Source: an uncultured Verrucomicrobiae bacterium (GTDB lineage: Bacteria; Verrucomicrobiota; Verrucomicrobiia; Chthoniobacterales; Chthoniobacteraceae). From it: a stretch of DNA of 64,000 bases. A program made the position numbers and the translations under genes. Below, piece by piece: positions 1 to 64,000 of this stretch. Each line of letters starts with the position of its first letter. Positions within the stretch are counted from its first letter, which is position 1. Under the pieces are notes generated by a model that worked only from the letters and a program-made list of their open reading frames with translations, had not been told where the DNA came from and ran no database searches. The stretch spans positions 192,001 to 256,000 of the forward strand of contig CAWIKF010000001.1 of the NCBI GenBank assembly GCA_963836755.1, written 5' to 3'.

Positions 1-144
1 CGGCGCTTGATTGAGAGCTCGCGGGAGCGCCAGCGCTGGGCTGAGAGCGCGCGCGAACGCGCGGCATTTTTCACCCCGGAAAAAATGGCGAAGGAGTATC
101 GGAATCTTTACGGCGACATGCTCGCGGGAGGCGCGGACGGATGA
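1..144 (+). CDS. 3' end of a probable GT4 glycosyltransferase (partial, runs off window start)
   Basis: Frame 1 reads RRLIESSRERQRWAESARERAAFFTPEKMAKEYRNLY...ADG*, typical of a GT-B C-terminal helix; its TGA overlaps the next ATG (ATGA). Confidence 0.6.
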   Translation, partial: RRLIESSRERQRWAESARERAAFFTPEKMAKEYRNLYGDMLAGGADG

Positions 145-1274
145 AGTTCGTCCTATTTTACCACTCGCTCGTTTCGTGCTGGAATCACGGCAACGCGCAC
201 TTTTTGCGCGGCATCGCGAGCGAGCTGCTCGCGCGCGGGCACACGGTGGAAGTTTACGAGCCGCGAGACGCGTGGAGCGTGCAAAATCTCGTCGCCGGGC
301 ACGGCGAGGAAGCGCTGGAAAATTTCGCGAAAGCTTATCCGAAACTGCGTAGTCATCGTTACGAGAAACTCGATCTGGATGCCGCACTCGATGGTGCGGA
401 TCTCGTGCTGGTGCACGAATGGAACGACCACGAGCTCGTGCGCCGCATCGGAAAACATCGCGCCGCGAATCCCGGCTGGCGCCTGCTTTTTCACGACACG
501 CATCACCGCGCCGTGACCGCGCCGGAAGCGATGGCGGGTTACGATTTGCGGCATTACGATGGCGTGCTCGCGTATGGAAAAGTGCTGCGCGATTTGTATC
601 TCGAGCGCGGCTGGGCGCAGCGCGCGTGGACGTGGCACGAGGCCGCGGACGTGCGCGTTTTTCATCCGCATCCGGAAATCAAACGCACCGGCGATGTCGT
701 CTGGATCGGCAATTGGGGCGACGAGGAACGCACCGTCGAGCTGCACGAATTTCTCATTCGGCCGCTCGCAACAATGCGGGTTGAGGCGCGCGTTTACGGC
801 GTGCGCTATCCCGCCGCCGGGCTGCACGCGCTGGCCAACGCGGGCATCGAATACGCGGGCTGGCTGCCGAATTTTCGCGTGCCGGAAATCTTCGCGCAGT
901 TCCGCGCGACGCTCCACATTCCGCGGCTGCCTTACACGCGCTCGCTGCCGGGGATCCCGACGATCCGGCCATTCGAGGCACTCGCGTGCGGCATCCCGCT
1001 CATTTCCGCTCCCTGGAACGACAGCGAACACTTGTTTTCGCCCGGCCAGGATTTTCTCGTCGCGAAAAACGGCGCGGACGTTGCGCATCATTTGAAGGCG
1101 CTGCTGCACGACAAGGCGATGGCGCGCGAGCTCGCGGCGCACGGCCGCAGAACGATCCTCGCGCGGCACACGTGCGCGCATCGCGTGGACGAGTTGTTAA
1201 AAATTCTGCGCGAGCTCGGCGGCGCGCGCGGCGAACTTTGCGAAGCCGGCGAAACTGCGAGCGCGACCCGATGA
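141..1274 (+). CDS. CgeB-family (Glyco_trans_1_2) glycosyltransferase
   Basis: SCWNHGNAHFLRG N-terminus, IRPFEALACGIPLIS motif, HTCAHR C-terminus. Confidence 0.85.
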   Translation: MKFVLFYHSLVSCWNHGNAHFLRGIASELLARGHTVEVYEPRDAWSVQNLVAGHGEEALENFAKAYPKLRSHRYEKLDLDAALDGADLVLVHEWNDHELVRRIGKHRAANPGWRLLFHDTHHRAVTAPEAMAGYDLRHYDGVLAYGKVLRDLYLERGWAQRAWTWHEAADVRVFHPHPEIKRTGDVVWIGNWGDEERTVELHEFLIRPLATMRVEARVYGVRYPAAGLHALANAGIEYAGWLPNFRVPEIFAQFRATLHIPRLPYTRSLPGIPTIRPFEALACGIPLISAPWNDSEHLFSPGQDFLVAKNGADVAHHLKALLHDKAMARELAAHGRRTILARHTCAHRVDELLKILRELGGARGELCEAGETASATR

Positions 1275-2359
1275 ACATTGCATTTTTCGGCTCCAGCCTT
1301 GTCTCGGCTTATTGGAATGGCGCGGCGACTTACTACCGCGGCCTCATCCGCGCGCTGCACGAGCGCGGGCATCGCACAACTTTTTACGAACCCGACGCGT
1401 ATGAGCGCCAGCAGCATCGCGACATGGCCGATCCGCCGTGGGCGCGCGTGGTCGTTTATCCTGCGACCGAGCGGGCGGCGCTTGCGCAAATCGAGCAGGC
1501 GCGCGATGCTGATGTGATCGTGAAAGCGAGCGGCGTCGGCGTTTTCGACGAGCTGCTCGAGGCGGAAATTGCCGCGCTGAAGACGCCGGAAAATGTCGTC
1601 ATTTTTTGGGATGTCGATGCGCCCGCGACGCTCGAGCGGATCGAAAAAAATTCGCGCGATCCGTCGCGTGCGCTCATCCCGCAATTCGATTTCGTCCTGA
1701 CCTACGGCGGCGGCGCGCCGGTCGTCGCGGCATATGGCGCGCTCGACGCGCAGGCGTGCGTGCCGATCTACAACGCGCTCGATTCCGCGACGCATTTTCC
1801 TGTCACGCCCGATCCGCGCTTTGCGGGCGACCTTGCGTTTCTCGGCAATCGCCTGCCGGATCGCGAGGCGCGCGTGGAGGAATTTTTCGTAAAAGCCGCG
1901 GAACTTTTACCGCGCGAAAAGTTTCTGCTCGGCGGCAGCGGATGGGATGGAAAAAAGTTGCCGCCGAATATCCGCCACGCCGGCCATGTTTATACAAACG
2001 ACCACAACGCGTTCAATGCCACGCCGCGCGCTGTGTTAAACATCAGTCGCGAGAGCATGGCGCGCTTCGGCTTTTCGCCGGCGACGCGCGTGTTCGAGGC
2101 GGCGGGCGCGGGTGCCTGTTTGATCACGGATTATTGGGAGGGAATTGAAACTTTTCTCGAGCCGGGCGAGGAAATTCTTGTCGCGCGCGATGGCCGCGAA
2201 GTCGCGTCGCATCTCGCGGAGCTGACGCCGGAGCGGGCGAAAAAAATCGGCAAAGCTGCGCGACTGCGCGTGCTCGCGGAGCACACTTATGCGCATCGCG
2301 CGGAGGAAGTGGAGCGACTGCTCGCGGAAAAGTTTGCCGCAACCGGAGCGCCCGCATGA
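1271..2359 (+). CDS. CgeB-family glycosyltransferase
   Basis: Start MNIAFFGSSLVSAYWNGAATYYRG overlaps the upstream stop; TRVFEAAGAGACLITD and HTYAHR motifs. Confidence 0.85.
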   Translation: MNIAFFGSSLVSAYWNGAATYYRGLIRALHERGHRTTFYEPDAYERQQHRDMADPPWARVVVYPATERAALAQIEQARDADVIVKASGVGVFDELLEAEIAALKTPENVVIFWDVDAPATLERIEKNSRDPSRALIPQFDFVLTYGGGAPVVAAYGALDAQACVPIYNALDSATHFPVTPDPRFAGDLAFLGNRLPDREARVEEFFVKAAELLPREKFLLGGSGWDGKKLPPNIRHAGHVYTNDHNAFNATPRAVLNISRESMARFGFSPATRVFEAAGAGACLITDYWEGIETFLEPGEEILVARDGREVASHLAELTPERAKKIGKAARLRVLAEHTYAHRAEEVERLLAEKFAATGAPA

Positions 2360-3432
2360 ACCTCGTCGTCCTCGGCCTTTCAATCACTTCGTCATGGGGC
2401 AACGGCCACGCAACCACCTATCGCGCGCTGCTCCGCGAATTCGCCGCGCGCGGGCATCGCGTTCTTTTTCTCGAGCGCGACGTGCCGTGGTATTCGGCGC
2501 AGCGCGATTTACCGCGCCCGCCTTTTTGCGGGCTCGCGCTTTACGATTCGCTCGCGGATTTGCGCGAAAAGTTTTCGGGAAATATTTCCGACGCCGATGC
2601 AGTCATCGTCGGCTCTTATGTGCCGGATGGCATCGCGGTCGGCGAATGGGTGACGCGGCATGCAAATGGCGTGACGGCGTTTTACGACATCGATACGCCC
2701 GTCACGCTGGCGGCGCTCGCGCGCGGCGATTGCGAATATCTTTCGCGCGAATTAATCCCGCGCTTCGACATTTATTTTTCGTTCACCGGCGGCCCGACTT
2801 TGACGCGGCTGGAAAAAGAATTCGGCTCGCCGTGCGCGCGGGCGCTTTATTGCTCGGTCGATCCGCAATCGTATTTTCCGATTGCGACCGCGCCGCGCTG
2901 GGACCTCGGCTACCTCGGCACATTCAGCGCGGATCGCCAGGCGGGGCTGGAAGCGCGGCTGCTCGAGCCCGCCCGCCGCGCGCCTGAGAAAAAGTTTGCC
3001 GTCGCCGGTCCGCAATATCCGGCGGCGACGACGTGGCTGGAAAATGTCGAGCGGATCGAGCATCTGGCGCCGCCGGATCATTGTTTGTTTTACAATCAGC
3101 AGCGCTACACTTTGAACCTCACGCGCGCCGATATGCGCGCGGCGGGCTGGTCGCCGAGCGTCCGCCTTTTTGAAGCCGCCGCGTGCGGCACGCCGATCAT
3201 CAGCGACGACTGGCCGGGGTTCGATGCGCTGTTCGTTCCGGGCGAGGAAATTTTGCTCGCGGAAAATGCCGACGCCGTTTTGGAAATTCTCCGCGATCTG
3301 CCGGAAACGCGCCGCCGCACAATCGGAGACCACGCCCGCCGCCGCATCCTTGCCGCGCACACTGCCGCGCATCGTGCGCTCGAATTGGAAAAAGCGCTTC
3401 GCTCCGTTCGCCGCGAAGTCCTCACCGCATGA
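2356..3432 (+). CDS. CgeB-family glycosyltransferase
   Basis: SSWGNGHATTYR, VRLFEAAACGTPIISD, HTAAHR; ATGA overlap. Confidence 0.85.
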   Translation: MNLVVLGLSITSSWGNGHATTYRALLREFAARGHRVLFLERDVPWYSAQRDLPRPPFCGLALYDSLADLREKFSGNISDADAVIVGSYVPDGIAVGEWVTRHANGVTAFYDIDTPVTLAALARGDCEYLSRELIPRFDIYFSFTGGPTLTRLEKEFGSPCARALYCSVDPQSYFPIATAPRWDLGYLGTFSADRQAGLEARLLEPARRAPEKKFAVAGPQYPAATTWLENVERIEHLAPPDHCLFYNQQRYTLNLTRADMRAAGWSPSVRLFEAAACGTPIISDDWPGFDALFVPGEEILLAENADAVLEILRDLPETRRRTIGDHARRRILAAHTAAHRALELEKALRSVRREVLTA

Positions 3433-4220
3433 AAACCGCCGCCGATCCCATCGCGGCGCTCGCGCCTTGGTTCCATAATCTCCACCTGCCGGGCGGCGCA
3501 CAGACGGCGCCCGACCATCCACTCGGCGATTTTCCCGCCTTCAAGTGGAACCAAATCGCGCCGCACCTTCCCGCCGATCTCACGGGCTGGCGTGCACTTG
3601 ACATCGGCTGCAACGCCGGTTTTTACAGCTTCGAACTCGCCCGGCGCGGGGCGCGCGTCACCGGCATCGACCCCGACCCGCGCTATCTCGCGCAGGCGCG
3701 CTGGGCCGCGGCGGAGCTTGGCCTCGACACGCGCATCACCTTTCGCCAGATGCAGGTTTACGAGCTCGCGGGCGAGGCGCGGCCGTTCGACCTCGTGCTT
3801 TTCATAGGAGTTTTTTACCACCTGCGCTATCCGCTGCTCGCGCTCGATATCGTGCGGCGCAGCACGCGGCGGCATCTGCTTTTCCAATCGCTCTCGCTGC
3901 CGGGCCGGGAACTTTTTCCAAATGCGGGCGACCCCGCGCGCGACCTCGCCGGCCTGCAAAACCGCGCGCCGCTGCTCGATCCCGGCTGGCCGAAGATGGC
4001 GTTCATCGAACACAGCTTCGCCGGCGACCCGACGAATTGGTGGATCCCGAACCACGCGGCGATCGAGGCGCTGCTCCGGTCGTCCGGGTTCAAAATTCTC
4101 TCGCATCCGACGGATGAGACCTATTGGTGCGAGACGGCGCCGATTCCGTATGGGGTGGAATGCGTCGGCTCGGCTGCCGACGGCCTTTCAAACGGGTCGC
4201 GAGCCTCGGCTAAAGAATAA
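3429..4220 (+). CDS. SAM-dependent methyltransferase, TIGR04290-like
   Basis: PWFHNLHLP, LDIGCNAGFYS (SAM motif I), GVFYHLRYP, DPTNWWIPN; ATGA overlap. Confidence 0.85.
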   Translation: MKTAADPIAALAPWFHNLHLPGGAQTAPDHPLGDFPAFKWNQIAPHLPADLTGWRALDIGCNAGFYSFELARRGARVTGIDPDPRYLAQARWAAAELGLDTRITFRQMQVYELAGEARPFDLVLFIGVFYHLRYPLLALDIVRRSTRRHLLFQSLSLPGRELFPNAGDPARDLAGLQNRAPLLDPGWPKMAFIEHSFAGDPTNWWIPNHAAIEALLRSSGFKILSHPTDETYWCETAPIPYGVECVGSAADGLSNGSRASAKE

Positions 4221-4229
4221 ACGCGACGT

Positions 4230-5111
4230 TCAATGCGTCGGAGCGCTGACCGTCCCTTCCTCCGTCGCGCGACGGCGCTGCTCAATAATGTCGCTCGCGA
4301 TTTCCTCGACCATCTGCTCGAGCAGCAGCCGCAGATGGCTGCCGGCGCGGAAATCCGACGGCGCGATGTGCCGCACCCGGTCGGCATGGGTGGAAAGTTG
4401 GTAACATTTTTTAAAACTCGCGCGCGTCGGGTCGTCGGGATTGTAAACCGCGATCGCCTGGCCGCCGTTTTTGCGCATGACGGTGAAGCAGGGGACATCG
4501 GTCGGCCCGTCGCCGACGTAAATCATGTGCGTGAACGGCACCGGGCGCAGGTCGGAAGGCATGTGGTCATTCACATCCTGCGCGAGGTCGAGCAGCCCTT
4601 TGTTGATGCGAAAAAGGAACTGCGTTTTCTGCGTATGACTGATGACGCGCTTCGGAAAAGTGATGCGGCCTTCCGCGTCCTCGGCGAATTCGCAGCCGAA
4701 AATCGCGCGGACAAATGGCGCGAGCCGCGAGCCCTCGATCATCACTTTCAAGCCCGACGAAATAATGTAGTGCTCGACGCGGATGCCGTGCGCTTCCTGC
4801 TGCGCGTTTAAAAGCCCGGCGCGGAATTCCTCAAACATTTCCGGCAGGCCCTTGTAAAAAGTCATGTCGCGGCCCAGCCCGCGCAGCTCGGTGTTGGTCG
4901 GGCGATCCATGCCGAGGTAGTCGAGCATCGCCTTCATGTAGGCGAGCTCGTTGTCGTAGCCCTCCTCCTTCACGAGCACGCGACAGCGCTGCCAGAACTT
5001 CGCGGAATCAATGCCGAATTTTGGGAATAGCACCTCCTCCTGCATGTAAGTCGGGCTGAGTGTCTGGTCGTAATCATAAACGATCGCGATGATGTTTTGC
5101 GGCGCGGGCAT
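4230..5111 (-). CDS. HAD-superfamily hydrolase
   Basis: YDYDQTL motif I, ISSG motif II, YVGDGPTDVP motif IV. Confidence 0.85.
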   Translation of the reverse strand: MPAPQNIIAIVYDYDQTLSPTYMQEEVLFPKFGIDSAKFWQRCRVLVKEEGYDNELAYMKAMLDYLGMDRPTNTELRGLGRDMTFYKGLPEMFEEFRAGLLNAQQEAHGIRVEHYIISSGLKVMIEGSRLAPFVRAIFGCEFAEDAEGRITFPKRVISHTQKTQFLFRINKGLLDLAQDVNDHMPSDLRPVPFTHMIYVGDGPTDVPCFTVMRKNGGQAIAVYNPDDPTRASFKKCYQLSTHADRVRHIAPSDFRAGSHLRLLLEQMVEEIASDIIEQRRRATEEGTVSAPTH

Positions 5112-5126
5112 CGGAAAACTTTGACT

Positions 5127-6029
5127 TCAGTGAGACGCCTTGTCGGTGAAAATTTCCGCAAGCGCGCTGTCGAGACGCGGAAATTGAAACGAAAAATCCG
5201 CGGCGAGCGCGACGCGCGGCACGATGCGTTTGCTGTCGAGCAGCTCGTGCGAAAGTTCACCCATCGCTGTCTTCACCGCGATGCCAGGCACGGTGAAAAA
5301 AGCCGGCCGATGCAGTGTTTGCGCGAGCTCGCGGGTAAAGTCCACGTTGCGCACCGGCTCCGGCGCGACGGCATTGACGGCGCCGGAGAGCGCGTCGTTC
5401 TCCGCAGCGTAGAGCAGCAGCGCGGCTTCATCGTCGAGATGAATCCACGGCATCCATTGCGTGCCGTCGCCGATTTTTCCGCCGAGTCCCGCGCGAAAAA
5501 TCGGCGTCATCTTTGCGAGAGCGCCGCCGCTTTTTCCAAGCACGATGCCGGTGCGCGGCAGCACCACGCGGACGCCGAAGTCGCGCGCGCGGTTCGCCTC
5601 GGTCTCCCACGCGACGCAAACGTCGGCGAGAAATCCGAATCCGTGCGCGGTCGTTTCATCTGCGGGAATGTCGCCCGTGTCGCCGTAAAAACCGACCGCG
5701 GAGCCGCTCACCAGCACGCGCGGCGGCTGCTCGGCAGCTGCGATCGCATCGACGAGCGCGCGCGTGCCGAACTTGCGACTGCGAAAGATGCGGCGCTTTT
5801 TTTCATGCGTCCAAATGCCGAAAATGTTTTCGCCGGCGAGATGGATCAGCGCGTCACAGCCGTGGACATTGATCTGAAAGCCCGGCGCGAACCGGCGCGT
5901 CTCGATGCAGCCGGGCACAGGGTTTTTCGGATGGCTCGTGTAGCCGATGACTTCGTGTCCCTGCCTGACCGCAAGCGTGCGGACGCGCCGCCCGATGAAG
6001 CCGGTGACGCCGGTGATGCCGATTTTCAT
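5127..6029 (-). CDS. TIGR01777/YfcH-family NAD-dependent epimerase-like oxidoreductase
   Basis: GVTGFIG Rossmann motif, HLAGENI, SGSAVGFYG, MPWIHLDD. Confidence 0.9.
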   Translation of the reverse strand: MKIGITGVTGFIGRRVRTLAVRQGHEVIGYTSHPKNPVPGCIETRRFAPGFQINVHGCDALIHLAGENIFGIWTHEKKRRIFRSRKFGTRALVDAIAAAEQPPRVLVSGSAVGFYGDTGDIPADETTAHGFGFLADVCVAWETEANRARDFGVRVVLPRTGIVLGKSGGALAKMTPIFRAGLGGKIGDGTQWMPWIHLDDEAALLLYAAENDALSGAVNAVAPEPVRNVDFTRELAQTLHRPAFFTVPGIAVKTAMGELSHELLDSKRIVPRVALAADFSFQFPRLDSALAEIFTDKASH

Positions 6030-6043
6030 GTGTTTAACGTTTA

Positions 6044-7081
6044 TTAGAAGCGGCTGTAGAGCCAGCGGTAGGGAAATTTGTCGCCGGGGCAATCGGTCGG
6101 CCATTGCGGCGGATTGATGTCCTTGTGCGCCTTCACGATTGCTTCCTTGCGATCGATGGTGCCGACGCGCTTGCGCAGATAGCGGATCAATTCGTCGAGT
6201 GCTGCAAGCTGCTCCGGCCGCGGCGTGTCGCGGTTAAAATCGCCGACGAGGCAGATGCCGAGCGCGATGTTGTTTAAATAGTCACTGTGGACATGGCCGC
6301 CGTTGATCTGGCGCGTCCAGCGGCTGCCGATCTCGATTTGGCCGTTGCCCGACGAGGAGCCGTTGCCGATGACGAAATGATACGCGAGGCCGTTCGGCAT
6401 CTTGCGCGTGTGCAGGTGGTAGTAGTCGAAAATTTTTGCGTTGCCCTGTCGCGTGCCGCTGTTGTGAACCACGATGTAGCGCCAGCGGTGCCGCGCGACC
6501 GGCGCGCGATCGATCGCTTCGCGGATGGACCGGGTGAGGTATTTGTATTTCGAGTCGTCGCCGCCGTTGAAACCAAACTGCCACCAATGATGTTTCGGCG
6601 CTGGAGGCGGCGGAGGTTCGAGACCGGTGGCTTCATCGAGCCCGGACTTTTCGATCGTGACCGGAGCCGGCTTCAAAGCAGTCGCGCGTTGACTGGGCGG
6701 AGTCGGCGCGGGCGTCGGCTTCGGAGTGGCCTGCGGCAAAGGCGTGCGCGCCGGTTCCTCGGGCGTCTGCTCTGCTGCGGGATGCGTGTTTTTAATAGGA
6801 TGCTCTGGCTCCGGCGTTTCCTTGTGATGCGGTCGCGGCGTTTCCTCCTCAGTCGGCGACGGCTTCGCAGTCGGCGAAGAATGGGACTTCCGGTGCGGCT
6901 TTGCCTTTGGTTTCGGCTTCGGCGCGGGCGTCGCTTCCGTGTCGGCGGGGACGGTGTGCATTTCCTCGCGCGCCCGCAGAAATGCCTTTTTCTTCTCGTC
7001 GTCGGTGAGTGCGGAAAGACGGACCGGCAGGGAAATCACCACCAGGAGTAAGGTCGTGAACACCAGCAAAAATCTTCGCAC
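6044..7081 (-). CDS. Secreted N-acetylmuramoyl-L-alanine amidase (Amidase_2/PGRP) with Pro/Thr/Lys-rich linker
   Basis: Signal peptide; IVVHNSG, YHFVIGNG, GICLVGDF and H..TDCPG Zn ligands. Confidence 0.88.
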   Translation of the reverse strand: MRRFLLVFTTLLLVVISLPVRLSALTDDEKKKAFLRAREEMHTVPADTEATPAPKPKPKAKPHRKSHSSPTAKPSPTEEETPRPHHKETPEPEHPIKNTHPAAEQTPEEPARTPLPQATPKPTPAPTPPSQRATALKPAPVTIEKSGLDEATGLEPPPPPAPKHHWWQFGFNGGDDSKYKYLTRSIREAIDRAPVARHRWRYIVVHNSGTRQGNAKIFDYYHLHTRKMPNGLAYHFVIGNGSSSGNGQIEIGSRWTRQINGGHVHSDYLNNIALGICLVGDFNRDTPRPEQLAALDELIRYLRKRVGTIDRKEAIVKAHKDINPPQWPTDCPGDKFPYRWLYSRF

Positions 7082-7194
7082 CCGCGGATGCTAGCAGACG
7101 ATTTTCGCCATTCAAGCCGCACCCGATTTTTCCGCGCCGCGAGCGGCGCGATTCGGTTTGTCATTGCCGCGCGCGGGAGCTATTGCGGGCGCAG

Positions 7195-8304
7195 ATGAAA
7201 AAAATCCTCATCTTCACCGCTAGCTTCGGCGAAGGCCACAACACCGCCGCATTCAGCCTGAAAGCCGCTCTGGAGCAGGTCGCGCCGGGCGAAGTGGATG
7301 CGCGCGTCCTCGACATTTTCCACATCGCATACGGCCGACGGAACGAGCTCGCGAAAAAAGCGTATCTCGCCACCATCAATCACACGCCGCGGGTTTGGTC
7401 GAAAGTTTACGACCTGCTCGACCGCACGAAAATGCTCGAGTGGAGCCTGCCGACGATGGCCGCCGCGCGCAAAACTTTGCGCGACTTACTCGAGCGCGAG
7501 AAGCCGGACGCAGTGGTCTCGACCTATCCGGTTTACAACTTTCTCCTCGGCCAAATTTTCGATGGCACGCCGCCTTTCACGCAGATCACGATCGTCACCG
7601 ATTCCATCACGGTGAACTCCGTCTGGCATCGCGCGCCGAGCGGAACTTTCATCGTGCCGAACGAAGAAACTGCCGAAGTCATGCGCGCCGCGAAAGTTCC
7701 GGCGGAGAAAATCCGCGTGCTCGGATTTCCCGTCACACCTCGCTTCGCGGCCAATGACCACCTGCGGCTCGTCCCGTCGGACGCTGCCGGACGGCGCGTG
7801 CTTTACATGATTAATTTCGCAAAAGATTCTGCGCCTGCACTAGTTTGCGCGCTGTTAAACATCCGCGAGATTGAGCTGACGGTGACGGTCGGAAAGGACG
7901 AAGAACTGCGCGCGCGTGTCGAGGAGGTCGTGCGCAAATCGGGGCGCACCGTCGAGATTCACGGCTGGACGCAAAAAATGCCCGAGCTCGTCATGCGCAG
8001 CCACTTGCTGATCAGCAAGGCGGGCGGCGCGACGGTGCAGGAAGCGATCGCCGCGCGCACGCCGATGATCATCAGCCAGGTCGTTCCGGGGCAGGAGGAA
8101 GGAAATGCGCGGCTAATCGTAAACCGCAAATGCGGAGTGGTCGCTGAAACGCATGACGCGATCGTCGGCGCGGTGGAAAGCGCGTTCGCCGATGGCGGCA
8201 AAGTTTGGCGCGAATGGCACGAAAACATCTCGCAGCTCAGCCGGCCCGCGGCGGCGCTCGACATCGCGCGATTTGTCTTGTCCATCAAATCGCCGACTGC
8301 CTGA
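7195..8304 (+). CDS. MGDG synthase/UgtP-family (GT28) diacylglycerol glycosyltransferase
   Basis: ASFGEGH, VSTYP, ISKAGGAT, PGQEEGNA. Confidence 0.88.
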   Translation: MKKILIFTASFGEGHNTAAFSLKAALEQVAPGEVDARVLDIFHIAYGRRNELAKKAYLATINHTPRVWSKVYDLLDRTKMLEWSLPTMAAARKTLRDLLEREKPDAVVSTYPVYNFLLGQIFDGTPPFTQITIVTDSITVNSVWHRAPSGTFIVPNEETAEVMRAAKVPAEKIRVLGFPVTPRFAANDHLRLVPSDAAGRRVLYMINFAKDSAPALVCALLNIREIELTVTVGKDEELRARVEEVVRKSGRTVEIHGWTQKMPELVMRSHLLISKAGGATVQEAIAARTPMIISQVVPGQEEGNARLIVNRKCGVVAETHDAIVGAVESAFADGGKVWREWHENISQLSRPAAALDIARFVLSIKSPTA

Positions 8305-8909
8305 TGATCCGCGCGTTCATTTTCGACATCGGCAACGTGCTGCTGCGCTTCGATTTTTCGCTCGCGCAAAAACGGCTGCAATCAAGGACAGACCTTGCTT
8401 CCGAGGCACTCGTGGAGTTGTGGGAGCCGATCAAGCTCGCGTATGAAAACGGCGACATCTCACGCGTGGAATTTCAGCAACGCGTGATGGAAGTTCTGCA
8501 ATTCGCGGGCACCGAGCGGGAGTTTGTAACGGCTTGGGAGGAGATCTTTGCCGAAAACGAACCGATGTCGGAGCTGATTCGGAAGTTACACACGCGTTAT
8601 CCGCTTTTTTTGCTCTCAAACACGAGCGACTTGCACATGGATTACATCTTCCGCACGTATCCCGTCTTCTCGCTTTTCAACGACGCCGTTTATTCCTACC
8701 GTGCAAAATGTTCGAAACCGGGGCGTGAGATTTTCGAAATTGCCGTTCGGCAATTCGGCGTCACGCCGTCCAAAACGATTTACATCGACGATCTCGCCCC
8801 GAACGTGGAAACGGCTCTGCAGCTAGGTTTCCGGGCGATTCAATACGATCCCGACGATCACGCGTCGCTTCTCGATGCCCTCGCGCTTGCCGGCGTCGAC
8901 TGCGCCTGA
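8304..8909 (+). CDS. HAD-family phosphatase (YihX-like)
   Basis: FDIGNVLL, LSNT, KP, YIDD; TGATG overlap with the upstream gene. Confidence 0.88.
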   Translation: MIRAFIFDIGNVLLRFDFSLAQKRLQSRTDLASEALVELWEPIKLAYENGDISRVEFQQRVMEVLQFAGTEREFVTAWEEIFAENEPMSELIRKLHTRYPLFLLSNTSDLHMDYIFRTYPVFSLFNDAVYSYRAKCSKPGREIFEIAVRQFGVTPSKTIYIDDLAPNVETALQLGFRAIQYDPDDHASLLDALALAGVDCA

Positions 8910-10036
8910 TCGCGCTGCCGGAAAAACTTCAGTTGCAGCCGCGCGACGTAGGGATCGACGTGCGCGAGAACGAAATACGCCGCCCGTTCGAGCCAGCGCG
9001 TCCAGAATGAACGCGACTTCTGCCATTTGCTCGGATCAATCCGGCGGCAATATGCGAGGTCGTGCTCGAAAATTTCACGCGCCTCGTCGGATAACTTTTT
9101 GTCACACACGCGCATGAGCAACTCGTGATTGATGATGAGGCTGCGTGTGTCGAGATTCGCGGAGCCGACGCACACGAGGTCGTCGATGATGAGTAATTTC
9201 GCGTGAAGAATTTGCGGCTGATATTCAAAAATTTCCACGCCGCTGCGCAGCAGGGACTGATAAAGCCGGCGGCTTGCGAGATGCGAAACGCCCACGTCCG
9301 ACTTGCCGGCGAGGATGAGCTGGACGTGCCCGCCGCTGCGGCACACGCGCGCCATCGCTTTGCGCAGACGCCACGTCGGCAAAAAGTAGGCGCAGATGAT
9401 TTTGACGTCACGAGCCTTCGCGATGTCGGAACGCAAGATCCGGCGCAGGTGCACGCCGAGCCTGCCAGGCCCGCTCAAAAGCAGGCGCCAGCCCTCGCCC
9501 TCACTTTCGAGCTTTGTGTGCGTTTTGTTTAATAAACCCCAACGCTTTTGATGCGACGCCACAGTCTCAAAAATCTGGTCGAACGCGCGCACGAGCGCGG
9601 GAACGGGCGCGCCTAAAATCTCGAGCCCGAGGTCGCGCCAACCGTGTTTGACGCCGTCACCGTCGTAATCGTCGGCAAGGTTGAAGCCGCCGACGAACGC
9701 GAAGCGCTCATCGCAGACGAGGAGCTTGCGGTGGTTGCGATAGGAGAGGCGATGCAGGCTCAGCGGGTTGAAAAGTTTGAACTCACCGCCGGCATCGATG
9801 AGCGGCTGCCAGAAATCCGCCGGCAGGAAAATTGATCCCATCGCATCGACGAGCACGCGGACTTTGACGCCGCGCTGGCTGGCGCGAATGAGCGCTTCGC
9901 GGAACTTTTCGCCAATCCCGCCCGCGGCGAAAATGTAAGTCTCGAGCCGGATGGAAACGCTCGCTTCCTCGATCGCCGCGAGCATTTTTGTCAGCGCCTC
10001 GTGCCCCGTGCGCAGCCAACGAAACGTCCCGTCCAT
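8858..10036 (-). CDS. cls: Cardiolipin synthase-like phospholipase D (ClsB type)
   Basis: Two HKD motifs (RNHRKLLVCD, LHAKLLIID), VGSANLDTRS. Confidence 0.85.
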   Translation of the reverse strand: MDGTFRWLRTGHEALTKMLAAIEEASVSIRLETYIFAAGGIGEKFREALIRASQRGVKVRVLVDAMGSIFLPADFWQPLIDAGGEFKLFNPLSLHRLSYRNHRKLLVCDERFAFVGGFNLADDYDGDGVKHGWRDLGLEILGAPVPALVRAFDQIFETVASHQKRWGLLNKTHTKLESEGEGWRLLLSGPGRLGVHLRRILRSDIAKARDVKIICAYFLPTWRLRKAMARVCRSGGHVQLILAGKSDVGVSHLASRRLYQSLLRSGVEIFEYQPQILHAKLLIIDDLVCVGSANLDTRSLIINHELLMRVCDKKLSDEAREIFEHDLAYCRRIDPSKWQKSRSFWTRWLERAAYFVLAHVDPYVARLQLKFFRQRDQAQSTPASARASRSDA

Positions 10037-10042
10037 GCGGGG

Positions 10043-10513
10043 TCAGCGTGAAATATCGGCCTGACTCAAAATCCGAAAACCGTGGCTGCGCAGCACCGCG
10101 CCGGCACATTCATCGTCCTCCACGTGGAGCGCGAGCGCGCAGTTTCCGCGCGGACGCGTGAGCAGCGCGTAGCTGCCGTGGATGTTCACCTCGGCCATCA
10201 GCAGCGCGGTCAATAACTTGCCGAGTTCGTTCGCGCCTTCCTTCAACTCCACGACAACGAGGTCGCAGATCGAGCAGGGAATTTCCTGCATCGCGAAAAG
10301 TTCTTGCACGCGCTCCGGGTCGCTCACGACCACGCGGACGATCGCGGCGTCGGCGGAATCCTGCACGCTCAACGCGAGGACAAGCACCGCGTGCTCCTGC
10401 AACATTTTCACGACGTCGAGCAGCGCGCCGACTTTGTTTTTGAGGAAAATGGAAAACTGTTTGACCCGTGGGCCCTCAACTTTTTCGGTGGTGCGCGTTG
10501 ATTCGAAAGCCAT
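10043..10513 (-). CDS. Tandem ACT-domain protein
   Basis: QFSIFLKNKVGAL and AEVNIHGSY ACT-like motifs. Confidence 0.8.
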   Translation of the reverse strand: MAFESTRTTEKVEGPRVKQFSIFLKNKVGALLDVVKMLQEHAVLVLALSVQDSADAAIVRVVVSDPERVQELFAMQEIPCSICDLVVVELKEGANELGKLLTALLMAEVNIHGSYALLTRPRGNCALALHVEDDECAGAVLRSHGFRILSQADISR

Positions 10514-10517
10514 GTGA

Positions 10518-10946
10518 TTATTTGTAAGAATAGATGAGGCAGAAATTCGCCGGCTCGCCTTCCAGCTCCTCAATCTGCACGTAATACGGACCGCTCACGT
10601 CGGGCGAAAGCCCGGCCGCGGCGCGATTCGGATCAACATAAGGCTCGGTCGAAAGCGCCTTTCCGGTTTCGTCAAAAACCGTGACTGCAAGTTTCTGGCC
10701 CTTGTCGCTCGCGCCGACGGAAAACCAATATTGATTGCCGGCAAAAAGATTCACCTGCACGAGAAGTTTCTCTTTCGGATGGATAACGCCTGTAAAACTT
10801 CCGTCCCGCAGCTTGAATCCATCGTTTGAAAAGGCGCCGGCGAGATCGAGCACCGTTTTCCTCGCGGCAACTTCGTCATCGGTGGTCGCGCTGAGCGTCG
10901 TGGCGAACGCGCCGAAAATGAGGAGCAGGGAAGCGGCGCGAATCAT
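10518..10946 (-). CDS. Secreted hypothetical protein, probable beta-sandwich (PPC-like)
   Basis: Signal peptide; NQYWFSVGA...VTVFDETG...GPYYVQI strand pattern; tight operon junctions. Confidence 0.65.
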   Translation of the reverse strand: MIRAASLLLIFGAFATTLSATTDDEVAARKTVLDLAGAFSNDGFKLRDGSFTGVIHPKEKLLVQVNLFAGNQYWFSVGASDKGQKLAVTVFDETGKALSTEPYVDPNRAAAGLSPDVSGPYYVQIEELEGEPANFCLIYSYK

Positions 10947-11743
10947 TTTTGCATGATGCTTTTCTCGAGATCGCCCGCTGTGGCTTTCAAAGTTTTGACG
11001 GCGTCGAGCGTCGGAGTTTGATCGCGCGGAAACGAGACTTCCTGCTCAATGTCGGCGAGTTTTTTCTCCACGTTTTTCACCACTTCCTCGCTGCGCACTT
11101 TTTCCGGCAGGCTGTCGATTTTCGCGCGCAGAAATGAAACGGTCGCTGGCTGCCGGAGCAATTTTGCAGCGGGCGCCGAGTAATTGTCGGCGATCCAACT
11201 GCTCACAACTTCGGTCCCGCGAATCCAGCCGCCGAGCGTGACGAGCGTGACGAGATCCTGGTCGTGCTGCCCGTTCATCGCGATTTTGACTTCGTTTTGC
11301 GTCGCTTCCAATTCTTCTTTGAGCGCGCTCCAATCGTTGGTTTCCGCAAAATCGGTGATGCTTTTTCCGCGACTCATTACGTTTTCGCTCACGGCCAGCG
11401 CGCGCGCGAGCGTGATGATGTCTTTGCCGATATTTTTCACCTGCTGGCTGTCCTCAGCCTCGACCGCGAGATAGCCGTCGGCGATGAGACCGCCGAGGTT
11501 CAGCGCGATCTGCGGGCGGCTTGTGAATGTGGTCGGAATCGGCTGGCGATATTCCCCCTGCCAGTTTGGTTTGCCGACTTTATTGAGCGCCGCCATGAGT
11601 TCGCCGGGCGTTGGAATCGTGAGCGACTCGACCTTTGTCGCCTGCGCCATTTCCGCTGCGGTCAAATTTTTGACGCTAGCCGCGAAGCCGCATGAAATGG
11701 ACATCGCCAGCGCGACGCCCAGAATGCTTCCGCGAAAAATCAT
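10943..11743 (-). CDS. Secreted all-helical hypothetical protein
   Basis: Signal peptide; IPTPGE, ALNLGGLIADG, LGGWIRG; 4-bp overlap with the next gene. Confidence 0.7.
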   Translation of the reverse strand: MIFRGSILGVALAMSISCGFAASVKNLTAAEMAQATKVESLTIPTPGELMAALNKVGKPNWQGEYRQPIPTTFTSRPQIALNLGGLIADGYLAVEAEDSQQVKNIGKDIITLARALAVSENVMSRGKSITDFAETNDWSALKEELEATQNEVKIAMNGQHDQDLVTLVTLGGWIRGTEVVSSWIADNYSAPAAKLLRQPATVSFLRAKIDSLPEKVRSEEVVKNVEKKLADIEQEVSFPRDQTPTLDAVKTLKATAGDLEKSIMQK

Positions 11744-11849
11744 GCGCGACTTTAGACCAACGCCGCACGGCATGTCAGCAGTTAATCTCGCGGCGCGGCG
11801 CGATGTGGCGGATGGAAAAGCGCGCGCGATCTGTTAGCTTCGCGCGCAC

Positions 11850-12644
11850 ATGGCCGACCAACCGGATTCACTCAAGATCGCCGACCGCGAGTTCACGTCG
11901 CGGCTGCTGCTCGGCACGGGCAAATTTTCCTCAAACCAATCGATGGCCGCTGCGCTCGCGGCCAGTGGCACGGAGATCGTGACTGTGGCATTGCGACGCG
12001 CGGATTTGTCGGGCAAAGGCGACGCATTTGCGAACATCCTCGATTTCATCGATCCGAAAAAATATCTGCTGCTGCCGAACACGAGCGGCGCGATGAATGC
12101 CGACGAAGCCGTGCGCCTGGCGCGTCTCGCCGCGGCTGCCGGACTGCCGCGCTGGGTGAAACTCGAGATCCATCCCGATCCGCGCTATCTCCTGCCGGAT
12201 GGCGTCGAAACTTTGCGCGCCGCGGAAATTTTGACGCGCGAGGGTTTCACCGTCCTGCCTTACATCAATGCCGATCCGGTGCTGGCAAAGCGTCTGCAGG
12301 ATGTTGGCGTGGCTACCGTCATGCCGCTCGGCTCTCCGATTGGCAGCAACCGCGGCATCGAGACGCGCGCGCAGATTGAAATCATCATCGAGCAGGCGAC
12401 CGTGCCCGTAGTCGTCGATGCAGGACTCGGCGCGCCGAGCCAGGCCGCGGAAGCGCTTGAAATGGGTGCCGACGCCGTTCTCGTGAATACCGCCATCGCC
12501 ATTGCCAGCGACCCGGAGCGGATGGCGATTGCATTCAAAAAAGCCGTCGAGGCTGGCCGCGATGCTTTTTTGATGGGACTTGCCGAGCCGCTTTCCGAAG
12601 CGTCGGCGACGAGTCCGCTGACCGGATTTTTGCGGAGCTCCTAG
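11850..12644 (+). CDS. thiG: Thiazole synthase
   Basis: [36 protein letters not shown]. Confidence 0.97.
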
Positions 12645-12721
12645 CCACGCGGAGAATTTCGGTCCGCCGCGCAGCAAGCGGATGACAAAACGCGGCGGAC
12701 GCGTTATGGGATTACGCGTCG

Positions 12722-13510
12722 ATGCCATTGCTCGAAGTCAAAAATCTCAAGACTTACTTCCCGGTTTACGGCGGCGTGCTCCGCCGTCACATCGATGACG
12801 TGAAGGCGGTGGACGACGTCAGTTTTTGCGTGGAGCAGGGGACGACGGTCGGGCTCGTGGGCGAAAGCGGCAGCGGCAAGACGACGATAGGCCGCACGAT
12901 TTTAAAGCTCGAGCCGGCGACATCGGGCGAAATTTTTTTCGATGGTCGCGAAATTCTCGCGATGCGCGAAAGTCAGTTCCGACCGTTGCGGCGCGAGATG
13001 CAGATGATTTTTCAAGATCCGTTCGGCTCGCTGAATCCGCGCATGACCATCGCCGCGATCGTTGGCGAAGCGCTCGAGATTCATTTTCCAAAAATGACGC
13101 GCGGCGAACGGCGCGAGCGCGTCGCGGAACTGCTGCGGCAGGTCGAGCTCAATCCCGAGATGATGGCGCGCTATCCGCACGAATTTTCCGGCGGTCAGCG
13201 GCAGCGGATCGGCATCGCACGGGCGCTGGCGGTCAAGCCGAAGTTCATCGTGTGCGATGAGGCGGTGAGCGCGCTCGACGTGAGTGTGCAGGCGTCGATC
13301 GTGAATTTGCTGCAGGATTTGCAGGAGGAACTCGGGCTCACGTATTTGTTCATCGCGCACGATCTCGCGGTGGTCGAGCACGTCAGCGATCACGTCCTCG
13401 TGATGTATCGCGGGAAGATCGTCGAGTCTGCAAGCGCCGAGGCCATTTACGAAAATCCGCAGCACGATTATACGAAAAAACTGCTCGCGGCCGTCCCGCG
13501 ATTCGCCTGA
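12722..13510 (+). CDS. Oligopeptide/dipeptide-type ABC ATPase (OppF/DppF-like)
   Basis: [33 protein letters not shown]. Confidence 0.9.
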
Positions 13511-13524
13511 TTTTTTAAAAAAAC

Positions 13525-14637
13525 ATGACACCGCTGCTGCGCAAATTTCTCGGGATGAACTGGGTGCTCTTCGGCCTGATGATGGCGCTCGCCATCTTCG
13601 GCGTGGTCGCGATCTACAGTGCGACTTTCATGCGCGACGATGTGTTCGTGCAAAACTTTTGGCGGCGCCAGGCGATGTGGGTCACGATCGGCTTCGTCGC
13701 GTTCATCGTCGCGAGCCTCGTCGATTACCGCTGGATCAAATGGGGCGCGCTGCCGATGTATCTCGCCGGGCTTGCTTTTTTAGTTTTGACGCGCTTCATC
13801 GGCTCCCGCGTTTACGGCGCGAAAAGCTGGATCAACATTGGCCCGATCAATTTCCAGCCGGCGCAGCTCGCGGTCATCGCGGGCATCATGGTGATGGCAC
13901 TTTTCCTCAGCCAATTTCGCAAAATGCATCCAATGCTGCGGCTCTTTTTCTGCGGCGCCATCTGCGGCGCGCCGATGTTGCTGATTTTGATCCAGCCCGA
14001 TTTGGGCGAAGTGATCATCTGGGCGCCGGTCATTCTCGCGATGCTCTTCGTCGGCGGAATGCCGCTTCGTTACTTGATCTGCATCATTTTGGTCGGGCTC
14101 GCCGGCATCCCGATCATGGTTTTTTTCGGCCTGAAACATTACCAATATGAGCGCATCACGGCGTTCATTAATCCCGACGTTGATCCGCAGGGATCGGCGT
14201 GGGCGATCAATCAATCGCTCATCGCGATTGGCTCCGGAGGCTGGGCTGGCAAAGGATTCAAGGCACCGAACACGCAGATCGAGCTCGGGTTTTTGCCGCA
14301 GACCGCGATTCACAACGACTACATTTTTTCGGCGATCGGCGAGCAGTGGGGCTTCCTCGGCGGTGTCGTGCTCGTGAGCGCCTTTGCGTTGCTTTTAATG
14401 ACCGGACTTTTCGTCGCATTCAAAGCGTCCGATGACCTCGGGCTCTTGATTTCGGTCGGATTCATCACGCTTATTTTCACACACATTTTCCAGAATATAG
14501 GAATGACGATTTCCATCCTGCCGATCACGGGCGTGCCGCTCCCGCTGATCAGCTACAGCGGCTCATTTGCGCTGATGATCATGTTCGCGCTCGGGCTCGT
14601 GAACAGCGTCTGGATTCATCGCAAGGCCATTGTGTAG
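13525..14637 (+). CDS. rodA: SEDS-family rod shape-determining protein RodA
   Basis: GAKSWI, FQPAQ, QPDLG, AIGSGG, HNDYIFS, TGVPLPLISYSGS. Confidence 0.88.
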   Translation: MTPLLRKFLGMNWVLFGLMMALAIFGVVAIYSATFMRDDVFVQNFWRRQAMWVTIGFVAFIVASLVDYRWIKWGALPMYLAGLAFLVLTRFIGSRVYGAKSWINIGPINFQPAQLAVIAGIMVMALFLSQFRKMHPMLRLFFCGAICGAPMLLILIQPDLGEVIIWAPVILAMLFVGGMPLRYLICIILVGLAGIPIMVFFGLKHYQYERITAFINPDVDPQGSAWAINQSLIAIGSGGWAGKGFKAPNTQIELGFLPQTAIHNDYIFSAIGEQWGFLGGVVLVSAFALLLMTGLFVAFKASDDLGLLISVGFITLIFTHIFQNIGMTISILPITGVPLPLISYSGSFALMIMFALGLVNSVWIHRKAIV

Positions 14638-14642
14638 TCAGT

Positions 14643-15032
14643 TCACGGCGTCGCGATTTTTAGATATTCTTCGTTCGCGGTTTTTACAAAACGTGCGTCG
14701 CTGTCCGCCGGTTTCTGCGCGCGGTAAATGAAAAATATCTGGCTGTCGTCCATCCCAGCTTTGAGCATTTCCGTGTCGCGCGCCTTGATCTTTTGCGCGG
14801 CGATCAGCGGCTTGCCGTGGAATGTCCCGAGCGGCGTTTGCGGATCGGCGGCCGGCTTCACGAATTGTGAATCGCCGACCGCAGTTGGCTGAGTCACGTG
14901 CTCAAGTTGCGGGCGGCGGATGTCGTCGATCCACGTGAAGACACAAACGATGAACATGCCCGCAAGCATCGCGATGCCGAGGCGCGCCGCCCAAGGTGCG
15001 AATTGCAAGCTGTTATCGCTCTGTTGCATCAA
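14643..15032 (-). CDS. Hypothetical single-pass membrane protein
   Basis: N-terminal hydrophobic segment; follows plsC on the same strand. Confidence 0.55.
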   Translation of the reverse strand: MMQQSDNSLQFAPWAARLGIAMLAGMFIVCVFTWIDDIRRPQLEHVTQPTAVGDSQFVKPAADPQTPLGTFHGKPLIAAQKIKARDTEMLKAGMDDSQIFFIYRAQKPADSDARFVKTANEEYLKIATP

Positions 15033-15059
15033 CGTTTATCCGACGAAGAAAACCTGCGC

Positions 15060-15680
15060 TCATTTTTCAGGCAGGGAAAGTGCGGCGATCCGCTCCATTA
15101 CTCGCTCGCTGAGCTTTTGGTAAAGATCGCGTCCGCTTCCGACGAGATCTTTTTCAGTAAAAAAAATCGGTTCGCCGACGACAATCGTGATCCGATGCGG
15201 CTTCGGATATTTTGCGCCCATCGGGAACGCTTCGAACGCGCCAAAGATGCGCATCGGCACCACTGGCGCCAAAGTTTTCGCGATGATCAGCCCGAGCCCG
15301 GGTTGCGCCGGCTGCAAATTCCCATCGCGCGTGCGCGAGCCTTCGGGAAAAACCGTCGTGCAATGACCGGCCTTCACAAGTTTGATCACGGTCTTCAACG
15401 CGCTCATGTCCGCGCGATCTTGGTCGACGGGCACGACGTTGAGCTTCGGAAAAATCGGACCAAGGATCGGCCATTTCAGCAAACTTTTACGCGCGAGAAA
15501 ATGAATCGGCCGTCGGCAGCAAATGCCGGCGAGCGGAGGATCGAGAAAGCTTTCGTGATTCATCGCCAGAATCGCCGGCCCGCTTTCGATGATCCGCTCG
15601 CGATGGATCACGCGGAAGCTAAACAGCGCGCGCGCCAAGAATCGCGAAAGGTTGTAGCCGAAGCGATACCAGCCGCTCAT
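15060..15680 (-). CDS. plsC: 1-acyl-sn-glycerol-3-phosphate acyltransferase
   Basis: NHESFLD, FPEGSR. Confidence 0.92.
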   Translation of the reverse strand: MSGWYRFGYNLSRFLARALFSFRVIHRERIIESGPAILAMNHESFLDPPLAGICCRRPIHFLARKSLLKWPILGPIFPKLNVVPVDQDRADMSALKTVIKLVKAGHCTTVFPEGSRTRDGNLQPAQPGLGLIIAKTLAPVVPMRIFGAFEAFPMGAKYPKPHRITIVVGEPIFFTEKDLVGSGRDLYQKLSERVMERIAALSLPEK

Positions 15681-16336
15681 TGCGGTTGCAGTTGGAGGCC
15701 TTTCAATTTCAAGCGGCCAATGATCTCGCCCACCACGCCGTCGATCGTCAGGTGCGAGCTATCGATGACGTGAGCGTCCTCGGCGATCACGAGCGGCGAA
15801 GCTTTTCGCGAAGAATCGCGCCGGTCGCGCGTGTTGATTTCATCGGAAAGTCCCTGCAGCGCGCGCCGCCGCGCACGGACTTCGGCGGAGGCGTCTATGT
15901 AAAATTTGTAAGGCGTGTCGGGAAAAACCACGGAGCCGATGTCGCGGCCTTCCATCACGAGATTGCCGCGCTCTGCATAAGCGCGCTGCAACGCGACGAG
16001 CGTCTGCCGCACCTCCGGCAGGCTCGAGACGGTCGACACATTTTGGTTCACCGCTTCGTCGCAGAGGAATGGCGTCGGGTCGATTCCGTCGATCAGGATC
16101 GTCGACTCGGAATCGCGCAAGCCGCATTCGATTTTCATCCGAGCGAGAAGTCCGAGCACGGCGTTGAGGTCGTTTGCGTCGACTTGTTGTTGTAAAACAA
16201 ACCAAGTCACTGCGCGATACATCGCGCCGGAATTGACGTAAAGAAATTTTAGCCGGCTCGCGAGCGCTCGCGCGACGCTGCTTTTGCCAGAAGCCGCGGG
16301 GCCATCGATTGCGACGACGGTTTCCGGCACGCTCAC
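15677..16336 (-). CDS. cmk: Cytidylate kinase
   Basis: AIDGPAASGKSS, GAMYRA, EGRDIG; the GTG start overlaps the aroA stop. Confidence 0.95.
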   Translation of the reverse strand: MSVPETVVAIDGPAASGKSSVARALASRLKFLYVNSGAMYRAVTWFVLQQQVDANDLNAVLGLLARMKIECGLRDSESTILIDGIDPTPFLCDEAVNQNVSTVSSLPEVRQTLVALQRAYAERGNLVMEGRDIGSVVFPDTPYKFYIDASAEVRARRRALQGLSDEINTRDRRDSSRKASPLVIAEDAHVIDSSHLTIDGVVGEIIGRLKLKGLQLQPQ

Positions 16337-17688
16337 GATCTGGAATGCGCGTCGTTCTGCGAGAGAAACCCGGTGATCACTGGCGTCTGCGGTTCCCTGC
16401 GCGGTTTCATGATTTGCTCGAGCGTGGCGTGAAAGCCGGGATACGAAGTCTCCACGCAATCGACATCCTCGATGATCGTGTCTCCATCGGCGAAAAGTCC
16501 CGCAACCGCAAATGCCATTGCGATCCGATGATCGCCAAAACTCTGCAGACGCGCACCGTGGAGCGGGCTGCCGCCGATGATCTCGAGGCCGTCTTCGCGC
16601 TCCGTGACTTCCGCACCCATCGCACGTAGATTTGTCGCAATCGCCGCGAGACGATCGGTTTCTTTGACCCGCAATTCCTTCGCATCGGCGATCACCGTGA
16701 TGCCGCTCGCGAGCGCGCCCGCGACGGCGAGGATCGGAATTTCATCGATGACATTCGGAATTTCCTTGCCCTGAATGATCGTCCCTTTGAGCCGCGTGCC
16801 CTTGATTTCAACGGAGCCGCGCGGTTCGCTTTCCTCGCCTTCCTCGATGATTTCGCGCACGTGCGCACCCATGCGCAGCAGCACGCCGAGCACGCCGGTG
16901 CGCGTTTCATTCAGGCCGACATCCTTCACGAGTAAATGCGAATGCGCGCGGGCGGCGGCGGCGACGAGCCAAAATGCGGCGCTCGAAATATCGCCCGGCA
17001 CAGTGAAATCGCGCGACTCGGGAGTCTGCTCGCCGTGGATCGAAACGCTGAGATCGTCCTTTTGCGGACGCACCAAAAAGTAGCTCAGCATCCGCTCCGT
17101 GTGATCCCGACTTTGACTCGGTTCGGTAACCGTCGTTTTACCTTTGCCAAACAAAGCGGCGAGCAGGATCGCGCTCTTCACCTGCGCGCTTGCGATCGGC
17201 ATGAAATATTGGATCGGCTGCGGCTTCGCGCCTTCGATAAGCAGCGGCGGCGTCTGTTTTGGGCCTTCCGCCGTGATGCGCGCCCCCATTTCCGCCAGCG
17301 GTTCCATCACGCGTTTCATTGGACGTTTCGAAAGCGATTCATCGCCGATAAGCCTGCTGCGAAAAGGCTGCGCGGACAAAAGTCCGGCGAGCAACCGCAT
17401 CGTCGTGCCGGAATTTCCGCAGTCGATGTCTCCCTTCGGCGCGGTCAGCTTCCGCTTTGTTCCGTGCACGACTAGCGTCGTCGGTTCCAGCGTTTCGATC
17501 TCAATCCCGAGCGCCTGCATCGCCGCGACTGTGCGCAGACAATCTTCGCTCGGGAGGAAACCTTTGATCACGCAGGGGCCGTTTGAAAGCGACGCAATGA
17601 TGACGGCTCGGTGCGAAATACTTTTGTCGCCGGGCACGCTGATTTCGGTATGGATGAGCGGCGCCTTCTGGACTTTCCAATGGGTCAT
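16333..17688 (-). CDS. aroA: EPSP synthase
   Basis: PGDKSISHR, GNSGTTMR, SAQVKSA, RDHTE, ELRVKETDR, DHRIAM. Confidence 0.97.
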   Translation of the reverse strand: MTHWKVQKAPLIHTEISVPGDKSISHRAVIIASLSNGPCVIKGFLPSEDCLRTVAAMQALGIEIETLEPTTLVVHGTKRKLTAPKGDIDCGNSGTTMRLLAGLLSAQPFRSRLIGDESLSKRPMKRVMEPLAEMGARITAEGPKQTPPLLIEGAKPQPIQYFMPIASAQVKSAILLAALFGKGKTTVTEPSQSRDHTERMLSYFLVRPQKDDLSVSIHGEQTPESRDFTVPGDISSAAFWLVAAAARAHSHLLVKDVGLNETRTGVLGVLLRMGAHVREIIEEGEESEPRGSVEIKGTRLKGTIIQGKEIPNVIDEIPILAVAGALASGITVIADAKELRVKETDRLAAIATNLRAMGAEVTEREDGLEIIGGSPLHGARLQSFGDHRIAMAFAVAGLFADGDTIIEDVDCVETSYPGFHATLEQIMKPRREPQTPVITGFLSQNDAHSRS

Positions 17689-18545
17689 TTTTTGTTCCTT
17701 TTCAAAGTGTCGCGCCGCTGCTTTGCCTCGGTGAGAAAGCCCTCCAGCGAGCGTGCATCGGCAGTGTCGAGCAGTTTCAACACATCGCGCAAATTTTCAA
17801 TCATTGCGTTGACGGACTTCGCGAGCGCCGCGCGATTTTGCTCGAAAATTTCCGCCCACATCGCAGGCGGTCCCGAAGCGATGCGAGTCGTGTCGCAAAA
17901 ACCTGGGCCCGAAAAATCGAGCGCGTGCGGGTGCTCGGCAACGGCGAGATTCACGAGCGCGGCCGCGAGCAAATGCGGCAGATGGCTGACACGCGCGATG
18001 ATTTCATCGTGGTCAGCGGGTGAAAGAATTTGCACGCGGCCTCCGAGCATTTCCCATAATTCGCGCACGGTTTTGATTGCGAGCGGTTGAGTCGTCGGCT
18101 CGGGCGTGATGATGCATGCCGCGCCTTCAAACAAATCTACTCTCGCCGCCGCCAGCCCGCTCTGCTCCGAGCCCGCCATCGGATGGCTGCCGATGAAAGT
18201 TCCGCCTTGCGCGAAGATCGGTGAAAGTTTTTCGACGACTGAAAGTTTGACGCTGCCGACATCGGTGACGACGGTTTCCGGCGCGATCACCTGTGCGATT
18301 TTTTCCGCAAGCGCTGCCATCGAACCGATTGGAACGCAGAGCACGACGAGCTGCGCGTCGGCGACGACCGCCGCGAGATCCGTGGATGCAATCTCGCCGA
18401 GCCCAGCGTCGCGCACTTCCGCGATAGCACTTTCACGCCGAGCCCACAGCGAGATTTGCAGAGACGGCTGGCGCGCGCGCAATGCGAGTGCGAGAGAACC
18501 GCCGAGCAAACCGGGGCCAACGATCGCAATTTTCGAAACATTCAT
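17685..18545 (-). CDS. tyrA: Prephenate/arogenate dehydrogenase
   Basis: GPGLLGGS, DVGSVK, SHPMAG, SHLPH, DTTRIA. Confidence 0.95.
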   Translation of the reverse strand: MNVSKIAIVGPGLLGGSLALALRARQPSLQISLWARRESAIAEVRDAGLGEIASTDLAAVVADAQLVVLCVPIGSMAALAEKIAQVIAPETVVTDVGSVKLSVVEKLSPIFAQGGTFIGSHPMAGSEQSGLAAARVDLFEGAACIITPEPTTQPLAIKTVRELWEMLGGRVQILSPADHDEIIARVSHLPHLLAAALVNLAVAEHPHALDFSGPGFCDTTRIASGPPAMWAEIFEQNRAALAKSVNAMIENLRDVLKLLDTADARSLEGFLTEAKQRRDTLKRNKK

Positions 18546-18550
18546 GCGAC

Positions 18551-18589
18551 AAAAAATGAGGCGCGACACCGTGTGGCATCGCGCCTCAT
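18551..18589 (-). terminator. Intrinsic terminator-like hairpin after the lipoprotein gene, directly before tyrA
   Basis: 11-bp perfect stem ATGAGGCGCGA/TCGCGCCTCAT followed by a T-tract on the minus strand. Confidence 0.65.
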
Positions 18590-18614
18590 CAAACTTTCGT
18601 CTCGCTGCGCAGGG

Positions 18615-19034
18615 TTACGGAACGAGAAAAATCTTGCCGGTGTAAGGATCTTTGACTTCGGTGCCCGGCGGAAATCCGCGCACGTCAACGTAGCCGGAAT
18701 ACGGTGCATGCGGGCTCGTGACGAAGCCCGGTTTCCCTGGGACGGGCGTGCCGTAGGGATAATCTTTCCGCGCCGGCGCGTCGCCCGTCTGTGTCCTCTC
18801 AGTTTTGATCGATGGCGGCGGTGGCGGCGGGACATTCTGCGTGGTGGTGGTGGTCGTCGTCGTCTCAGCGGGGTTCGGCGTCGGCTGGACGTCTTGATTC
18901 AAAACCTCAGTCTCCGTGCCTTGATAACCGTAGCGGCTCTGTCGGCTGTGGTGCTGCTGCTGCTGGTCGCCTTCGCATCCGGTGAGCGAAAAAAGTGCGG
19001 CAAAAACGACGGTGGTGAAATAGATTCGTCTCAT
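18615..19034 (-). CDS. Lipoprotein with low-complexity linker and C-terminal PGKPGFVTSP..KIFLVP domain
   Basis: Lipobox LTGC; poly-Q, poly-T and poly-P linker; short C-terminal motif I recall from Verrucomicrobia hypotheticals. Confidence 0.75.
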   Translation of the reverse strand: MRRIYFTTVVFAALFSLTGCEGDQQQQHHSRQSRYGYQGTETEVLNQDVQPTPNPAETTTTTTTTQNVPPPPPPSIKTERTQTGDAPARKDYPYGTPVPGKPGFVTSPHAPYSGYVDVRGFPPGTEVKDPYTGKIFLVP

Positions 19035-19095
19035 AAGTCCCGTGAATGGAGCGGCACTCTTAGCGGATTCGGTCCGTGGTGACAACTGCAATATC

Positions 19096-20073
19096 TCAAA
19101 CGACGCGCAGTCCCGTTTGTAGTTGCTCGCGCAAAATCGCCGTCATCTGTTCGGGCGCCTCGAGCGCGCCGAGCGGTCCGACGTTCGGCAAAATGACCAG
19201 GGTCCCGTTGCGCAGCGATGCGCGCAGCCGGTGCGCCCACTCGATCGGCGCAGTCGGCGTCGCGTCGCTCCATAGCAGCGTCACCGGCAGCGGGAGCATT
19301 TTGATTCGCGCTTCGAAATCAAAGCAAAGCCGGCCTGCGTGCAGGTTCGCAATGGCGTGCTCGGCGCCGTATTGCTGCGCGCAGGTCGCGTAGACATCGA
19401 CCACTTCGTCCGTCACGCGGCTCGCATCAGCAAAGCCAAAATCGGTCAGCCACGCGCGGATTGCGCCATTGGTCAACTGATAATTGCGATACAAAAACCG
19501 ATTCAGCAGCGGCATCGCGGCCGCCATTTTCGTGCTAAGCGAAAGCTGCCGCTGGCCAAACTCCGTCAGCCCCGTCGGCATGTGCAAAATCAAACGCGAC
19601 ACCAGCTCCGGATGCTGGCTTGCCACCAGCACGCAAAGGCCGCCGCCGAGCCCGCTGCCGATCAGCACCGGCGGCTCGTCGCACGTCGCGCGGATAAATT
19701 CTGCGAGCGCGCGTCCGTAATCCTCCGCCGCAATTTGGCCGCCGGGCCGCGCCGATTCGCCGAAGCCGATCAAGTCCGGCGCGATTACGCGGCACGTGGC
19801 GGCAAATTCCGGGTAAACGCGCGACCATTCATACGACGACGCGCCGGGACAGATGGCGTGCACGAACACCAGCGTCCGGCCCGCGCCGGATTCATGGTAA
19901 ACCATTTGGCCGAGGCTCGTGTGCAGCACTTTCGTCTTGAAAACCGCGGGCGAAATCGTGTCGGGCACGCGCGCTTGCGTCGCAGGACGCACGGCATATT
20001 TCAGGGCGACCAAAATCGCGCCGAGGAGACCTGCGCCGAGTCCGACGCCCCAAAATTTCCGGTCCCGCGCCAT
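19096..20073 (-). CDS. Membrane-anchored alpha/beta-hydrolase-fold protein (probably non-catalytic)
   Basis: APDLIGFGES motif; N-terminal TM segment; nucleophile elbow reads GSGLG. Confidence 0.8.
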   Translation of the reverse strand: MARDRKFWGVGLGAGLLGAILVALKYAVRPATQARVPDTISPAVFKTKVLHTSLGQMVYHESGAGRTLVFVHAICPGASSYEWSRVYPEFAATCRVIAPDLIGFGESARPGGQIAAEDYGRALAEFIRATCDEPPVLIGSGLGGGLCVLVASQHPELVSRLILHMPTGLTEFGQRQLSLSTKMAAAMPLLNRFLYRNYQLTNGAIRAWLTDFGFADASRVTDEVVDVYATCAQQYGAEHAIANLHAGRLCFDFEARIKMLPLPVTLLWSDATPTAPIEWAHRLRASLRNGTLVILPNVGPLGALEAPEQMTAILREQLQTGLRVV

Positions 20074-21111
20074 TTAAAAAACGAGCCGCACCTTGCCCGA
20101 ACCTTTTTCGATTCGGCCGATATTCTTTGCGCGCGTGAGCTTGATCGCAGCGGCGGCGTCGCGCTCGGCGACAATAATCACCATGCCGATTCCCATGTTA
20201 AACACTTGATACATTTCCGTTGGATCCACTTTTCCGCCGAGCTGGATGATCTGGAAAATTGCCGGCACTTTCCACGCCTTCGTTTCGATTTTTGCGTCGC
20301 ACTTTTTCGGCAGCACGCGCGGCAGATTGTCGATCAATCCGCCGCCGGTAATGTGCGCGAATCCTTTGGCCATGCCGATTGGCAGCGATGCGAGCAGCGG
20401 CTGGTAGTTCCGATGCACGCGCAGCAATTCCTCGCCGAGCGGCTTCGAAAGCCCCTCGCATTTACTCGAAAGTTTTAATCCCATTTGATCGAGTAAAACT
20501 TTTCGCGCCAGCGAATAGCCATTCGTGTGAAGGCCGTTCGACGGCAGTCCGAGCACGACATCGCCGGGCTGAACTTTGCTGCCATCGATCATTTTTTCCC
20601 GATCGACCACGCCGACGATCGTGCCGGCGAGATCGTATTCGCCGCGCTGATACATTCCCGGCATTTGCGCCGTTTCGCCGCCGATCAGCGCGCAGCCGGC
20701 GCCTTTGCACGCGGTCGTAAAACCTTTCATCAACTGCCCGAAAACCTCCGGCTCCAGCCGTTCCGCGCCGATGTAATCGAGAAAAAAAAGCGGCCGCGCG
20801 CCGACGACTGCGATGTCGTTCACGCAATGATTTACGAGGTCAGCGCCGACCGTATCGTGCCGATTCATCGCGAACGCCAGCTTCAACTTTGTTCCCACAC
20901 CGTCGACGCTCGAGACCAAAACTGGCTCGCGCATTCCTGTAAAATCCGGTTTAAACAATCCACCGAAGCCGCCGACCTTCCCGAGCACTTCCGGGCCGTG
21001 CGTGACGCGCACGCGCGCGTGGATTTTGCTTTTGATCCGGTTGCCGAGATCGACGTCCACGCCGGCGCGCGCGTATGCCTTTTTCGCCGAATGCTGCGCG
21101 CCGTTCTTCAT
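20074..21111 (-). CDS. purM: Phosphoribosylformylglycinamidine cyclo-ligase
   Basis: YARAGVD, DGVGTK, GGETAQMP, HITGGG, FNMGIG. Confidence 0.97.
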   Translation of the reverse strand: MKNGAQHSAKKAYARAGVDVDLGNRIKSKIHARVRVTHGPEVLGKVGGFGGLFKPDFTGMREPVLVSSVDGVGTKLKLAFAMNRHDTVGADLVNHCVNDIAVVGARPLFFLDYIGAERLEPEVFGQLMKGFTTACKGAGCALIGGETAQMPGMYQRGEYDLAGTIVGVVDREKMIDGSKVQPGDVVLGLPSNGLHTNGYSLARKVLLDQMGLKLSSKCEGLSKPLGEELLRVHRNYQPLLASLPIGMAKGFAHITGGGLIDNLPRVLPKKCDAKIETKAWKVPAIFQIIQLGGKVDPTEMYQVFNMGIGMVIIVAERDAAAAIKLTRAKNIGRIEKGSGKVRLVF

Positions 21112-22565
21112 TTCAGATCAGCGAAAAGCTCGGGATGCTCGTCAGTTTCCGCCAGGAGGTTCGCGCGATTTTGACGCCGTTCCATGATGAATTTGTCGAG
21201 CTTCGGATCGAACGGAATCGGGTAATCGCCCGTGAAACACGCGAGGCAAAAACTCGACTCCGGCTGCCCAGTCGCCCGCACCATTGACGCGGTGTCGAGA
21301 TAGCCGATCGAGTCGGCGCCGAGATATTCGCGTATTTGATCAAGCGAACATTGATTGGCGAGAAGGTTTTTCGGATCGGGAAAATCGATGCCGTAATGGC
21401 ATGCGAAGCGATGCGGCGGGCACGAGATGCGCATGTGGACTTCCGCCGCGCCAGCCTCTCGAAGCGTGACTACGCGGGCTTTCGCGGTCGTCCCGCGCAC
21501 GATCGAGTCGTCGACGACGACGACCCGTTTTCCGGCAACGGCTTCTTTGATGAGGTTCAGTTTTACCCGCACATTGAAATCGCGGATGAGTTGCGTCGGC
21601 TGCAAAAAAGTCCGCCCGATGTAGTGATTGCGCACAAACGCATGCTCGTAGGGAATCCCAAGCTCCTCCGCGAAACCGAGCGCCGCGTAATTTCCCGAGT
21701 CCGGCACCGGCACCACCATGTCCGCTTCCGCCGGATGCAGCCGCGCCAGCTCGCGGCCCATTGCCGTCCGCACGCGGCTCACATTGATATTGGAAATGAT
21801 TGAGTCAGGCCGCGCGAAGTAAACATACTCAAACATGCAGAACGCCTGCTTCTCCGTGTCGAACGGAAACTCCGAGCGAATCCCATTTTCATCAATGATC
21901 ACCACTTCGCCCGGCTCGATTTCGCGGATGAATTCCGCGTGGATCAAATCGAACGCGCACGTCTCGCTCGACAAAACGTAAGCGCCATCCAACTTCCCGA
22001 GCGAGAGCGGCCGGAAGCCGAACGGATCGCGCACGCCGATGATCTCCCGCTCACTCATCAGCACCAGCGAGAAGGCGCCCTCTGCCTTTCGCAACGCCGC
22101 GAGCACGCCGCCTTTCCCGTCCGGCTGCGCCAGCAAATGCAGGATGATTTCGCTATCGACCGTCGTCTGGAAAATCGAGCCGCGCGCCTCGAGTTCCTCG
22201 CGCAAAACCGCCGCATTGATCAGGTTGCCATTGTGCGCGATCGCGAGCTGACCGCGGCCGCAATCGACCACCAGCGGCTGCGCGTTTTTCACAGTGCTCG
22301 AGCCCGTGGTCGAGTAGCGCACATGACCGATCGCCCGAGTGCCTTTCAAATGCTCGATGTCCGTCGGCGAAAAAACCTGTGACACGAGCCCCATGTCTTT
22401 GTGCACTGCGAAAGGCGCGTTCGGTCCGCTTGCCGTCACGATGCCCGCGCTCTCCTGCCCGCGATGCTGCAGCGCGAAGAGGCCGTAATAAGCCAGCACC
22501 GCCGCATTCGGATGCCCGTAAACGGCGAAGACGCCGCACTCGTGAGTCGGTCGGTGAGATTTCAA
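21108..22565 (-). CDS. purF: Amidophosphoribosyltransferase (Fe-S type, short propeptide)
   Basis: ECGVF, LQHRGQESAG, GHVRYST, VDDSIVRGTT, CLAC. Confidence 0.97.
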   Translation of the reverse strand: MKSHRPTHECGVFAVYGHPNAAVLAYYGLFALQHRGQESAGIVTASGPNAPFAVHKDMGLVSQVFSPTDIEHLKGTRAIGHVRYSTTGSSTVKNAQPLVVDCGRGQLAIAHNGNLINAAVLREELEARGSIFQTTVDSEIILHLLAQPDGKGGVLAALRKAEGAFSLVLMSEREIIGVRDPFGFRPLSLGKLDGAYVLSSETCAFDLIHAEFIREIEPGEVVIIDENGIRSEFPFDTEKQAFCMFEYVYFARPDSIISNINVSRVRTAMGRELARLHPAEADMVVPVPDSGNYAALGFAEELGIPYEHAFVRNHYIGRTFLQPTQLIRDFNVRVKLNLIKEAVAGKRVVVVDDSIVRGTTAKARVVTLREAGAAEVHMRISCPPHRFACHYGIDFPDPKNLLANQCSLDQIREYLGADSIGYLDTASMVRATGQPESSFCLACFTGDYPIPFDPKLDKFIMERRQNRANLLAETDEHPELFADLK

Positions 22566-22783
22566 GCGAGAGGCGTCACGCTATCGGAACGCGAAGCGCA
22601 GTCAAGAATCTGGCACTCCCGCCGAAGGTGGAAGTTGTAGCGGCTGCTGCTTCGTTCCCTCGAATCGTGAGTGTGAAAAGACTTCGCCAATGATGAGGAG
22701 TCGCATCTCGCGAAGCGGAAAATGTTTTGATGCCGTTGGCGCATTCATTCCATTTGGTTGCTTTGCGTCTTCCGATGTTTATA

Positions 22784-22801
22784 TATCGTTACAGCCCGAT
22801 A
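22784..22801. promoter_or_regulatory. Putative ArsR autoregulatory operator
   Basis: TATCG-N8-CGATA inverted repeat 5 nt upstream of the ArsR ATG. Confidence 0.35.
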
Positions 22802-22806
22802 CGACG

Positions 22807-23196
22807 ATGCGAAATCTTCTTGCCACGACCAAGGCTTTCGCCGATCCGACGCGTGTGAGGGTCATCTTCGCCTTGCGCGGAAAGGAACTCTGCGTCTCCG
22901 AATTGTGCGATGCACTCCATCTGGTGCAGTCGACGCTCTCGACGCACCTGCAATACTTGCGTCAGGCCGACCTGGTGCAGACGCGGAATCGAGGCAAGTG
23001 GATCTATTATGCGCTCACGAAAAAGTTCGCCCGAGTGGCCTCCGCTCTGTTCCGGTTGCATCGGGTCGAATTGGAGGCCGATGCACGACTTCTGCGCGAC
23101 GCTGCGCGGCTCAAAAAACGCCTCTCGTTGCGCGAGAGCGGATCGTGCTGTCGCGGGTCCGGCCAGATCAGGCGCAACTATCGCGAGAAAGCTTGA
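22807..23196 (+). CDS. ArsR/SmtB-family metalloregulator
   Basis: ADPTRVRV, ELCVSELC, QSTLSTHL, GKWIYY, C-terminal SCC. Confidence 0.88.
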   Translation: MRNLLATTKAFADPTRVRVIFALRGKELCVSELCDALHLVQSTLSTHLQYLRQADLVQTRNRGKWIYYALTKKFARVASALFRLHRVELEADARLLRDAARLKKRLSLRESGSCCRGSGQIRRNYREKA

Positions 23197-23239
23197 GCGC
23201 TACCTGCCTTGAAAAAAAGCGCTAGCCTGCGTAGTCGCC

Positions 23240-23988
23240 GCCGATATCGCAGCCAGAGATAAAGCACGCCGACGGTTGAGATCAGGATTAGAGCTACGAT
23301 CCGTGTGTCATTTGAGCGCCTGGATCGGCCCTTTGAGCAATGCGAGGGGACGATCCCTTGCCGGCGACATTCGCCAGATGAATCGCTCCTTTTTGCAACA
23401 GCACGTAGCCGATCACACCAGGCAGAACCATCAGGAACACAGGCGTGATCTTCAGGCAGACCTGCACGTTTTCGGTCATCACCACTGCTTTCAATCCGCC
23501 GAGCACCGTGTGAAAGCACGATGATGGTCCAGATCATCGGCACTCCGAGGAAGCTCTCGAAGACCTTGGCTGCCGCAAACAAGCTGATGCCGATGTCGAT
23601 CAGCGCCAAGCAGCCCGATGAATGCGAGAAAAGTCCGGGCGGCCGGGCAGTAGCGTCTTTCCATGAACTGCGGAAGCGTCTTCACACCCGATCTGAAATG
23701 GAAGGCGTGAAGATGAGTGCCAGCAGGATCAGGGTGAAGCACGCCATCCATTCGAAATCACCGATGACCATTCCGTCGTGCGCTCCGCCCGCCGCGAGTC
23801 CGACAAGGTGGATGGTCGAGATGTTGGAAGTAAATACCGCCGCGCCGACGGTGAACCAATTCAGCGAATGATTCGCGAGAAAGTTTGCCCGGTGCTCGCG
23901 TGCCGGCGATAGCCCACGAGAATTCCGAACACGGTGATGCCGATCAGGTAAATCGCGATGATCGCGGCGTCGATGGGGATGCGTTCAT
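23240..23988 (-). pseudogene. Sodium:solute symporter pseudogene (frameshifts and large deletions); ends approximate
   Basis: Fragments in different frames: IDAAIIAIYLIGITVFG, SNISTIHLVGLA, TLPQFMERRY, LGGLKAVVMTE, FLMVLPGVIG, ILISTVGVLYLWLR. Confidence 0.85.
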
Positions 23989-24074
23989 AAAACCGGGCGC
24001 GTCGAATTCGCGGCTGAACTTTGAGGTCCGCTGCGGCTGCGAAAGGCCAGCGCAAAAAGAACTGGGATCAAAGT

Positions 24075-26969
24075 TTACGGCAAACTGGCGCGCGGCTCGC
24101 ACGACTGGCTTTGCACCGAAACGGTGGCGGGTTTCAATCCTTCGCCGGTGGCGGTGAGCGTAAGCGTGCCGGGCCATTTCGTCGATTGCACGATGACTTG
24201 CGCAAAGCCGTTGAAGGCGCTGCGCATCCAAGGCGACGACGGCATCACGGGCTCGCCGATGAGTTCGAGATTCACGTCGGTGTTGAAGCCGCCTTTTTCC
24301 GAATCCTTCGACACGCAAACGACGATGACGTTGTCGCCTTCGTGCAGCGATTTTTGGATTGGGAAAGGCGGCTGCGGCATCCAGTTGTTCGTCTCGCCGA
24401 TGCGCTTGCCGTTGACATACAGCAAGCCGTTGTCGCCCATGCCGGCAAAGCGAAGCTGGATCAGCGGATTCGCCAGCTCCTCCTTTGTGAGTTGAATGTG
24501 CGTGCGGAAAATCGCGGCCTTTCCCTCGGGCACGACCTCGGTTGGCCCGGGCTGCGGCGGCGGCGGGAGCTCGGGCCATGAAGAGTCGTTAAAGTCCACA
24601 GCCACCGCTTCCGGCGGGGCAGCGTCACGACGTTTCGGCACTTCGCCAAGTTTCCAGCGCCAGCCTGTTACGGGGACGTATTTTTTTCGCGGCTCGGCAA
24701 AGTAGGTATCCGCCTCGTGGCAATTAGGGTCGCCGTTGCCGACGCCGATGATGTTTCCCGCGCCTTCGAGTTGGAAATGGATCGCGTTCATCGCAGTCGG
24801 CACCACGCGGCCTTTCTCATCTTTTATCGCGACTGTGAAAACGCTCAGATCCTCGCCGTTGGCGTTGATCTTCGATCGGTCGGGCGTCAACTCCACCGAC
24901 GCCGGCAGGCCCGTCGTTTCGACCCTTGTTTCCGAGACGACCTTACCGTTGTCGTAACCCTTCGCGCTCAAAGTTCCCGGCGCGTATTTCACCTGCCACG
25001 TGGCGTGATAGTTACGCGGCACCGGTTTGCGACCGAGGCTTTCGCCATTGAGGAAAAGTTCGACCTCCGGCGCGTTGCTCAACGCATTCACTTCAATTTC
25101 CTGACCTTCTTTGCCCGGCCAGTTCCAATGCGGCTCGAGATGCAACACTGGCTTATTCGTCCACCAGGATTGCAGATAGTAATAGTTGTCCTTTGGAAAG
25201 CCGCAGATGTCTAAAACCCCAAATTGCGAGCTGATGGCCGGCCATCGATTCGACGGCGCTGGCTCGCCGCGGTAGTCAAAGCCCGTCCAATCAAAGGCGC
25301 CGCTGAGCCACGGGCGGTCGGCAAAAAATGGCCACCATTTTTCGATTCCGCCCAACCGGCAACTCGCGTAGCCGAGCTTCTGATCGCTGTTGTAAATGCC
25401 GCGCGTGCCGAGGTTGCTGCCCTGCTCGCTGCCGAGGTTCGGCTGGTTGGGATGTTTGGCGTGGTAATTTTCCACCATGGGCGCGCGGTCCGGGTTGATG
25501 TTGTAATTCCAGCCGCGCACTTCGAGCGTGCTCTCGAGGCCGGTGTAAACATCGCCCACATTTTCAGCCGCCGTGACCGCGCGCGTCGGGTCGAGCTTCT
25601 TGACCAGCGCCTGCATCGATCCGCCGACCTTGCCGCCATTCACATCGGTCTGCATCGGCTCCTCATTGCAAAGGCTCCAGAAGGCTACGCTCGGGTGATT
25701 GCGATCGCGCCGCACCTGCGATTCCCAGCGGTGAATATTTGCCTCGTCGCTGCCGAGCGTCCGGCTCTCATCCATCACCAGCATGCCGATCTGGTCGCAC
25801 GCATCGAGCAGTTCCGGCGTCGGCGGATTGTGCGCGGTTCGATACGCGTTGCTGAATTCCTTGAGCTTCGCGATACGAAAATATTGCAGCGCGTCCGGCA
25901 ATGCCGCGCCGACTCCCGCGTGATCCTGATGATTGCAGGTGCCGCAGATTTCGTAGTGTTTGCCGTTGAGGAGAAATCCCTCTTTTGCATCAAAGGTCGC
26001 CGTGCGAATGCCAAACGCCGTCTCCTGCCGATCGACAACTTTGCCGCCGACCGACACGGTTGTGACCAGCTTGTAGAGCCGCGGCGTTTCCGGCGACCAG
26101 AGTTCGTATTTGTCCAGCGCGAGATGCTGATTTGCCGCATCGGATGTGAAATCTTTTTGCGAGAGCGGCTCCAGGTTCACCTGTTCCTTCATCTCGCCGA
26201 CTCGCTTCCCGTTCGGATCAAAAAAAGTTTGCACCACACTCGCCTCCGCCGGCTTGTCGAGCGCGTTAACCAACCGCACCTCCGCATGCAACTCCGCTGC
26301 ACCCTCGGGCACATTCTTGGCGAACTTGCTGTAAACAAAAATGCCGTCGGCTGCGATCGCGACCGGCTCGGCTTTATCGAGCCAGACGTGCCGGTAAATC
26401 CCCGCGCCTTCGTAAAACCATCCCTCGAACCGGCTCGCATCCACGCGCACGGCAATCGTGTTCTTTTTGCCAAAGCGGACGAGATCGCTGATGTCCGCGC
26501 GGAAGGGATAATAGCCGCTCTCGTAATGCCCGACGAACCAGCCGTTGACGTAAACCGTCACGTCGCGAAACGCGCCGTCAAATTGCAGCCAGAACCGCTT
26601 CCCGTTGTCGCTCTCCGGCAGCTCAAATGTCCGGCGATACCAGGCGACGCTTGTCCGCGGAAATCCGGGGCCGACCGGCTTGAACCCGTGCCCCGGATCC
26701 GCCGCCGGGTCGAACGGCAACTCGACCGCCCAGTCGTGCGGCAGGTGGATCGTCCGCCACGCGGTGTCGTCAAAGTTCGCCGCAGCCGGCCCTTTATTGA
26801 CGCCGGCCTTGTTGAGATAAAGCGCGTCCGGCCAGTCATCGCCGAGGTGGAATCTCCAGTTCGCGTCGAGCGAAAGATGCTCGTGCGGCGACGCCTCCGC
26901 AGCGGCGAGATGAGGCGCCGCGCCGGCAACAGCAAAGGCGATACAGACAACAAAAAATCGGAGGTTCAT
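24075..26969 (-). CDS. Secreted GH2 beta-galactosidase-like glycoside hydrolase
   Basis: Signal peptide; LPHDW, WFYEGAGIYRHV, NHQDHAGVG, RTAHNPP, WSLCNEE, WTGFDYRGEP. Confidence 0.93.
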   Translation of the reverse strand: MNLRFFVVCIAFAVAGAAPHLAAAEASPHEHLSLDANWRFHLGDDWPDALYLNKAGVNKGPAAANFDDTAWRTIHLPHDWAVELPFDPAADPGHGFKPVGPGFPRTSVAWYRRTFELPESDNGKRFWLQFDGAFRDVTVYVNGWFVGHYESGYYPFRADISDLVRFGKKNTIAVRVDASRFEGWFYEGAGIYRHVWLDKAEPVAIAADGIFVYSKFAKNVPEGAAELHAEVRLVNALDKPAEASVVQTFFDPNGKRVGEMKEQVNLEPLSQKDFTSDAANQHLALDKYELWSPETPRLYKLVTTVSVGGKVVDRQETAFGIRTATFDAKEGFLLNGKHYEICGTCNHQDHAGVGAALPDALQYFRIAKLKEFSNAYRTAHNPPTPELLDACDQIGMLVMDESRTLGSDEANIHRWESQVRRDRNHPSVAFWSLCNEEPMQTDVNGGKVGGSMQALVKKLDPTRAVTAAENVGDVYTGLESTLEVRGWNYNINPDRAPMVENYHAKHPNQPNLGSEQGSNLGTRGIYNSDQKLGYASCRLGGIEKWWPFFADRPWLSGAFDWTGFDYRGEPAPSNRWPAISSQFGVLDICGFPKDNYYYLQSWWTNKPVLHLEPHWNWPGKEGQEIEVNALSNAPEVELFLNGESLGRKPVPRNYHATWQVKYAPGTLSAKGYDNGKVVSETRVETTGLPASVELTPDRSKINANGEDLSVFTVAIKDEKGRVVPTAMNAIHFQLEGAGNIIGVGNGDPNCHEADTYFAEPRKKYVPVTGWRWKLGEVPKRRDAAPPEAVAVDFNDSSWPELPPPPQPGPTEVVPEGKAAIFRTHIQLTKEELANPLIQLRFAGMGDNGLLYVNGKRIGETNNWMPQPPFPIQKSLHEGDNVIVVCVSKDSEKGGFNTDVNLELIGEPVMPSSPWMRSAFNGFAQVIVQSTKWPGTLTLTATGEGLKPATVSVQSQSCEPRASLP

Positions 26970-27219
26970 TTTTTTTTGGAGGTGAATGTTTTGAGAAAAT
27001 CAACCTTCTGCCTTCTCGTGCGGAGAGGATCAAATTTCGTTTGAGGATATAGACCAACAGATGACGAGAAGTCTAGGGCGAAAGTTTAATCTCTCGCCCA
27101 ATCACCTTCCGTCCGACTATCGACAACGCCGCTCGCGCTTTATACAGTATCCCAACGGGCGGATCGGTCGTAAGCCGCTTCTGAGTCGCCTTTTAGAAAT
27201 CCGCAACAGCCCACCTATC

Positions 27220-28170
27220 GTGACACCTACTATCTCCGGTCTGCACCACGTTACCGCCATCGCCGGCGATCCACAGCGAAACCTGGACTTCTATGCCGGC
27301 GTGCTCGGCCTCCGCCTCGTCAAGCGCACCGTAAATTTCGATGACCCCGGCACCTACCATTTCTACTTCGGCGATGCGATGGGATCGCCGGGGACAATCC
27401 TCACCTTCTTTCCGTGGGCGGGGGTGCCGCGCGGGACTCGTGGGACTGGCGAAGTTCAGGCTACTTCCTTCGCCGTTCCGGCCAGCAGCGTCAGCTTTTG
27501 GATCGACCGCCTCAGAGCCAGTCACGTAGCCGCAGAGCGAGCAACCGAGCGGTTCGGCGAAGAAGTGGTCCGTTTCGCGGATCCCGATGGAATGGGCCTG
27601 GAGCTAATAGCGACAACGCCGCTGCCAAAGGTCGCTCCGTGGGACAAAAGTGGCATTCCGGAGGAATTCGCGATCCGCGGACTTCACAGCGTCACCGGCG
27701 CGCTCGAAGGCTACGAGCGCACAGCCGCGCTGCTGACTGATGTGCTTGGGTATCGCCTGCATTCCCAAGATCAAAATCGCTTTCGTTTCGCCATCGGCGA
27801 TGGCAAAGATCCCGGGCAGATACTCGACCTCCTCTGCACGCCCGACAATCATCGCGGGCGCTCCGGCGCTGGCAGCGTGCATCACATCGCCTTTCGCGCG
27901 CCCGATGATGTGCAACAGCTCGCATGGCGCGAGCGGCTCGTCGATCTCGGCTACAACGTCAGCCCCGTCATGGATCGCGACTACTTTCACTCCATCTACT
28001 TTCGCGAGCCCGGCGGAATTCTTTTCGAAATCGCTACCGATCCGCCTGGCTTCGCTCTCGATGAGTCCATCGACGAGCTCGGTCGGAATCTGAAGCTCCC
28101 GAAATGGGCTGAGTCGCAACGCGACCGGCTGCTACAGATTCTTCCCGTCATCACGGTTCCCCATGTCTGA
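27220..28170 (+). CDS. Ring-cleaving dioxygenase, VOC family (MhqO/LinE-like)
   Basis: GLHHVTAI, TVNFDDPGTYH, VHHIAFR, DRDYFHSIYFREPGGILFEIAT; GTG start assumed. Confidence 0.92.
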   Translation: MTPTISGLHHVTAIAGDPQRNLDFYAGVLGLRLVKRTVNFDDPGTYHFYFGDAMGSPGTILTFFPWAGVPRGTRGTGEVQATSFAVPASSVSFWIDRLRASHVAAERATERFGEEVVRFADPDGMGLELIATTPLPKVAPWDKSGIPEEFAIRGLHSVTGALEGYERTAALLTDVLGYRLHSQDQNRFRFAIGDGKDPGQILDLLCTPDNHRGRSGAGSVHHIAFRAPDDVQQLAWRERLVDLGYNVSPVMDRDYFHSIYFREPGGILFEIATDPPGFALDESIDELGRNLKLPKWAESQRDRLLQILPVITVPHV

Positions 28171-28795
28171 CGCGCTCGGATTCTCGCATCGCTTTATCGC
28201 CGGAGAGCAAGGCGACTCCGGGCCTGTGCTGCTTCTCCTGCACGGCACGGGCGGAAACGAGGATGATCTGCTCGATCTCGGGCGCACGCTTCGGCCTGGC
28301 GCCGCGTTGCTCAGCCCGCGCGGCAAAGTTTTGGAAAATGGAATGCCGCGTTTCTTCCGCCGCCTCGCCGAGGGAGTCTTCGACGAAAAAGATCTCATCG
28401 CGCGAACGCACGAGCTTGCGGACTTCGTCGCGCACGCAGCCGACGAGTATGCATTCGATATCGAGACTGTCGTCGCCGTCGGTTATTCCAACGGGGCGAA
28501 TATCGCTGCGAGCGCCTTGTTGCTGCGCCCCGGATTACTGGCGGGGGCCGTGCTGTTCCGCGCGATGGTCCCACTCGTCCCGGAGCAGCTTCCGGATCTT
28601 CAGCATCTTCCCGTCTTCCTGGCCGCGGGCCGGAACGATCCCATCATTCCGCCGCAAAACACGGAGCAACTCGCCACGATGCTGCGCACGGCTGGCGCCA
28701 AAGTAGTGCTGCAATGGAGCGCCGGCGGCCATGGACTTGGTATTGCGGAAATCGAGCAAGGCAAAGAATGGTTGGATTCCACTTACCCGTCTTGA
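28163..28795 (+). CDS. Phospholipase/carboxylesterase (MhqD-like)
   Basis: LHGTGG, GYSNGA, DP and GH triad; overlaps the dioxygenase gene. Confidence 0.9.
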   Translation: MSDALGFSHRFIAGEQGDSGPVLLLLHGTGGNEDDLLDLGRTLRPGAALLSPRGKVLENGMPRFFRRLAEGVFDEKDLIARTHELADFVAHAADEYAFDIETVVAVGYSNGANIAASALLLRPGLLAGAVLFRAMVPLVPEQLPDLQHLPVFLAAGRNDPIIPPQNTEQLATMLRTAGAKVVLQWSAGGHGLGIAEIEQGKEWLDSTYPS

Positions 28796-28851
28796 TCCGC
28801 CGCAATTCGGTGGGATGAACATGGACGAACTCGACGCAGCGAAATCGTAGG

Positions 28852-29727
28852 ATGCTGCCCAGAATCCTGATTGGCACTGCCAGCTGGCAGGACAAAGAAT
28901 TCGTGCGGGACTGGTATCCGCCGGGCCTGAGCGCGCGCGAGTTGCTGCCATGGTATTCCGCGCATTTCAATTTCGTGGAGGTCAACTCCAGCTTTTACGG
29001 CATTCCGAAACAAAAGAGTGTGCAGACTTGGTGCGAGCAGACGCCCGAGGATTTCGTTTTTGACGTGAAGCTGCACAAAATTCTTTCGCGCCACTCTGCG
29101 GGACCGGAAATGCTCCCGCCCGATTTGCGGAACAAGGCGAGACTTTGGCGCGGCAAGATTGACCTCACGCCCGAACTCGAAGAAGCAGTCGCCGAGCGGT
29201 TCCTTTCCGAGATCGCGCCACTGCGGGAGAGTGGCAAGCTCGGCGCGCTGCTGTTGCAACTTTCACCCGCGTTCAGTCCGCATGAGCACCAGTTGGATGA
29301 GCTCAATCATCTGCTCCATGTCTTGCGCGAGCAGCCGGTCGCCATTGAACTGCGCAACCGCAACTGGATGACGGGCGAACAGCAGGAAGTGACGACTGCC
29401 TGGTTTCGAAAACGGAGTGTGCCGCTGGTGATGGTCGATGCGCCCGCGGCCGAGCATTTCACGATCATGCCGCGCTTTGACATCGTGACTTCTCCAGTCC
29501 TGGCTTACCTTCGGCTGCACGGTCGGGATGAACATGCCTACACCACCGGCAAAACGGTTGCGACTCGGTTCGACTACGACTACTCGGAAGAGGAATTGGA
29601 TGAAGTGGCTGAGCGAGTGGAGGTGCTCACCGAGCAGGTGCAACAGGTGCATGTAGTCTTCAACAACAACCGCTCCCGCTATGCGCCCAAAGCCGCCGAG
29701 AGGTTGCGGCAGGTATTGAAGGTTTGA
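28852..29727 (+). CDS. DUF72 (YecE-like) protein
   Basis: IGTASW, VEVNSSFY, LLQLSP, ELRNR, YLRLHG, YDYS, FNNN. Confidence 0.9.
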   Translation: MLPRILIGTASWQDKEFVRDWYPPGLSARELLPWYSAHFNFVEVNSSFYGIPKQKSVQTWCEQTPEDFVFDVKLHKILSRHSAGPEMLPPDLRNKARLWRGKIDLTPELEEAVAERFLSEIAPLRESGKLGALLLQLSPAFSPHEHQLDELNHLLHVLREQPVAIELRNRNWMTGEQQEVTTAWFRKRSVPLVMVDAPAAEHFTIMPRFDIVTSPVLAYLRLHGRDEHAYTTGKTVATRFDYDYSEEELDEVAERVEVLTEQVQQVHVVFNNNRSRYAPKAAERLRQVLKV

Positions 29728-30116
29728 TTGCGAAAGAACTCACCGAAAATTCGTGCGAGGCGAAACGGCCAACTCTTCCGGTGCAAGCGCTTTGATCGCT
29801 CCATGGAGCCGATTGTTACCAAAGGTCTCGTCCGTTCGCGTTTTGTAATAACCTTTATCACGTTACCTGCGGGAATTTTTCTGCCCTGGCGACAGCGGTG
29901 AACGTCACCGCTTTTCCCGCGGCTGTAGAGAGAGTCGCTCACACATCGGCCTCGGGTGCCCTCTGTGCGTGTTCCGCAAAAAAGCACAACGCTACACTCT
30001 AAATGACACACGAAAAAAGATGAAACCATCATAGCTACCACTACTCTTCATTCAGCCTAAACGGCTGTCTTTGACCAAGCTCTAAGACCGTTCCAGTAAG
30101 CTCCTCGATCCTCCAA

Positions 30117-33100
30117 ATGAAATACAAGCAGTCCTTTGCTCTGAAGCTCCGCAGCCACTTTGCAGCCATCCTCGCCGCCGGCGCCGCGGTCAGCGTGTCC
30201 GACCACTCGGCGCACGCACTTAATACCGAGAATGACTACCTCAATGCCTCCACCTCGCTGAACACCCCTGCAAACTGGAGCCTCGGACATGTGCCAACCA
30301 GTTCGGAGGATGCGACCTTTGGCCTCAACTCGATTTCCAACGCCACGATCACGGGGGCCGATCTCATTTGGGGTTCTTTGGATCTCACCGCCAATAAGAC
30401 GATTTCCATCATCAACAACAGTTCCACTACGGATAGCAGCCTTACCCTGAGCGGCGGAACGGGCGACAGCGTGCTCGGGGCGAACGCCAACGATCTCATT
30501 TACGTCGCCAGCGGTGGAACCATCTCCATCAGCAATGGCGGCACGAAAGCTCTCAATCTTATCTTAGGTAAAAGCGGCAATTTCGAAGCTGTCGGAACGT
30601 TGACAATAAATTCCGTCATCTCGGATGGAGGCAATGCCTACGGCATCACGAAGACCGGCGCTGGCACGCTGACGCTTGGCGGTGCCGACACCTACACTGG
30701 CACGACCGCGATCAACAGCGGCACGGTGACAATAAGCAACACCGGCAGTCTGGCCAGCGGGAACAATGTGACCTTCGCCGGCACAGGTGCCTTTGGTGTG
30801 ACAGGAAAAACCGGTGGCAGCACGCAGACGCTCGGCACGCTGCTCAGCAGCGCAGGTGATAACACGGTGACTTCCACCTTCGGCACCGTGGGCACAACGC
30901 TGGCCATCGGCACCTATACGCGCTCGGCAGGGGCAACGACGAATTTTGTCGTCACCAACGGCGCCAACGGTTCGACCAACAAAATCACCTTGGGTAACGT
31001 CACACCGAACACGTTCATCAGTCCGGGCACGTTCTTTGGCGGCAGTTCTTACGCCTTCTACGACACTGGTGGCTTCGTGCGCGCTCTGGACTATACGAAT
31101 GACGCCGCGGCAGCGAATGCCACCACGCAGACGGGAGTCGCCACGGCTTTGACGACAACTGGAACGCCCGCGACGCAGAATGCGCAGTATGTGGGATCGA
31201 CGGGGACGGCTTCCACGGCCGCGAGCTCGACCACTGCCAGCACCACCCTTCCCGTCGCCGCGGGGACGGGGGTGAATTTCGCGCCCGGCGAGGCCATCAC
31301 CGGCACCGGAATCGCGAACAATACCTACGTCACGGCCGTCACCGGCGACACCCTCACCCTTTCGGCGAACGCGACGGTTGCGTCGGGCGCGACTGTAACG
31401 CCCTACAATGAAATCTCGGCCCAGCCGACACAGACGGTCAACACGCTCAACCTTTCGGGTGCTGGTGCCTCGGTGGCGCTGGCCTCCGGTGCGACGTTCA
31501 CCACGAACGGCATCCTGCGTTCGGGTGAAGGAGCGACGGGCGCGATCTCGACGATCACTGGCGGCACGTCGGTCACGGCGGGCGGCAGCACGGACTTCGT
31601 CATCGCCACGCCCGTTTCGACGGACATTTTGACAATCACCACCGCCGTGAATACAAACGGCGTCCTGCTGATGAAATCAGGCTTGGGGACGTTGAATCTT
31701 AACGGAGTGGTCAGCGGCAACGGCGGCGTAGTTCTCAATAGTGGAACTTTGAACCTAAGTGGCAGTAACACCTACTCCGGCGGCACCTTACTATACGGCG
31801 GAAGTTTGGGACAGATCGGCAACGCCACAGCCTTCGGAATTGGCCCTATTACGATCGGTGCACCCAATAGCGGAAACAACATCAGCTTTGCTATCGGCGG
31901 AAGCAACACCTACGCGAATGCCATTACGGTAAACGCGGGCGGGCAGCGCTATGTCTACACTGCCGGCAGTCCAACGTTCACATTCAGTGGGCCAATCACC
32001 TTGGTGGGCGGAGCGAACTTCTCGGTAGGCAGCGGCGGCGGCGGCAATACGGAAACCATCTCGGGGGGTATCACCGGCACCGGTAACTTCATCTCCGGAA
32101 GTCCGGCCGGCAACAGCAGAACGTCCAAAGTGACGCTATCGGGCGCTGCCATTAACATGACTGGCTACCTCGCCAATAACACGGCCGCGACCCTCGCCAA
32201 TGGCGGGTTTGGCTATGGATCAGACAGCGCTGCGGGCAGCAATACCACAGTGAGTGCGCAGATCGGCGCCAACGTGACCGCGTTGTATCAAAACTCGGCC
32301 ACCAATACGTTCATCCTCACCGGAGCGAGCAATCCGTTCTTCGGGGACACCATCGTTTCCGCAGGCACTTTGAACCTTCGTAACTCGACCACCTTGCAGA
32401 ACAGCGTGGTGAACTTCACCGGCGGTGCGGCGACCTTCGGCACGAGCACCACCGTGGGCCTTTCGTCCGTCACGCTCGGCGGCCTCGCAGGCTCCGGCAA
32501 CGTGAACCTAAACAACACGGTCACCGCTACGCCGGGAGCCGTGGCCTTGACCATCGGCAACAGCAATGCCAGCAACGGCAGCACTGCCAATCCGAACACG
32601 TTGAATCCGGTTTATTCCGGCATTCTCTCCGATGGCACCGCCACCGGAGCCAGTGTGACAAAGACCGGCACGAACACGCAGGAATTCTCCGGCGCGAACA
32701 CCTACACCGGCGGCACGACGATCAACCAAGGCAAGCTGCGAGTGACTAACACCACCGGCTCAGCCACCGGCACAGGCGACGTGGGCGTGACCGGGAGCGC
32801 CACGACCTTGAGCGGGACCGGTTTTGTCACCGGCAATGTCAATGTCAGCGCCAGCGGGCGGCTCGCACCCGGCACCAATACCACCGGCGCCAACAGCAAC
32901 TTCGGAGCGCCAAACCTTTTGACCCTCGCCTCGGGCAGCGGGACGACTCTTTCGCTCAATGGCGCCAACGCGGACTTCGATCTAAGCAGCACGGCGGGTG
33001 GGTCCAATGACAAGATTGCCACCAATGCGCTGAGCCTCACCGGCACGAATACCTTCACCTTCAACGAGCTCAATGGCACACTCGACACCACGAACACCTA

Positions 33101-33341
33101 CACCTTGGTAAATGGCAGCAACCCCGTGACCGGCTTCAACCCCGCGAGCTTCACCACCAATTTCATCAATACCAACGGCAGCGCGACCCTCTACACCCCG
33201 ACCTATTCGACGGACGGTAACAACCTGCTGGTCAGCTTTGCCGTCGTCCCCGAAGCCAGCACATGGGCGATGATGCTCGGCGGGTTTGGCACACTCATCG
33301 TTTTCCAGCGGATGCGCAGTCGCAAATTGGTGCGGGCGTAA
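30117..33341 (+). CDS. Surface protein A: autotransporter-associated beta-strand (PATR) repeats with PEP-CTERM-like tail
   Basis: Signal peptide MKYKQSFALKLR..AHA; KTGAGTLTLGGADTYTG repeats; tail VPEASTWAMMLGGFGTLIVFQRMRSRK. Confidence 0.9.
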   Translation: MKYKQSFALKLRSHFAAILAAGAAVSVSDHSAHALNTENDYLNASTSLNTPANWSLGHVPTSSEDATFGLNSISNATITGADLIWGSLDLTANKTISIINNSSTTDSSLTLSGGTGDSVLGANANDLIYVASGGTISISNGGTKALNLILGKSGNFEAVGTLTINSVISDGGNAYGITKTGAGTLTLGGADTYTGTTAINSGTVTISNTGSLASGNNVTFAGTGAFGVTGKTGGSTQTLGTLLSSAGDNTVTSTFGTVGTTLAIGTYTRSAGATTNFVVTNGANGSTNKITLGNVTPNTFISPGTFFGGSSYAFYDTGGFVRALDYTNDAAAANATTQTGVATALTTTGTPATQNAQYVGSTGTASTAASSTTASTTLPVAAGTGVNFAPGEAITGTGIANNTYVTAVTGDTLTLSANATVASGATVTPYNEISAQPTQTVNTLNLSGAGASVALASGATFTTNGILRSGEGATGAISTITGGTSVTAGGSTDFVIATPVSTDILTITTAVNTNGVLLMKSGLGTLNLNGVVSGNGGVVLNSGTLNLSGSNTYSGGTLLYGGSLGQIGNATAFGIGPITIGAPNSGNNISFAIGGSNTYANAITVNAGGQRYVYTAGSPTFTFSGPITLVGGANFSVGSGGGGNTETISGGITGTGNFISGSPAGNSRTSKVTLSGAAINMTGYLANNTAATLANGGFGYGSDSAAGSNTTVSAQIGANVTALYQNSATNTFILTGASNPFFGDTIVSAGTLNLRNSTTLQNSVVNFTGGAATFGTSTTVGLSSVTLGGLAGSGNVNLNNTVTATPGAVALTIGNSNASNGSTANPNTLNPVYSGILSDGTATGASVTKTGTNTQEFSGANTYTGGTTINQGKLRVTNTTGSATGTGDVGVTGSATTLSGTGFVTGNVNVSASGRLAPGTNTTGANSNFGAPNLLTLASGSGTTLSLNGANADFDLSSTAGGSNDKIATNALSLTGTNTFTFNELNGTLDTTNTYTLVNGSNPVTGFNPASFTTNFINTNGSATLYTPTYSTDGNNLLVSFAVVPEASTWAMMLGGFGTLIVFQRMRSRKLVRA

Positions 33342-33361
33342 ACGATTCCAAGCGAAACTCT

Positions 33362-33402
33362 AAAGCCGCCGCGTCATTTGCTTGGCGCAGCGGCTTTTTT
33401 TT
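33362..33402 (+). terminator. Intrinsic terminator after gene A
   Basis: AAAGCCGC...GCGGCTTT hairpin plus T-run. Confidence 0.8.
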
Positions 33403-33649
33403 CTGTGAGCAAAGGAGCCCTTTTCAAGCAGATGGGCGCGAGGAGGCACTTTGCGGACTTACCGCTCTTAACTCTCGCAAACTATCACATCCTAAGACCT
33501 GAAATAGCACACGAAAAAACATGCGATGGCCATCTTTGCCACTATTTTCCATACAGCCGAATGGCCGCCTTTGTCCGCCACAAACCTGTTTTCACTTCTC
33601 CTCAGACACAAAACAAAATCCCGTGAAAAAAACAAGTTCAGTTCGCCCC

Positions 33650-35479
33650 ATGAAAACCACCCGTCGCCGCACCTCCTTCATCCTTGCCGGTTCCATCAGC
33701 GCGTTGCTCTCCGTCCACTCCGCGCAGGCGATCATGGTAAGCAACACCGAGGATGATGTGCTCAATGGCAGCACCGATCTCACTGACCCCGCCTCCTACA
33801 ACAATGGGGCTCCCGGCACCACAAGCGACGTCACTTTTACGGCGCAGTCATACAGCCCCGCAACCTTTACCGTTCCTACAAACCTGAGCATCGGCACGCT
33901 GGATGATCTGGCCACCAACGCGCTGACCATCACTGGCGGCGGGAACTCCACCACCTTGACGCTCAATGGCGGCGCAAACTCCGTCGCCGGTGCCGATCCC
34001 GCCGATTTGATTTACGTTAAAACCTCCAACTTCACGATTGGCGCTGCTTCACCCACCATGGGTCTGGCCTTGGCCGCCTCCGGAAATTTCGACATCGCGG
34101 CTGGCACAACCACGATCAATTCGGTGATCTCCGACAGCGGCGGCGGATTCACCAAAACCGGCGCGGGCAAGCTAGTGCTTGCCAACAGCGGGAATACCTA
34201 CACAGGGCCGACCGCGATCACCGGCGGCGCGCTGAGCATCGCAGCTGAGGCCAACCTCGGGGCGGCCCCGGCATCATACGTGGCAAATCAACTGACGCTG
34301 GATGGGGGAACGCTTCAGCTTTCAGGAAACACGAGCACACAGAACTGGTCGGCGAATCGAGGCATCTATATCGGTGCGGGAGGTGGTGCCATTACTACTC
34401 CCGGCAACGATGTCCAGCATGTAAACTTCCAGGAAATCATTTCCGGCCCCGGCACGTTGACCTTGAGCCCGCGCGGAACCGGCACACGAGCGTTTATTTT
34501 GTCCGGTGCCAACACCTTCGGCGGGCTGATTATTGCGCAGAACGAGGTGGATGCAGCGAATAGCTCGGCCCTCGGTGCCGGATCGGTGCAGCTCGGCACG
34601 ACCAACAGTAATAACAATACTACGATTTATATTACTGCCAACGGTGCGAATATCACCAACAACATCACCGTCACGCCGGGTGGGACTCGCACCTTGGGAA
34701 TTAACTCAAGCGGCGGAACCAGCACATTCTCCGGCCCGATTTCTCTCACGGGAGGCACGGTCAATCCGACCCTTAATCTTGCTCAGCTGAACAACAACAG
34801 CACCCTCAACTTGACCGGCGGCATCACCGGCACGGGTAATGTCGCCTTTGCCGGCGGCATAGGCACGAGAAACAACGCAAATATAACGATCAGCGGTGCC
34901 GACGTGAACAACGTGGGCACCATCAGCAACCTCGACAGCGTCAGCTCGGGCACGAACACGATCAGCGCGAACATTGGCTCAAACGTCACAGGCATCATAC
35001 AAAATACCACCCACTCACCACTGGTCGTTTCAGGGGCGAACACTGCCTTCGCTGGCACAACCACGGTTACCCTTGGCACTCTTTCGACCAGTTCCGCGGG
35101 CACTCTCGGAAGTGGGAACGTGGCGGTCGCGGACACCGCTGGGGCGATCCTGACCTTGCAGAACACGGCTTCGATTGGCAGTTCGGCCATCCTCAGCTTC
35201 GGCACGAATTCAGCGATCAACATGAACTTTACCGGCGACGACACACTCGCCGGAATCACCGACACGACCACCTCGCAAATGCTCGCGCCCGGCACTTACA
35301 CGGCAGATCAACTCAATACCTTCTTCGGTGTCAGCTCCTTCGCGACCACCAATGGCGACCCAACGACCGCCACGTTCAGCGTCGTTCCCGAGGCGAACAC
35401 GTGGGCGCTGATGCTTGGCGGGTTTGGCACGCTGGTAGTTTTCCAGCGGATACGCCGCCGGAGCTCGCAGCGGGTGTAG
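33650..35479 (+). CDS. Surface protein B: PATR repeats with PEP-CTERM-like tail
   Basis: Signal peptide MKTTRRR..AQA; TKTGAGKLVL..NTYTG; tail VPEANTWALMLGGFGTLVVFQRIRRR. Confidence 0.88.
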   Translation: MKTTRRRTSFILAGSISALLSVHSAQAIMVSNTEDDVLNGSTDLTDPASYNNGAPGTTSDVTFTAQSYSPATFTVPTNLSIGTLDDLATNALTITGGGNSTTLTLNGGANSVAGADPADLIYVKTSNFTIGAASPTMGLALAASGNFDIAAGTTTINSVISDSGGGFTKTGAGKLVLANSGNTYTGPTAITGGALSIAAEANLGAAPASYVANQLTLDGGTLQLSGNTSTQNWSANRGIYIGAGGGAITTPGNDVQHVNFQEIISGPGTLTLSPRGTGTRAFILSGANTFGGLIIAQNEVDAANSSALGAGSVQLGTTNSNNNTTIYITANGANITNNITVTPGGTRTLGINSSGGTSTFSGPISLTGGTVNPTLNLAQLNNNSTLNLTGGITGTGNVAFAGGIGTRNNANITISGADVNNVGTISNLDSVSSGTNTISANIGSNVTGIIQNTTHSPLVVSGANTAFAGTTTVTLGTLSTSSAGTLGSGNVAVADTAGAILTLQNTASIGSSAILSFGTNSAINMNFTGDDTLAGITDTTTSQMLAPGTYTADQLNTFFGVSSFATTNGDPTTATFSVVPEANTWALMLGGFGTLVVFQRIRRRSSQRV

Positions 35480-35601
35480 CGCAGCGCGGGAAAAACTCCC
35501 GCAACTGCGTCACACCATATCGCGCCGATCGTCTTTTCATGCGCGGGAAATCAAATTCACCGCGCCACCGCATTTCTGCCAAGCCTCGCGCGCGACGATG
35601 C

Positions 35602-35646
35602 GCCTTCCAACGCGCCCGCCGCCGGCGGCCCGCCCGCGTGAGCTAA
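35602..35646 (+). pseudogene. Relic 3' tail of a deleted fifth PEP-CTERM-like paralogue
   Basis: Reads AFQRARRRRPARVS*, compared with WQRGRRRKSVRLS* in C and D; followed by the same terminator stem. Confidence 0.65.
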
Positions 35647-35666
35647 GCGAAAGACACGATCAAAAC

Positions 35667-35699
35667 AAAAAGCGCCGCAGGAGACTGCGGCGCTTTTTT
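35667..35699. terminator. Bidirectional intrinsic terminator
   Basis: AAAAAGCGCCGCAG-GAGA-CTGCGGCGCTTTTTT between convergent genes. Confidence 0.85.
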
Positions 35700-35790
35700 A
35701 GTTCTTAGTAAGATGTCAGAAGTGCCCGCTCTGCATTTCGAGCACTGCTCACGCATCCGCGCGCACCAATTCCTAAATCCTAAAATCTCC

Positions 35791-36495
35791 TCACCCTCTC
35801 ACCAGCACCGTCTGAATCGCACTCTCCACCCCCACGGCCGAATCCTTCAGATACGCCTGCCCCTGGATCTCCCACTCCTCCGGTTGGCCCGGCGTCGCGA
35901 TCGGGATGTGTAGCATCGCCGGCGTCGCCATGAAGCGGCCGAGATCACTCCACGTGCTCGTGCCCGCTTTGCGTCCTTGGAAATTCATCGCTGTGATCTG
36001 GCCATTCGCCTTGCGGAACTTCGCGCTGACCGTCGCCGTCGCCGTGCAAGTCACGCCAGTGATCACCGCCACGTAGCTGGTGGGATTAAAACTGCCGGCC
36101 GTCGCTTCCGTCCGCAGCGTATTTCCCTGCACGGCGGGATTGTAGCTCGTCGAGCTTTTCACTGCCTGCACCCATTTTTCGCGACGCGCCTCGATTCCCG
36201 CCAGCACTGCTGCGGGCGCAACCGGCATCGCGGGCACCGGTGGAACGACGGGTGCGGGTTGGTCAATCGCCCCGTCCAGGTAGGAGTGGATGTAGCCTGT
36301 GATGGAGGTCACGAAGCCTTCGTAGACATTCGGCAGCGTCCGGTAGAGATAGACCGCCATGGCCGCATCGGCGAGAATGGAGGTGAGTTGTGTGGCGGAA
36401 ACGCCGCAGGCCGTGAGCGTCGGTCCCTGGGTGGCGATGTTGGCCCACCAATCGGCGCGGCCTTCGTTGTTTGGGGAATAGTAACCTTGTGACAT
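35791..36495 (-). CDS. Uncharacterised 234-aa protein: helical N-domain, Pro-rich linker, probable FN3/Ig-like C-domain
   Basis: MSQGYYSPNNEGRADWWANI start after an A-rich leader; protein-like composition; beta-strand-rich C-terminus (W.DLG..ATP..PGQPEEWE...VGVES); no signal peptide. Confidence 0.75.
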   Translation of the reverse strand: MSQGYYSPNNEGRADWWANIATQGPTLTACGVSATQLTSILADAAMAVYLYRTLPNVYEGFVTSITGYIHSYLDGAIDQPAPVVPPVPAMPVAPAAVLAGIEARREKWVQAVKSSTSYNPAVQGNTLRTEATAGSFNPTSYVAVITGVTCTATATVSAKFRKANGQITAMNFQGRKAGTSTWSDLGRFMATPAMLHIPIATPGQPEEWEIQGQAYLKDSAVGVESAIQTVLVRG

Positions 36496-36579
36496 AGTTT
36501 TTTGTTCTTTCGTTTCTGTTGGGTTTTGCCACCCCGTCATGGGGCGGCTTTGGGCGGATTCTTACCTCCGCCGCCGCGA

Positions 36580-36610
36580 TGTCGAAACCTTTAGTGTTAA
36601 GATTTCGACA
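36580..36610. promoter_or_regulatory. Operator-like imperfect palindrome
   Basis: TGTCGAAACCTTTA-gtg-TTAAGATTTCGACA, 12 of 14 arm positions complementary. Confidence 0.5.
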
Positions 36611-36705
36611 CATTGGATTCGAACGGCTACAAAATCGTTCCAGCCGCCCACCGCATCCCGTGCCATCGCCGCTGGCAGCGAAACAGCCGGCGCACGGCAT
36701 CGATC

Positions 36706-36961
36706 GGTGACCACCAGACGGCGAATGGTCGCCACCCGACCGGAGATAGTGGCCACCTTTCTGGAATGGTGGGCACCGGACAGGAAATGGTGGCCACCAT
36801 CGCGGAATGGTGGGCACCTGCGAGCATTTGGTGGCCACTTTTTGCAAATGGTGGCCACCTGAGAGGTTTTGGTGGTCACCATTTTGGAAAGGTGACCACC
36901 GGGGACGAATTGGTGGCCACCTTTTAGAAATGGTGGCCACTATTTGGAAAAGGTGAGCACT
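36706..36961. repeat. Phased array of 13 palindromic GGTG-NN-CACC boxes, period 21/20 bp
   Basis: Box starts: 36706, 36727, 36748, 36768, 36789, 36809, 36830, 36850, 36871, 36891, 36912, 36932, 36952. Confidence 0.95.
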
Positions 36962-37350
36962 TTTCTCGAGCAATTCCAGCCTTTTACTCTGTTGAGCAGC
37001 ACGGGAGGAGGTTTCTCGGCCCCTTGGACCAGCCGATCTGAGTGCCAGGCGAGAAGAGGGGAGCGCACGCAAGCATCCGTTTACGCCGCGCATCGTCATG
37101 GCGACGATTGTCACACGTCCGTGCGCACTCGCCTGTGCTCGCCGAGCAGTCCCATCCCAAATTGCTGAGAATGCATATAAAAAGTCACAAAATAGAATTG
37201 GACGCCATTCGCAGCCGGATTATTTTCCCCGCGCTCGATCCCCTTTGTGCTGCTTTTCCCCGAACCTTTATCCCACACGAACCCGCGTAAACAGAGGCAT
37301 CGCGGTCATTTTTCAAGTGCCGGAGCCACATTTCCCGCGGCTCCGAAAAA

Positions 37351-37405
37351 TTCTCACAAGAAAGTGAAAAAATTATTTGACGCCCGCTTTCCGCTCCGGT
37401 ATCTT
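37351..37405 (+). promoter_or_regulatory. Sigma-70 promoter of gene C with upstream TCAC-N6-GTGA site
   Basis: TTGACG(37377)-17 nt-TATCTT(37400); conserved in the paralogous copy before gene D. Confidence 0.7.
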
Positions 37406-37449
37406 CCATCCCAGCAGCTCCCATTCTCATTAAAAACCTCCCGTTTCAA

Positions 37450-40400
37450 ATGAACCAATCTTCGATCTCGAATTCCGTCTCCATCAACCTCTCAGCCTCC
37501 AAAAGCAGAATGAAATACAAGCAATCCTTCGCCCTCAAGCTCCGCAACCGCGTCGCAGCGGTCATCGCCACCACCGCCGCGATCACGATGTCCAGCCACT
37601 CGGCTCACGCGCAGAATACGGTGGACAATTACACCGGCACCACGACCGGAAACGTCACTACGCCTGGCAACTGGAGCTTGAACGCGGTCCCTGTCATTAC
37701 CAATGATGCCGTTTTCCCAGTCGGCGCCGCCACCGGCGTTAGGAATTTCAGCGTAGGCAACGGCGCCTCTGTGGGACCGAGCTTGGTGGTTGGTTCGCTG
37801 GACGATTTATCCACAGGAACCACGGTCACGATCCAGAACGTTACGACCTCTGCCTCCGCTGTCACCATTACCTTGGGCGGTGCGGGTAATCTTGGAAATT
37901 CTGTCAGCGGAACCGCCGCCGATTTGTTTTACGTTGCGACGGGCGGAACTTTCAACATTACGGGCACTGGCGGCACTGGTGCCACCCTCGGCCTCGTTCT
38001 CGGCCAATCGGGTAATTTTGATGTCGCCGGCACCTCGACCATCACTTCGATCATCAGCGATGGCGGAAACGCCTTTGCGATCACCAAAACGGGCGCTGGC
38101 ACCCTGACGCTCTCGGGTGTCAATACCTTCTCCGGCGGATTCACCGTCGGCGCGGGCACTGTGACTTTCGGCGGCAATGCTGCCAATCTGGGGGCCGGCG
38201 CGATCGGTCTCGGCATAGCCTCCGGCTCTACGAACGCGATCCTGCAGTATAATACGGGGGGGGTCAACACGTTCACTAATGCGGTCAATGTCAACGCAAC
38301 TTCCGGTGGGACGCTGGAAATCTTGAACAGTTCCGGTTCTGTAAACTTCTCGGGGCCGGTGACGCTAGCCAACAACCTGCTGTTGGTGAATACCAACGGC
38401 ACCACCACAAATACCCTGACGCTCAGCGGGAATATCACTGGCACGGGTAATATCACCGCCAGCGCTACGACTGGAGCGCCCATCATTCTTACTGGAACGA
38501 ACTCTTACATCGGCACCACGACCCTGACGGCGAACAACTTGTATGCGGAGAATACAGGAGCGACAAATGTCGATAAGGCACTCAGCACGGGCACAGTGAT
38601 TTTGAATGGCGGCAGTCTCTTTCTGAAAGCCGACGGCAGCGGCAATGCTCAAACGATCATCACGGGCGACGGGACGACGGGCAACAACGTCACGGTGGGC
38701 GGAAACACGACCATTGACGTCAATAAGCTGGTAGCGGCCAACACCGGAAATACTTTTGTGCTCAACAACCTGAGCATTGGCGCAAACACACTCAACGTCA
38801 CAGGCGGGAGCAGCTACGCGCTGAAGTTCGCGGGCACGACGACCTTGACGGGCAACGCCACATTCAGCCCCAGCACGGCGAACCTCACTTTGACCGGCGT
38901 TATCGGCGACGGCGGCAGCGGATTCACGCTCACGAAAACCGGAGCAGGCACACTGTCGCTAGCCGGCGCGAATACCTACAGCGGCTTGACCACGGTTTCC
39001 GCCGGAACGCTCTCGCTGGCGGGTGGCACCATTGCCAACAGCAACGTCAGCCTCGGTTCAGCCACCTTCCAGGTTCTGAATGATGGTGCAGGCAGCAATG
39101 GGACGATCAGTCTCGGCAATAACGTCACTGTTAATGGAGCGACTACGACGGATACCATCAATGTCGGCAACAACGGCAGCGGGAACACTGGCAATACTGT
39201 GGCGTTCGGCGCGTTGAGCAACGGAACACCCGCTCAAGGTAACGCGGTCACGATCAATTTTACCGGCGCCAATGGCTACTTGGAAAGCTTCAGCAGTCTG
39301 GCACTGACCGGCGGTGGGGGTCAAGGAACCACCTTAAATCCGACGAGCACCTCGGTCACCATCCTGGGCAATGTCACCAATCAGATTACCACCAATCCGC
39401 CGACGGGAAAATTTGACACTCTGGTCCTCAGCGGCACCAGCTCGGGCAATGCGATCAATGGTGTCATCGCCGACAACGCCAACTACACCTCGGTCGGCAA
39501 CGGAGACACTCGAGTCACCATGACCGGCACCGGCTCGTGGACGCTCGGCGGCGCGAACACCTACCACGGTCCCACGACCGTCAACAACGGCACTCTCAAG
39601 TTGGGTCTCACCAATGCCATTCCGACGGCCAGTGCGCTCACGGTTTCGGGCTCGGGTGCGGGAGTGACCGCCATTCTCGATTTGGCGGGCTTCGATGAGA
39701 CCAACAGCAGCCTGAGCTTGGGCGGCAGCACCGCTACCAGCGGCGCGACTGTCACGAACTCCACTGGCAGCAGCACGCTCAAACTCACGGCCGGTGCGAC
39801 TTATTCGGCCACCAACAATCCGCTGGGTGCCACGATTTCCACCACCACCCTCGACCTGAACGGCGCGGCGCAGACCTTTACCGTTGGCGACAGCACCACG
39901 GCGCCATTTGATCTCTCCATTTCCTCCGTCATTCAGAACGGCTCTCTCATCAAAGCAGGCTCCGGCGTCCTCGCTCTGAGCGGCGCGAATACCTATGCTG
40001 GGGGAACGTCGGTTACTGCCGGCACTCTCGACTTTCAAAAGACGGCGGCGAAGCCGGTGGCCGGAACCACCACCGTCTCCAGCGGCGCCACTCTGGGACT
40101 CGGGGTGGGAGGAGCGGGATTTTTTGGTGCGGCGGATGTGAATGCCTATCTGACGAATACACTTTCCGGCGTGAGCGCATCTCGGAATCTCGCGATCGAT
40201 ACGACAGCCGGTGACTTTAGCCTGGGAGGCCTCGCCCTCCCGAATGGTTTGCGCTCTATCGCCAAGCTGGGCGCCAATACCTTGAATCTGGGCGGGATTA
40301 CTCGCACTCTGGGGATTTTGAATTTGCCGAACGCGACCGGTGCGGTCACGACCACGAACAGCAATGACGCAAGCGGCATCCTCGGGCCTTGGGCGACCAT

Positions 40401-43400
40401 CGGCACCGGTGCATCGATCAGCTACGCGGTGGCCAACGGCGGCAGCACCCCCATCAGTGCGTTGCCTGTCGCCTCGCAGACGGGTCTAGGGAACGCAGGA
40501 GGAGGCACGGTGGACATCACGAACTTCATCGATAACACCGGCAGCAAAACATTCACGGCGAATGTGGCGGCCAATACTATCGAGAATAGCTTTGCCGGCG
40601 TGACGCTGGCCAACGGCGGCTTCAGCGTGACCACGAACGGCATCCTCGACCTGACCGGCACAACGTTCAGCGGGGCCGGACATATGAAGGCCGGTGCGAC
40701 CAAGGAACTCGACATCATCAACACGAACGTGACCACGACGATCAGCTCGGTCATCGAGGATTCGGCGTCTGGCCCATCGTCGTTGGTTTTTGCCGGCGTC
40801 GGCGGGGGCACCCTGGTTCTTGGTGGAACTACTAATACCTACACTGGCAAGACCTTGATCACCAACGGCACCATTTCCATCTCCGTTGAGGCTGCTCTCG
40901 GTGCTACGCCGGTTTCAGCCGTGGCTGACGAGATTACTCTCGATAACGGCACTCTCCTCGTGACGGGTTCGGGCAATCAAGTTATACTGACCGCAAACCG
41001 GGGGATCACCCTCGGAACCTACGGTGGAACTTTGAATCCTGGCTCCAACAATGCCAGCCTCACGGTGAATGGCGTCATCACCGGCTCTGGCTCGCTGACT
41101 ATTAATGGGAGTAACGCCAGCGGTCGCTTTTTTACTCTTGGTGGTGCGAATACTTACACTGGCGACACCAGTATTCAAAACTCTACCGTGCTGAATGTGA
41201 ATACTGCGACAGCCTTCGGCGTTGGCGGCACGGTGTCCGTTGGCTCCTCCGGAAGTAACCTCACTCCTAATATCAAGATCGGTAACTTCACTGTCGCAAA
41301 CGCGATTTCGGTGACCGCGGGTGGAGGGCGCAATTTCCTCGCCGTTGGAGCAACGAGCGGTCTGAGCGGTGCGATCGCATTGGTCGGTGGAGCGACGAAT
41401 CCCACCTTGAATCTGGGCATTAGCGGCAACAATGAGACGTTTAACATCACCGGCGGAGTGACCGGCACGGGGAACATTTCCCTGGGTTCTGGATCGTCTG
41501 CCGTGACTGGCGCGCAAATCAATCTCAGCGGGGGCGCGATCAACAATATCGGCACGATCACCAATGTGGGGGTCGTTACTTCGGGCACATACACCATCAG
41601 CGCCAATATCGGCTCGAATGTCACGGGCGTGATCCAGAACAGCAGTGCGGTTCCTCTGGTATTGAGCGGAGTGAACACCTACACCGGCGCGACCGCCATC
41701 AATAGCGGCAAACTCCGCTTGACCGGTTCGCTGACGAGCGCGGTAACGGTGGGCAATGACTCAGCCACCACGGCCATCTTCTCTGGCACGGGCACGACAA
41801 CGGGCTTGGTGACCACTTTCACCAATGGAGCGAACGTTGCCTACCTCGCCCCTGGCGTGAATGTCAGCGGCACCCGCACCGACTTCGGTGCAGCCGGCAC
41901 GCTGCACCTGAACAATGGGTTGACTATCGGCAACGGGACGCAGCTTGATTACGACTTGGGCACCTCGCAGGATTTGATCGCCGGCAGCGGCGCTCTTAGC
42001 CTTGGCACCGGAGTCACTGTCAACGTTGCCGATCTTGGTGGCCTGGCGACAGGCACCGCTTACACCCTGATCAGTGGCTTCGGCTCCCACAGCGGTGACG
42101 TGAGCACATGGACGGCGGCTGGCACGGCACCCGCCGGCACGACGGGCTACACCTTTGCTCTTAGCGGCAACGACGTGACGCTGAAATTCATCGGGGCGGC
42201 GGCGACTGCGACCAGCTACTCGCTCGCAGCGGTGGCGGCGAACAACAATGTGCTCGTCAACCACGCCACAGGAGTCACCAGCACGATCACCAACACCGGC
42301 ACCGGCACGGCGGATACGCTCGACTACACCGGCTTGAGCGCAAGCGCGACCGGCGGCACGATCACCGGGGCGGCGACCAATGGCGGCCCGCTGGCGCTAG
42401 GCGCGAGCGGCAGCAACTCCGGGTTGACCTACAACGCGGGAGCCACCAGCGGCACCTACGCAATTGCGGTCACCCCGACCGTGGGCACCGCCACCAATGA
42501 CACCATCGGCGGCAGCGCTTCCAACAGCGGCACGACGACACAGGCGGTGACGGTGTATGACGCCGCCTCGCTCAGTGGCAGCGGGCTCAACGTGGCCAAC
42601 GCCGCGGGAACTTTCCGCGCCTCGGCCGCGGTGACTTCCGAGAGCTTCAATGGCCAGGCTGGCTTCACGGCCGCCGGCGGCCTTGTTGGCACGCAGATCG
42701 ACGCAGGCACCTCCACGGCAGCGGCGACCTTCGACAGCACCGGCAAACTCAACGGCACCTATAACACCACCGCCACCATCGGCTTCAACGATGTGACCAG
42801 CGGCAGCGCAGCCATCGCAGGCGGCACGGGTGACAGCGCTACGGGCATCGCCCTTTCGGCGACGGTCACCGGCAAGACCAACAACGGCAGCGCCACGGTG
42901 CTCGCGGGACAAAGCTACGCGGGCTACGGATTGACCAGCTCCGGCTTTGCCCAGAGCCCGACCACGGCCACGCTCCTCGACGGTCACGCCGGCGTGGGCA
43001 ACACAGGCCCTCTCTCCGATGGGCTGGATCACACCGTCGTCATGGCCTTCTCGAACGGGGTCGGCGGCGAACCGAACGACGCGAGCAAGCTGAGCGATGT
43101 GCTGACCTTGACCGGCACCAACACCGACAAGTTCGTGCTGCAACTCACCTACACCGGCACACCGGCCCAAGGCACTCCGTTCCTCGCCTACTACAGCGCG
43201 GCCTACGGCGGCTATGTCAACGCGATTGCAGGCAACAGCAGCGGGAACATGACCCCGTTCGGCGGAGCCGCATACGGAGAAATCGCAGGCGCCTATGATC
43301 CGAACAACGACTTCGTGCTCGGCGACTACGGGTTTGATGCCGCCAACCACACCGCGTGGGCAGTGCTCGATCACAATAGCGACTACGAAGTCATCCCCGA

Positions 43401-43491
43401 GTCCAGCACTTGGGCATCACTCGCAGCCGGCTTCAGCACGCTCATCGTGTGGCAGCGCGGACGCCGCCGGAAGTCAGTGCGCCTGAGCTAA
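37450..43491 (+). CDS. Surface protein C (2013 aa): PATR repeats with PEP-CTERM-like tail
   Basis: Extended signal peptide; multiple KTGAGTL..GANTY repeats; tail IPESSTWASLAAGFSTLIVWQRGRRRK. Confidence 0.92.
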   Translation: MNQSSISNSVSINLSASKSRMKYKQSFALKLRNRVAAVIATTAAITMSSHSAHAQNTVDNYTGTTTGNVTTPGNWSLNAVPVITNDAVFPVGAATGVRNFSVGNGASVGPSLVVGSLDDLSTGTTVTIQNVTTSASAVTITLGGAGNLGNSVSGTAADLFYVATGGTFNITGTGGTGATLGLVLGQSGNFDVAGTSTITSIISDGGNAFAITKTGAGTLTLSGVNTFSGGFTVGAGTVTFGGNAANLGAGAIGLGIASGSTNAILQYNTGGVNTFTNAVNVNATSGGTLEILNSSGSVNFSGPVTLANNLLLVNTNGTTTNTLTLSGNITGTGNITASATTGAPIILTGTNSYIGTTTLTANNLYAENTGATNVDKALSTGTVILNGGSLFLKADGSGNAQTIITGDGTTGNNVTVGGNTTIDVNKLVAANTGNTFVLNNLSIGANTLNVTGGSSYALKFAGTTTLTGNATFSPSTANLTLTGVIGDGGSGFTLTKTGAGTLSLAGANTYSGLTTVSAGTLSLAGGTIANSNVSLGSATFQVLNDGAGSNGTISLGNNVTVNGATTTDTINVGNNGSGNTGNTVAFGALSNGTPAQGNAVTINFTGANGYLESFSSLALTGGGGQGTTLNPTSTSVTILGNVTNQITTNPPTGKFDTLVLSGTSSGNAINGVIADNANYTSVGNGDTRVTMTGTGSWTLGGANTYHGPTTVNNGTLKLGLTNAIPTASALTVSGSGAGVTAILDLAGFDETNSSLSLGGSTATSGATVTNSTGSSTLKLTAGATYSATNNPLGATISTTTLDLNGAAQTFTVGDSTTAPFDLSISSVIQNGSLIKAGSGVLALSGANTYAGGTSVTAGTLDFQKTAAKPVAGTTTVSSGATLGLGVGGAGFFGAADVNAYLTNTLSGVSASRNLAIDTTAGDFSLGGLALPNGLRSIAKLGANTLNLGGITRTLGILNLPNATGAVTTTNSNDASGILGPWATIGTGASISYAVANGGSTPISALPVASQTGLGNAGGGTVDITNFIDNTGSKTFTANVAANTIENSFAGVTLANGGFSVTTNGILDLTGTTFSGAGHMKAGATKELDIINTNVTTTISSVIEDSASGPSSLVFAGVGGGTLVLGGTTNTYTGKTLITNGTISISVEAALGATPVSAVADEITLDNGTLLVTGSGNQVILTANRGITLGTYGGTLNPGSNNASLTVNGVITGSGSLTINGSNASGRFFTLGGANTYTGDTSIQNSTVLNVNTATAFGVGGTVSVGSSGSNLTPNIKIGNFTVANAISVTAGGGRNFLAVGATSGLSGAIALVGGATNPTLNLGISGNNETFNITGGVTGTGNISLGSGSSAVTGAQINLSGGAINNIGTITNVGVVTSGTYTISANIGSNVTGVIQNSSAVPLVLSGVNTYTGATAINSGKLRLTGSLTSAVTVGNDSATTAIFSGTGTTTGLVTTFTNGANVAYLAPGVNVSGTRTDFGAAGTLHLNNGLTIGNGTQLDYDLGTSQDLIAGSGALSLGTGVTVNVADLGGLATGTAYTLISGFGSHSGDVSTWTAAGTAPAGTTGYTFALSGNDVTLKFIGAAATATSYSLAAVAANNNVLVNHATGVTSTITNTGTGTADTLDYTGLSASATGGTITGAATNGGPLALGASGSNSGLTYNAGATSGTYAIAVTPTVGTATNDTIGGSASNSGTTTQAVTVYDAASLSGSGLNVANAAGTFRASAAVTSESFNGQAGFTAAGGLVGTQIDAGTSTAAATFDSTGKLNGTYNTTATIGFNDVTSGSAAIAGGTGDSATGIALSATVTGKTNNGSATVLAGQSYAGYGLTSSGFAQSPTTATLLDGHAGVGNTGPLSDGLDHTVVMAFSNGVGGEPNDASKLSDVLTLTGTNTDKFVLQLTYTGTPAQGTPFLAYYSAAYGGYVNAIAGNSSGNMTPFGGAAYGEIAGAYDPNNDFVLGDYGFDAANHTAWAVLDHNSDYEVIPESSTWASLAAGFSTLIVWQRGRRRKSVRLS

Positions 43492-43515
43492 GGCGACAGT
43501 CGCAACCATTACTCC

Positions 43516-43556
43516 AAAAAGCGCCGCAGTTCGAAAGACTGCGGCTCTTTTTTTTT
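43516..43556 (+). terminator. Intrinsic terminator after gene C
   Basis: GCGCCGCAGT-tcgaaag-ACTGCGGCTC plus T-run. Confidence 0.85.
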
Positions 43557-43841
43557 GCGCTGAGTAAGAACGGCCTGCTCGCCGCTCTGAGCGCTGGCGA
43601 TTTTTACCGACTCTCTTTCCCACACGGTCCTTCCAATCGAGTAGCGCTGTTTTGTCCGGAAGATAACGGAAATGTCACAAAAAGGACGCTGACACAACGC
43701 CACAAAATCTCGTTTTCTTAGCGCTCGATCGCCGCGCGCCGCTTTTCTCGCCGACTTTTTATCTCCCGCGGAGCCTGTCTGGACAGAGTAATTGCGTCGA
43801 TTCCAGCCAAATCACCCATCGTTTCCGGTGTCGCCAAAAAA

Positions 43842-43896
43842 ATGTCACAAAAAAGTGAAAAAATTATTTGACACCCATTTTTCCCTCCGCTATCTT
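43842..43896 (+). promoter_or_regulatory. Sigma-70 promoter of gene D with upstream TCAC-N6-GTGA site
   Basis: TTGACA(43868)-17 nt-TATCTT(43891). Confidence 0.75.
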
Positions 43897-43940
43897 CCAT
43901 CCCAGCAGCCCCCATTTTAATTAAAAACCTCCCGTTTCAA

Positions 43941-46900
43941 ATGAACCAATCTTCCATCTCCAATTCAGTTTCCGCCAACCTCCTCATCAAAACCTCCAAA
44001 AACAAAATGAAATACAAGCAATCCTTCGCCCTCAAGCTCCGCAACCGCGTCGCAGCGGTCATCGCTACCACCGCCGCATTCTCGATGTCTGCGCAGGCGG
44101 CAGATACCACCACTTCTTCGTGGCTCGGCGGAACGACCAACTGGTCAACCTCCGCGGGGAACTGGAGCGCCGGCGTGCCTTCTGCAACGATCAGCGCGAA
44201 GTTTGACGGGACTTTCACGAACCAGCCGACCCTCACCGCGGCTTCTACGGCACAGGGAATCTGGTTGGCCACTGGCGATGCCCAGGATGTGACGATCAAT
44301 GCGGCTTCTGCCTTCACGCTCAGCTTGACCGGCACGGCCACCTTAAATAGTCAGACCAATGCCGGTATCATCATGACCGATACGGCGAATCACAACCTCA
44401 CGATCGGGCCGAACGTGAGCATCACGCTGTCCAACCCTACTGGTTTTTATAACAATGAAGCGACGGGTCTCCTGACGGTCTCTGGCGGTTTAAACACGAA
44501 TGCGAAAGCCCTGGCCATTGCTGGCACGGGTGCCACGACCCTCTCCGGTGTTGTTAGCGGCAGCGGTGCAATTACCATCAGTAACGGCGGCACGGTGACG
44601 ATTTCGAACATCACTGACTCCTATAGCGGCCAGCTCACCGTTCAGAACGGCAAGTTGAAGATCGATACGATCAATAACACGAGCGCGAATGGTGAATTGG
44701 GTAACAATGCGCTTGCTGTCATCCTGGGCAATACGGGCGGCCAGACCGGCACGCTGGACTACACCGGCGTCACGGCAGCGAGCAGTAAGAAATTCACGAT
44801 GGCCACCGGCGGCACCGGCGCTTTCCAGATCGATACAGCGGCGGCTGTCCTCACACTCAGCGGCGTGATTGACGGCGGCGGCGCGCTCACCAAGACAGGT
44901 GGCGACACCGCGAGCGTGCTCCTTCTCTCGGGTGGAAACTCCTACAGTGGTGGTTTGAATGTCGTCACCGGCACGGTGAAGCTCGGCAATACCACCGGCT
45001 CGGGTGCCGCGACAAACATCGTCTCCGTCGGCACGGGTGCGACTTTCGATATCGCGACTTTCTCGCCAACCATCGGCGGTTTGACCGGATTGGGAACGGT
45101 GACCAATAGCAGCACAGCGGGCACGCTGACCATCAACTCCACGACCACCAACACCTTTGGCGGCGTGATCACGGCAGTCACCCCTGCCAACCTCTTGCTG
45201 ACCAAAAGCGGTTCGGGAACTCAAATCCTGACCGGCGCGAACACCTACACTGGCGCGACCACCATCAATGCGGGCATTCTGCAATTGAGCGGCGCAACCG
45301 GTGCCTTGGCGCTTTCCGCCACGGCCCCGGCGTTGAACGGCGGCTCTTTGATCCTGGATAACACCGGTGCTGCCAGCAACAACAACAACCGTATCGCCGA
45401 TACACAGGCACTCGCGCTCAACGGCGGCAACTTCGTTTACAAAGGTTCCGATCAAGGGGCCACCAACTCCACGGAGACCATCCAAAACCTCAGCGGCACT
45501 GGCAATTCCACCATCACGGTCTCCTTCGGCGGCACGAACGGGGCTACTCTCACGGCGGGAACCTTTACGCACGCAGCGGGCAATGCCACCGATATGGTCA
45601 ACGGTGTAAACCTTGGCAAAAACTCGACGGATGCCGCGAGCTTCGCCCGTTTCATCAGCACTGCGCCGACTCTGACCGGCACGACGAACGCCCTCACGAC
45701 GGGCATCAATTCCGCTGTCAAGAACACGAAAATCGTTCCGTTCCTGGTGGGCGAAGCGACTTCGACCACTGGCGGCTTGGGAACGGCCACCGGCACGGCG
45801 AATACTTTTGTCACCTACATTGCCGGCAGTGGCTATCGCCCGTTGAACCCGACCGACGAGTTCACCAACAACGCCATCACGGCAGGCACTAACACTTACG
45901 TCACCACGGGGGCTACCAACACCGCCAATACCTCGATCAATTCCCTCGTCATCAATGGCGGTGACGTGACGGTCAACGACGGCTTCACCCTCACGAACAC
46001 CAGCGGCGCCTTGCTCTTTGCTTCGTCGAACAGCATCAAACCCAGCGGCACGACCGGCCTCTACACGGGTTCTGCGGAAAACCAGATCACGGTGAATTCC
46101 GCTGTGACCGGCACCATCAGCGCGATTGTGAGCGGCTCGCAAGCCCTCACCAAGAGCGGCGCGGGCACGCTGGTGCTCAGCGGGGCGAACACCTATAACG
46201 GCGCCACGACCCTCGCCGCGGGCACGCTGAACCTTAGCAATGCGCTGGCTCTGCAAAACAGCACCTTGACGTATAGCACCGCCGGCACATCGCTGGTATT
46301 CGATGCAGCGGGCGGCACCGCCTTTACCCTTGGTGGCCTGACCACGGGCAACAACATTCTTTTAGCTAATAATGGTTCAGCTGCAATCAACTTGACCGTG
46401 GGCGGCAACAACAGCTCGACGACCATTGGTGGTGTCCTCTCGGGCACGGGCGGCTCGCTGACGAAGACTGGCACTGGCACGCTGACTCTGGGTGCAGCGA
46501 ATACCTACACCGGCGCGACGGTCGTCAATGGGGGCAAACTCTACCTGCAAAATGGTGCGACGCTCAAGTTCAGCTCCTCTGTCACTGCGACCGGAACCGG
46601 CTTGCTCGCGATGAACAACGGCAGTGAAAGCGGCCAGTTTGCGGCGGGAGTGGTAATCCAGGGCACTGGTGGCTTTAGCAACGAGATCAACAACCCGAAT
46701 ACCAACGTAACTTTAGACCGGGACAATACTTATACCGGGCAGACGACATGGGGATCTCGAGGTGTCACCGCAGCGGGCGTGGTCTCAAAATACGACGTCA
46801 GCGGCAACCAGATCAGCGGTGCCTTTGGCGTCAATTCAAAGATTAATTTTGCCGCCCAGCCGTCTACGTTGCTTTTAAGCGGCAATAACAACCAGGTTGG

Positions 46901-49900
46901 GTCGCTGTCCGGGACGCCCGGCGGCGGAGGTGGCGTGCTGCTGCGTGGTGCAACCATCACGATCGGCGGAGACAACACAGACGCCACCTACACCGGGCCT
47001 ATTACCAATAACTATTTACCGGGCACCGATCAAAACGGCAACGGCAGCACTGGCCAAGTTGCAGGCGGTAATGTCATCAAGATCGGCACCGGCACGCAGA
47101 CCATCGTTTCAACCAACAACCCCAGCGGCTATGAGGGGACAACGACCATCAAGGGCGGTGTGCTGAGCATCAATGTGCTGGGAACCAACGGGGATACTGC
47201 TAACAACCCAAATGGAACGAGCGGCTATGTGACCGCGACGACTACGATCGTCAACACCACGACACTTACGGTTGCGAGCGGCACGACGGGTTTGGTTAAA
47301 GGTATGAGTGTATTCGATCTCCAGTCGCTTGGTAACGGAGCGAAAATCACCAATCTCGTGGACAACGGCACGACTATCACGATTACCTTATCCGCCGGTC
47401 TTAATGCGGGCGTTACTGGAACCAAAACCAATGTAAACTATGGTTTTGGCAGCGGCATCGGCCTTGCCGGTCCCGCCGCATCCACCCTCGTCCTTGACGG
47501 CGGCACGCTGCGATACACGGGTGTGGCGACCACCACCGACCGTCTCTTCACCGTCGGCTCCACGGTCGCTGGCGCGACGGGAACACTCGATGCCTCTACC
47601 GGGGGGGCTATCACCTTCGGCAACACTGGCGCAATCGCCTACGGGACGATCGATCAAACCCGCACGCTCGGCCTCACTGGCAGCACTGCCGGGAACATCT
47701 TCAATCCCCTGATTGGCGACAATGGCGCGGGTGCAGTTAGCGTGCTCAAATCGGGCACGGGTTCCTGGACGCTCACGAACACGGGCAACGCCTACACTGG
47801 TGGAACCACCGTCAACGCCGGCATCCTGACTTCCGCAGTGACTGGTGGCTTCGGCGCAGGCAATGTGACCGTGAATCCGACCGGAAACACTTTGGCGGAT
47901 GCGACGACGTTAAACTCGACCGGCAGCATCGCCTCGACGGCGCTGGTCACGGTTAACAACAACGTTGCCGCCATCGGCACGGTGAACTTTAACGGCGCGG
48001 CGCCGACCATCGGCGGCTTGACCGGCAGCGGCAACGCGGTCCTCAACAACGCGACCGGAACTGCATTGACCGTGGGCAGCACGAACAACCTCGACTCGAG
48101 CTTCACAGGCGCCATCAGTGAAGGCACCGTCGGAATGGGCAGCCTCATCAAGGCGGGCACTGGCACACTGGCCTTGGGCGGCACGAATACCTACACCGGC
48201 GCGACCACGGTCGCGAACGGCAAACTCCGCTTGACCGGCTCGCTGACGAGCGCGGTAACGGTGGGAAATGATAGCGCGACCACCGCCATCTTCTCCGGCA
48301 CGGGCGCGACGAGCGGCTTGGTGACAACGTTCACCAATAACTCGAACATCGCCTACCTCGCGCCTGGCGTGAATTCCACCGGCACCCGCAGCGACTTCGG
48401 TGGGGCTGGCACGCTGCACCTGAACAATGGGTTGACCATTGGCAACGGGACTCAGCTTGATTACGACTTAGGCACCTCGCAGGATTTGATCGCCGGCAGC
48501 GGCGCTCTCTCGCTCGGCACGGGTGTCACGGTGAACGTCGCCGACCTGGGTGGCCTGACGACCGGCACGACCTACACGCTGATCAGCGGCTTTTCCGGCG
48601 TAACCGGCAGTCCGACAGGATGGACGGCGGCTGGCGCGACGCCTTCTGGCTCGACCGGCTACACCTTTGCCCTCAGCGGCAACGATGTGACACTGACCTT
48701 CAACGCTCCTGTGAGTGCGACGGCGACGACCTACTCGCTGGCAGCAGTGGCAGCGAACAACAATGTGCTCGTCAACCACACCACAGCAGTCACCAGCACG
48801 ATCACCAACACCGGCACCGGCACGGCGGATACGCTCGACTACACCGGCTTGAGCGCAAGCGCGACGGGCGGGACCATCACCGGGTCTGCGACCAACGGCG
48901 GCCCGCTGGCGCAAGGCGCGAACGGCAACAACCCCGGGTTGACCTACAACGCGGGAGCCACCAGCGGCGCCTACGCAATCACCCCGACCGTGACTACCGC
49001 AACCAACGACACGGTAGGCGGCAGCGCGAGCAGCAGCGGCACGACACCTCAAGCGGTGAACGTGTATGATGCAGCCTCGCTCAGCGGCAGCGGACTCAAC
49101 GTAGCCAACGCAGCGGGATCTCCGCTCCGCGCCTCGGCCGCAGTGACTTCTGAGACCTTGAGCGGCCAATCCGGCTTCACCGCCGCGCTGGTCCCCGGCA
49201 CCACGAAGATCGACGCGGGCACTTCCACGGCAGCGGCGACCTTCGACAACACCGGCAAGCTCAACGGCACTTATCACACAACCGCCACTGTCGGCTTTGA
49301 TAATGTGACCAGCGGCAACGCTGCCATCGCAGGCGGCGCAGGCGACAGCGCCACCGGCATCGCCCTGAGCGCCAGCGTCTCCGGCAAGACCAACACCGGC
49401 AGCGCCACGGTGCTCGCGGGACAAAGCTACGCGGGCTACGGCTTGGGCAGCACGTTTACCGACAGCACCACCGCCACGCTCCTCCAAGGCAACGCCGGCG
49501 TAGGCAACACAGGCCCTCTCTCCGATGGGCAGGATCATACCGTCAACATGGCCTTCTCCAACGGGGTCGGCGGCGAACCGAATGATGCCAGCAAGCTGAG
49601 CGACGTGCTCACCTTGACCGGCACCAACACCGACAAGTTTGTCCTGCAACTCACCTACACTGGCACACCGGCCCAAGGCACACCGTTTATCGCCTACTAC
49701 AGCGCGGCCTACGGCGGCTATGTCAACGCGATTGCCGGCAACAGCAGCGGAAACATGACCCCCTTCGGCGGACCCGCCTACGGAGAATTGACGGGTGCGT
49801 ATGATCCGAACAGCGAGTTTGTCCTCGGTGACTACGGGTTTGATTCCAACACCAACACCGCATGGGCAGTGCTCGATCACAATAGCGACTACGAAGTCAT

Positions 49901-49997
49901 CCCTGAGTCCAGCACTTGGGCATCGCTCGCAGCCGGCTTCGGCACGCTCATGGTCTGGCAGCGCGGACGCCGCCGGAAATCAGTGCGCCTGAGCTAA
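43941..49997 (+). CDS. Surface protein D (2018 aa): PATR repeats with PEP-CTERM-like tail
   Basis: Paralogue of C at both ends; tail IPESSTWASLAAGFGTLMVWQRGRRRK. Confidence 0.92.
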   Translation: MNQSSISNSVSANLLIKTSKNKMKYKQSFALKLRNRVAAVIATTAAFSMSAQAADTTTSSWLGGTTNWSTSAGNWSAGVPSATISAKFDGTFTNQPTLTAASTAQGIWLATGDAQDVTINAASAFTLSLTGTATLNSQTNAGIIMTDTANHNLTIGPNVSITLSNPTGFYNNEATGLLTVSGGLNTNAKALAIAGTGATTLSGVVSGSGAITISNGGTVTISNITDSYSGQLTVQNGKLKIDTINNTSANGELGNNALAVILGNTGGQTGTLDYTGVTAASSKKFTMATGGTGAFQIDTAAAVLTLSGVIDGGGALTKTGGDTASVLLLSGGNSYSGGLNVVTGTVKLGNTTGSGAATNIVSVGTGATFDIATFSPTIGGLTGLGTVTNSSTAGTLTINSTTTNTFGGVITAVTPANLLLTKSGSGTQILTGANTYTGATTINAGILQLSGATGALALSATAPALNGGSLILDNTGAASNNNNRIADTQALALNGGNFVYKGSDQGATNSTETIQNLSGTGNSTITVSFGGTNGATLTAGTFTHAAGNATDMVNGVNLGKNSTDAASFARFISTAPTLTGTTNALTTGINSAVKNTKIVPFLVGEATSTTGGLGTATGTANTFVTYIAGSGYRPLNPTDEFTNNAITAGTNTYVTTGATNTANTSINSLVINGGDVTVNDGFTLTNTSGALLFASSNSIKPSGTTGLYTGSAENQITVNSAVTGTISAIVSGSQALTKSGAGTLVLSGANTYNGATTLAAGTLNLSNALALQNSTLTYSTAGTSLVFDAAGGTAFTLGGLTTGNNILLANNGSAAINLTVGGNNSSTTIGGVLSGTGGSLTKTGTGTLTLGAANTYTGATVVNGGKLYLQNGATLKFSSSVTATGTGLLAMNNGSESGQFAAGVVIQGTGGFSNEINNPNTNVTLDRDNTYTGQTTWGSRGVTAAGVVSKYDVSGNQISGAFGVNSKINFAAQPSTLLLSGNNNQVGSLSGTPGGGGGVLLRGATITIGGDNTDATYTGPITNNYLPGTDQNGNGSTGQVAGGNVIKIGTGTQTIVSTNNPSGYEGTTTIKGGVLSINVLGTNGDTANNPNGTSGYVTATTTIVNTTTLTVASGTTGLVKGMSVFDLQSLGNGAKITNLVDNGTTITITLSAGLNAGVTGTKTNVNYGFGSGIGLAGPAASTLVLDGGTLRYTGVATTTDRLFTVGSTVAGATGTLDASTGGAITFGNTGAIAYGTIDQTRTLGLTGSTAGNIFNPLIGDNGAGAVSVLKSGTGSWTLTNTGNAYTGGTTVNAGILTSAVTGGFGAGNVTVNPTGNTLADATTLNSTGSIASTALVTVNNNVAAIGTVNFNGAAPTIGGLTGSGNAVLNNATGTALTVGSTNNLDSSFTGAISEGTVGMGSLIKAGTGTLALGGTNTYTGATTVANGKLRLTGSLTSAVTVGNDSATTAIFSGTGATSGLVTTFTNNSNIAYLAPGVNSTGTRSDFGGAGTLHLNNGLTIGNGTQLDYDLGTSQDLIAGSGALSLGTGVTVNVADLGGLTTGTTYTLISGFSGVTGSPTGWTAAGATPSGSTGYTFALSGNDVTLTFNAPVSATATTYSLAAVAANNNVLVNHTTAVTSTITNTGTGTADTLDYTGLSASATGGTITGSATNGGPLAQGANGNNPGLTYNAGATSGAYAITPTVTTATNDTVGGSASSSGTTPQAVNVYDAASLSGSGLNVANAAGSPLRASAAVTSETLSGQSGFTAALVPGTTKIDAGTSTAAATFDNTGKLNGTYHTTATVGFDNVTSGNAAIAGGAGDSATGIALSASVSGKTNTGSATVLAGQSYAGYGLGSTFTDSTTATLLQGNAGVGNTGPLSDGQDHTVNMAFSNGVGGEPNDASKLSDVLTLTGTNTDKFVLQLTYTGTPAQGTPFIAYYSAAYGGYVNAIAGNSSGNMTPFGGPAYGELTGAYDPNSEFVLGDYGFDSNTNTAWAVLDHNSDYEVIPESSTWASLAAGFGTLMVWQRGRRRKSVRLS

Positions 49998-50021
49998 GGC
50001 GACAGTCGCAACCATTACTCC

Positions 50022-50064
50022 AAAAAGCGCCGCAGTTCGAAAGACTGCGGCGCTTTTGTTTTTT
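50022..50064 (+). terminator. Intrinsic terminator after gene D
   Basis: AAAAGCGCCGCAGT-tcgaaag-ACTGCGGCGCTTTT. Confidence 0.85.
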
Positions 50065-50223
50065 GCCTCCAACGTGTCGGGGGGATCGGGCATGCGGCCG
50101 CTAAGCCGGGCGCGAGTGAGAAGGCGACGATGACTGACCGGGTCTTGTTTGTGACTACCGGCAAGCGATGACCGAACTTTGACCGCAGACGCGAGCGACG
50201 CGCGTCAAAGTTCCCAGCTGGAC

Positions 50224-50923
<700 letters not shown>

Positions 50924-50931
<8 letters not shown>

Positions 50932-51703
50932 TCGGCGCAGTTTCCGTCCCGAGATAAGCCTCGATCACTTTCGGGTTGATTTTTATTTCGGCCGGCGTCC
51001 CGTCGGCGAGTTTTTCGCCATAATCGAGCACGGCGATGCGCTGGCAGATGCCCATGACGACGCGCATGTCGTGCTCCACGAGCAGCACGGCGATCTGGAA
51101 TTTCTCCTGCACGAAACGGATCAGCTCCATCAGCTCTTTTTTCTCAGTTGGGTTCATGCCGGCGGCGGGCTCGTCGAGCAGAAGCAGCTTCGGCTGCGTG
51201 GCGAGCGCGCGCACGATCTCGAGCCGGCGCTGGTCGCCATACGGCAGACTGTTGCACATTGCAGAACGCTCGCTTTCGAGGTGAAAAATTTGCAAAAGCT
51301 CCATCGCACGCGCGTCGATCTCGCGCTCCTCCTGCGCGAATCCGCCGCCGCGCCAGAGCGCGTGCGCGATGCCGTGGCGCAAGTGCATGTTCAGCGCGGC
51401 GCGGACGTTGTCGAAGACGCTGAGCGATGGGAAAAGGCGGATGTTTTGAAAGGTGCGGGCGATGCCGCGCTTGGTGATCTGGTAAGGCTTGCGGCCGACC
51501 ACCGATTTACCGTCAAAGCGAATCTCGCCTTCCGTTGGGCGGTAGACACCCGTAATCAGGTTGAAAATGGTTGTTTTACCCGCGCCATTCGGTCCGATCA
51601 GCCCGACCAGCTCGCGCGCGCCGATTTTCAAATCCACATCCGAGACCGCTTTCAGTCCGCCAAAGCGCACCGTGCAATGATCCAGCTCGAGCAGCGCATT
51701 CAT
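50924..51703 (-). CDS. livG: Branched-chain amino acid ABC ATPase
   Basis: [36 protein letters not shown]. Confidence 0.93.
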
Positions 51704-52701
51704 CGCGCGCTCGCCCTTCGCCGCGGCGCTTTCAGCCCGCCAAACAAGCCCTGCGGCCGCGTGAGCATCAGCACGATCAGCAGCAGCGAATAAAGTATCA
51801 TCCGGTTCTTCGCGATCTCGCGCAGCCAGTCGGGCAGAAATTCCAGGCCCGAGACGCCGCGTAAAAGTTCCGGCAAAATCGTAAGCAAAATCGCGGCGAT
51901 CACGACGCCGAAGGTGTTGCCCATTCCGCCGAGGATCACCATCACCACGATGTCGACGCTGCGGAGAAAGTTGAATCCTTCGGGGTGAATGTATTGCTTG
52001 AAGTGCGCGTAAAGTCCGCCGGCGATTCCCGCGAAAAATGCGCCGAGCGTGAACGCGAGCACCTTGTATTTCGTCGTGTTGATCCCCATCGCTTCCGCCG
52101 CGATTTCGTCGTCACGGACTGTTAAAAAACCGCGACCGTATGTGGAATCGACGAGATTGCCGATGACGTAAACCGTGATTGCCGCAAAGCCGAAGGTCCA
52201 AAAAAAGTTCGTATAACCGGCCGCGACGGAAAAGCCGCGCGATGCGCCAACAGCGTCGGTATTTTGAATGATCACACGGATGATTTCGCCGAACCCGAGC
52301 GTGACGATCGCGAGGTAATCGCCTTTCAAACGCAGCGACGGAATGCCCACAAGCAGGCCCACGACAGACGCGGCGACGCCGCCGGTGGTGAGTGCGAGCA
52401 GGAAGAAAATCGCGTTGCCGAAAAAGCTCTGGTAGCCGCCGAGCCATGGGAGAATCGGCTTTGACAGAAATGTCGTGAACGCCGCGGCGACGTATGCGCC
52501 GACTGCCATGAAACCGGCGTGCCCGAGCGAAAATTGGCCAGTGTGGCCGTTCACCAGATTGAGGCTGACGGCGAGGATGATGTTGATGCCGATCGAGAGG
52601 ATGATGTCGTAAAAATACGGATTGATCGCGGCGGAGTAGTGCGAGATCGCGAGGCTCGCCGCGAGCACTGCCAGCAAAATTGTTTTGGAATGCGCGCGCA
52701 T
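51700..52701 (-). CDS. livM: Branched-chain amino acid ABC permease
   Basis: GQFSLGHAGF, LRLKGDYLAIVTLGFGEII; start MRAHSK. Confidence 0.92.
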   Translation of the reverse strand: MRAHSKTILLAVLAASLAISHYSAAINPYFYDIILSIGINIILAVSLNLVNGHTGQFSLGHAGFMAVGAYVAAAFTTFLSKPILPWLGGYQSFFGNAIFFLLALTTGGVAASVVGLLVGIPSLRLKGDYLAIVTLGFGEIIRVIIQNTDAVGASRGFSVAAGYTNFFWTFGFAAITVYVIGNLVDSTYGRGFLTVRDDEIAAEAMGINTTKYKVLAFTLGAFFAGIAGGLYAHFKQYIHPEGFNFLRSVDIVVMVILGGMGNTFGVVIAAILLTILPELLRGVSGLEFLPDWLREIAKNRMILYSLLLIVLMLTRPQGLFGGLKAPRRRASAR

Positions 52702-53627
52702 CAGACTTTTTCGCGCTCCACTTTTCCGAGGAGGCCGTTTGGCTTGAAAAGCAAAATCAAAATCAGCACGGCGAACGCAATCGCGTCGCGATAAGTCGGC
52801 GAGACATAGCCGACGACGAGTGTCTCGAGCACGCCAATCAGAATTCCGCCGAGAGCCGCGCCGCGGATGTTGCCGATTCCGCCGAGCACTGCGGCCACGA
52901 AGGCTTTGATTCCCGGCAAAATTCCCATCAACGGATCGATAGATGGTTGTTGAATAGACGTTAAAATACCGGCAGCGCCCGCGAGCGCTGAGCCGAGGCC
53001 GAATGTGAACGAGATGACGACGTCGTTGTTCACGCCCATCAGCGATGTGGCGACGGGATTGACGGAAAGCGCGCGCATCGCGAGACCGAGTTTTGTTTTC
53101 AAAACGATGAAACGGAGCGCGGCGAGCATGAGGAGTGTGACACCGAGCACGAGCAGTTGGCCGGTCGTGATCGTGAGATCGGCGAAACGGCCGAACGATT
53201 CCGGAATCGTGATCGCCTGGTCGGTGATCAAATCGGGGAACGATTTCGGGTCCGCGCCGAAGACGAACTGGCCGCCGTTTTCGAGGAAAAGCGAGACGCC
53301 GATCGCGGTGATCAGCACCGTCAGGCGCGGCCGGTCGCGCAGCGGACGATACGCGAGTTTTTCGATGACGATGCCGAGGACGGCGCAGATGGTCATCGCG
53401 AAAAGCAGCACGCAAACCGCGCCGAGCCACGAGGCATTGCCGGGAAAATGCCGCATGATGAATGGCGCGGAATAAAAGCCGGCGAACGCACCGATCATGA
53501 AAACATCGCCATGCGCGAAATTGATGAAGCGCAACACCCCGTAAACCATCGTATAACCAAGCGCGATCAGGGCGTAAATCGCGCCGAGCGAGAGGCCGTT
53601 GATGAGCTGCTGAAGAAACTCAATCAA
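52701..53627 (-). CDS. livH: Branched-chain amino acid ABC permease
   Basis: QQLINGL, ALGYTMVYG, NFAHGD, KAFVAAVLGGIG; TTG start. Confidence 0.93.
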   Translation of the reverse strand: MIEFLQQLINGLSLGAIYALIALGYTMVYGVLRFINFAHGDVFMIGAFAGFYSAPFIMRHFPGNASWLGAVCVLLFAMTICAVLGIVIEKLAYRPLRDRPRLTVLITAIGVSLFLENGGQFVFGADPKSFPDLITDQAITIPESFGRFADLTITTGQLLVLGVTLLMLAALRFIVLKTKLGLAMRALSVNPVATSLMGVNNDVVISFTFGLGSALAGAAGILTSIQQPSIDPLMGILPGIKAFVAAVLGGIGNIRGAALGGILIGVLETLVVGYVSPTYRDAIAFAVLILILLFKPNGLLGKVEREKV

Positions 53628-53726
53628 AATTAAAAAGCTAAAAAATCAAAGTTTGCGGAAATCGGAAGGTCGCATGGAAAAGACGCGGCAGATTTTCAAA
53701 CTCTTGATTTTCTACTTTTTGATTTT
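53626..53726. repeat. AT-rich imperfect inverted repeat (about 36-bp arms) between the binding-protein gene and livH
   Basis: AAAATTAAAAAGCTAAAAAATCAAAGTTTG versus reverse complement of the right arm AAAATCAAAAAGTAGAAAATCAAGAGTTTG. Confidence 0.7.
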
Positions 53727-53731
53727 CGCCA

Positions 53732-54850
53732 TCACGGCGCGACTGCCTGCTGGAATTTAAATTGGCCGTTCTCGATCGTCATGATCACAACGGGCTTCGA
53801 CGCGTTGCGCTGCGCGTCGAGCGAGATCGTGCCGGTGACGGCCTTAAAATCTTTCGTCGCGGCAATCGCGTCGCGCAGTTTCGGCTCGTCCGTCGTGCCC
53901 GCGCGTTTGATCGCGTCCGCGAGGATCTTCGCGGAATCGTAGCCAAGCGCCGCCATGTCATCCGGTGCCTCGCCGTATTTCGCCTTAAACGCTTTCAGGA
54001 AATTTCGAACCGCGGGCGATTGATCGTCGGCGGAAAAATGTTTGGAAAAATAGCTGCCGTCGAGCGCGTGACCCGCGACCTGAAGGAGCGATTCGCCGAC
54101 CCAGCCGTCGCCTCCGAGCAGCGGAACTTTGATGCCGAGCAGCTTCGCCTGCTTCGCGATCAATGCGACTTCGCCATAATAACCGGGAACAAAAATCGCG
54201 TCGGGATGCGTGACTTTGATCGAGGTGAGCTGGGCTTTGAAATCTTTGTCGCCCGAGCTGTAGCTTTGTTCCTTGACGATTTGGCCGCCGTTTTTCTGGA
54301 AGTTTTGCTTGAAGGCTTCCGCGAGGCCGACGCTGTAATCTTGTTTAACATCCGTGAGAACCGCGACTTTTTTCCAACCTTTCGAGAGTGCGAATTTTGC
54401 CATCACCGTCCCTTGGAACGGATCGATGAAGCAGATGCGAAAAATGTAATCGCCAACCTCGGTGACCTTCGGATTCGTCGATGCAGGCGAGATCATCGGG
54501 ATCTTATTTTCCTGGCAGATCGGCGCGGCCTCGAGCGATTTCGACGAGGCGACTTCGCCGAGAACTGCGACGACTTTGTCGCGCGAGATGAACTTGCGAA
54601 TGATGGTTGCAGGCTGGCCGGAGAGCGATTGATCGTCCTCGGTGAGCAGATCGATTTTTTTACCAAGCAATCCGCCGGCCGCGTTGATTTCCTCGACGGC
54701 GAGCGCGGTGCCTTTGTGCGCGGATTGGCCGAAGCTGGCGCTGCCGCCGGTGAGCGATGCGAACTCGCCGACTTTTATTTCATCCTGCGCGAGCGCGGAG
54801 GAGATGCCGAGAATGGTCGCCGCAAACGCAAGGAAGAATTTTCGATTCAT
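53732..54850 (-). CDS. livK: Branched-chain amino acid ABC substrate-binding protein (LivJ/LivK family)
   Basis: Signal peptide; EEINAAGG, ASTNP, FRICFIDPFQG, ALGYD; first gene of the liv operon. Confidence 0.85.
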   Translation of the reverse strand: MNRKFFLAFAATILGISSALAQDEIKVGEFASLTGGSASFGQSAHKGTALAVEEINAAGGLLGKKIDLLTEDDQSLSGQPATIIRKFISRDKVVAVLGEVASSKSLEAAPICQENKIPMISPASTNPKVTEVGDYIFRICFIDPFQGTVMAKFALSKGWKKVAVLTDVKQDYSVGLAEAFKQNFQKNGGQIVKEQSYSSGDKDFKAQLTSIKVTHPDAIFVPGYYGEVALIAKQAKLLGIKVPLLGGDGWVGESLLQVAGHALDGSYFSKHFSADDQSPAVRNFLKAFKAKYGEAPDDMAALGYDSAKILADAIKRAGTTDEPKLRDAIAATKDFKAVTGTISLDAQRNASKPVVIMTIENGQFKFQQAVAP

Positions 54851-55004
54851 ATAAGCGGTGGAAACTAGGAAAAGGTGACCGCCGAATCAACTGCCAATCG
54901 GCTCCGCATGAAAATGGAAAGCGTGCGCCACTTGCATTTCGCGCGCGGCCTGTTTTACAGGTGCTTTTGCAAATGCCGTGCTGCTATTATCTCCGCTCGT
55001 CCCG

Positions 55005-55682
55005 ATGAATCCCGTCGCCCACTTTTACCAGTCCTCCATCGGCAAAAAATGGATCGTCGCGCTCACGGGCCTCGTCCTCATCGGCTATGTGATCGGCCAT
55101 CTCATCGGTAATCTGCAAATTTTTGTCAGTCCCGCGCAGATCAATGCCTACGGCGCGTTCCTGCACAGCCACGTCGTGCCGCTCTGGTTCGTCCGCATTT
55201 TTCTGATCATTTGCTTTGTCGCACATATTTTAACGACCATTAAACTTGCGATCGAAAATCGCGCGGCGCGTCCGGAGCGATACGCAGTGGTCAAGCGAGA
55301 GCGGGCGTCGCTCGCGGGGCGCACGATGCTCGTGAGCGGCTTGATCGTCTTGTGCTTTGTGATTTTTCACATCCTGCATTTCACATCGCAAACGATCGAT
55401 CCGAGCTTCAAGACGTTTGAAGATCCGAAGCAACAGCACGACGTTTATCGCATGGTCATCACCGGCTTTCGAAATCCTTTCGCGTCGGCTTTTTACATCC
55501 TCGGGCTTTTCCTGCTCTGCTCGCATTTGAGCCACGGCTTCGGCAGTTTTTTCCAGACGCTCGGCTTCAATACGAAACGCACCGGACCTTATCTCGTGAA
55601 CGGCGGACGCATCCTGGCGTGGCTGATTTTCGCCGGCTACGTCTCGATCCCGATCGCGGTGATGCTGCATATTTTAAAATGA
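55005..55682 (+). CDS. sdhC: Succinate dehydrogenase/fumarate reductase cytochrome b subunit
   Basis: SSIGKK, HLIGNL, heme-ligand His in TM helices, [11 protein letters not shown]. Confidence 0.92.
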
Positions 55683-57598
55683 CAAACGGGCTCGACGCAA
55701 AAATTCCCGCGGGTCCGCTCGAGAAAAAATGGGCGCAGCGGAAGTTTGACTCCAAGCTCATCAACCCGGCGAATCGCCGGAAGTTTGAGATCATCATCGT
55801 CGGCTCCGGCCTCGCGGGCGGGGCGGCGGCGGCGACGCTCGGCGAGCTCGGCTATCGGGTGAAATGCTTTTGCTACCAGGATTCGCCGCGGCGCGCGCAC
55901 TCGATCGCTGCGCAGGGCGGAATCAATGCCGCGAAAAATTACCAGAACGATGGAGACAGCGTTTACCGTTTGTTTTACGACACGATCAAGGGCGGCGACT
56001 TCCGTTCCCGCGAGGCAAACGTTTACCGGCTGGCCGAAGTTTCGGCGAACATCATCGATCAATGCGTCGCGCAAGGCGTGCCGTTTGCGCGCGAATATGG
56101 CGGGCTGCTCGCGAACCGCAGCTTCGGCGGCGCGCAGGTTTCGCGCACTTTTTACGCGCGCGGCCAGACCGGACAGCAGCTTTTACTCGGCGCGTATTCC
56201 GCACTTTGCCGGCAGATCGCGGCGGGCACAGTCGAGATGTTTCCGCGCACGGAAATGCTCGATCTCGTGCTCGTCGATGGCCACGCAAAAGGGATCGTCG
56301 TCCGCGACATGGTCACGGGAAATATCGCCTCGCACGCGGGCGATTGTGTCGTGCTCGCGACGGGCGGTTACGGCAACGTTTTTTACCTCTCCACGAATGC
56401 GAAAGGCTGCAACGTCACGGCCGCGTATCGCGCGCATAAACGCGGCGCGCTTTTTGCAAATCCGTGCTACACGCAAATTCATCCGACGTGCATTCCCGTG
56501 ACCGGGGAATATCAATCGAAGCTCACGCTGATGAGCGAGTCGCTGCGCAACGATGGCCGCGTCTGGGCGCCGGCAAAGTCAGGCGACAAGCGGCCGCCGA
56601 ACGAGATTCCGGATGCCGAGCGCGACTATTATCTGGAGCGAAAATATCCGAGCTATGGAAATCTCGCACCGCGCGACATCGCCTCGCGCGCCGCGAAGGA
56701 AGCGTGCGACGAGGGCCGCGGCGTCGGCGATACGGGGCTCGGCGTTTACCTTGATTTTCGCGACTCGATCAAACGGCTCGGCGAAAACGTTGTGCGAGAG
56801 CGCTACGGAAATCTTTTCGACATGTATCACAAGATCACCGACGAGGATGCGTATCGCGTGCCGATGCGGATTTTTCCCGCGGTGCATTACACAATGGGCG
56901 GCTTGTGGGTGGACTACAATTTGATGAGCAACGTGCCCGGCCTGCACGTGCTCGGAGAAGCGAATTTTTCCGATCACGGCGCGAATCGACTCGGCGCGAG
57001 CGCGCTGATGCAAGGGCTCGCGGATGGTTATTTTGTTTTGCCGAATACAATCGGGAATTATCTCGCGCAAAACGTCGGCAAGCGCCCAGCAGTTGATCAC
57101 CCGGAATTTAAACAAGTGGAAAAAGCGGTGCGCGATCGCACGACGCAATTGCTCGGCATCAACGGCACGCGCAGCGTCGACTCTTTTCACCGCGAGCTCG
57201 GGATGATTCTCTGGGAAAAATGTGGCATGGCGCGGACGGAAACCGGCTTGCGCGAGGCGCTGAAACGCATCCCGCAACTGCGCGAGGAATTTTGGAAAAA
57301 TGTTTGCGTGCCCGGCAAAAACGAGGAGCTGAACCAGTCGCTCGAGAAGGCGGGGCGCGTCGCGGACTTTTTAGAATTTGGCGAACTGATGTGTTACGAC
57401 GCGCTGCACCGGCGTGAAAGTTGCGGCGGACATTTTCGCGAGGAATACCAGACGCCGGACGGCGAAGCGTTGCGCGATGACGCGAATTTTACCTATGTCG
57501 CCGCGTGGGAATTTGCGGGTGAATCGAGCCCGCCGCTGCTCCACAAGGAGCCGCTCGAATTCGAGAACGTTCATCTCGCCACCAGGAGCTACAAATGA
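55679..57598 (+). CDS. sdhA: Succinate dehydrogenase/fumarate reductase flavoprotein
   Basis: [37 protein letters not shown]. Confidence 0.95.
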
Positions 57599-58377
57599 TC
57601 GCCAACGGCCCAGCGAAACGGAATTTCGACCTCAAGGTCTGGCGTCAAAAAGACGGCACTGACGCGGGAAGGTTTTGCGATTACGAGGCGCGCGAAATTC
57701 CGGCGGATGCGTCATTCCTGGAAATGCTCGACATCGTCAACGAAACGTTGATCGCAAAAAAAGAGGATCCGATCGCGTTCGACCACGACTGCCGCGAGGG
57801 CATTTGCGGCATGTGCTCGCTTGTCATCAACGGCGTTGCACATGGCCCGGAGCGTGCGACGACGACGTGTCAACTTTACATGCGGCATTTTGCCGATGGA
57901 GACACGATCGTCATCGAGCCGTTTCGCGTCGGAGCGTTTCCGCTTTTGAAAGACCTGATCACCAACCGACGTGCGCTCGATCGTATGCAGCAGGCGGGCG
58001 GTTTCATCACCGTGCACACTGGTTCTGCGCCGGATGGCAACGCGGTTCCGGTTCCGAAAACTGAGGCCGATCTCTCAATGGACGCCGCTGCGTGCATCGG
58101 CTGCGGCGCGTGCGCAGCGGCTTGCCCGAATGCGAGCGCGATGCTTTTCGTCGGCGCCAAAGTTTCACACCTTGCGCTCCTCCCGCAAGGCCAGCCGGAA
58201 AGGTTTCGCCGCGTTTTAAAAATGCTGCGGCAGCATGACGCGGAGGGTTTTGGAAATTGCACGAACCACTATGAATGCGAAGCCGTTTGTCCTGCTGAAA
58301 TCAGCGTGGAGTGGATCGCGAAGCTCAACCGCGAATATGCCGCGGCGTCTATCAAAGACAGCGTCGGCGCAGCTTAG
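57595..58377 (+). CDS. sdhB: Succinate dehydrogenase/fumarate reductase Fe-S subunit
   Basis: [31 protein letters not shown]. Confidence 0.95.
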
Positions 58378-58383
58378 CGCCCG

Positions 58384-58977
58384 TTAATTCCCGCGCGCCG
58401 GATTGTCCTCGCCCGGCAGCATCTCGTGCCAGGAGCGGATAATGTTGAACGCGCGGCTCGTGGCTACGCCAAACTGCTTCGCGTCCGCCGTCGTGCGCAG
58501 CATCAATTGCTGTTTGTCATCGAGGTTCAGAAAAGTGATCTCCGTGCGAAGGTCGCTGCCAGGCAGCTTGTAGCCGAGCACGAAGCGGTAGCTCTTCCAG
58601 TCGTTCACCGGCAAAGGATTCAGGTCTTCGTGGAGAATCGCCACCTCGGTCGCCCCAGTTGGAGCTAGCTTCAGGACTGCCTTCCGATAAGCCGCCAGCG
58701 AATCGGAGAACTTCACGTCTGGCGTGAATGCAGAAAAGCGGATGTGAAAAGTTGCATTGTCGAGGCTTTTGAAACGGAAGAGTGCACCCCCGTCGGAAGT
58801 GACTTCGGTCTCATGATCGATGGCCACGGAGTAGCGAGTATTTGCATCGGAAAAATAAGGATGGCGAACACCGAGCATGTTTGATTCCGCGCTCGAGAAG
58901 TGCGGCGTCAAGTCGAGAGCCCAGAGACCCGAATGCGGCAGGAAACTGCAAAGAAGAAGAATACGGATGACTTTCAT
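58384..58977 (-). CDS. Secreted hypothetical protein
   Basis: Signal peptide MKVIRILLLC..LWA; 4 nt downstream of the PilX-like gene. Confidence 0.6.
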   Translation of the reverse strand: MKVIRILLLCSFLPHSGLWALDLTPHFSSAESNMLGVRHPYFSDANTRYSVAIDHETEVTSDGGALFRFKSLDNATFHIRFSAFTPDVKFSDSLAAYRKAVLKLAPTGATEVAILHEDLNPLPVNDWKSYRFVLGYKLPGSDLRTEITFLNLDDKQQLMLRTTADAKQFGVATSRAFNIIRSWHEMLPGEDNPARGN

Positions 58978-58981
58978 AGAG

Positions 58982-60769
58982 CTAGAACTTTGTCCACGCC
59001 CCACGGCCCCATGTCACTGCATCGAGGCTGCCGGCTGGAGGATTAGTTCCGAAATTGAGATCATAGTTAAAGCGGCGCAGGGGAGGCGAAAATATGTTTC
59101 CGGTGTCCCATTCGCCCGTGAAGGTTTTGCTTTGGTAAAGCTCTACCATTGAGCCGTAGTAAGTGCAGTATTGGTCGGTCCAGTTCTCAAGATAGCGAGG
59201 AAAATTGTTTGCCCCGCCCGAGTAGCCATATTGCGCTGCACCATAGTGCGGATCGCTGGAACCCGGTGTGTAGCCGGATGGAATGAAACCCGAAAGGATG
59301 GCTGTGTTGTAGGTGGTATCGCTTGCTGTTCGATAACTGATACTCTTTGAAGAATTGGAGTCATTCCAGGAATTCGACAGAAACATCACCGCGTCAGCCA
59401 TTACCGCCGCCGGCTTGCGAGTGTAGCTACTGGTGGTAGGGCTCGCGCTATTGTCAGTGTTGCTAACGTTTGCAGGCACAGCTGCTGGATTGGTGGTTGT
59501 GCCGGTATTATAATCGCCTTGAATGTAGACTGGATTTTGACTTGCGATGGTAAGGCCGTTGTCGGGCAACTGCCCACCATTTTGAAGGCGAATCGTCTTT
59601 GGCTGTGGATCTGCAGTCGTCTGCGCCGTGACGTCGTAGATGTAAACGATGTTATTGAAACCAGATATTCCTGCGTTCAAAACAGTCCTCAGCGCGCTTA
59701 TGTCCACATTATTGACGTCAACATAGGTTCCTTCCCGTTGATCGTAAAGCGCGCTTTGAACCTTTGTAATCGCAGCCTTGATGGCAGTTTGTTGCGTAGA
59801 CGTAACGCTCGTTCCATTCTTTCCAGTGACGGTTACAGCGGTTCCGTTGATGCTGATAATCATGCCGGCCTTGTTATAGATCCGGCGGTTGGCGAATGCG
59901 GTGGGATCTGTATAGCTGGTGTTCGCTGGCTCAATGAGTTCGTGGAGACTGTCATTATTCGGATTCGAATCAGTGGTATTGATTGCCGAGCTAATGGAGA
60001 CGCCAAGAGGTTCCATCGAATTCACCTGACTTAGCTGTGCATTCACGCCGCCACTGCTGTAGACAGGCGAGACTTCAGCGTTAGCGGAATACCCGCTCCA
60101 CATGTTCGCATAGGGTGGATCAATGGTGGAGGAATAGCTGTCCGAGTAGGAAACGTCTCCGGTGAAGGTTAGCGATGCGCCGGACTGCCCACTGAGATAC
60201 GCGTTTCCATTGGTGTGGACCAATCCACCTACGATCATCTGTGCCGGCTTGTAAAAAACCAAGTCATCTTGAAAGAAATACATCGATTGAAACAGTGGCA
60301 CTGCCGTGTAGGCAAAGTAGCGCTTGATGCCGACCTGAATCGGAAGCGTTCCCACGTTTCCTTTGAGTTTCGCAGAAGCAAGGTAGCTATAGGTCTGGCC
60401 GCGCCATCCATTGTAGGTTGGAACGTCTGTCATGACTCCGACAGGCGTTGCAACTGGCGCTCCGTATTGATCCAAGGGGGTAATCGCAAGGTTTGATGTA
60501 TAGGTCAGACCAGAAAACGCGGGCGGAGTCGTAATCGAAAGTCCGCTGGATGGGAGATATGTTACAGCGTTTACCGTGCGGGTCTTCCAGATACCGAAGG
60601 CATACTCGACCGCACCTTCCGCCGCTGCCTGAATGGAGGCGTATTGACGGCTTCTATCCGTGATCCTCGCTGTGGACAAGGTGGAATTGACGGCAACGCC
60701 GACGAAAGCCGAGATCAGAATGATCAGGATCAACGTGATTAGCTGAATATTTCCGTCGCAGCGCTTCAT
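58982..60769 (-). CDS. Large PilX/GspK-like minor pilin (no Glu5) with extended C-terminal domain
   Basis: G|NIQLITLILII hydrophobic N-terminus, AAEGAVEYA, GLVHTNG, C-terminal ENW..YGSMV..PP..F.YD. Confidence 0.7.
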   Translation of the reverse strand: MKRCDGNIQLITLILIILISAFVGVAVNSTLSTARITDRSRQYASIQAAAEGAVEYAFGIWKTRTVNAVTYLPSSGLSITTPPAFSGLTYTSNLAITPLDQYGAPVATPVGVMTDVPTYNGWRGQTYSYLASAKLKGNVGTLPIQVGIKRYFAYTAVPLFQSMYFFQDDLVFYKPAQMIVGGLVHTNGNAYLSGQSGASLTFTGDVSYSDSYSSTIDPPYANMWSGYSANAEVSPVYSSGGVNAQLSQVNSMEPLGVSISSAINTTDSNPNNDSLHELIEPANTSYTDPTAFANRRIYNKAGMIISINGTAVTVTGKNGTSVTSTQQTAIKAAITKVQSALYDQREGTYVDVNNVDISALRTVLNAGISGFNNIVYIYDVTAQTTADPQPKTIRLQNGGQLPDNGLTIASQNPVYIQGDYNTGTTTNPAAVPANVSNTDNSASPTTSSYTRKPAAVMADAVMFLSNSWNDSNSSKSISYRTASDTTYNTAILSGFIPSGYTPGSSDPHYGAAQYGYSGGANNFPRYLENWTDQYCTYYGSMVELYQSKTFTGEWDTGNIFSPPLRRFNYDLNFGTNPPAGSLDAVTWGRGAWTKF

Positions 60770-60775
60770 GTTTGA

Positions 60776-61657
60776 TCACGGATTGCTTCTCGGGCGAACA
60801 GCTAGATCAGCTCGCGCGAACGTCGAAAAACTATCCTTCTGTTTGTTAGCCAATACTTGATCGTAAGAATCGGCTCGCAAACAAAGGGAACAGCTCACAA
60901 AGCTCTGGCCGTTATTCTGAGTGATCGAAAATGGCGATTGGTCTGTCGCCACGCTCCCAATCTGCCGTGACAGGACTACATACTTCGTGGAGTCATTCAA
61001 GTCAGCTGGAGCATTGTAAGGCCGGACGAGTCGAAGTTCCCATTGGCCGCCGTTTTGCTCTACGACCAAAGCCATGGGTCGAACCACTCTCGCTGTCACT
61101 CCGTTCGTGACATTGGTTGTTGTGACAGCGCTCGCAAGGCCGCTTGTCAAATTTACCGTCATCTGCTGGTTCCCGGGAACACTGCCAGTGACTGTAGCAT
61201 TGGCGCTCGCGGTAGGTCGTAGTGTTGTATTGGTGCCATCGATGCGGACTACATCTCCTTTTAATGGTGTGAAAACTGCGGAAGCCGTTGAGTCTGCGCA
61301 GTAAATATTCATCTGGAACGAGGTTATCCCGGCTGCCAAGCCCGAAGTGGAGGCAGTGATTACATAGGGAGCTCCGACATAGTAATCGAACACTACTCCT
61401 TGTGCGGAACCTGAACTTACTGCGTTACCTTGTGCATCAATCAGCGTTGGCATTGTATCCGCCTGTTGCAGATACTGCTCAATTCTGTCGATGGACCGGT
61501 GCAGGGAGTTTCCCGTGACATTGAAAGCAAAATTTTTCGACCATAGAAGCATGGTCGTGTTCAAGAGGTAGTAAGTGCCGACTCCGAAAATCGACGCAGC
61601 AACCATGCTGACTACAGTTTCCACCAAAGTGAAGCCTCTGTGTTTGCAGAGCTTCAT
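60776..61657 (-). CDS. Prepilin-type (PilW-like) protein
   Basis: KHRG|FTLVETVV N-methylation motif. Confidence 0.8.
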   Translation of the reverse strand: MKLCKHRGFTLVETVVSMVAASIFGVGTYYLLNTTMLLWSKNFAFNVTGNSLHRSIDRIEQYLQQADTMPTLIDAQGNAVSSGSAQGVVFDYYVGAPYVITASTSGLAAGITSFQMNIYCADSTASAVFTPLKGDVVRIDGTNTTLRPTASANATVTGSVPGNQQMTVNLTSGLASAVTTTNVTNGVTARVVRPMALVVEQNGGQWELRLVRPYNAPADLNDSTKYVVLSRQIGSVATDQSPFSITQNNGQSFVSCSLCLRADSYDQVLANKQKDSFSTFARADLAVRPRSNP

Positions 61658-61659
61658 CG

Positions 61660-62130
61660 TCAATCCTGCGCGCGGAGACTAGTCATATGATAACTATAGG
61701 ACCGTCCGCGGAAGGTGTAGTTAAGTTGAAAAGTGATACGAAAGATCGGCGCGCTATCTGAGTTTGCTTCAGCGACCACAGTGCGGTTCAAAGTGCCAGT
61801 GACCAAAACGTTTCCACTGCGCGTGTCGACAACGTTTTCGGTATAGCTCCCATCACCATCTTCGTCGTAAAGAGCTCCACTAGATCCTGTGGTCGCAAGG
61901 ATTGCCGGGGTGGAAGTGGAGCTAAAGGGAGCGACGAGCGCTGCGTCCATATTCCTCTGCACGATCGCGCGGGCATTGGAATAGACGCGTGCGGTTGCAG
62001 CTTCACGGTTGACGGTGAGCAGAGTGGAAATGCTGGAGACGCCCACAACGACCATGATTGCCGCCGCGATCATTACTTGCACCAGCGTAAAGCCGCCGGC
62101 GCGCCGCACGCGAGGGCGCGGCGCCTTCAT
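61660..62130 (-). CDS. Prepilin-type (PilV-like) protein; alternative start at 62187
   Basis: RRAGG|FTLVQVMIA motif with Gln at +5. Confidence 0.78.
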   Translation of the reverse strand: MKAPRPRVRRAGGFTLVQVMIAAAIMVVVGVSSISTLLTVNREAATARVYSNARAIVQRNMDAALVAPFSSTSTPAILATTGSSGALYDEDGDGSYTENVVDTRSGNVLVTGTLNRTVVAEANSDSAPIFRITFQLNYTFRGRSYSYHMTSLRAQD

Positions 62131-62199
62131 TGTCGGGCCATTTGCAGGCGCGAAACAAAGCTGCTCGCTGTTTTCGGCAGACGACATCGTGTCATTTAG

Positions 62200-62215
62200 A
62201 GCAGAATTCGTGCCC
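62200..62215 (-). promoter_or_regulatory. Sigma-54 (-24/-12) promoter motif upstream of the pilin cassette
   Basis: Minus strand GGGCACGAATTCTGCT versus consensus TGGCACGNNNNTTGCW. Confidence 0.65.
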
Positions 62216-62262
62216 TTTTGGTCCGGGCTGATGCAGCAGCCAGTCGCTCCGAGAGATTTTCG

Positions 62263-64000
<1,738 letters not shown>

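What the first reader, a model, noticed from the sequence alone, without database searches (positions are those of the whole stretch)
35791..36961. Candidate undescribed system: repeat array, operator, leader hairpin and orphan helical/FN3-like protein
Seen on the minus strand, in order: the 13-box array, a 14-bp-arm palindrome, a GC hairpin, an A-rich leader, a 234-aa cytoplasmic ORF and a terminator. The 1.3-kb unit is antisense to, and wedged between, surface-protein paralogues. The protein has a Trp-containing N-terminal helical part, a Pro-rich linker, an ARREKWVQAVK...Y helix and a beta-rich C-domain; I recognise no nuclease, HTH, Nop or Cas motif. I recall similar uncharacterised proteins in PVC and Bacteroidota genomes, but this is unverified. 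Inference: a one-gene, one-array module in which the protein binds the array DNA or RNA, or the array controls its expression.
Basis: partly seen in the sequence, partly recalled or inferred. Interest (0 to 1): 0.75.

Follow-up and report, generated by a model that had tools for sequence, protein, structure and literature searches.

The report
Gene-linked two-turn DNA arrays that spread
A soil bacterium carries about sixty short tandem arrays that keep a fixed 20-21-base spacing while their sequence differs freely; about a third sit upstream of small unnamed helical genes like this one, whose predicted dimer likely binds them, and others lie between genes or in frame inside housekeeping enzymes.

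Summary
The array, promoter region, 234-aa gene and terminator are real. This is one copy of a genome-wide system, not a lone module. The genome (Chthoniobacterales, judged from homologues) holds about 64 arrays with a 20-21 or 41-42-bp period in 42 unrelated sequence types: 22 upstream of small helical(±FN3) genes, 38 orphans, and 4 in frame inside alaS, nrdJ, ispG and an RND pump. All 7 paralogues have an array, as do 33 of 43 homologues elsewhere, nearly always with a different unit. A 74%-identical paralogue keeps both flanks but has an unrelated array body. One alaS loop holds unrelated in-frame arrays in six genomes, all carrying the gene family. The 'operator' is a shared regulon site overlapping a sigma70-like promoter downstream of the array. 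The protein has an unmatched helical domain plus an FN3 domain and is predicted to self-associate. Best reading (0.35): phased DNA binding platforms read by the cassette's own dimer, with arrays copied elsewhere by an unknown route. No binding or expression data exist. This scan already reported the array-plus-FN3-gene pairing in other genomes; my paper searches found no description.

The parts
35667..35698 (.). Bidirectional intrinsic-terminator-like hairpin (14-bp stem, 4-nt loop) between this gene and the convergent PATR gene
35791..36495 (-). 234-aa gene (P0001): helical N-domain (residues 1-132) plus FN3-like C-domain (135-234). No Pfam, NCBIfam, PHROG or PADLOC family. Predicted to form a two-fold homodimer through helix 46-75 and residues 96-107
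36496..36527 (-). A/C-rich unstructured leader before the ATG
36528..36548 (-). GC-rich 8-bp hairpin at the 5' end of the predicted mRNA; largely kept in the paralogue's leader
   Evidence: fold -17.8 kcal/mol; leader 84 of 110 positions identical to paralogue P0002
36558..36585 (-). Sigma70-like promoter match TCGACA-16-AAGAAT (9 of 12), also present in the paralogue; function inferred
   Evidence: 2 found, 0.7 expected, so weak on its own; conservation
36580..36612 (-). Palindrome overlapping the -35 box. Its conserved core (36590-36612, TGT-N12-ACA geometry) occurs 4 times in the genome, once before a PEP-CTERM-type gene with no array; likely a host regulator site
36706..36961 (.). Array of 13 palindromic 10-bp boxes at alternating 20/21-bp spacing (41-bp dimer period)
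36956..37000 (+). Conserved distal flank containing TTACTCTG (36984-36991), a motif that flanks many unrelated arrays of this genome
   Evidence: 33 of 45 positions identical to the paralogue's flank

Best explanation
The locus is one copy of a multi-copy cassette (phased array, host-regulated promoter, small helical-FN3 gene, terminator), and the array likely works as a double-stranded DNA platform whose palindromic boxes, two helical turns apart, would be bound on one face by the cassette's own predicted dimer to tune the promoter beside it. Shown: the anatomy, the gene-array coupling, the fixed 20-21-bp period with free sequence, unrelated array bodies between conserved flanks, and copies of gene-linked array types between genes and in frame in housekeeping genes. 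Predicted: a two-fold homodimer. Inferred and untested: that the protein binds the array, that binding regulates the gene, and how arrays are copied (no reverse transcriptase was found; two Y1/HUH-family hits exist, with no shown link).
For: Coupling: 7 of 7 paralogues, 33 of 43 homologues against 1 of 43 downstream controls, and 22 of 64 arrays precede small helical(±FN3) genes. Geometry: best lags of 61 arrays are 21 (24), 42 (23), 41 (8), 63 (5) and 62 (1). There is no autocorrelation at lags 7, 14, 10 or 11, and periods of 20 and 41 break the reading frame. 44 of 61 arrays score 0.45 or more for self-complementarity, against a control 95th percentile of 0.40 and maximum of 0.45 in 300 random segments. 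Nearly every gene has a private unit: 42 unit types among 64 arrays, and 7 of 12 multi-member types hold exactly one gene-linked copy. One host regulator would not easily read so many types; 4 strong sigma54-activator hits exist. Self-association: score 0.50 against best control 0.00, a mark reached by 20 of 30 solved homodimers and 1 of 23 monomers; the runs agree in at least 52% of contacts and partner pLDDT is at least 80. The array lies upstream of a conserved sigma70-like promoter here. Genomes with an in-frame alaS array carry the gene family in 5 of 5 cases, against 6 of 22 without one (Fisher p=0.006; kin are not independent).
Against: The protein is not basic (pI 6.7, K+R 15, D+E 15; most family members pI 4.8-6.7) and has no recognised DNA-binding fold. 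A 74%-identical paralogue has an unrelated array body (119 of 230 identities, shuffled 117±5), which is hard to square with strict sequence recognition. One clade keeps the gene without an array (6 of 43), as does at least one intact member of another helical-FN3 family in this genome. The array lies downstream of the shared operator motif at C2:2229027, so its place relative to the promoter is not fixed. No sister arrays of the alaS inserts were found in G265, G190 or G070, so the master-daughter pattern is shown only for this genome.
Confidence: 0.35

Rival explanations
1. The array is an enhancer-like or architectural platform for host proteins (a nucleoid-associated protein or an activator), and the gene product is unrelated to DNA, for example a non-classically exported or envelope-linked helical/FN3 protein co-regulated with the neighbouring surface proteins.
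For: The operator core is shared with a PEP-CTERM-type gene and, more loosely, a prepilin-type gene. The gene sits among PATR/PEP-CTERM genes. FN3 domains are typical of surface proteins (own knowledge). Several family genes have sigma54-type -24/-12 matches downstream of the array, one with TTACTCTG in between. The same motif lies inside a 74-copy MITE of G070 and just after a tRNA gene in G232, as a host-factor site would. The protein is not basic.
Against: No sigma54 match at this locus and only 2 of 43 homologue leaders have one. 42 unrelated unit types in one 3.2-Mb genome. TTACTCTG occurs in only 1 of 43 homologue upstream regions elsewhere.
Confidence: 0.27
2. The arrays are selfish minisatellite elements (BrickBuilt- or REP-like) spread by a host or trans-acting transposase, and the gene travels with them as a passenger or helper without reading them.
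For: 38 orphans and 4 in-frame copies. Shared end motif in 19 of 31 genomic copies, while single-mismatch variants are near arrays in only 1-4% of cases. Inverted end motifs in some orphans, several of which start right at a stop codon. The same alaS loop also takes palindromic inserts in other genomes. Two Y1-family hits in the genome.
Against: A selfish element should keep its sequence and end motifs. Here the period is kept, the sequence is not, and most arrays lack the end motif. It does not explain why arrays sit upstream of one gene class in dozens of genomes. No target-site duplication or exact empty site could be defined.
Confidence: 0.2
3. The array is transcribed and processed into short RNAs that the protein binds (TIGR-like guide RNA or type III antitoxin-like).
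For: The box-spacer-box architecture has two alternating spacer lengths. Both strands fold far better than shuffles (z -8.3 and -9.6). In some loci the array ends 60-90 bp from the start codon.
Against: The folding follows from palindromic boxes and is strand-neutral. No Rfam family reaches its cut-off. No box C/D motif (sequence), no Nop or nuclease match. The likely promoter is downstream of the array here. Units are conserved in length, not in structure.
Confidence: 0.1
4. The arrays encode 7-residue-repeat leader peptides.
For: 21 bp equals 7 codons. In-frame copies exist in four genes. Gene-linked arrays have more stop-free frames on the sense strand (34 against 20 over 22 arrays).
Against: This array and 8 of 61 have a 41-bp period that shifts frame. 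Three orphans mix 20- and 21-bp units. The encoded repeats share no sequence across loci.
Confidence: 0.05

Closest known systems
Iteron and centromere-like arrays bound by their own adjacent gene product (plasmid Rep iterons; parC/sopC) - recalled from own knowledge, not tested
   Same: Tandem, helically phased sites upstream of a small gene, doubling as a possible operator, with specificity differing between relatives.
   Different: Chromosomal, more than 20 copies per genome, no Rep/ParA/ParB/ParR match, no hits in the plasmid or phage collections, and arrays also occur as orphans and in frame in genes.
BrickBuilt minisatellite MITE of Porphyromonas gingivalis (PMC4596501; abstract and outline read)
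   Same: Tandem units of similar size (23 nt) with leader/tail ends, about 19 dispersed copies.
   Different: BrickBuilt is one sequence family, always intergenic, with no partner gene named in the abstract. Here there are 42 unit types with a 20-21-bp period, a coupled gene class and in-frame copies.
REP/RPE palindromes inserted in frame, including in Opitutus terrae (PMC3733652; passages read)
   Same: Dispersed repeats, some inserted in frame in housekeeping genes of Verrucomicrobia; the alaS loop takes both kinds of insert.
   Different: REPs are single or paired hairpins with a conserved GTAG/CGTC tag tied to RAYT transposases. These are 10-16-unit phased arrays with no conserved tag, and the partner gene has no transposase match.
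TIGR-Tas (PMC12045711; passages read)
   Same: One gene beside a compact array of alternating repeats and short spacers whose sequence varies between loci; dimeric protein.
   Different: TIGR has 36-nt units, box C/D motifs and a Nop-domain protein. Here the unit is 20-21/41-42 bp, there is no box C/D motif and the protein is helical plus FN3.
hagB region of P. gingivalis (recalled from memory: a helical protein gene said to have 42-bp repeats upstream)
   Same: If the recollection is right, a signal-less helical protein preceded by 42-bp repeats.
   Different: Not verified: two paper searches found nothing, and no protein scanned matched that family in Pfam.

Membership tests
TIGR-Tas | Nop-domain protein | tested here: inconclusive
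   No Pfam Nop hit. Fold searches list only FN3 chains for residues 135-234. The N-domain has no Foldseek match, and the wide structural search of the N-domain could not be run.
TIGR-Tas | 36-nt dual-repeat units with box C/D motifs | tested here: not met
   Units are 20/21 (41) bp with palindromic GGTGGCCACC boxes; definition from PMC12045711.
TIGR-Tas | Array processed into small RNAs | not testable with these tools
   No RNA run holds the stretch.
CRISPR-Cas | Repeats of 24-48 bp with unique spacers of similar length, and Cas genes | tested here: not met
   10-bp boxes with 10-11-bp linkers; no Rfam CRISPR repeat; the gene matches no Pfam, NCBIfam or PADLOC model.
Type III toxin-antitoxin (ToxIN/TenpIN/CptIN) | Promoter, then 34-57-nt pseudoknot repeats, then terminator, then endoribonuclease toxin (recalled) | tested here: not met
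   Period 20-21; promoter-like site downstream of the array; no Rfam antitoxin or toxin-family match.
MITE (BrickBuilt type) | Terminal inverted repeats | tested here: inconclusive
   Some orphans have inverted TTACTCTG-like ends; most arrays have one or none; this array has the motif on one side only.
MITE (BrickBuilt type) | Target-site duplication and an empty site in relatives | tested here: inconclusive
   Empty loops exist in alaS, nrdJ and ispG orthologues, but relatives are too distant to define junctions.
REP/RAYT (REPIN, BIME) | GTAG/CGTC-tagged hairpin unit and a linked HUH/Y1 transposase | tested here: not met
   The unit has no such tag; the two Y1 hits of the genome lie elsewhere; the linked protein has no Y1 match.
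Iteron/centromere arrays | Helically phased direct repeats | tested here: met
Iteron/centromere arrays | Adjacent Rep or partition proteins on a replicon | tested here: not met
   Neighbours are PATR surface-protein genes; no plasmid or phage hits for a family member.
Iteron/centromere arrays | Cognate protein binds the repeats | not testable with these tools
   Needs EMSA or ChIP.
Sigma54 enhancer (UAS-IHF-promoter) | -24/-12 promoter downstream of the array | tested here: not met
   No match at this locus. Matches at 3 other array-linked genes in that scan (C1:654954, C2:763489, C2:1470100) and in 2 of 43 homologues.
Heptamer tandem repeats (STRR-like) | 7-bp base period | tested here: not met
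   Mean autocorrelation 0.24 at lag 7 and 0.26 at lag 14, against 0.61 at lag 21.
Fibronectin type III fold | Seven-stranded beta sandwich | tested here: met

The most novel reading that the evidence does not exclude
A new kind of self-propagating bacterial element: a superfamily of small helical(±FN3) dimers, each paired with its own two-turn-phased DNA array, in which the protein acts as reader and ruler. It fixes the 20-21-bp period while array bodies are rewritten between conserved flanks and seeded elsewhere, even in frame into essential enzymes such as alanyl-tRNA synthetase, with no transposase or reverse transcriptase in the cassette.
Probability: 0.18. Interest if true: 0.9.

Novelty: categorically new. 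Interest (0 to 1): 0.72.

Why it matters
Known bacterial repeat systems keep a sequence (REP, CRISPR repeats, BrickBuilt). This one keeps only a length, two turns of DNA, across 42 sequence types in one genome and across dozens of genomes, and stays tied to one unnamed class of genes. If the protein reads the array, it is a large natural set of orthogonal dimer/operator pairs with an unmatched helical fold. If it does not, something else writes fixed-period arrays and places them in frame in essential genes. This genome makes the question testable: it offers a 74%-identical protein pair with unrelated arrays between conserved flanks, so a single cross-binding experiment separates the main models.

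Tried and rejected
No family match for P0001 in Pfam, NCBIfam, PHROGs or PADLOC. No solved-structure relative by sequence. The ESM Atlas gave only unnamed Verrucomicrobiota clusters and an FN3 lead on 11% of members. The N-domain model (pLDDT 95) has no Foldseek PDB match; the wider structural search of that domain and the search of protein representatives never ran, so a distant known fold and the family's full range stay open. BFVD gave only FN3 matches. No phage or plasmid hits for one family member; a viral-contig scan with the broad alignment could not be built. No Rfam match at cut-off. No RNA holder listed, which says nothing about expression. No reverse transcriptase found in this 96%-complete genome. 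A sigma54 promoter at this locus was rejected. A 7-bp base period was rejected. A 10.5-bp A/T bending signal is not general: stronger than the 21-bp signal in only 20 of 61 arrays. TTACTCTG as an IHF site fits the recalled consensus only loosely; as a TTAC-N3-GTAA palindrome, 4 of 12 copies are near arrays; its reader is unidentified. Two 'arrays' inside CheB/CheR-like genes are ordinary heptad coiled coils. No sister copies of the alaS arrays were found in three draft genomes. The same-genus genome G265 is too distant to give an empty site for the window locus. Paper searches that found no description.

Full report
OBSERVATION. On the minus strand lie a 13-box array (36706-36961), a palindrome (36580-36610), a GC hairpin (36528-36548), an A-rich leader, a 234-aa ORF (35791-36495) and a terminator-like hairpin (35667-35698). 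Twelve boxes are within one mismatch of GGTGGCCACC; the window has 14 such matches against 1.66 expected. The 13th box has three mismatches but is in phase. The palindrome has 12-bp arms with one mismatch, not 14 clean pairs. The flanking genes are PATR-repeat surface proteins on the other strand. Named homologues come from Chthoniobacterales and other Verrucomicrobiota. The one run holding about half of the stretch's sampled words is a soil metagenome, which may be the window's own source. A contig from a second run of that study covers 36632-36886 with 9 substitutions and no gap.

THE GENE-ARRAY LINK. A profile finds 7 family members in the genome (6 intact, 1 split across frames), all with a 21- or 41/42-bp array upstream. 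Only 77 of 2929 genes from my own rough gene calling have such a signal upstream. In other genomes, 33 of 43 non-redundant full-length homologues have one, against 1 of 43 downstream regions and 4 of 43 for nine control lags. Two loci were dropped for short upstream sequence, and partial matches were filtered out. Six of the ten negatives form one clade; the other four score 0.49-0.54 against a 0.55 threshold. One positive locus (L033) comes from genome G173, which is marked unpublished; the 33 of 43 count and alignments A2 and A3 include it. The units are unrelated between loci. The clearest case is paralogue P0002 (74% identical): the leader is 84 of 110 identical and the distal flank 33 of 45, but the array body matches no better than shuffled sequence (119 of 230 against 117±5).

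A GENOME-WIDE SYSTEM. An unbiased TRF scan shows that long tandem arrays in this genome have almost only periods 20, 21, 41, 42, 62 or 63 (126 overlapping rows, against at most 2 for any other period). My detector flagged 75 regions. I dropped 11 by inspection; two were checked and are coiled-coil coding sequence, the others were weak, coding or of another period and were not checked one by one. The 64 kept fall into 42 unit types: 22 upstream of small helical or helical-FN3 genes, 38 orphans and 4 in frame in genes (labels assigned by me). Homology between the different helical families and P0001 is not shown; the links are weak or absent. Of 12 unit types with several copies, 7 have exactly one gene-linked copy plus orphan or in-frame copies, 2 have two gene-linked copies and 3 have none. 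The window's array type has three orphans that share its distal flank. There is no 7-, 10-, 11- or 14-bp autocorrelation, and 44 of 61 arrays scored are self-complementary at or above the maximum of 300 random segments.

IN-FRAME COPIES. Arrays sit in frame in alaS, a ribonucleotide reductase (nrdJ), ispG and an RND pump gene (gene names recognised from sequence, not from a family scan). The alaS and ispG arrays share their units with two gene-linked arrays. In ispG the array is absent from the 10 other orthologue loops parsed, of 11 fetched. In nrdJ it is present in 1 of 30 loci. In alaS the same loop holds a 21/42-bp array in 4 of 30 loci fetched (of 41 genomes matched; one of the four is weak at 0.60), non-periodic inserts in 4, and is empty in the rest. 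Two more genomes from a separate query also have one. The six units are unrelated by inspection. All 5 other genomes with an alaS array carry the gene family, against 6 of the 22 tested (of 26) without one (p=0.006; related genomes, so the p value overstates). Against a general master-daughter rule, no sister of the alaS array was found in G265, G190 or G070; these are draft assemblies.

FLANKING SIGNALS. TTACTCTG (window 36984-36991) flanks arrays of unrelated units: 19 of its 31 genomic copies lie within 130 bp of an array region, against 1-4% for single-mismatch variants. Its side and orientation relative to the gene vary. It is not general: 1 of 43 homologue upstream regions has it, and elsewhere it occurs in a 74-copy MITE and beside a tRNA gene. 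I read it as a host-factor site of unknown identity. The 'operator' core occurs four times: here, at P0002, upstream of the array of another helical-FN3 gene, and before a PEP-CTERM-type gene with no array. It is therefore likely a host regulon site. It overlaps a sigma70-like match, TCGACA-16-AAGAAT, that is kept in P0002, which would leave the array outside the mRNA. Other family genes have sigma54-type matches; this one does not.

MECHANISM. Shown: fixed period, free sequence, tight coupling to a gene class, dispersal including in-frame insertion. Inferred: the period reflects two turns of B-DNA (20-21 bp; the 20- and 41-bp units exclude a codon rule), and the most economical reader of so many private palindromic units is each cassette's own dimer, which would line one face of the helix next to the promoter (0.35). 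A host-read platform with an unrelated gene product (0.27) and a selfish minisatellite with a passenger gene (0.20) remain serious rivals; RNA-guide (0.10) and leader-peptide (0.05) models fit poorly. How arrays are rewritten and copied is unexplained: no reverse transcriptase was found, and the two Y1-family hits are unlinked.

COMPARISON AND NOVELTY. It is not TIGR-Tas (PMC12045711, passages read), CRISPR, type III toxin-antitoxin or REP/RAYT by the features tested. It works most like iteron or centromere arrays (recalled) and spreads like BrickBuilt (PMC4596501, abstract and outline) or in-frame REP/RPE elements (PMC3733652, passages). Five paper searches found no description; the library omits most subscription journals, and I read no supplements. 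A recalled report of 42-bp repeats upstream of P. gingivalis hagB could be an early sighting and was not verified. Earlier notes of this scan describe the array-plus-FN3-gene pairing in at least seven other genomes; they are unchecked leads, not support. What this locus adds is the near-complete census, the unrelated array body between conserved flanks, the shared end motif, the recurrent in-frame alaS arrays and the dimer prediction.

Noticed in passing
L090 (G000:C1:58953-62516, alaS): Besides the 21-bp array, this alaS reading frame carries palindromic REP-like inserts and an in-frame Y1/HUH transposase-like segment (Pfam Y1_Tnp hit at C1:60318-60581), making it about 1190 aa.
   Followed up: partly
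L062-L089 (G070, for example L067 and L079): A 145-bp MITE with 17-bp terminal inverted repeats, 74 pattern matches in the genome, mostly at contig ends; it contains the TTACTCTG motif internally.
   Followed up: partly
L060 (G232:C6:202490): TTACTCTG directly follows a tRNA-like gene and precedes what looks like an integrase start, suggesting an attachment-site context (read by eye).
   Followed up: no
window 43792 (- strand): A second exact TTACTCTG lies in the intergenic region between two PATR genes, with no array beside it.
   Followed up: no
window 30117-35479 and 37450-49997: Four tandem PATR-repeat surface-protein paralogues with PEP-CTERM-like C-termini; 13 such genes in the genome by a rough pattern. 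Several arrays and family genes lie next to them (C2:1904311, C2:709161, C2:2230073).
   Followed up: partly
G000:C2:765050-766066: A tyrosine-recombinase gene resembling an integron integrase (recalled, not scanned) ends directly at a near-perfect 41-bp array that precedes a 348-aa helical-FN3 gene with a sigma54-type promoter match.
   Followed up: no
G000:C2:93424-94164: A GIY-YIG domain gene (Pfam E 1.3e-4) ends directly at the array that precedes a 317-aa helical gene.
   Followed up: no
L018, L020, L023, L024, L025, L029: A clade of 218-226-aa homologues with no array, following the neighbouring gene through a short TTGAC-N18 promoter-like stretch; a natural control for binding tests.
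   Followed up: partly
G000:C2:2222738 and C2:2229911: The operator core or a looser version precedes a prepilin-type gene and a PEP-CTERM-type gene, hinting at a surface-structure regulon.
   Followed up: partly
L106, L151 (G303): Short heptamer-like inserts in the same ispG and nrdJ loops, a different repeat class using the same tolerant sites.
   Followed up: no
L005 upstream region: The first codons of the gene and its ribosome-binding region appear duplicated just upstream of the intact gene.
   Followed up: no
G000:C1:615820-617184 and C1:273666-274680: A REP-like palindrome sits between array and gene in two related cassettes; the second seems to have lost most of its helical gene.
   Followed up: no

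Follow-up and report, generated by a model that had tools for sequence, protein, structure and literature searches.

In plasmid iteron and centromere systems, repeats bound by a Rep or centromere-binding protein lie next to a gene at a spacing of roughly two helical turns. In TIGR-Tas systems short repeats alternate with 8-12-nt intervals beside one gene and vary between loci, each unit having two variable spacers with edge and loop repeats, the partner being a Nop-domain protein and the arrays being processed to RNAs of about 36 nt (PMC12045711). BrickBuilt and the 464/PgRS minisatellite-containing MITEs of Porphyromonas gingivalis combine a dispersed multi-copy leader with tandem repeats of 23-nt and 41-nt units, show patchwork unit variation and are present or absent between strains; BrickBuilt has IS5-type terminal repeats and one unit sequence, with neither in-gene insertions nor a partner gene (PMC4596501). 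Rickettsia palindromic elements are non-autonomous and sit in-frame in metabolic genes, each being a single palindrome of about 150 bp with a conserved peptide, and are portrayed as neither phased in tandem nor linked to a gene family; pneumococcal BOX elements are treated there as further non-autonomous repeats (PMC10969869). PARCELs are palindromic tandem repeats of 25 codons coding for a conserved peptide, which spread within and between genomes and may lie in ORFs (PMC2996958).

The array analysed here lies in a window of 64,000 nucleotides, i.e. the whole stretch of DNA under study. Like iterons and centromeres it has repeats next to a gene with a spacing of roughly two helical turns, binding being putative here; unlike them it stands next to a helical plus FN3 protein without a Rep or HTH family match, belongs to chromosomal arrays of many copies and has a unit that changes faster than the protein. 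The class to which it belongs is dispersed, multi-copy, non-autonomous and variable in presence, as MITEs are, and shares with BrickBuilt the pairing of leader and tandem repeats, but shows dozens of units on one period, a fixed partner gene family and in-frame insertions, and no terminal repeats were identified. In-frame insertion into housekeeping genes is found as for the Rickettsia elements, whereas a single palindrome and a conserved peptide are not; unlike PARCELs, the arrays are mostly intergenic, in part frame-breaking and devoid of a conserved peptide. A full-text literature search, largely outside subscription journals, returned no description of the module. The array class is real and strange and apparently undescribed, and the locus adds gene-less copies, in-frame insertions with empty sites, a unit swap at 92% protein identity and a common leader.

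Geometry, linkers and folding of the focal array

The original prediction, made from the letters alone, described 13 boxes with periods of 21, 21, 20, 21, 20, 21, 20, 21, 20, 21, 20 and 20 and with six 10-nt and six 11-nt gaps between them. Number of boxes, periods and gaps were all recovered exactly, the boxes starting at 36706, 36727, 36748, 36768, 36789, 36809, 36830, 36850, 36871, 36891, 36912, 36932 and 36952; in place of the GGTG of the consensus GGTG-NN-CACY, box 2 has GGTC.. and box 3 AGTG... The two-box pattern matches 15 times in the window, always within the array, and in none of 100 shuffles, and the box phase fits 10.25 bp per turn, with a coherence of 0.98 compared with 0.48 at 10.5 bp per turn. 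A period of 21 bp is compatible with two helical turns or with seven codons; the 41-bp period at this locus scrambles any peptide repeat, as the prediction had argued from its breaking of the reading frame. One frame is open across the whole array (36263-37114), which is expected by chance, since that strand holds only 2-3 stop triplets; the resulting 283-aa ORF was rejected as a gene, having no Pfam match and overlapping the real gene. On the minus strand the module runs from the leader motif through the array, a sigma70-like site and the 234-aa gene to a terminator-like hairpin (Table 1).

Table 1. Features of the module and their positions in the window
Feature	Position	Strand	Description
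Leader/end segment	36962..36993	-	Motif ACAGAGTAAA at 36983-36993 points into the array
Palindromic box array	36706..36961	.	13 boxes of 10 bp, GGTG-NN-CACY, alternating 10-/11-nt linkers, 41-bp dimer unit
8-bp inverted repeat TGTCGAAA ... TTTCGACA	36580..36610	.	Overlaps the -35 hexamer; read from sequence
Sigma70-like promoter candidate TCGACA-16-AAGAAT	36558..36585	-	Between array and gene; 9/12 consensus matches
234-aa gene	35791..36495	-	Helical N-terminal domain and C-terminal FN3 domain (135-234)
Bidirectional terminator-like hairpin	35667..35698	.	Closes the module

The gaps had been contrasted as conserved 10-nt linkers and unique 11-nt spacers. The 11-nt gaps do all differ, but they are related, their mean pairwise identity being 0.50 compared with 0.26 for random genomic 11-mers (0/5000 draws reach 0.50), with an invariant G at position 2 and an invariant T at position 11; as the 10-nt gaps score 0.61, the contrast is one of degree only. 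The proposed search for further arrays of the same box was productive and found three in this genome (C1:29626, C1:630179 and C2:713501), whose linkers are near-uniform and of the types GGAA(C/T)GGAAA(A/T), TTTTGGAAAT and AAAATGAAAA. Against the first type, two of the six 11-nt spacers reach 8/11 and 9/11 and the remaining ones 4-6, close to a null mean of 4, and 4/6 of the 10-nt gaps match TTTTGGAAAT at 8-9/10. The 11-nt "spacers" are copies of one linker altered by ordinary decay, and the two-tier pattern is best read as an amplified 20+21-bp dimer which later decayed. The model of a processed array with unique spacers finds no support here, the spacers deriving from one linker and the sister arrays carrying the same linkers homogeneously; the phased DNA scaffold is the better-supported of the two models offered, binding being putative. 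The caution that single 11-mers are uninformative was justified (1-5 exact genomic matches compared with 1-2 expected). As to the outcome named as refuting, a degenerate minisatellite, its decayed spacers were indeed found, while the expected lack of gene association was not, the association being strong and conserved.

Of the five hairpins proposed for the 30-nt unit, one shows a compensated change, that of boxes 9 and 10, which are each other's exact reverse complement as claimed; two keep an uncompensated G.G mismatch and two a G.T pair. Folding of the array is strong on both strands (z about -8), and minimum-energy folds mostly pair boxes other than those of the proposed hairpins.

Unrelated, externally acquired spacers as in CRISPR were not found, the 11-mers being 50% mutually identical compared with 26% in the null, and Cas1 (PF01867) has 0 matches in the 96%-complete genome, a control having matched in 7/14 genomes. 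Short repeats set off by intervals of similar length beside one gene, and repeats differing from locus to locus, are common to these arrays and TIGR arrays (PMC12045711); likeness in the TG...CCA ends is limited to the focal array. In contrast to TIGR arrays, one linker here is near-constant and the other a decayed derivative of one ancestor, and both box classes are the same palindrome. The focal neighbour has FN3 as its C-domain and an N-domain without clear match; Nop (PF01798) has 0 matches in the genome, although divergent Tas domains may escape the profile. A three-box pattern of the GGTG unit occurs in 0/400 other genomes of the order, and array plus leader DNA gave no real match in 40 relatives, with one 28-bp match only. 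The single viral match of the box pattern was discarded as a coding NYGTVTT repeat. In sequence scans, such two-tier repeats may be mistaken for CRISPR or TIGR arrays, and the interest of the locus lies in the array class rather than in "unique spacers".

Gene association and the genome-wide class of arrays

The genome, that of a soil bacterium which named homolog loci put among the Chthoniobacterales, comprises 3.18 Mb. The AlphaFold model of the 234-aa protein is confident (pLDDT 94.7), and its FN3 domain is recovered with Z 10.9 and an rmsd of 2.3 over 89 residues. A fold search with the helical N-domain returned generic helical bundles only (best Z 5.4) and no viral match below E 4, a result which shows neither novelty nor absence. 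At E<=0.001 the family counts 629 representatives; searches of Pfam, NCBIfam and PDB by sequence found nothing for it, no Pfam or NCBIfam family emerged among 108 members beyond single chance matches, and ESM Atlas matches are confined to unnamed Verrucomicrobiota clusters and a weak fn3 lead. The protein has a pI of 6.7, conserved basic residues that are only scattered, and no recognisable DNA-binding fold. The sigma70-like candidate is weak alone (2 sites found compared with 0.6 expected), while its -35 hexamer and spacing are retained in a 75%-identical paralog; most gene-linked loci have no consensus promoter. Lying between array and gene, this weak match would place the array outside the mRNA. 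The adjoining inverted repeat, retained only in part in the paralog, is a possible operator. The window also contains, at 30117-49997, four large genes in tandem for surface proteins of PATR/PEP-CTERM type, the 5' region near 37330-37450 being duplicated at 43822-43941 (86% over 120 nt).

We observed the fixed upstream position of the arrays directly. An upstream array is present at 8/8 paralog loci in this genome (one split), at 8/8 loci in the sister species G002 (scores 0.56-0.73) and at 1/2 loci in G001, the other locus there being a partial hit. Among 24 homolog loci of other genomes with enough upstream sequence, 20 score at least 0.45 upstream and four fall below this threshold; duplicates (L002, L003), partial hits (L039, L044) and L073 (32 upstream bases) were left out of the count. 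Arrays occur downstream of 0/25 homologs, and in 2.8% of 2591 gene-upstream regions as background. The distance to the gene start is 36-240 bp, and upstream placement is kept across families of the phylum with the unit replaced, the gene family itself being patchy and multi-copy (22/61 genomes of the family, up to 14 matches). Replacement of the unit is equally a direct observation: arrays of 92%-identical proteins (L027/L028 compared with L029) and pairs of 80% and 75% identity, the latter being a paralog pair, have essentially no recurrent 7-mers in common, and the 99%-identical L027 and L028 have all of them in common. In these comparisons the repeat units change faster than the proteins, while the period stays. 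The L027/L028 upstream region belongs to a distant homolog (42% identical) and has boxes of the form GGTG-NN-(C/G)ACY, resembling the focal ones, on a 21-bp period, so the box recurs however distantly the proteins are related. At L070 and L072 (G504), the array and the helical plus FN3 gene are separated by short Trp/Asp-rich ORFs.

The focal array is one member of a genome-wide class which was outside the view of the original prediction. A periodicity scan gave 67 candidates (shuffled maximum 29 against a threshold of 50), and removal of one genuine coiled-coil gene left 66 arrays of 75-372 bp, covering 1.1% of the genome. Their best lags are 42 (26 arrays), 21 (23), 41 (9), 63 (6), 62 (1) and 45 (1), counts which are partly circular as the detector scanned lags of 20-22 and 41-42 only; an unbiased TRF run also has 21 as its commonest period (164/728 rows). 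The 41-bp period of nine arrays breaks the frame and the 21-, 42- or 63-bp period of 55/66 preserves it; self-complementarity exceeds the mirror control in 47/66. Judged by eye, 20 arrays are gene-linked and about 46 gene-less, with no clear difference in homogeneity (p 0.11). Eight of the gene-linked arrays precede the paralog loci of the 234-aa family and 12 precede other orphan proteins, helical or FN3 and of about 200-350 aa, two of which match Pfam fn3 and one of which is reduced to a 104-aa FN3 fragment. Each gene-linked array has its own repeat unit, and 9/13 multi-copy unit families contain a gene-linked member.

Leader motif and mobility

The leader sequence ACAGAG is enriched pointing into arrays (18/134 flanks compared with 1.7 expected), 13/18 CAGAGTAAA sites of this genome lie near catalogued arrays, and 19/30 leader sites of G001 and G002 adjoin arrays, 13 pointing inward and six outward. 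About 35 leader bases align between arrays of unrelated unit in three species. With respect to array and gene, the leader is found in every one of the four possible orientations; it does not conform to the sigma70 consensus and points inward at both ends of two arrays only (C1:29626 and C1:311008). G008 has 42 leader copies in a dispersed intergenic repeat and no family gene, and gene matches number 8 in G024 and 14 in G266, where only 0-1 leader copies are found, which uncouples the leader from the gene family. At the G008 leader sites (L156-L175, 20 regions) 0/21 adjoin a 21-bp array and several adjoin 10-bp repeats; the leader as a marker of 21-bp arrays only was thereby ruled out. The leader is thus an intergenic signal of the whole lineage which goes together with phased repeats one or two turns long, and it is not specific to the adjacent protein.

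Gene-less copies were directly observed, sharing repeat unit and leader motif ACAGAGTAAA with gene-linked arrays, and so were insertions in housekeeping genes at places where relatives have none or a different array. The gene caller places eight arrays inside long ORFs, three of which we compared with relatives; the genes concerned, and that next to C1:630179, we take from recognition of their sequences to be alaS, ispG, nrdJ and leuA. In nrdJ, 148 residues separate the anchors compared with 74-75 in 4/4 relatives, the array adding 73 codons. The ispG segment has 136 residues compared with 46-72 in the four relatives that parsed (a fifth did not), and the insertion is absent from 4/4; the leader motif lies at the edge of the insert, part of it possibly being host sequence. 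The alaS loop is 150 residues long in this genome and 111 in G002, the latter containing another 21-bp array whose core is GGTG-N4-CACC; it has 113 non-repetitive residues in G001 and only 40-46 in three other genera (G003, G004, G021). The peptides encoded by the in-gene arrays are unrelated to each other. G001 and G002 lack the sister array C1:630179 that follows leuA; presence and absence were seen for this and other arrays of the class, not for the focal locus. The G001 alaS loop (L065) has a non-repetitive insert of about 70 residues where this genome (G000) and G002 have arrays, and this insert presumably resembles a helix-turn-helix domain. The 1187-aa AlaS of G000 (C1:58953-62516; L056) contains as in-frame inserts a 21-bp array, REP-like palindromes and a RAYT-like segment matching Y1_Tnp, and IspG has a REP-like in-frame insert similar to those of AlaS.

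Neither terminal repeats nor target duplications nor a mobilising enzyme were identified at the arrays, the relatives being too diverged to read a duplication. An origin as integron cassettes was rejected, few attC-like repeats lying within 400 bp of any array and none near the focal one. Dispersed attC-like repeats are found at about 30 C1/C2 sites. G000 C2:765050-766066 we assume from its sequence to be an integron integrase-like gene; an array-plus-gene module adjoins its 3' end and likewise that of its homolog in G002 (L084).

Explanations for the array class

The reading that we put first, tentatively and at a little less than an even chance, is that the array is a mobile, swappable non-coding DNA cassette in which helical phase is conserved over sequence and which likely serves as a docking platform for a protein multimer. 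According to this model, a leader motif and about 13 palindromic boxes two helical turns apart, upstream of the predicted promoter, would let a multimer assemble on one face of the DNA, reading spacing and palindromic shape above fixed sequence; the bound platform would regulate the downstream helical plus FN3 gene, and a trans-acting enzyme of the host or of a mobile element might copy the cassettes. The adjacent protein is the first candidate binder, a common host factor being about as likely. DNA geometry is favoured over coding by the 41-bp arrays, by steps that mix 20 and 21 bp, and by 41 loci among which no upstream ORF is placed consistently. Unit turnover at 92% protein identity disfavours strict cognate, sequence-specific binding. 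The docking platform is also weakened by the adjacent protein having no recognisable DNA-binding fold and by the uncoupling of leader and gene family, and the frame kept by 55/66 arrays fits a coding constraint as well. A related scheme, to which we give a rather low probability, makes the module selfish without a recognisable transposase: the helical plus FN3 protein would polymerise on its phased array, recognising spacing and not sequence, the filament both controlling the gene and promoting copying or renewal of the cassette. New arrays would be built from a fresh unit of about 21 bp behind the conserved leader, and swapped units, gene-less copies and heptad insertions in essential enzymes would all follow from this.

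The strongest competitor of the docking platform, though we consider it unlikely, is a selfish or neutral dispersed minisatellite of BrickBuilt or BOX type in which the gene plays no part, the gene link then reflecting joint transfer or an insertion hot spot. The many gene-less arrays, several in permissive protein loops, the decayed spacers, the leader found without the gene family and the GGTG unit occurring in 0/400 other genomes of the order would all suit it. Against it, the strictly upstream position at 36-240 bp before the start persists in different families of the phylum despite unit replacement, and neutral decay would not be expected to rebuild, time after time, an array with an unchanged period. 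Also on the improbable side is an RNA array, a leader-driven transcript forming long hairpins or small RNAs as ligand of the adjacent protein. Good folding of both strands, mutual complementarity of boxes 9 and 10 and a leader common to several arrays speak for it, as does the reading of plus-strand boxes as TG...CCA, by analogy with TIGR repeats (PMC12045711). Palindromic boxes make folding trivial, however, one hairpin of five is compensated and two have G.G mismatches, the spacers are mutually related and identical in sister arrays, the leader shows neither a fixed orientation nor a sigma70 consensus, TG...CCA is missing from other unit families, and the genome has neither Cas1 nor a Pfam Nop match; Rfam gave 26 weak matches, none at the gathering score. 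Within this reading, the strong form, in which unique spacers would serve as guide RNAs in the manner of CRISPR or TIGR, is barely credible. Translation of the arrays from upstream ORFs as hypervariable heptad peptides, 21 bp being seven codons, has a slim chance: the 41-bp period of the focal array and eight others scrambles any peptide repeat, start and stop placement is inconsistent over 41 loci, five of which have no open frame on the gene strand, and a codon-phase bias appears in 1/53 arrays, a test of low power in which even a true coiled coil did not exceed the null. In agreement with translation, 55/66 arrays have periods of 21, 42 or 63, a frame is open over the focal array (36263-37114) and stop triplets are scarcer on the gene strand (125 compared with 253 expected) than on the other (179 compared with 288). 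Open frames of gene-linked arrays are somewhat more numerous on the gene strand (32 compared with 18 on the other), which keeps the coding alternative alive for strict-21 arrays. Very improbable, finally, is a role of the array in activating a sigma-54 promoter from upstream. The genome does encode sigma-54, and near-perfect promoters lie about 35 bp before the start at L041 (perfect -24/-12) and C2:764535 (9/10), but at the focal locus the best match has no GC at -12 and is wrongly spaced, and 2/36 loci score at least 9/10 compared with 44/2593 background genes.

If the docking-platform reading is correct, a widespread bacterial gene family would have as its partner a cis element that keeps its geometry and exchanges its entire sequence, which sets it apart from operators, iterons and guide arrays; the module is small and directly testable. 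The same cassettes are spread over the chromosome and add 70-110 residues to essential enzymes, and thereby represent a source of protein innovation comparable to the Rickettsia palindromic elements.
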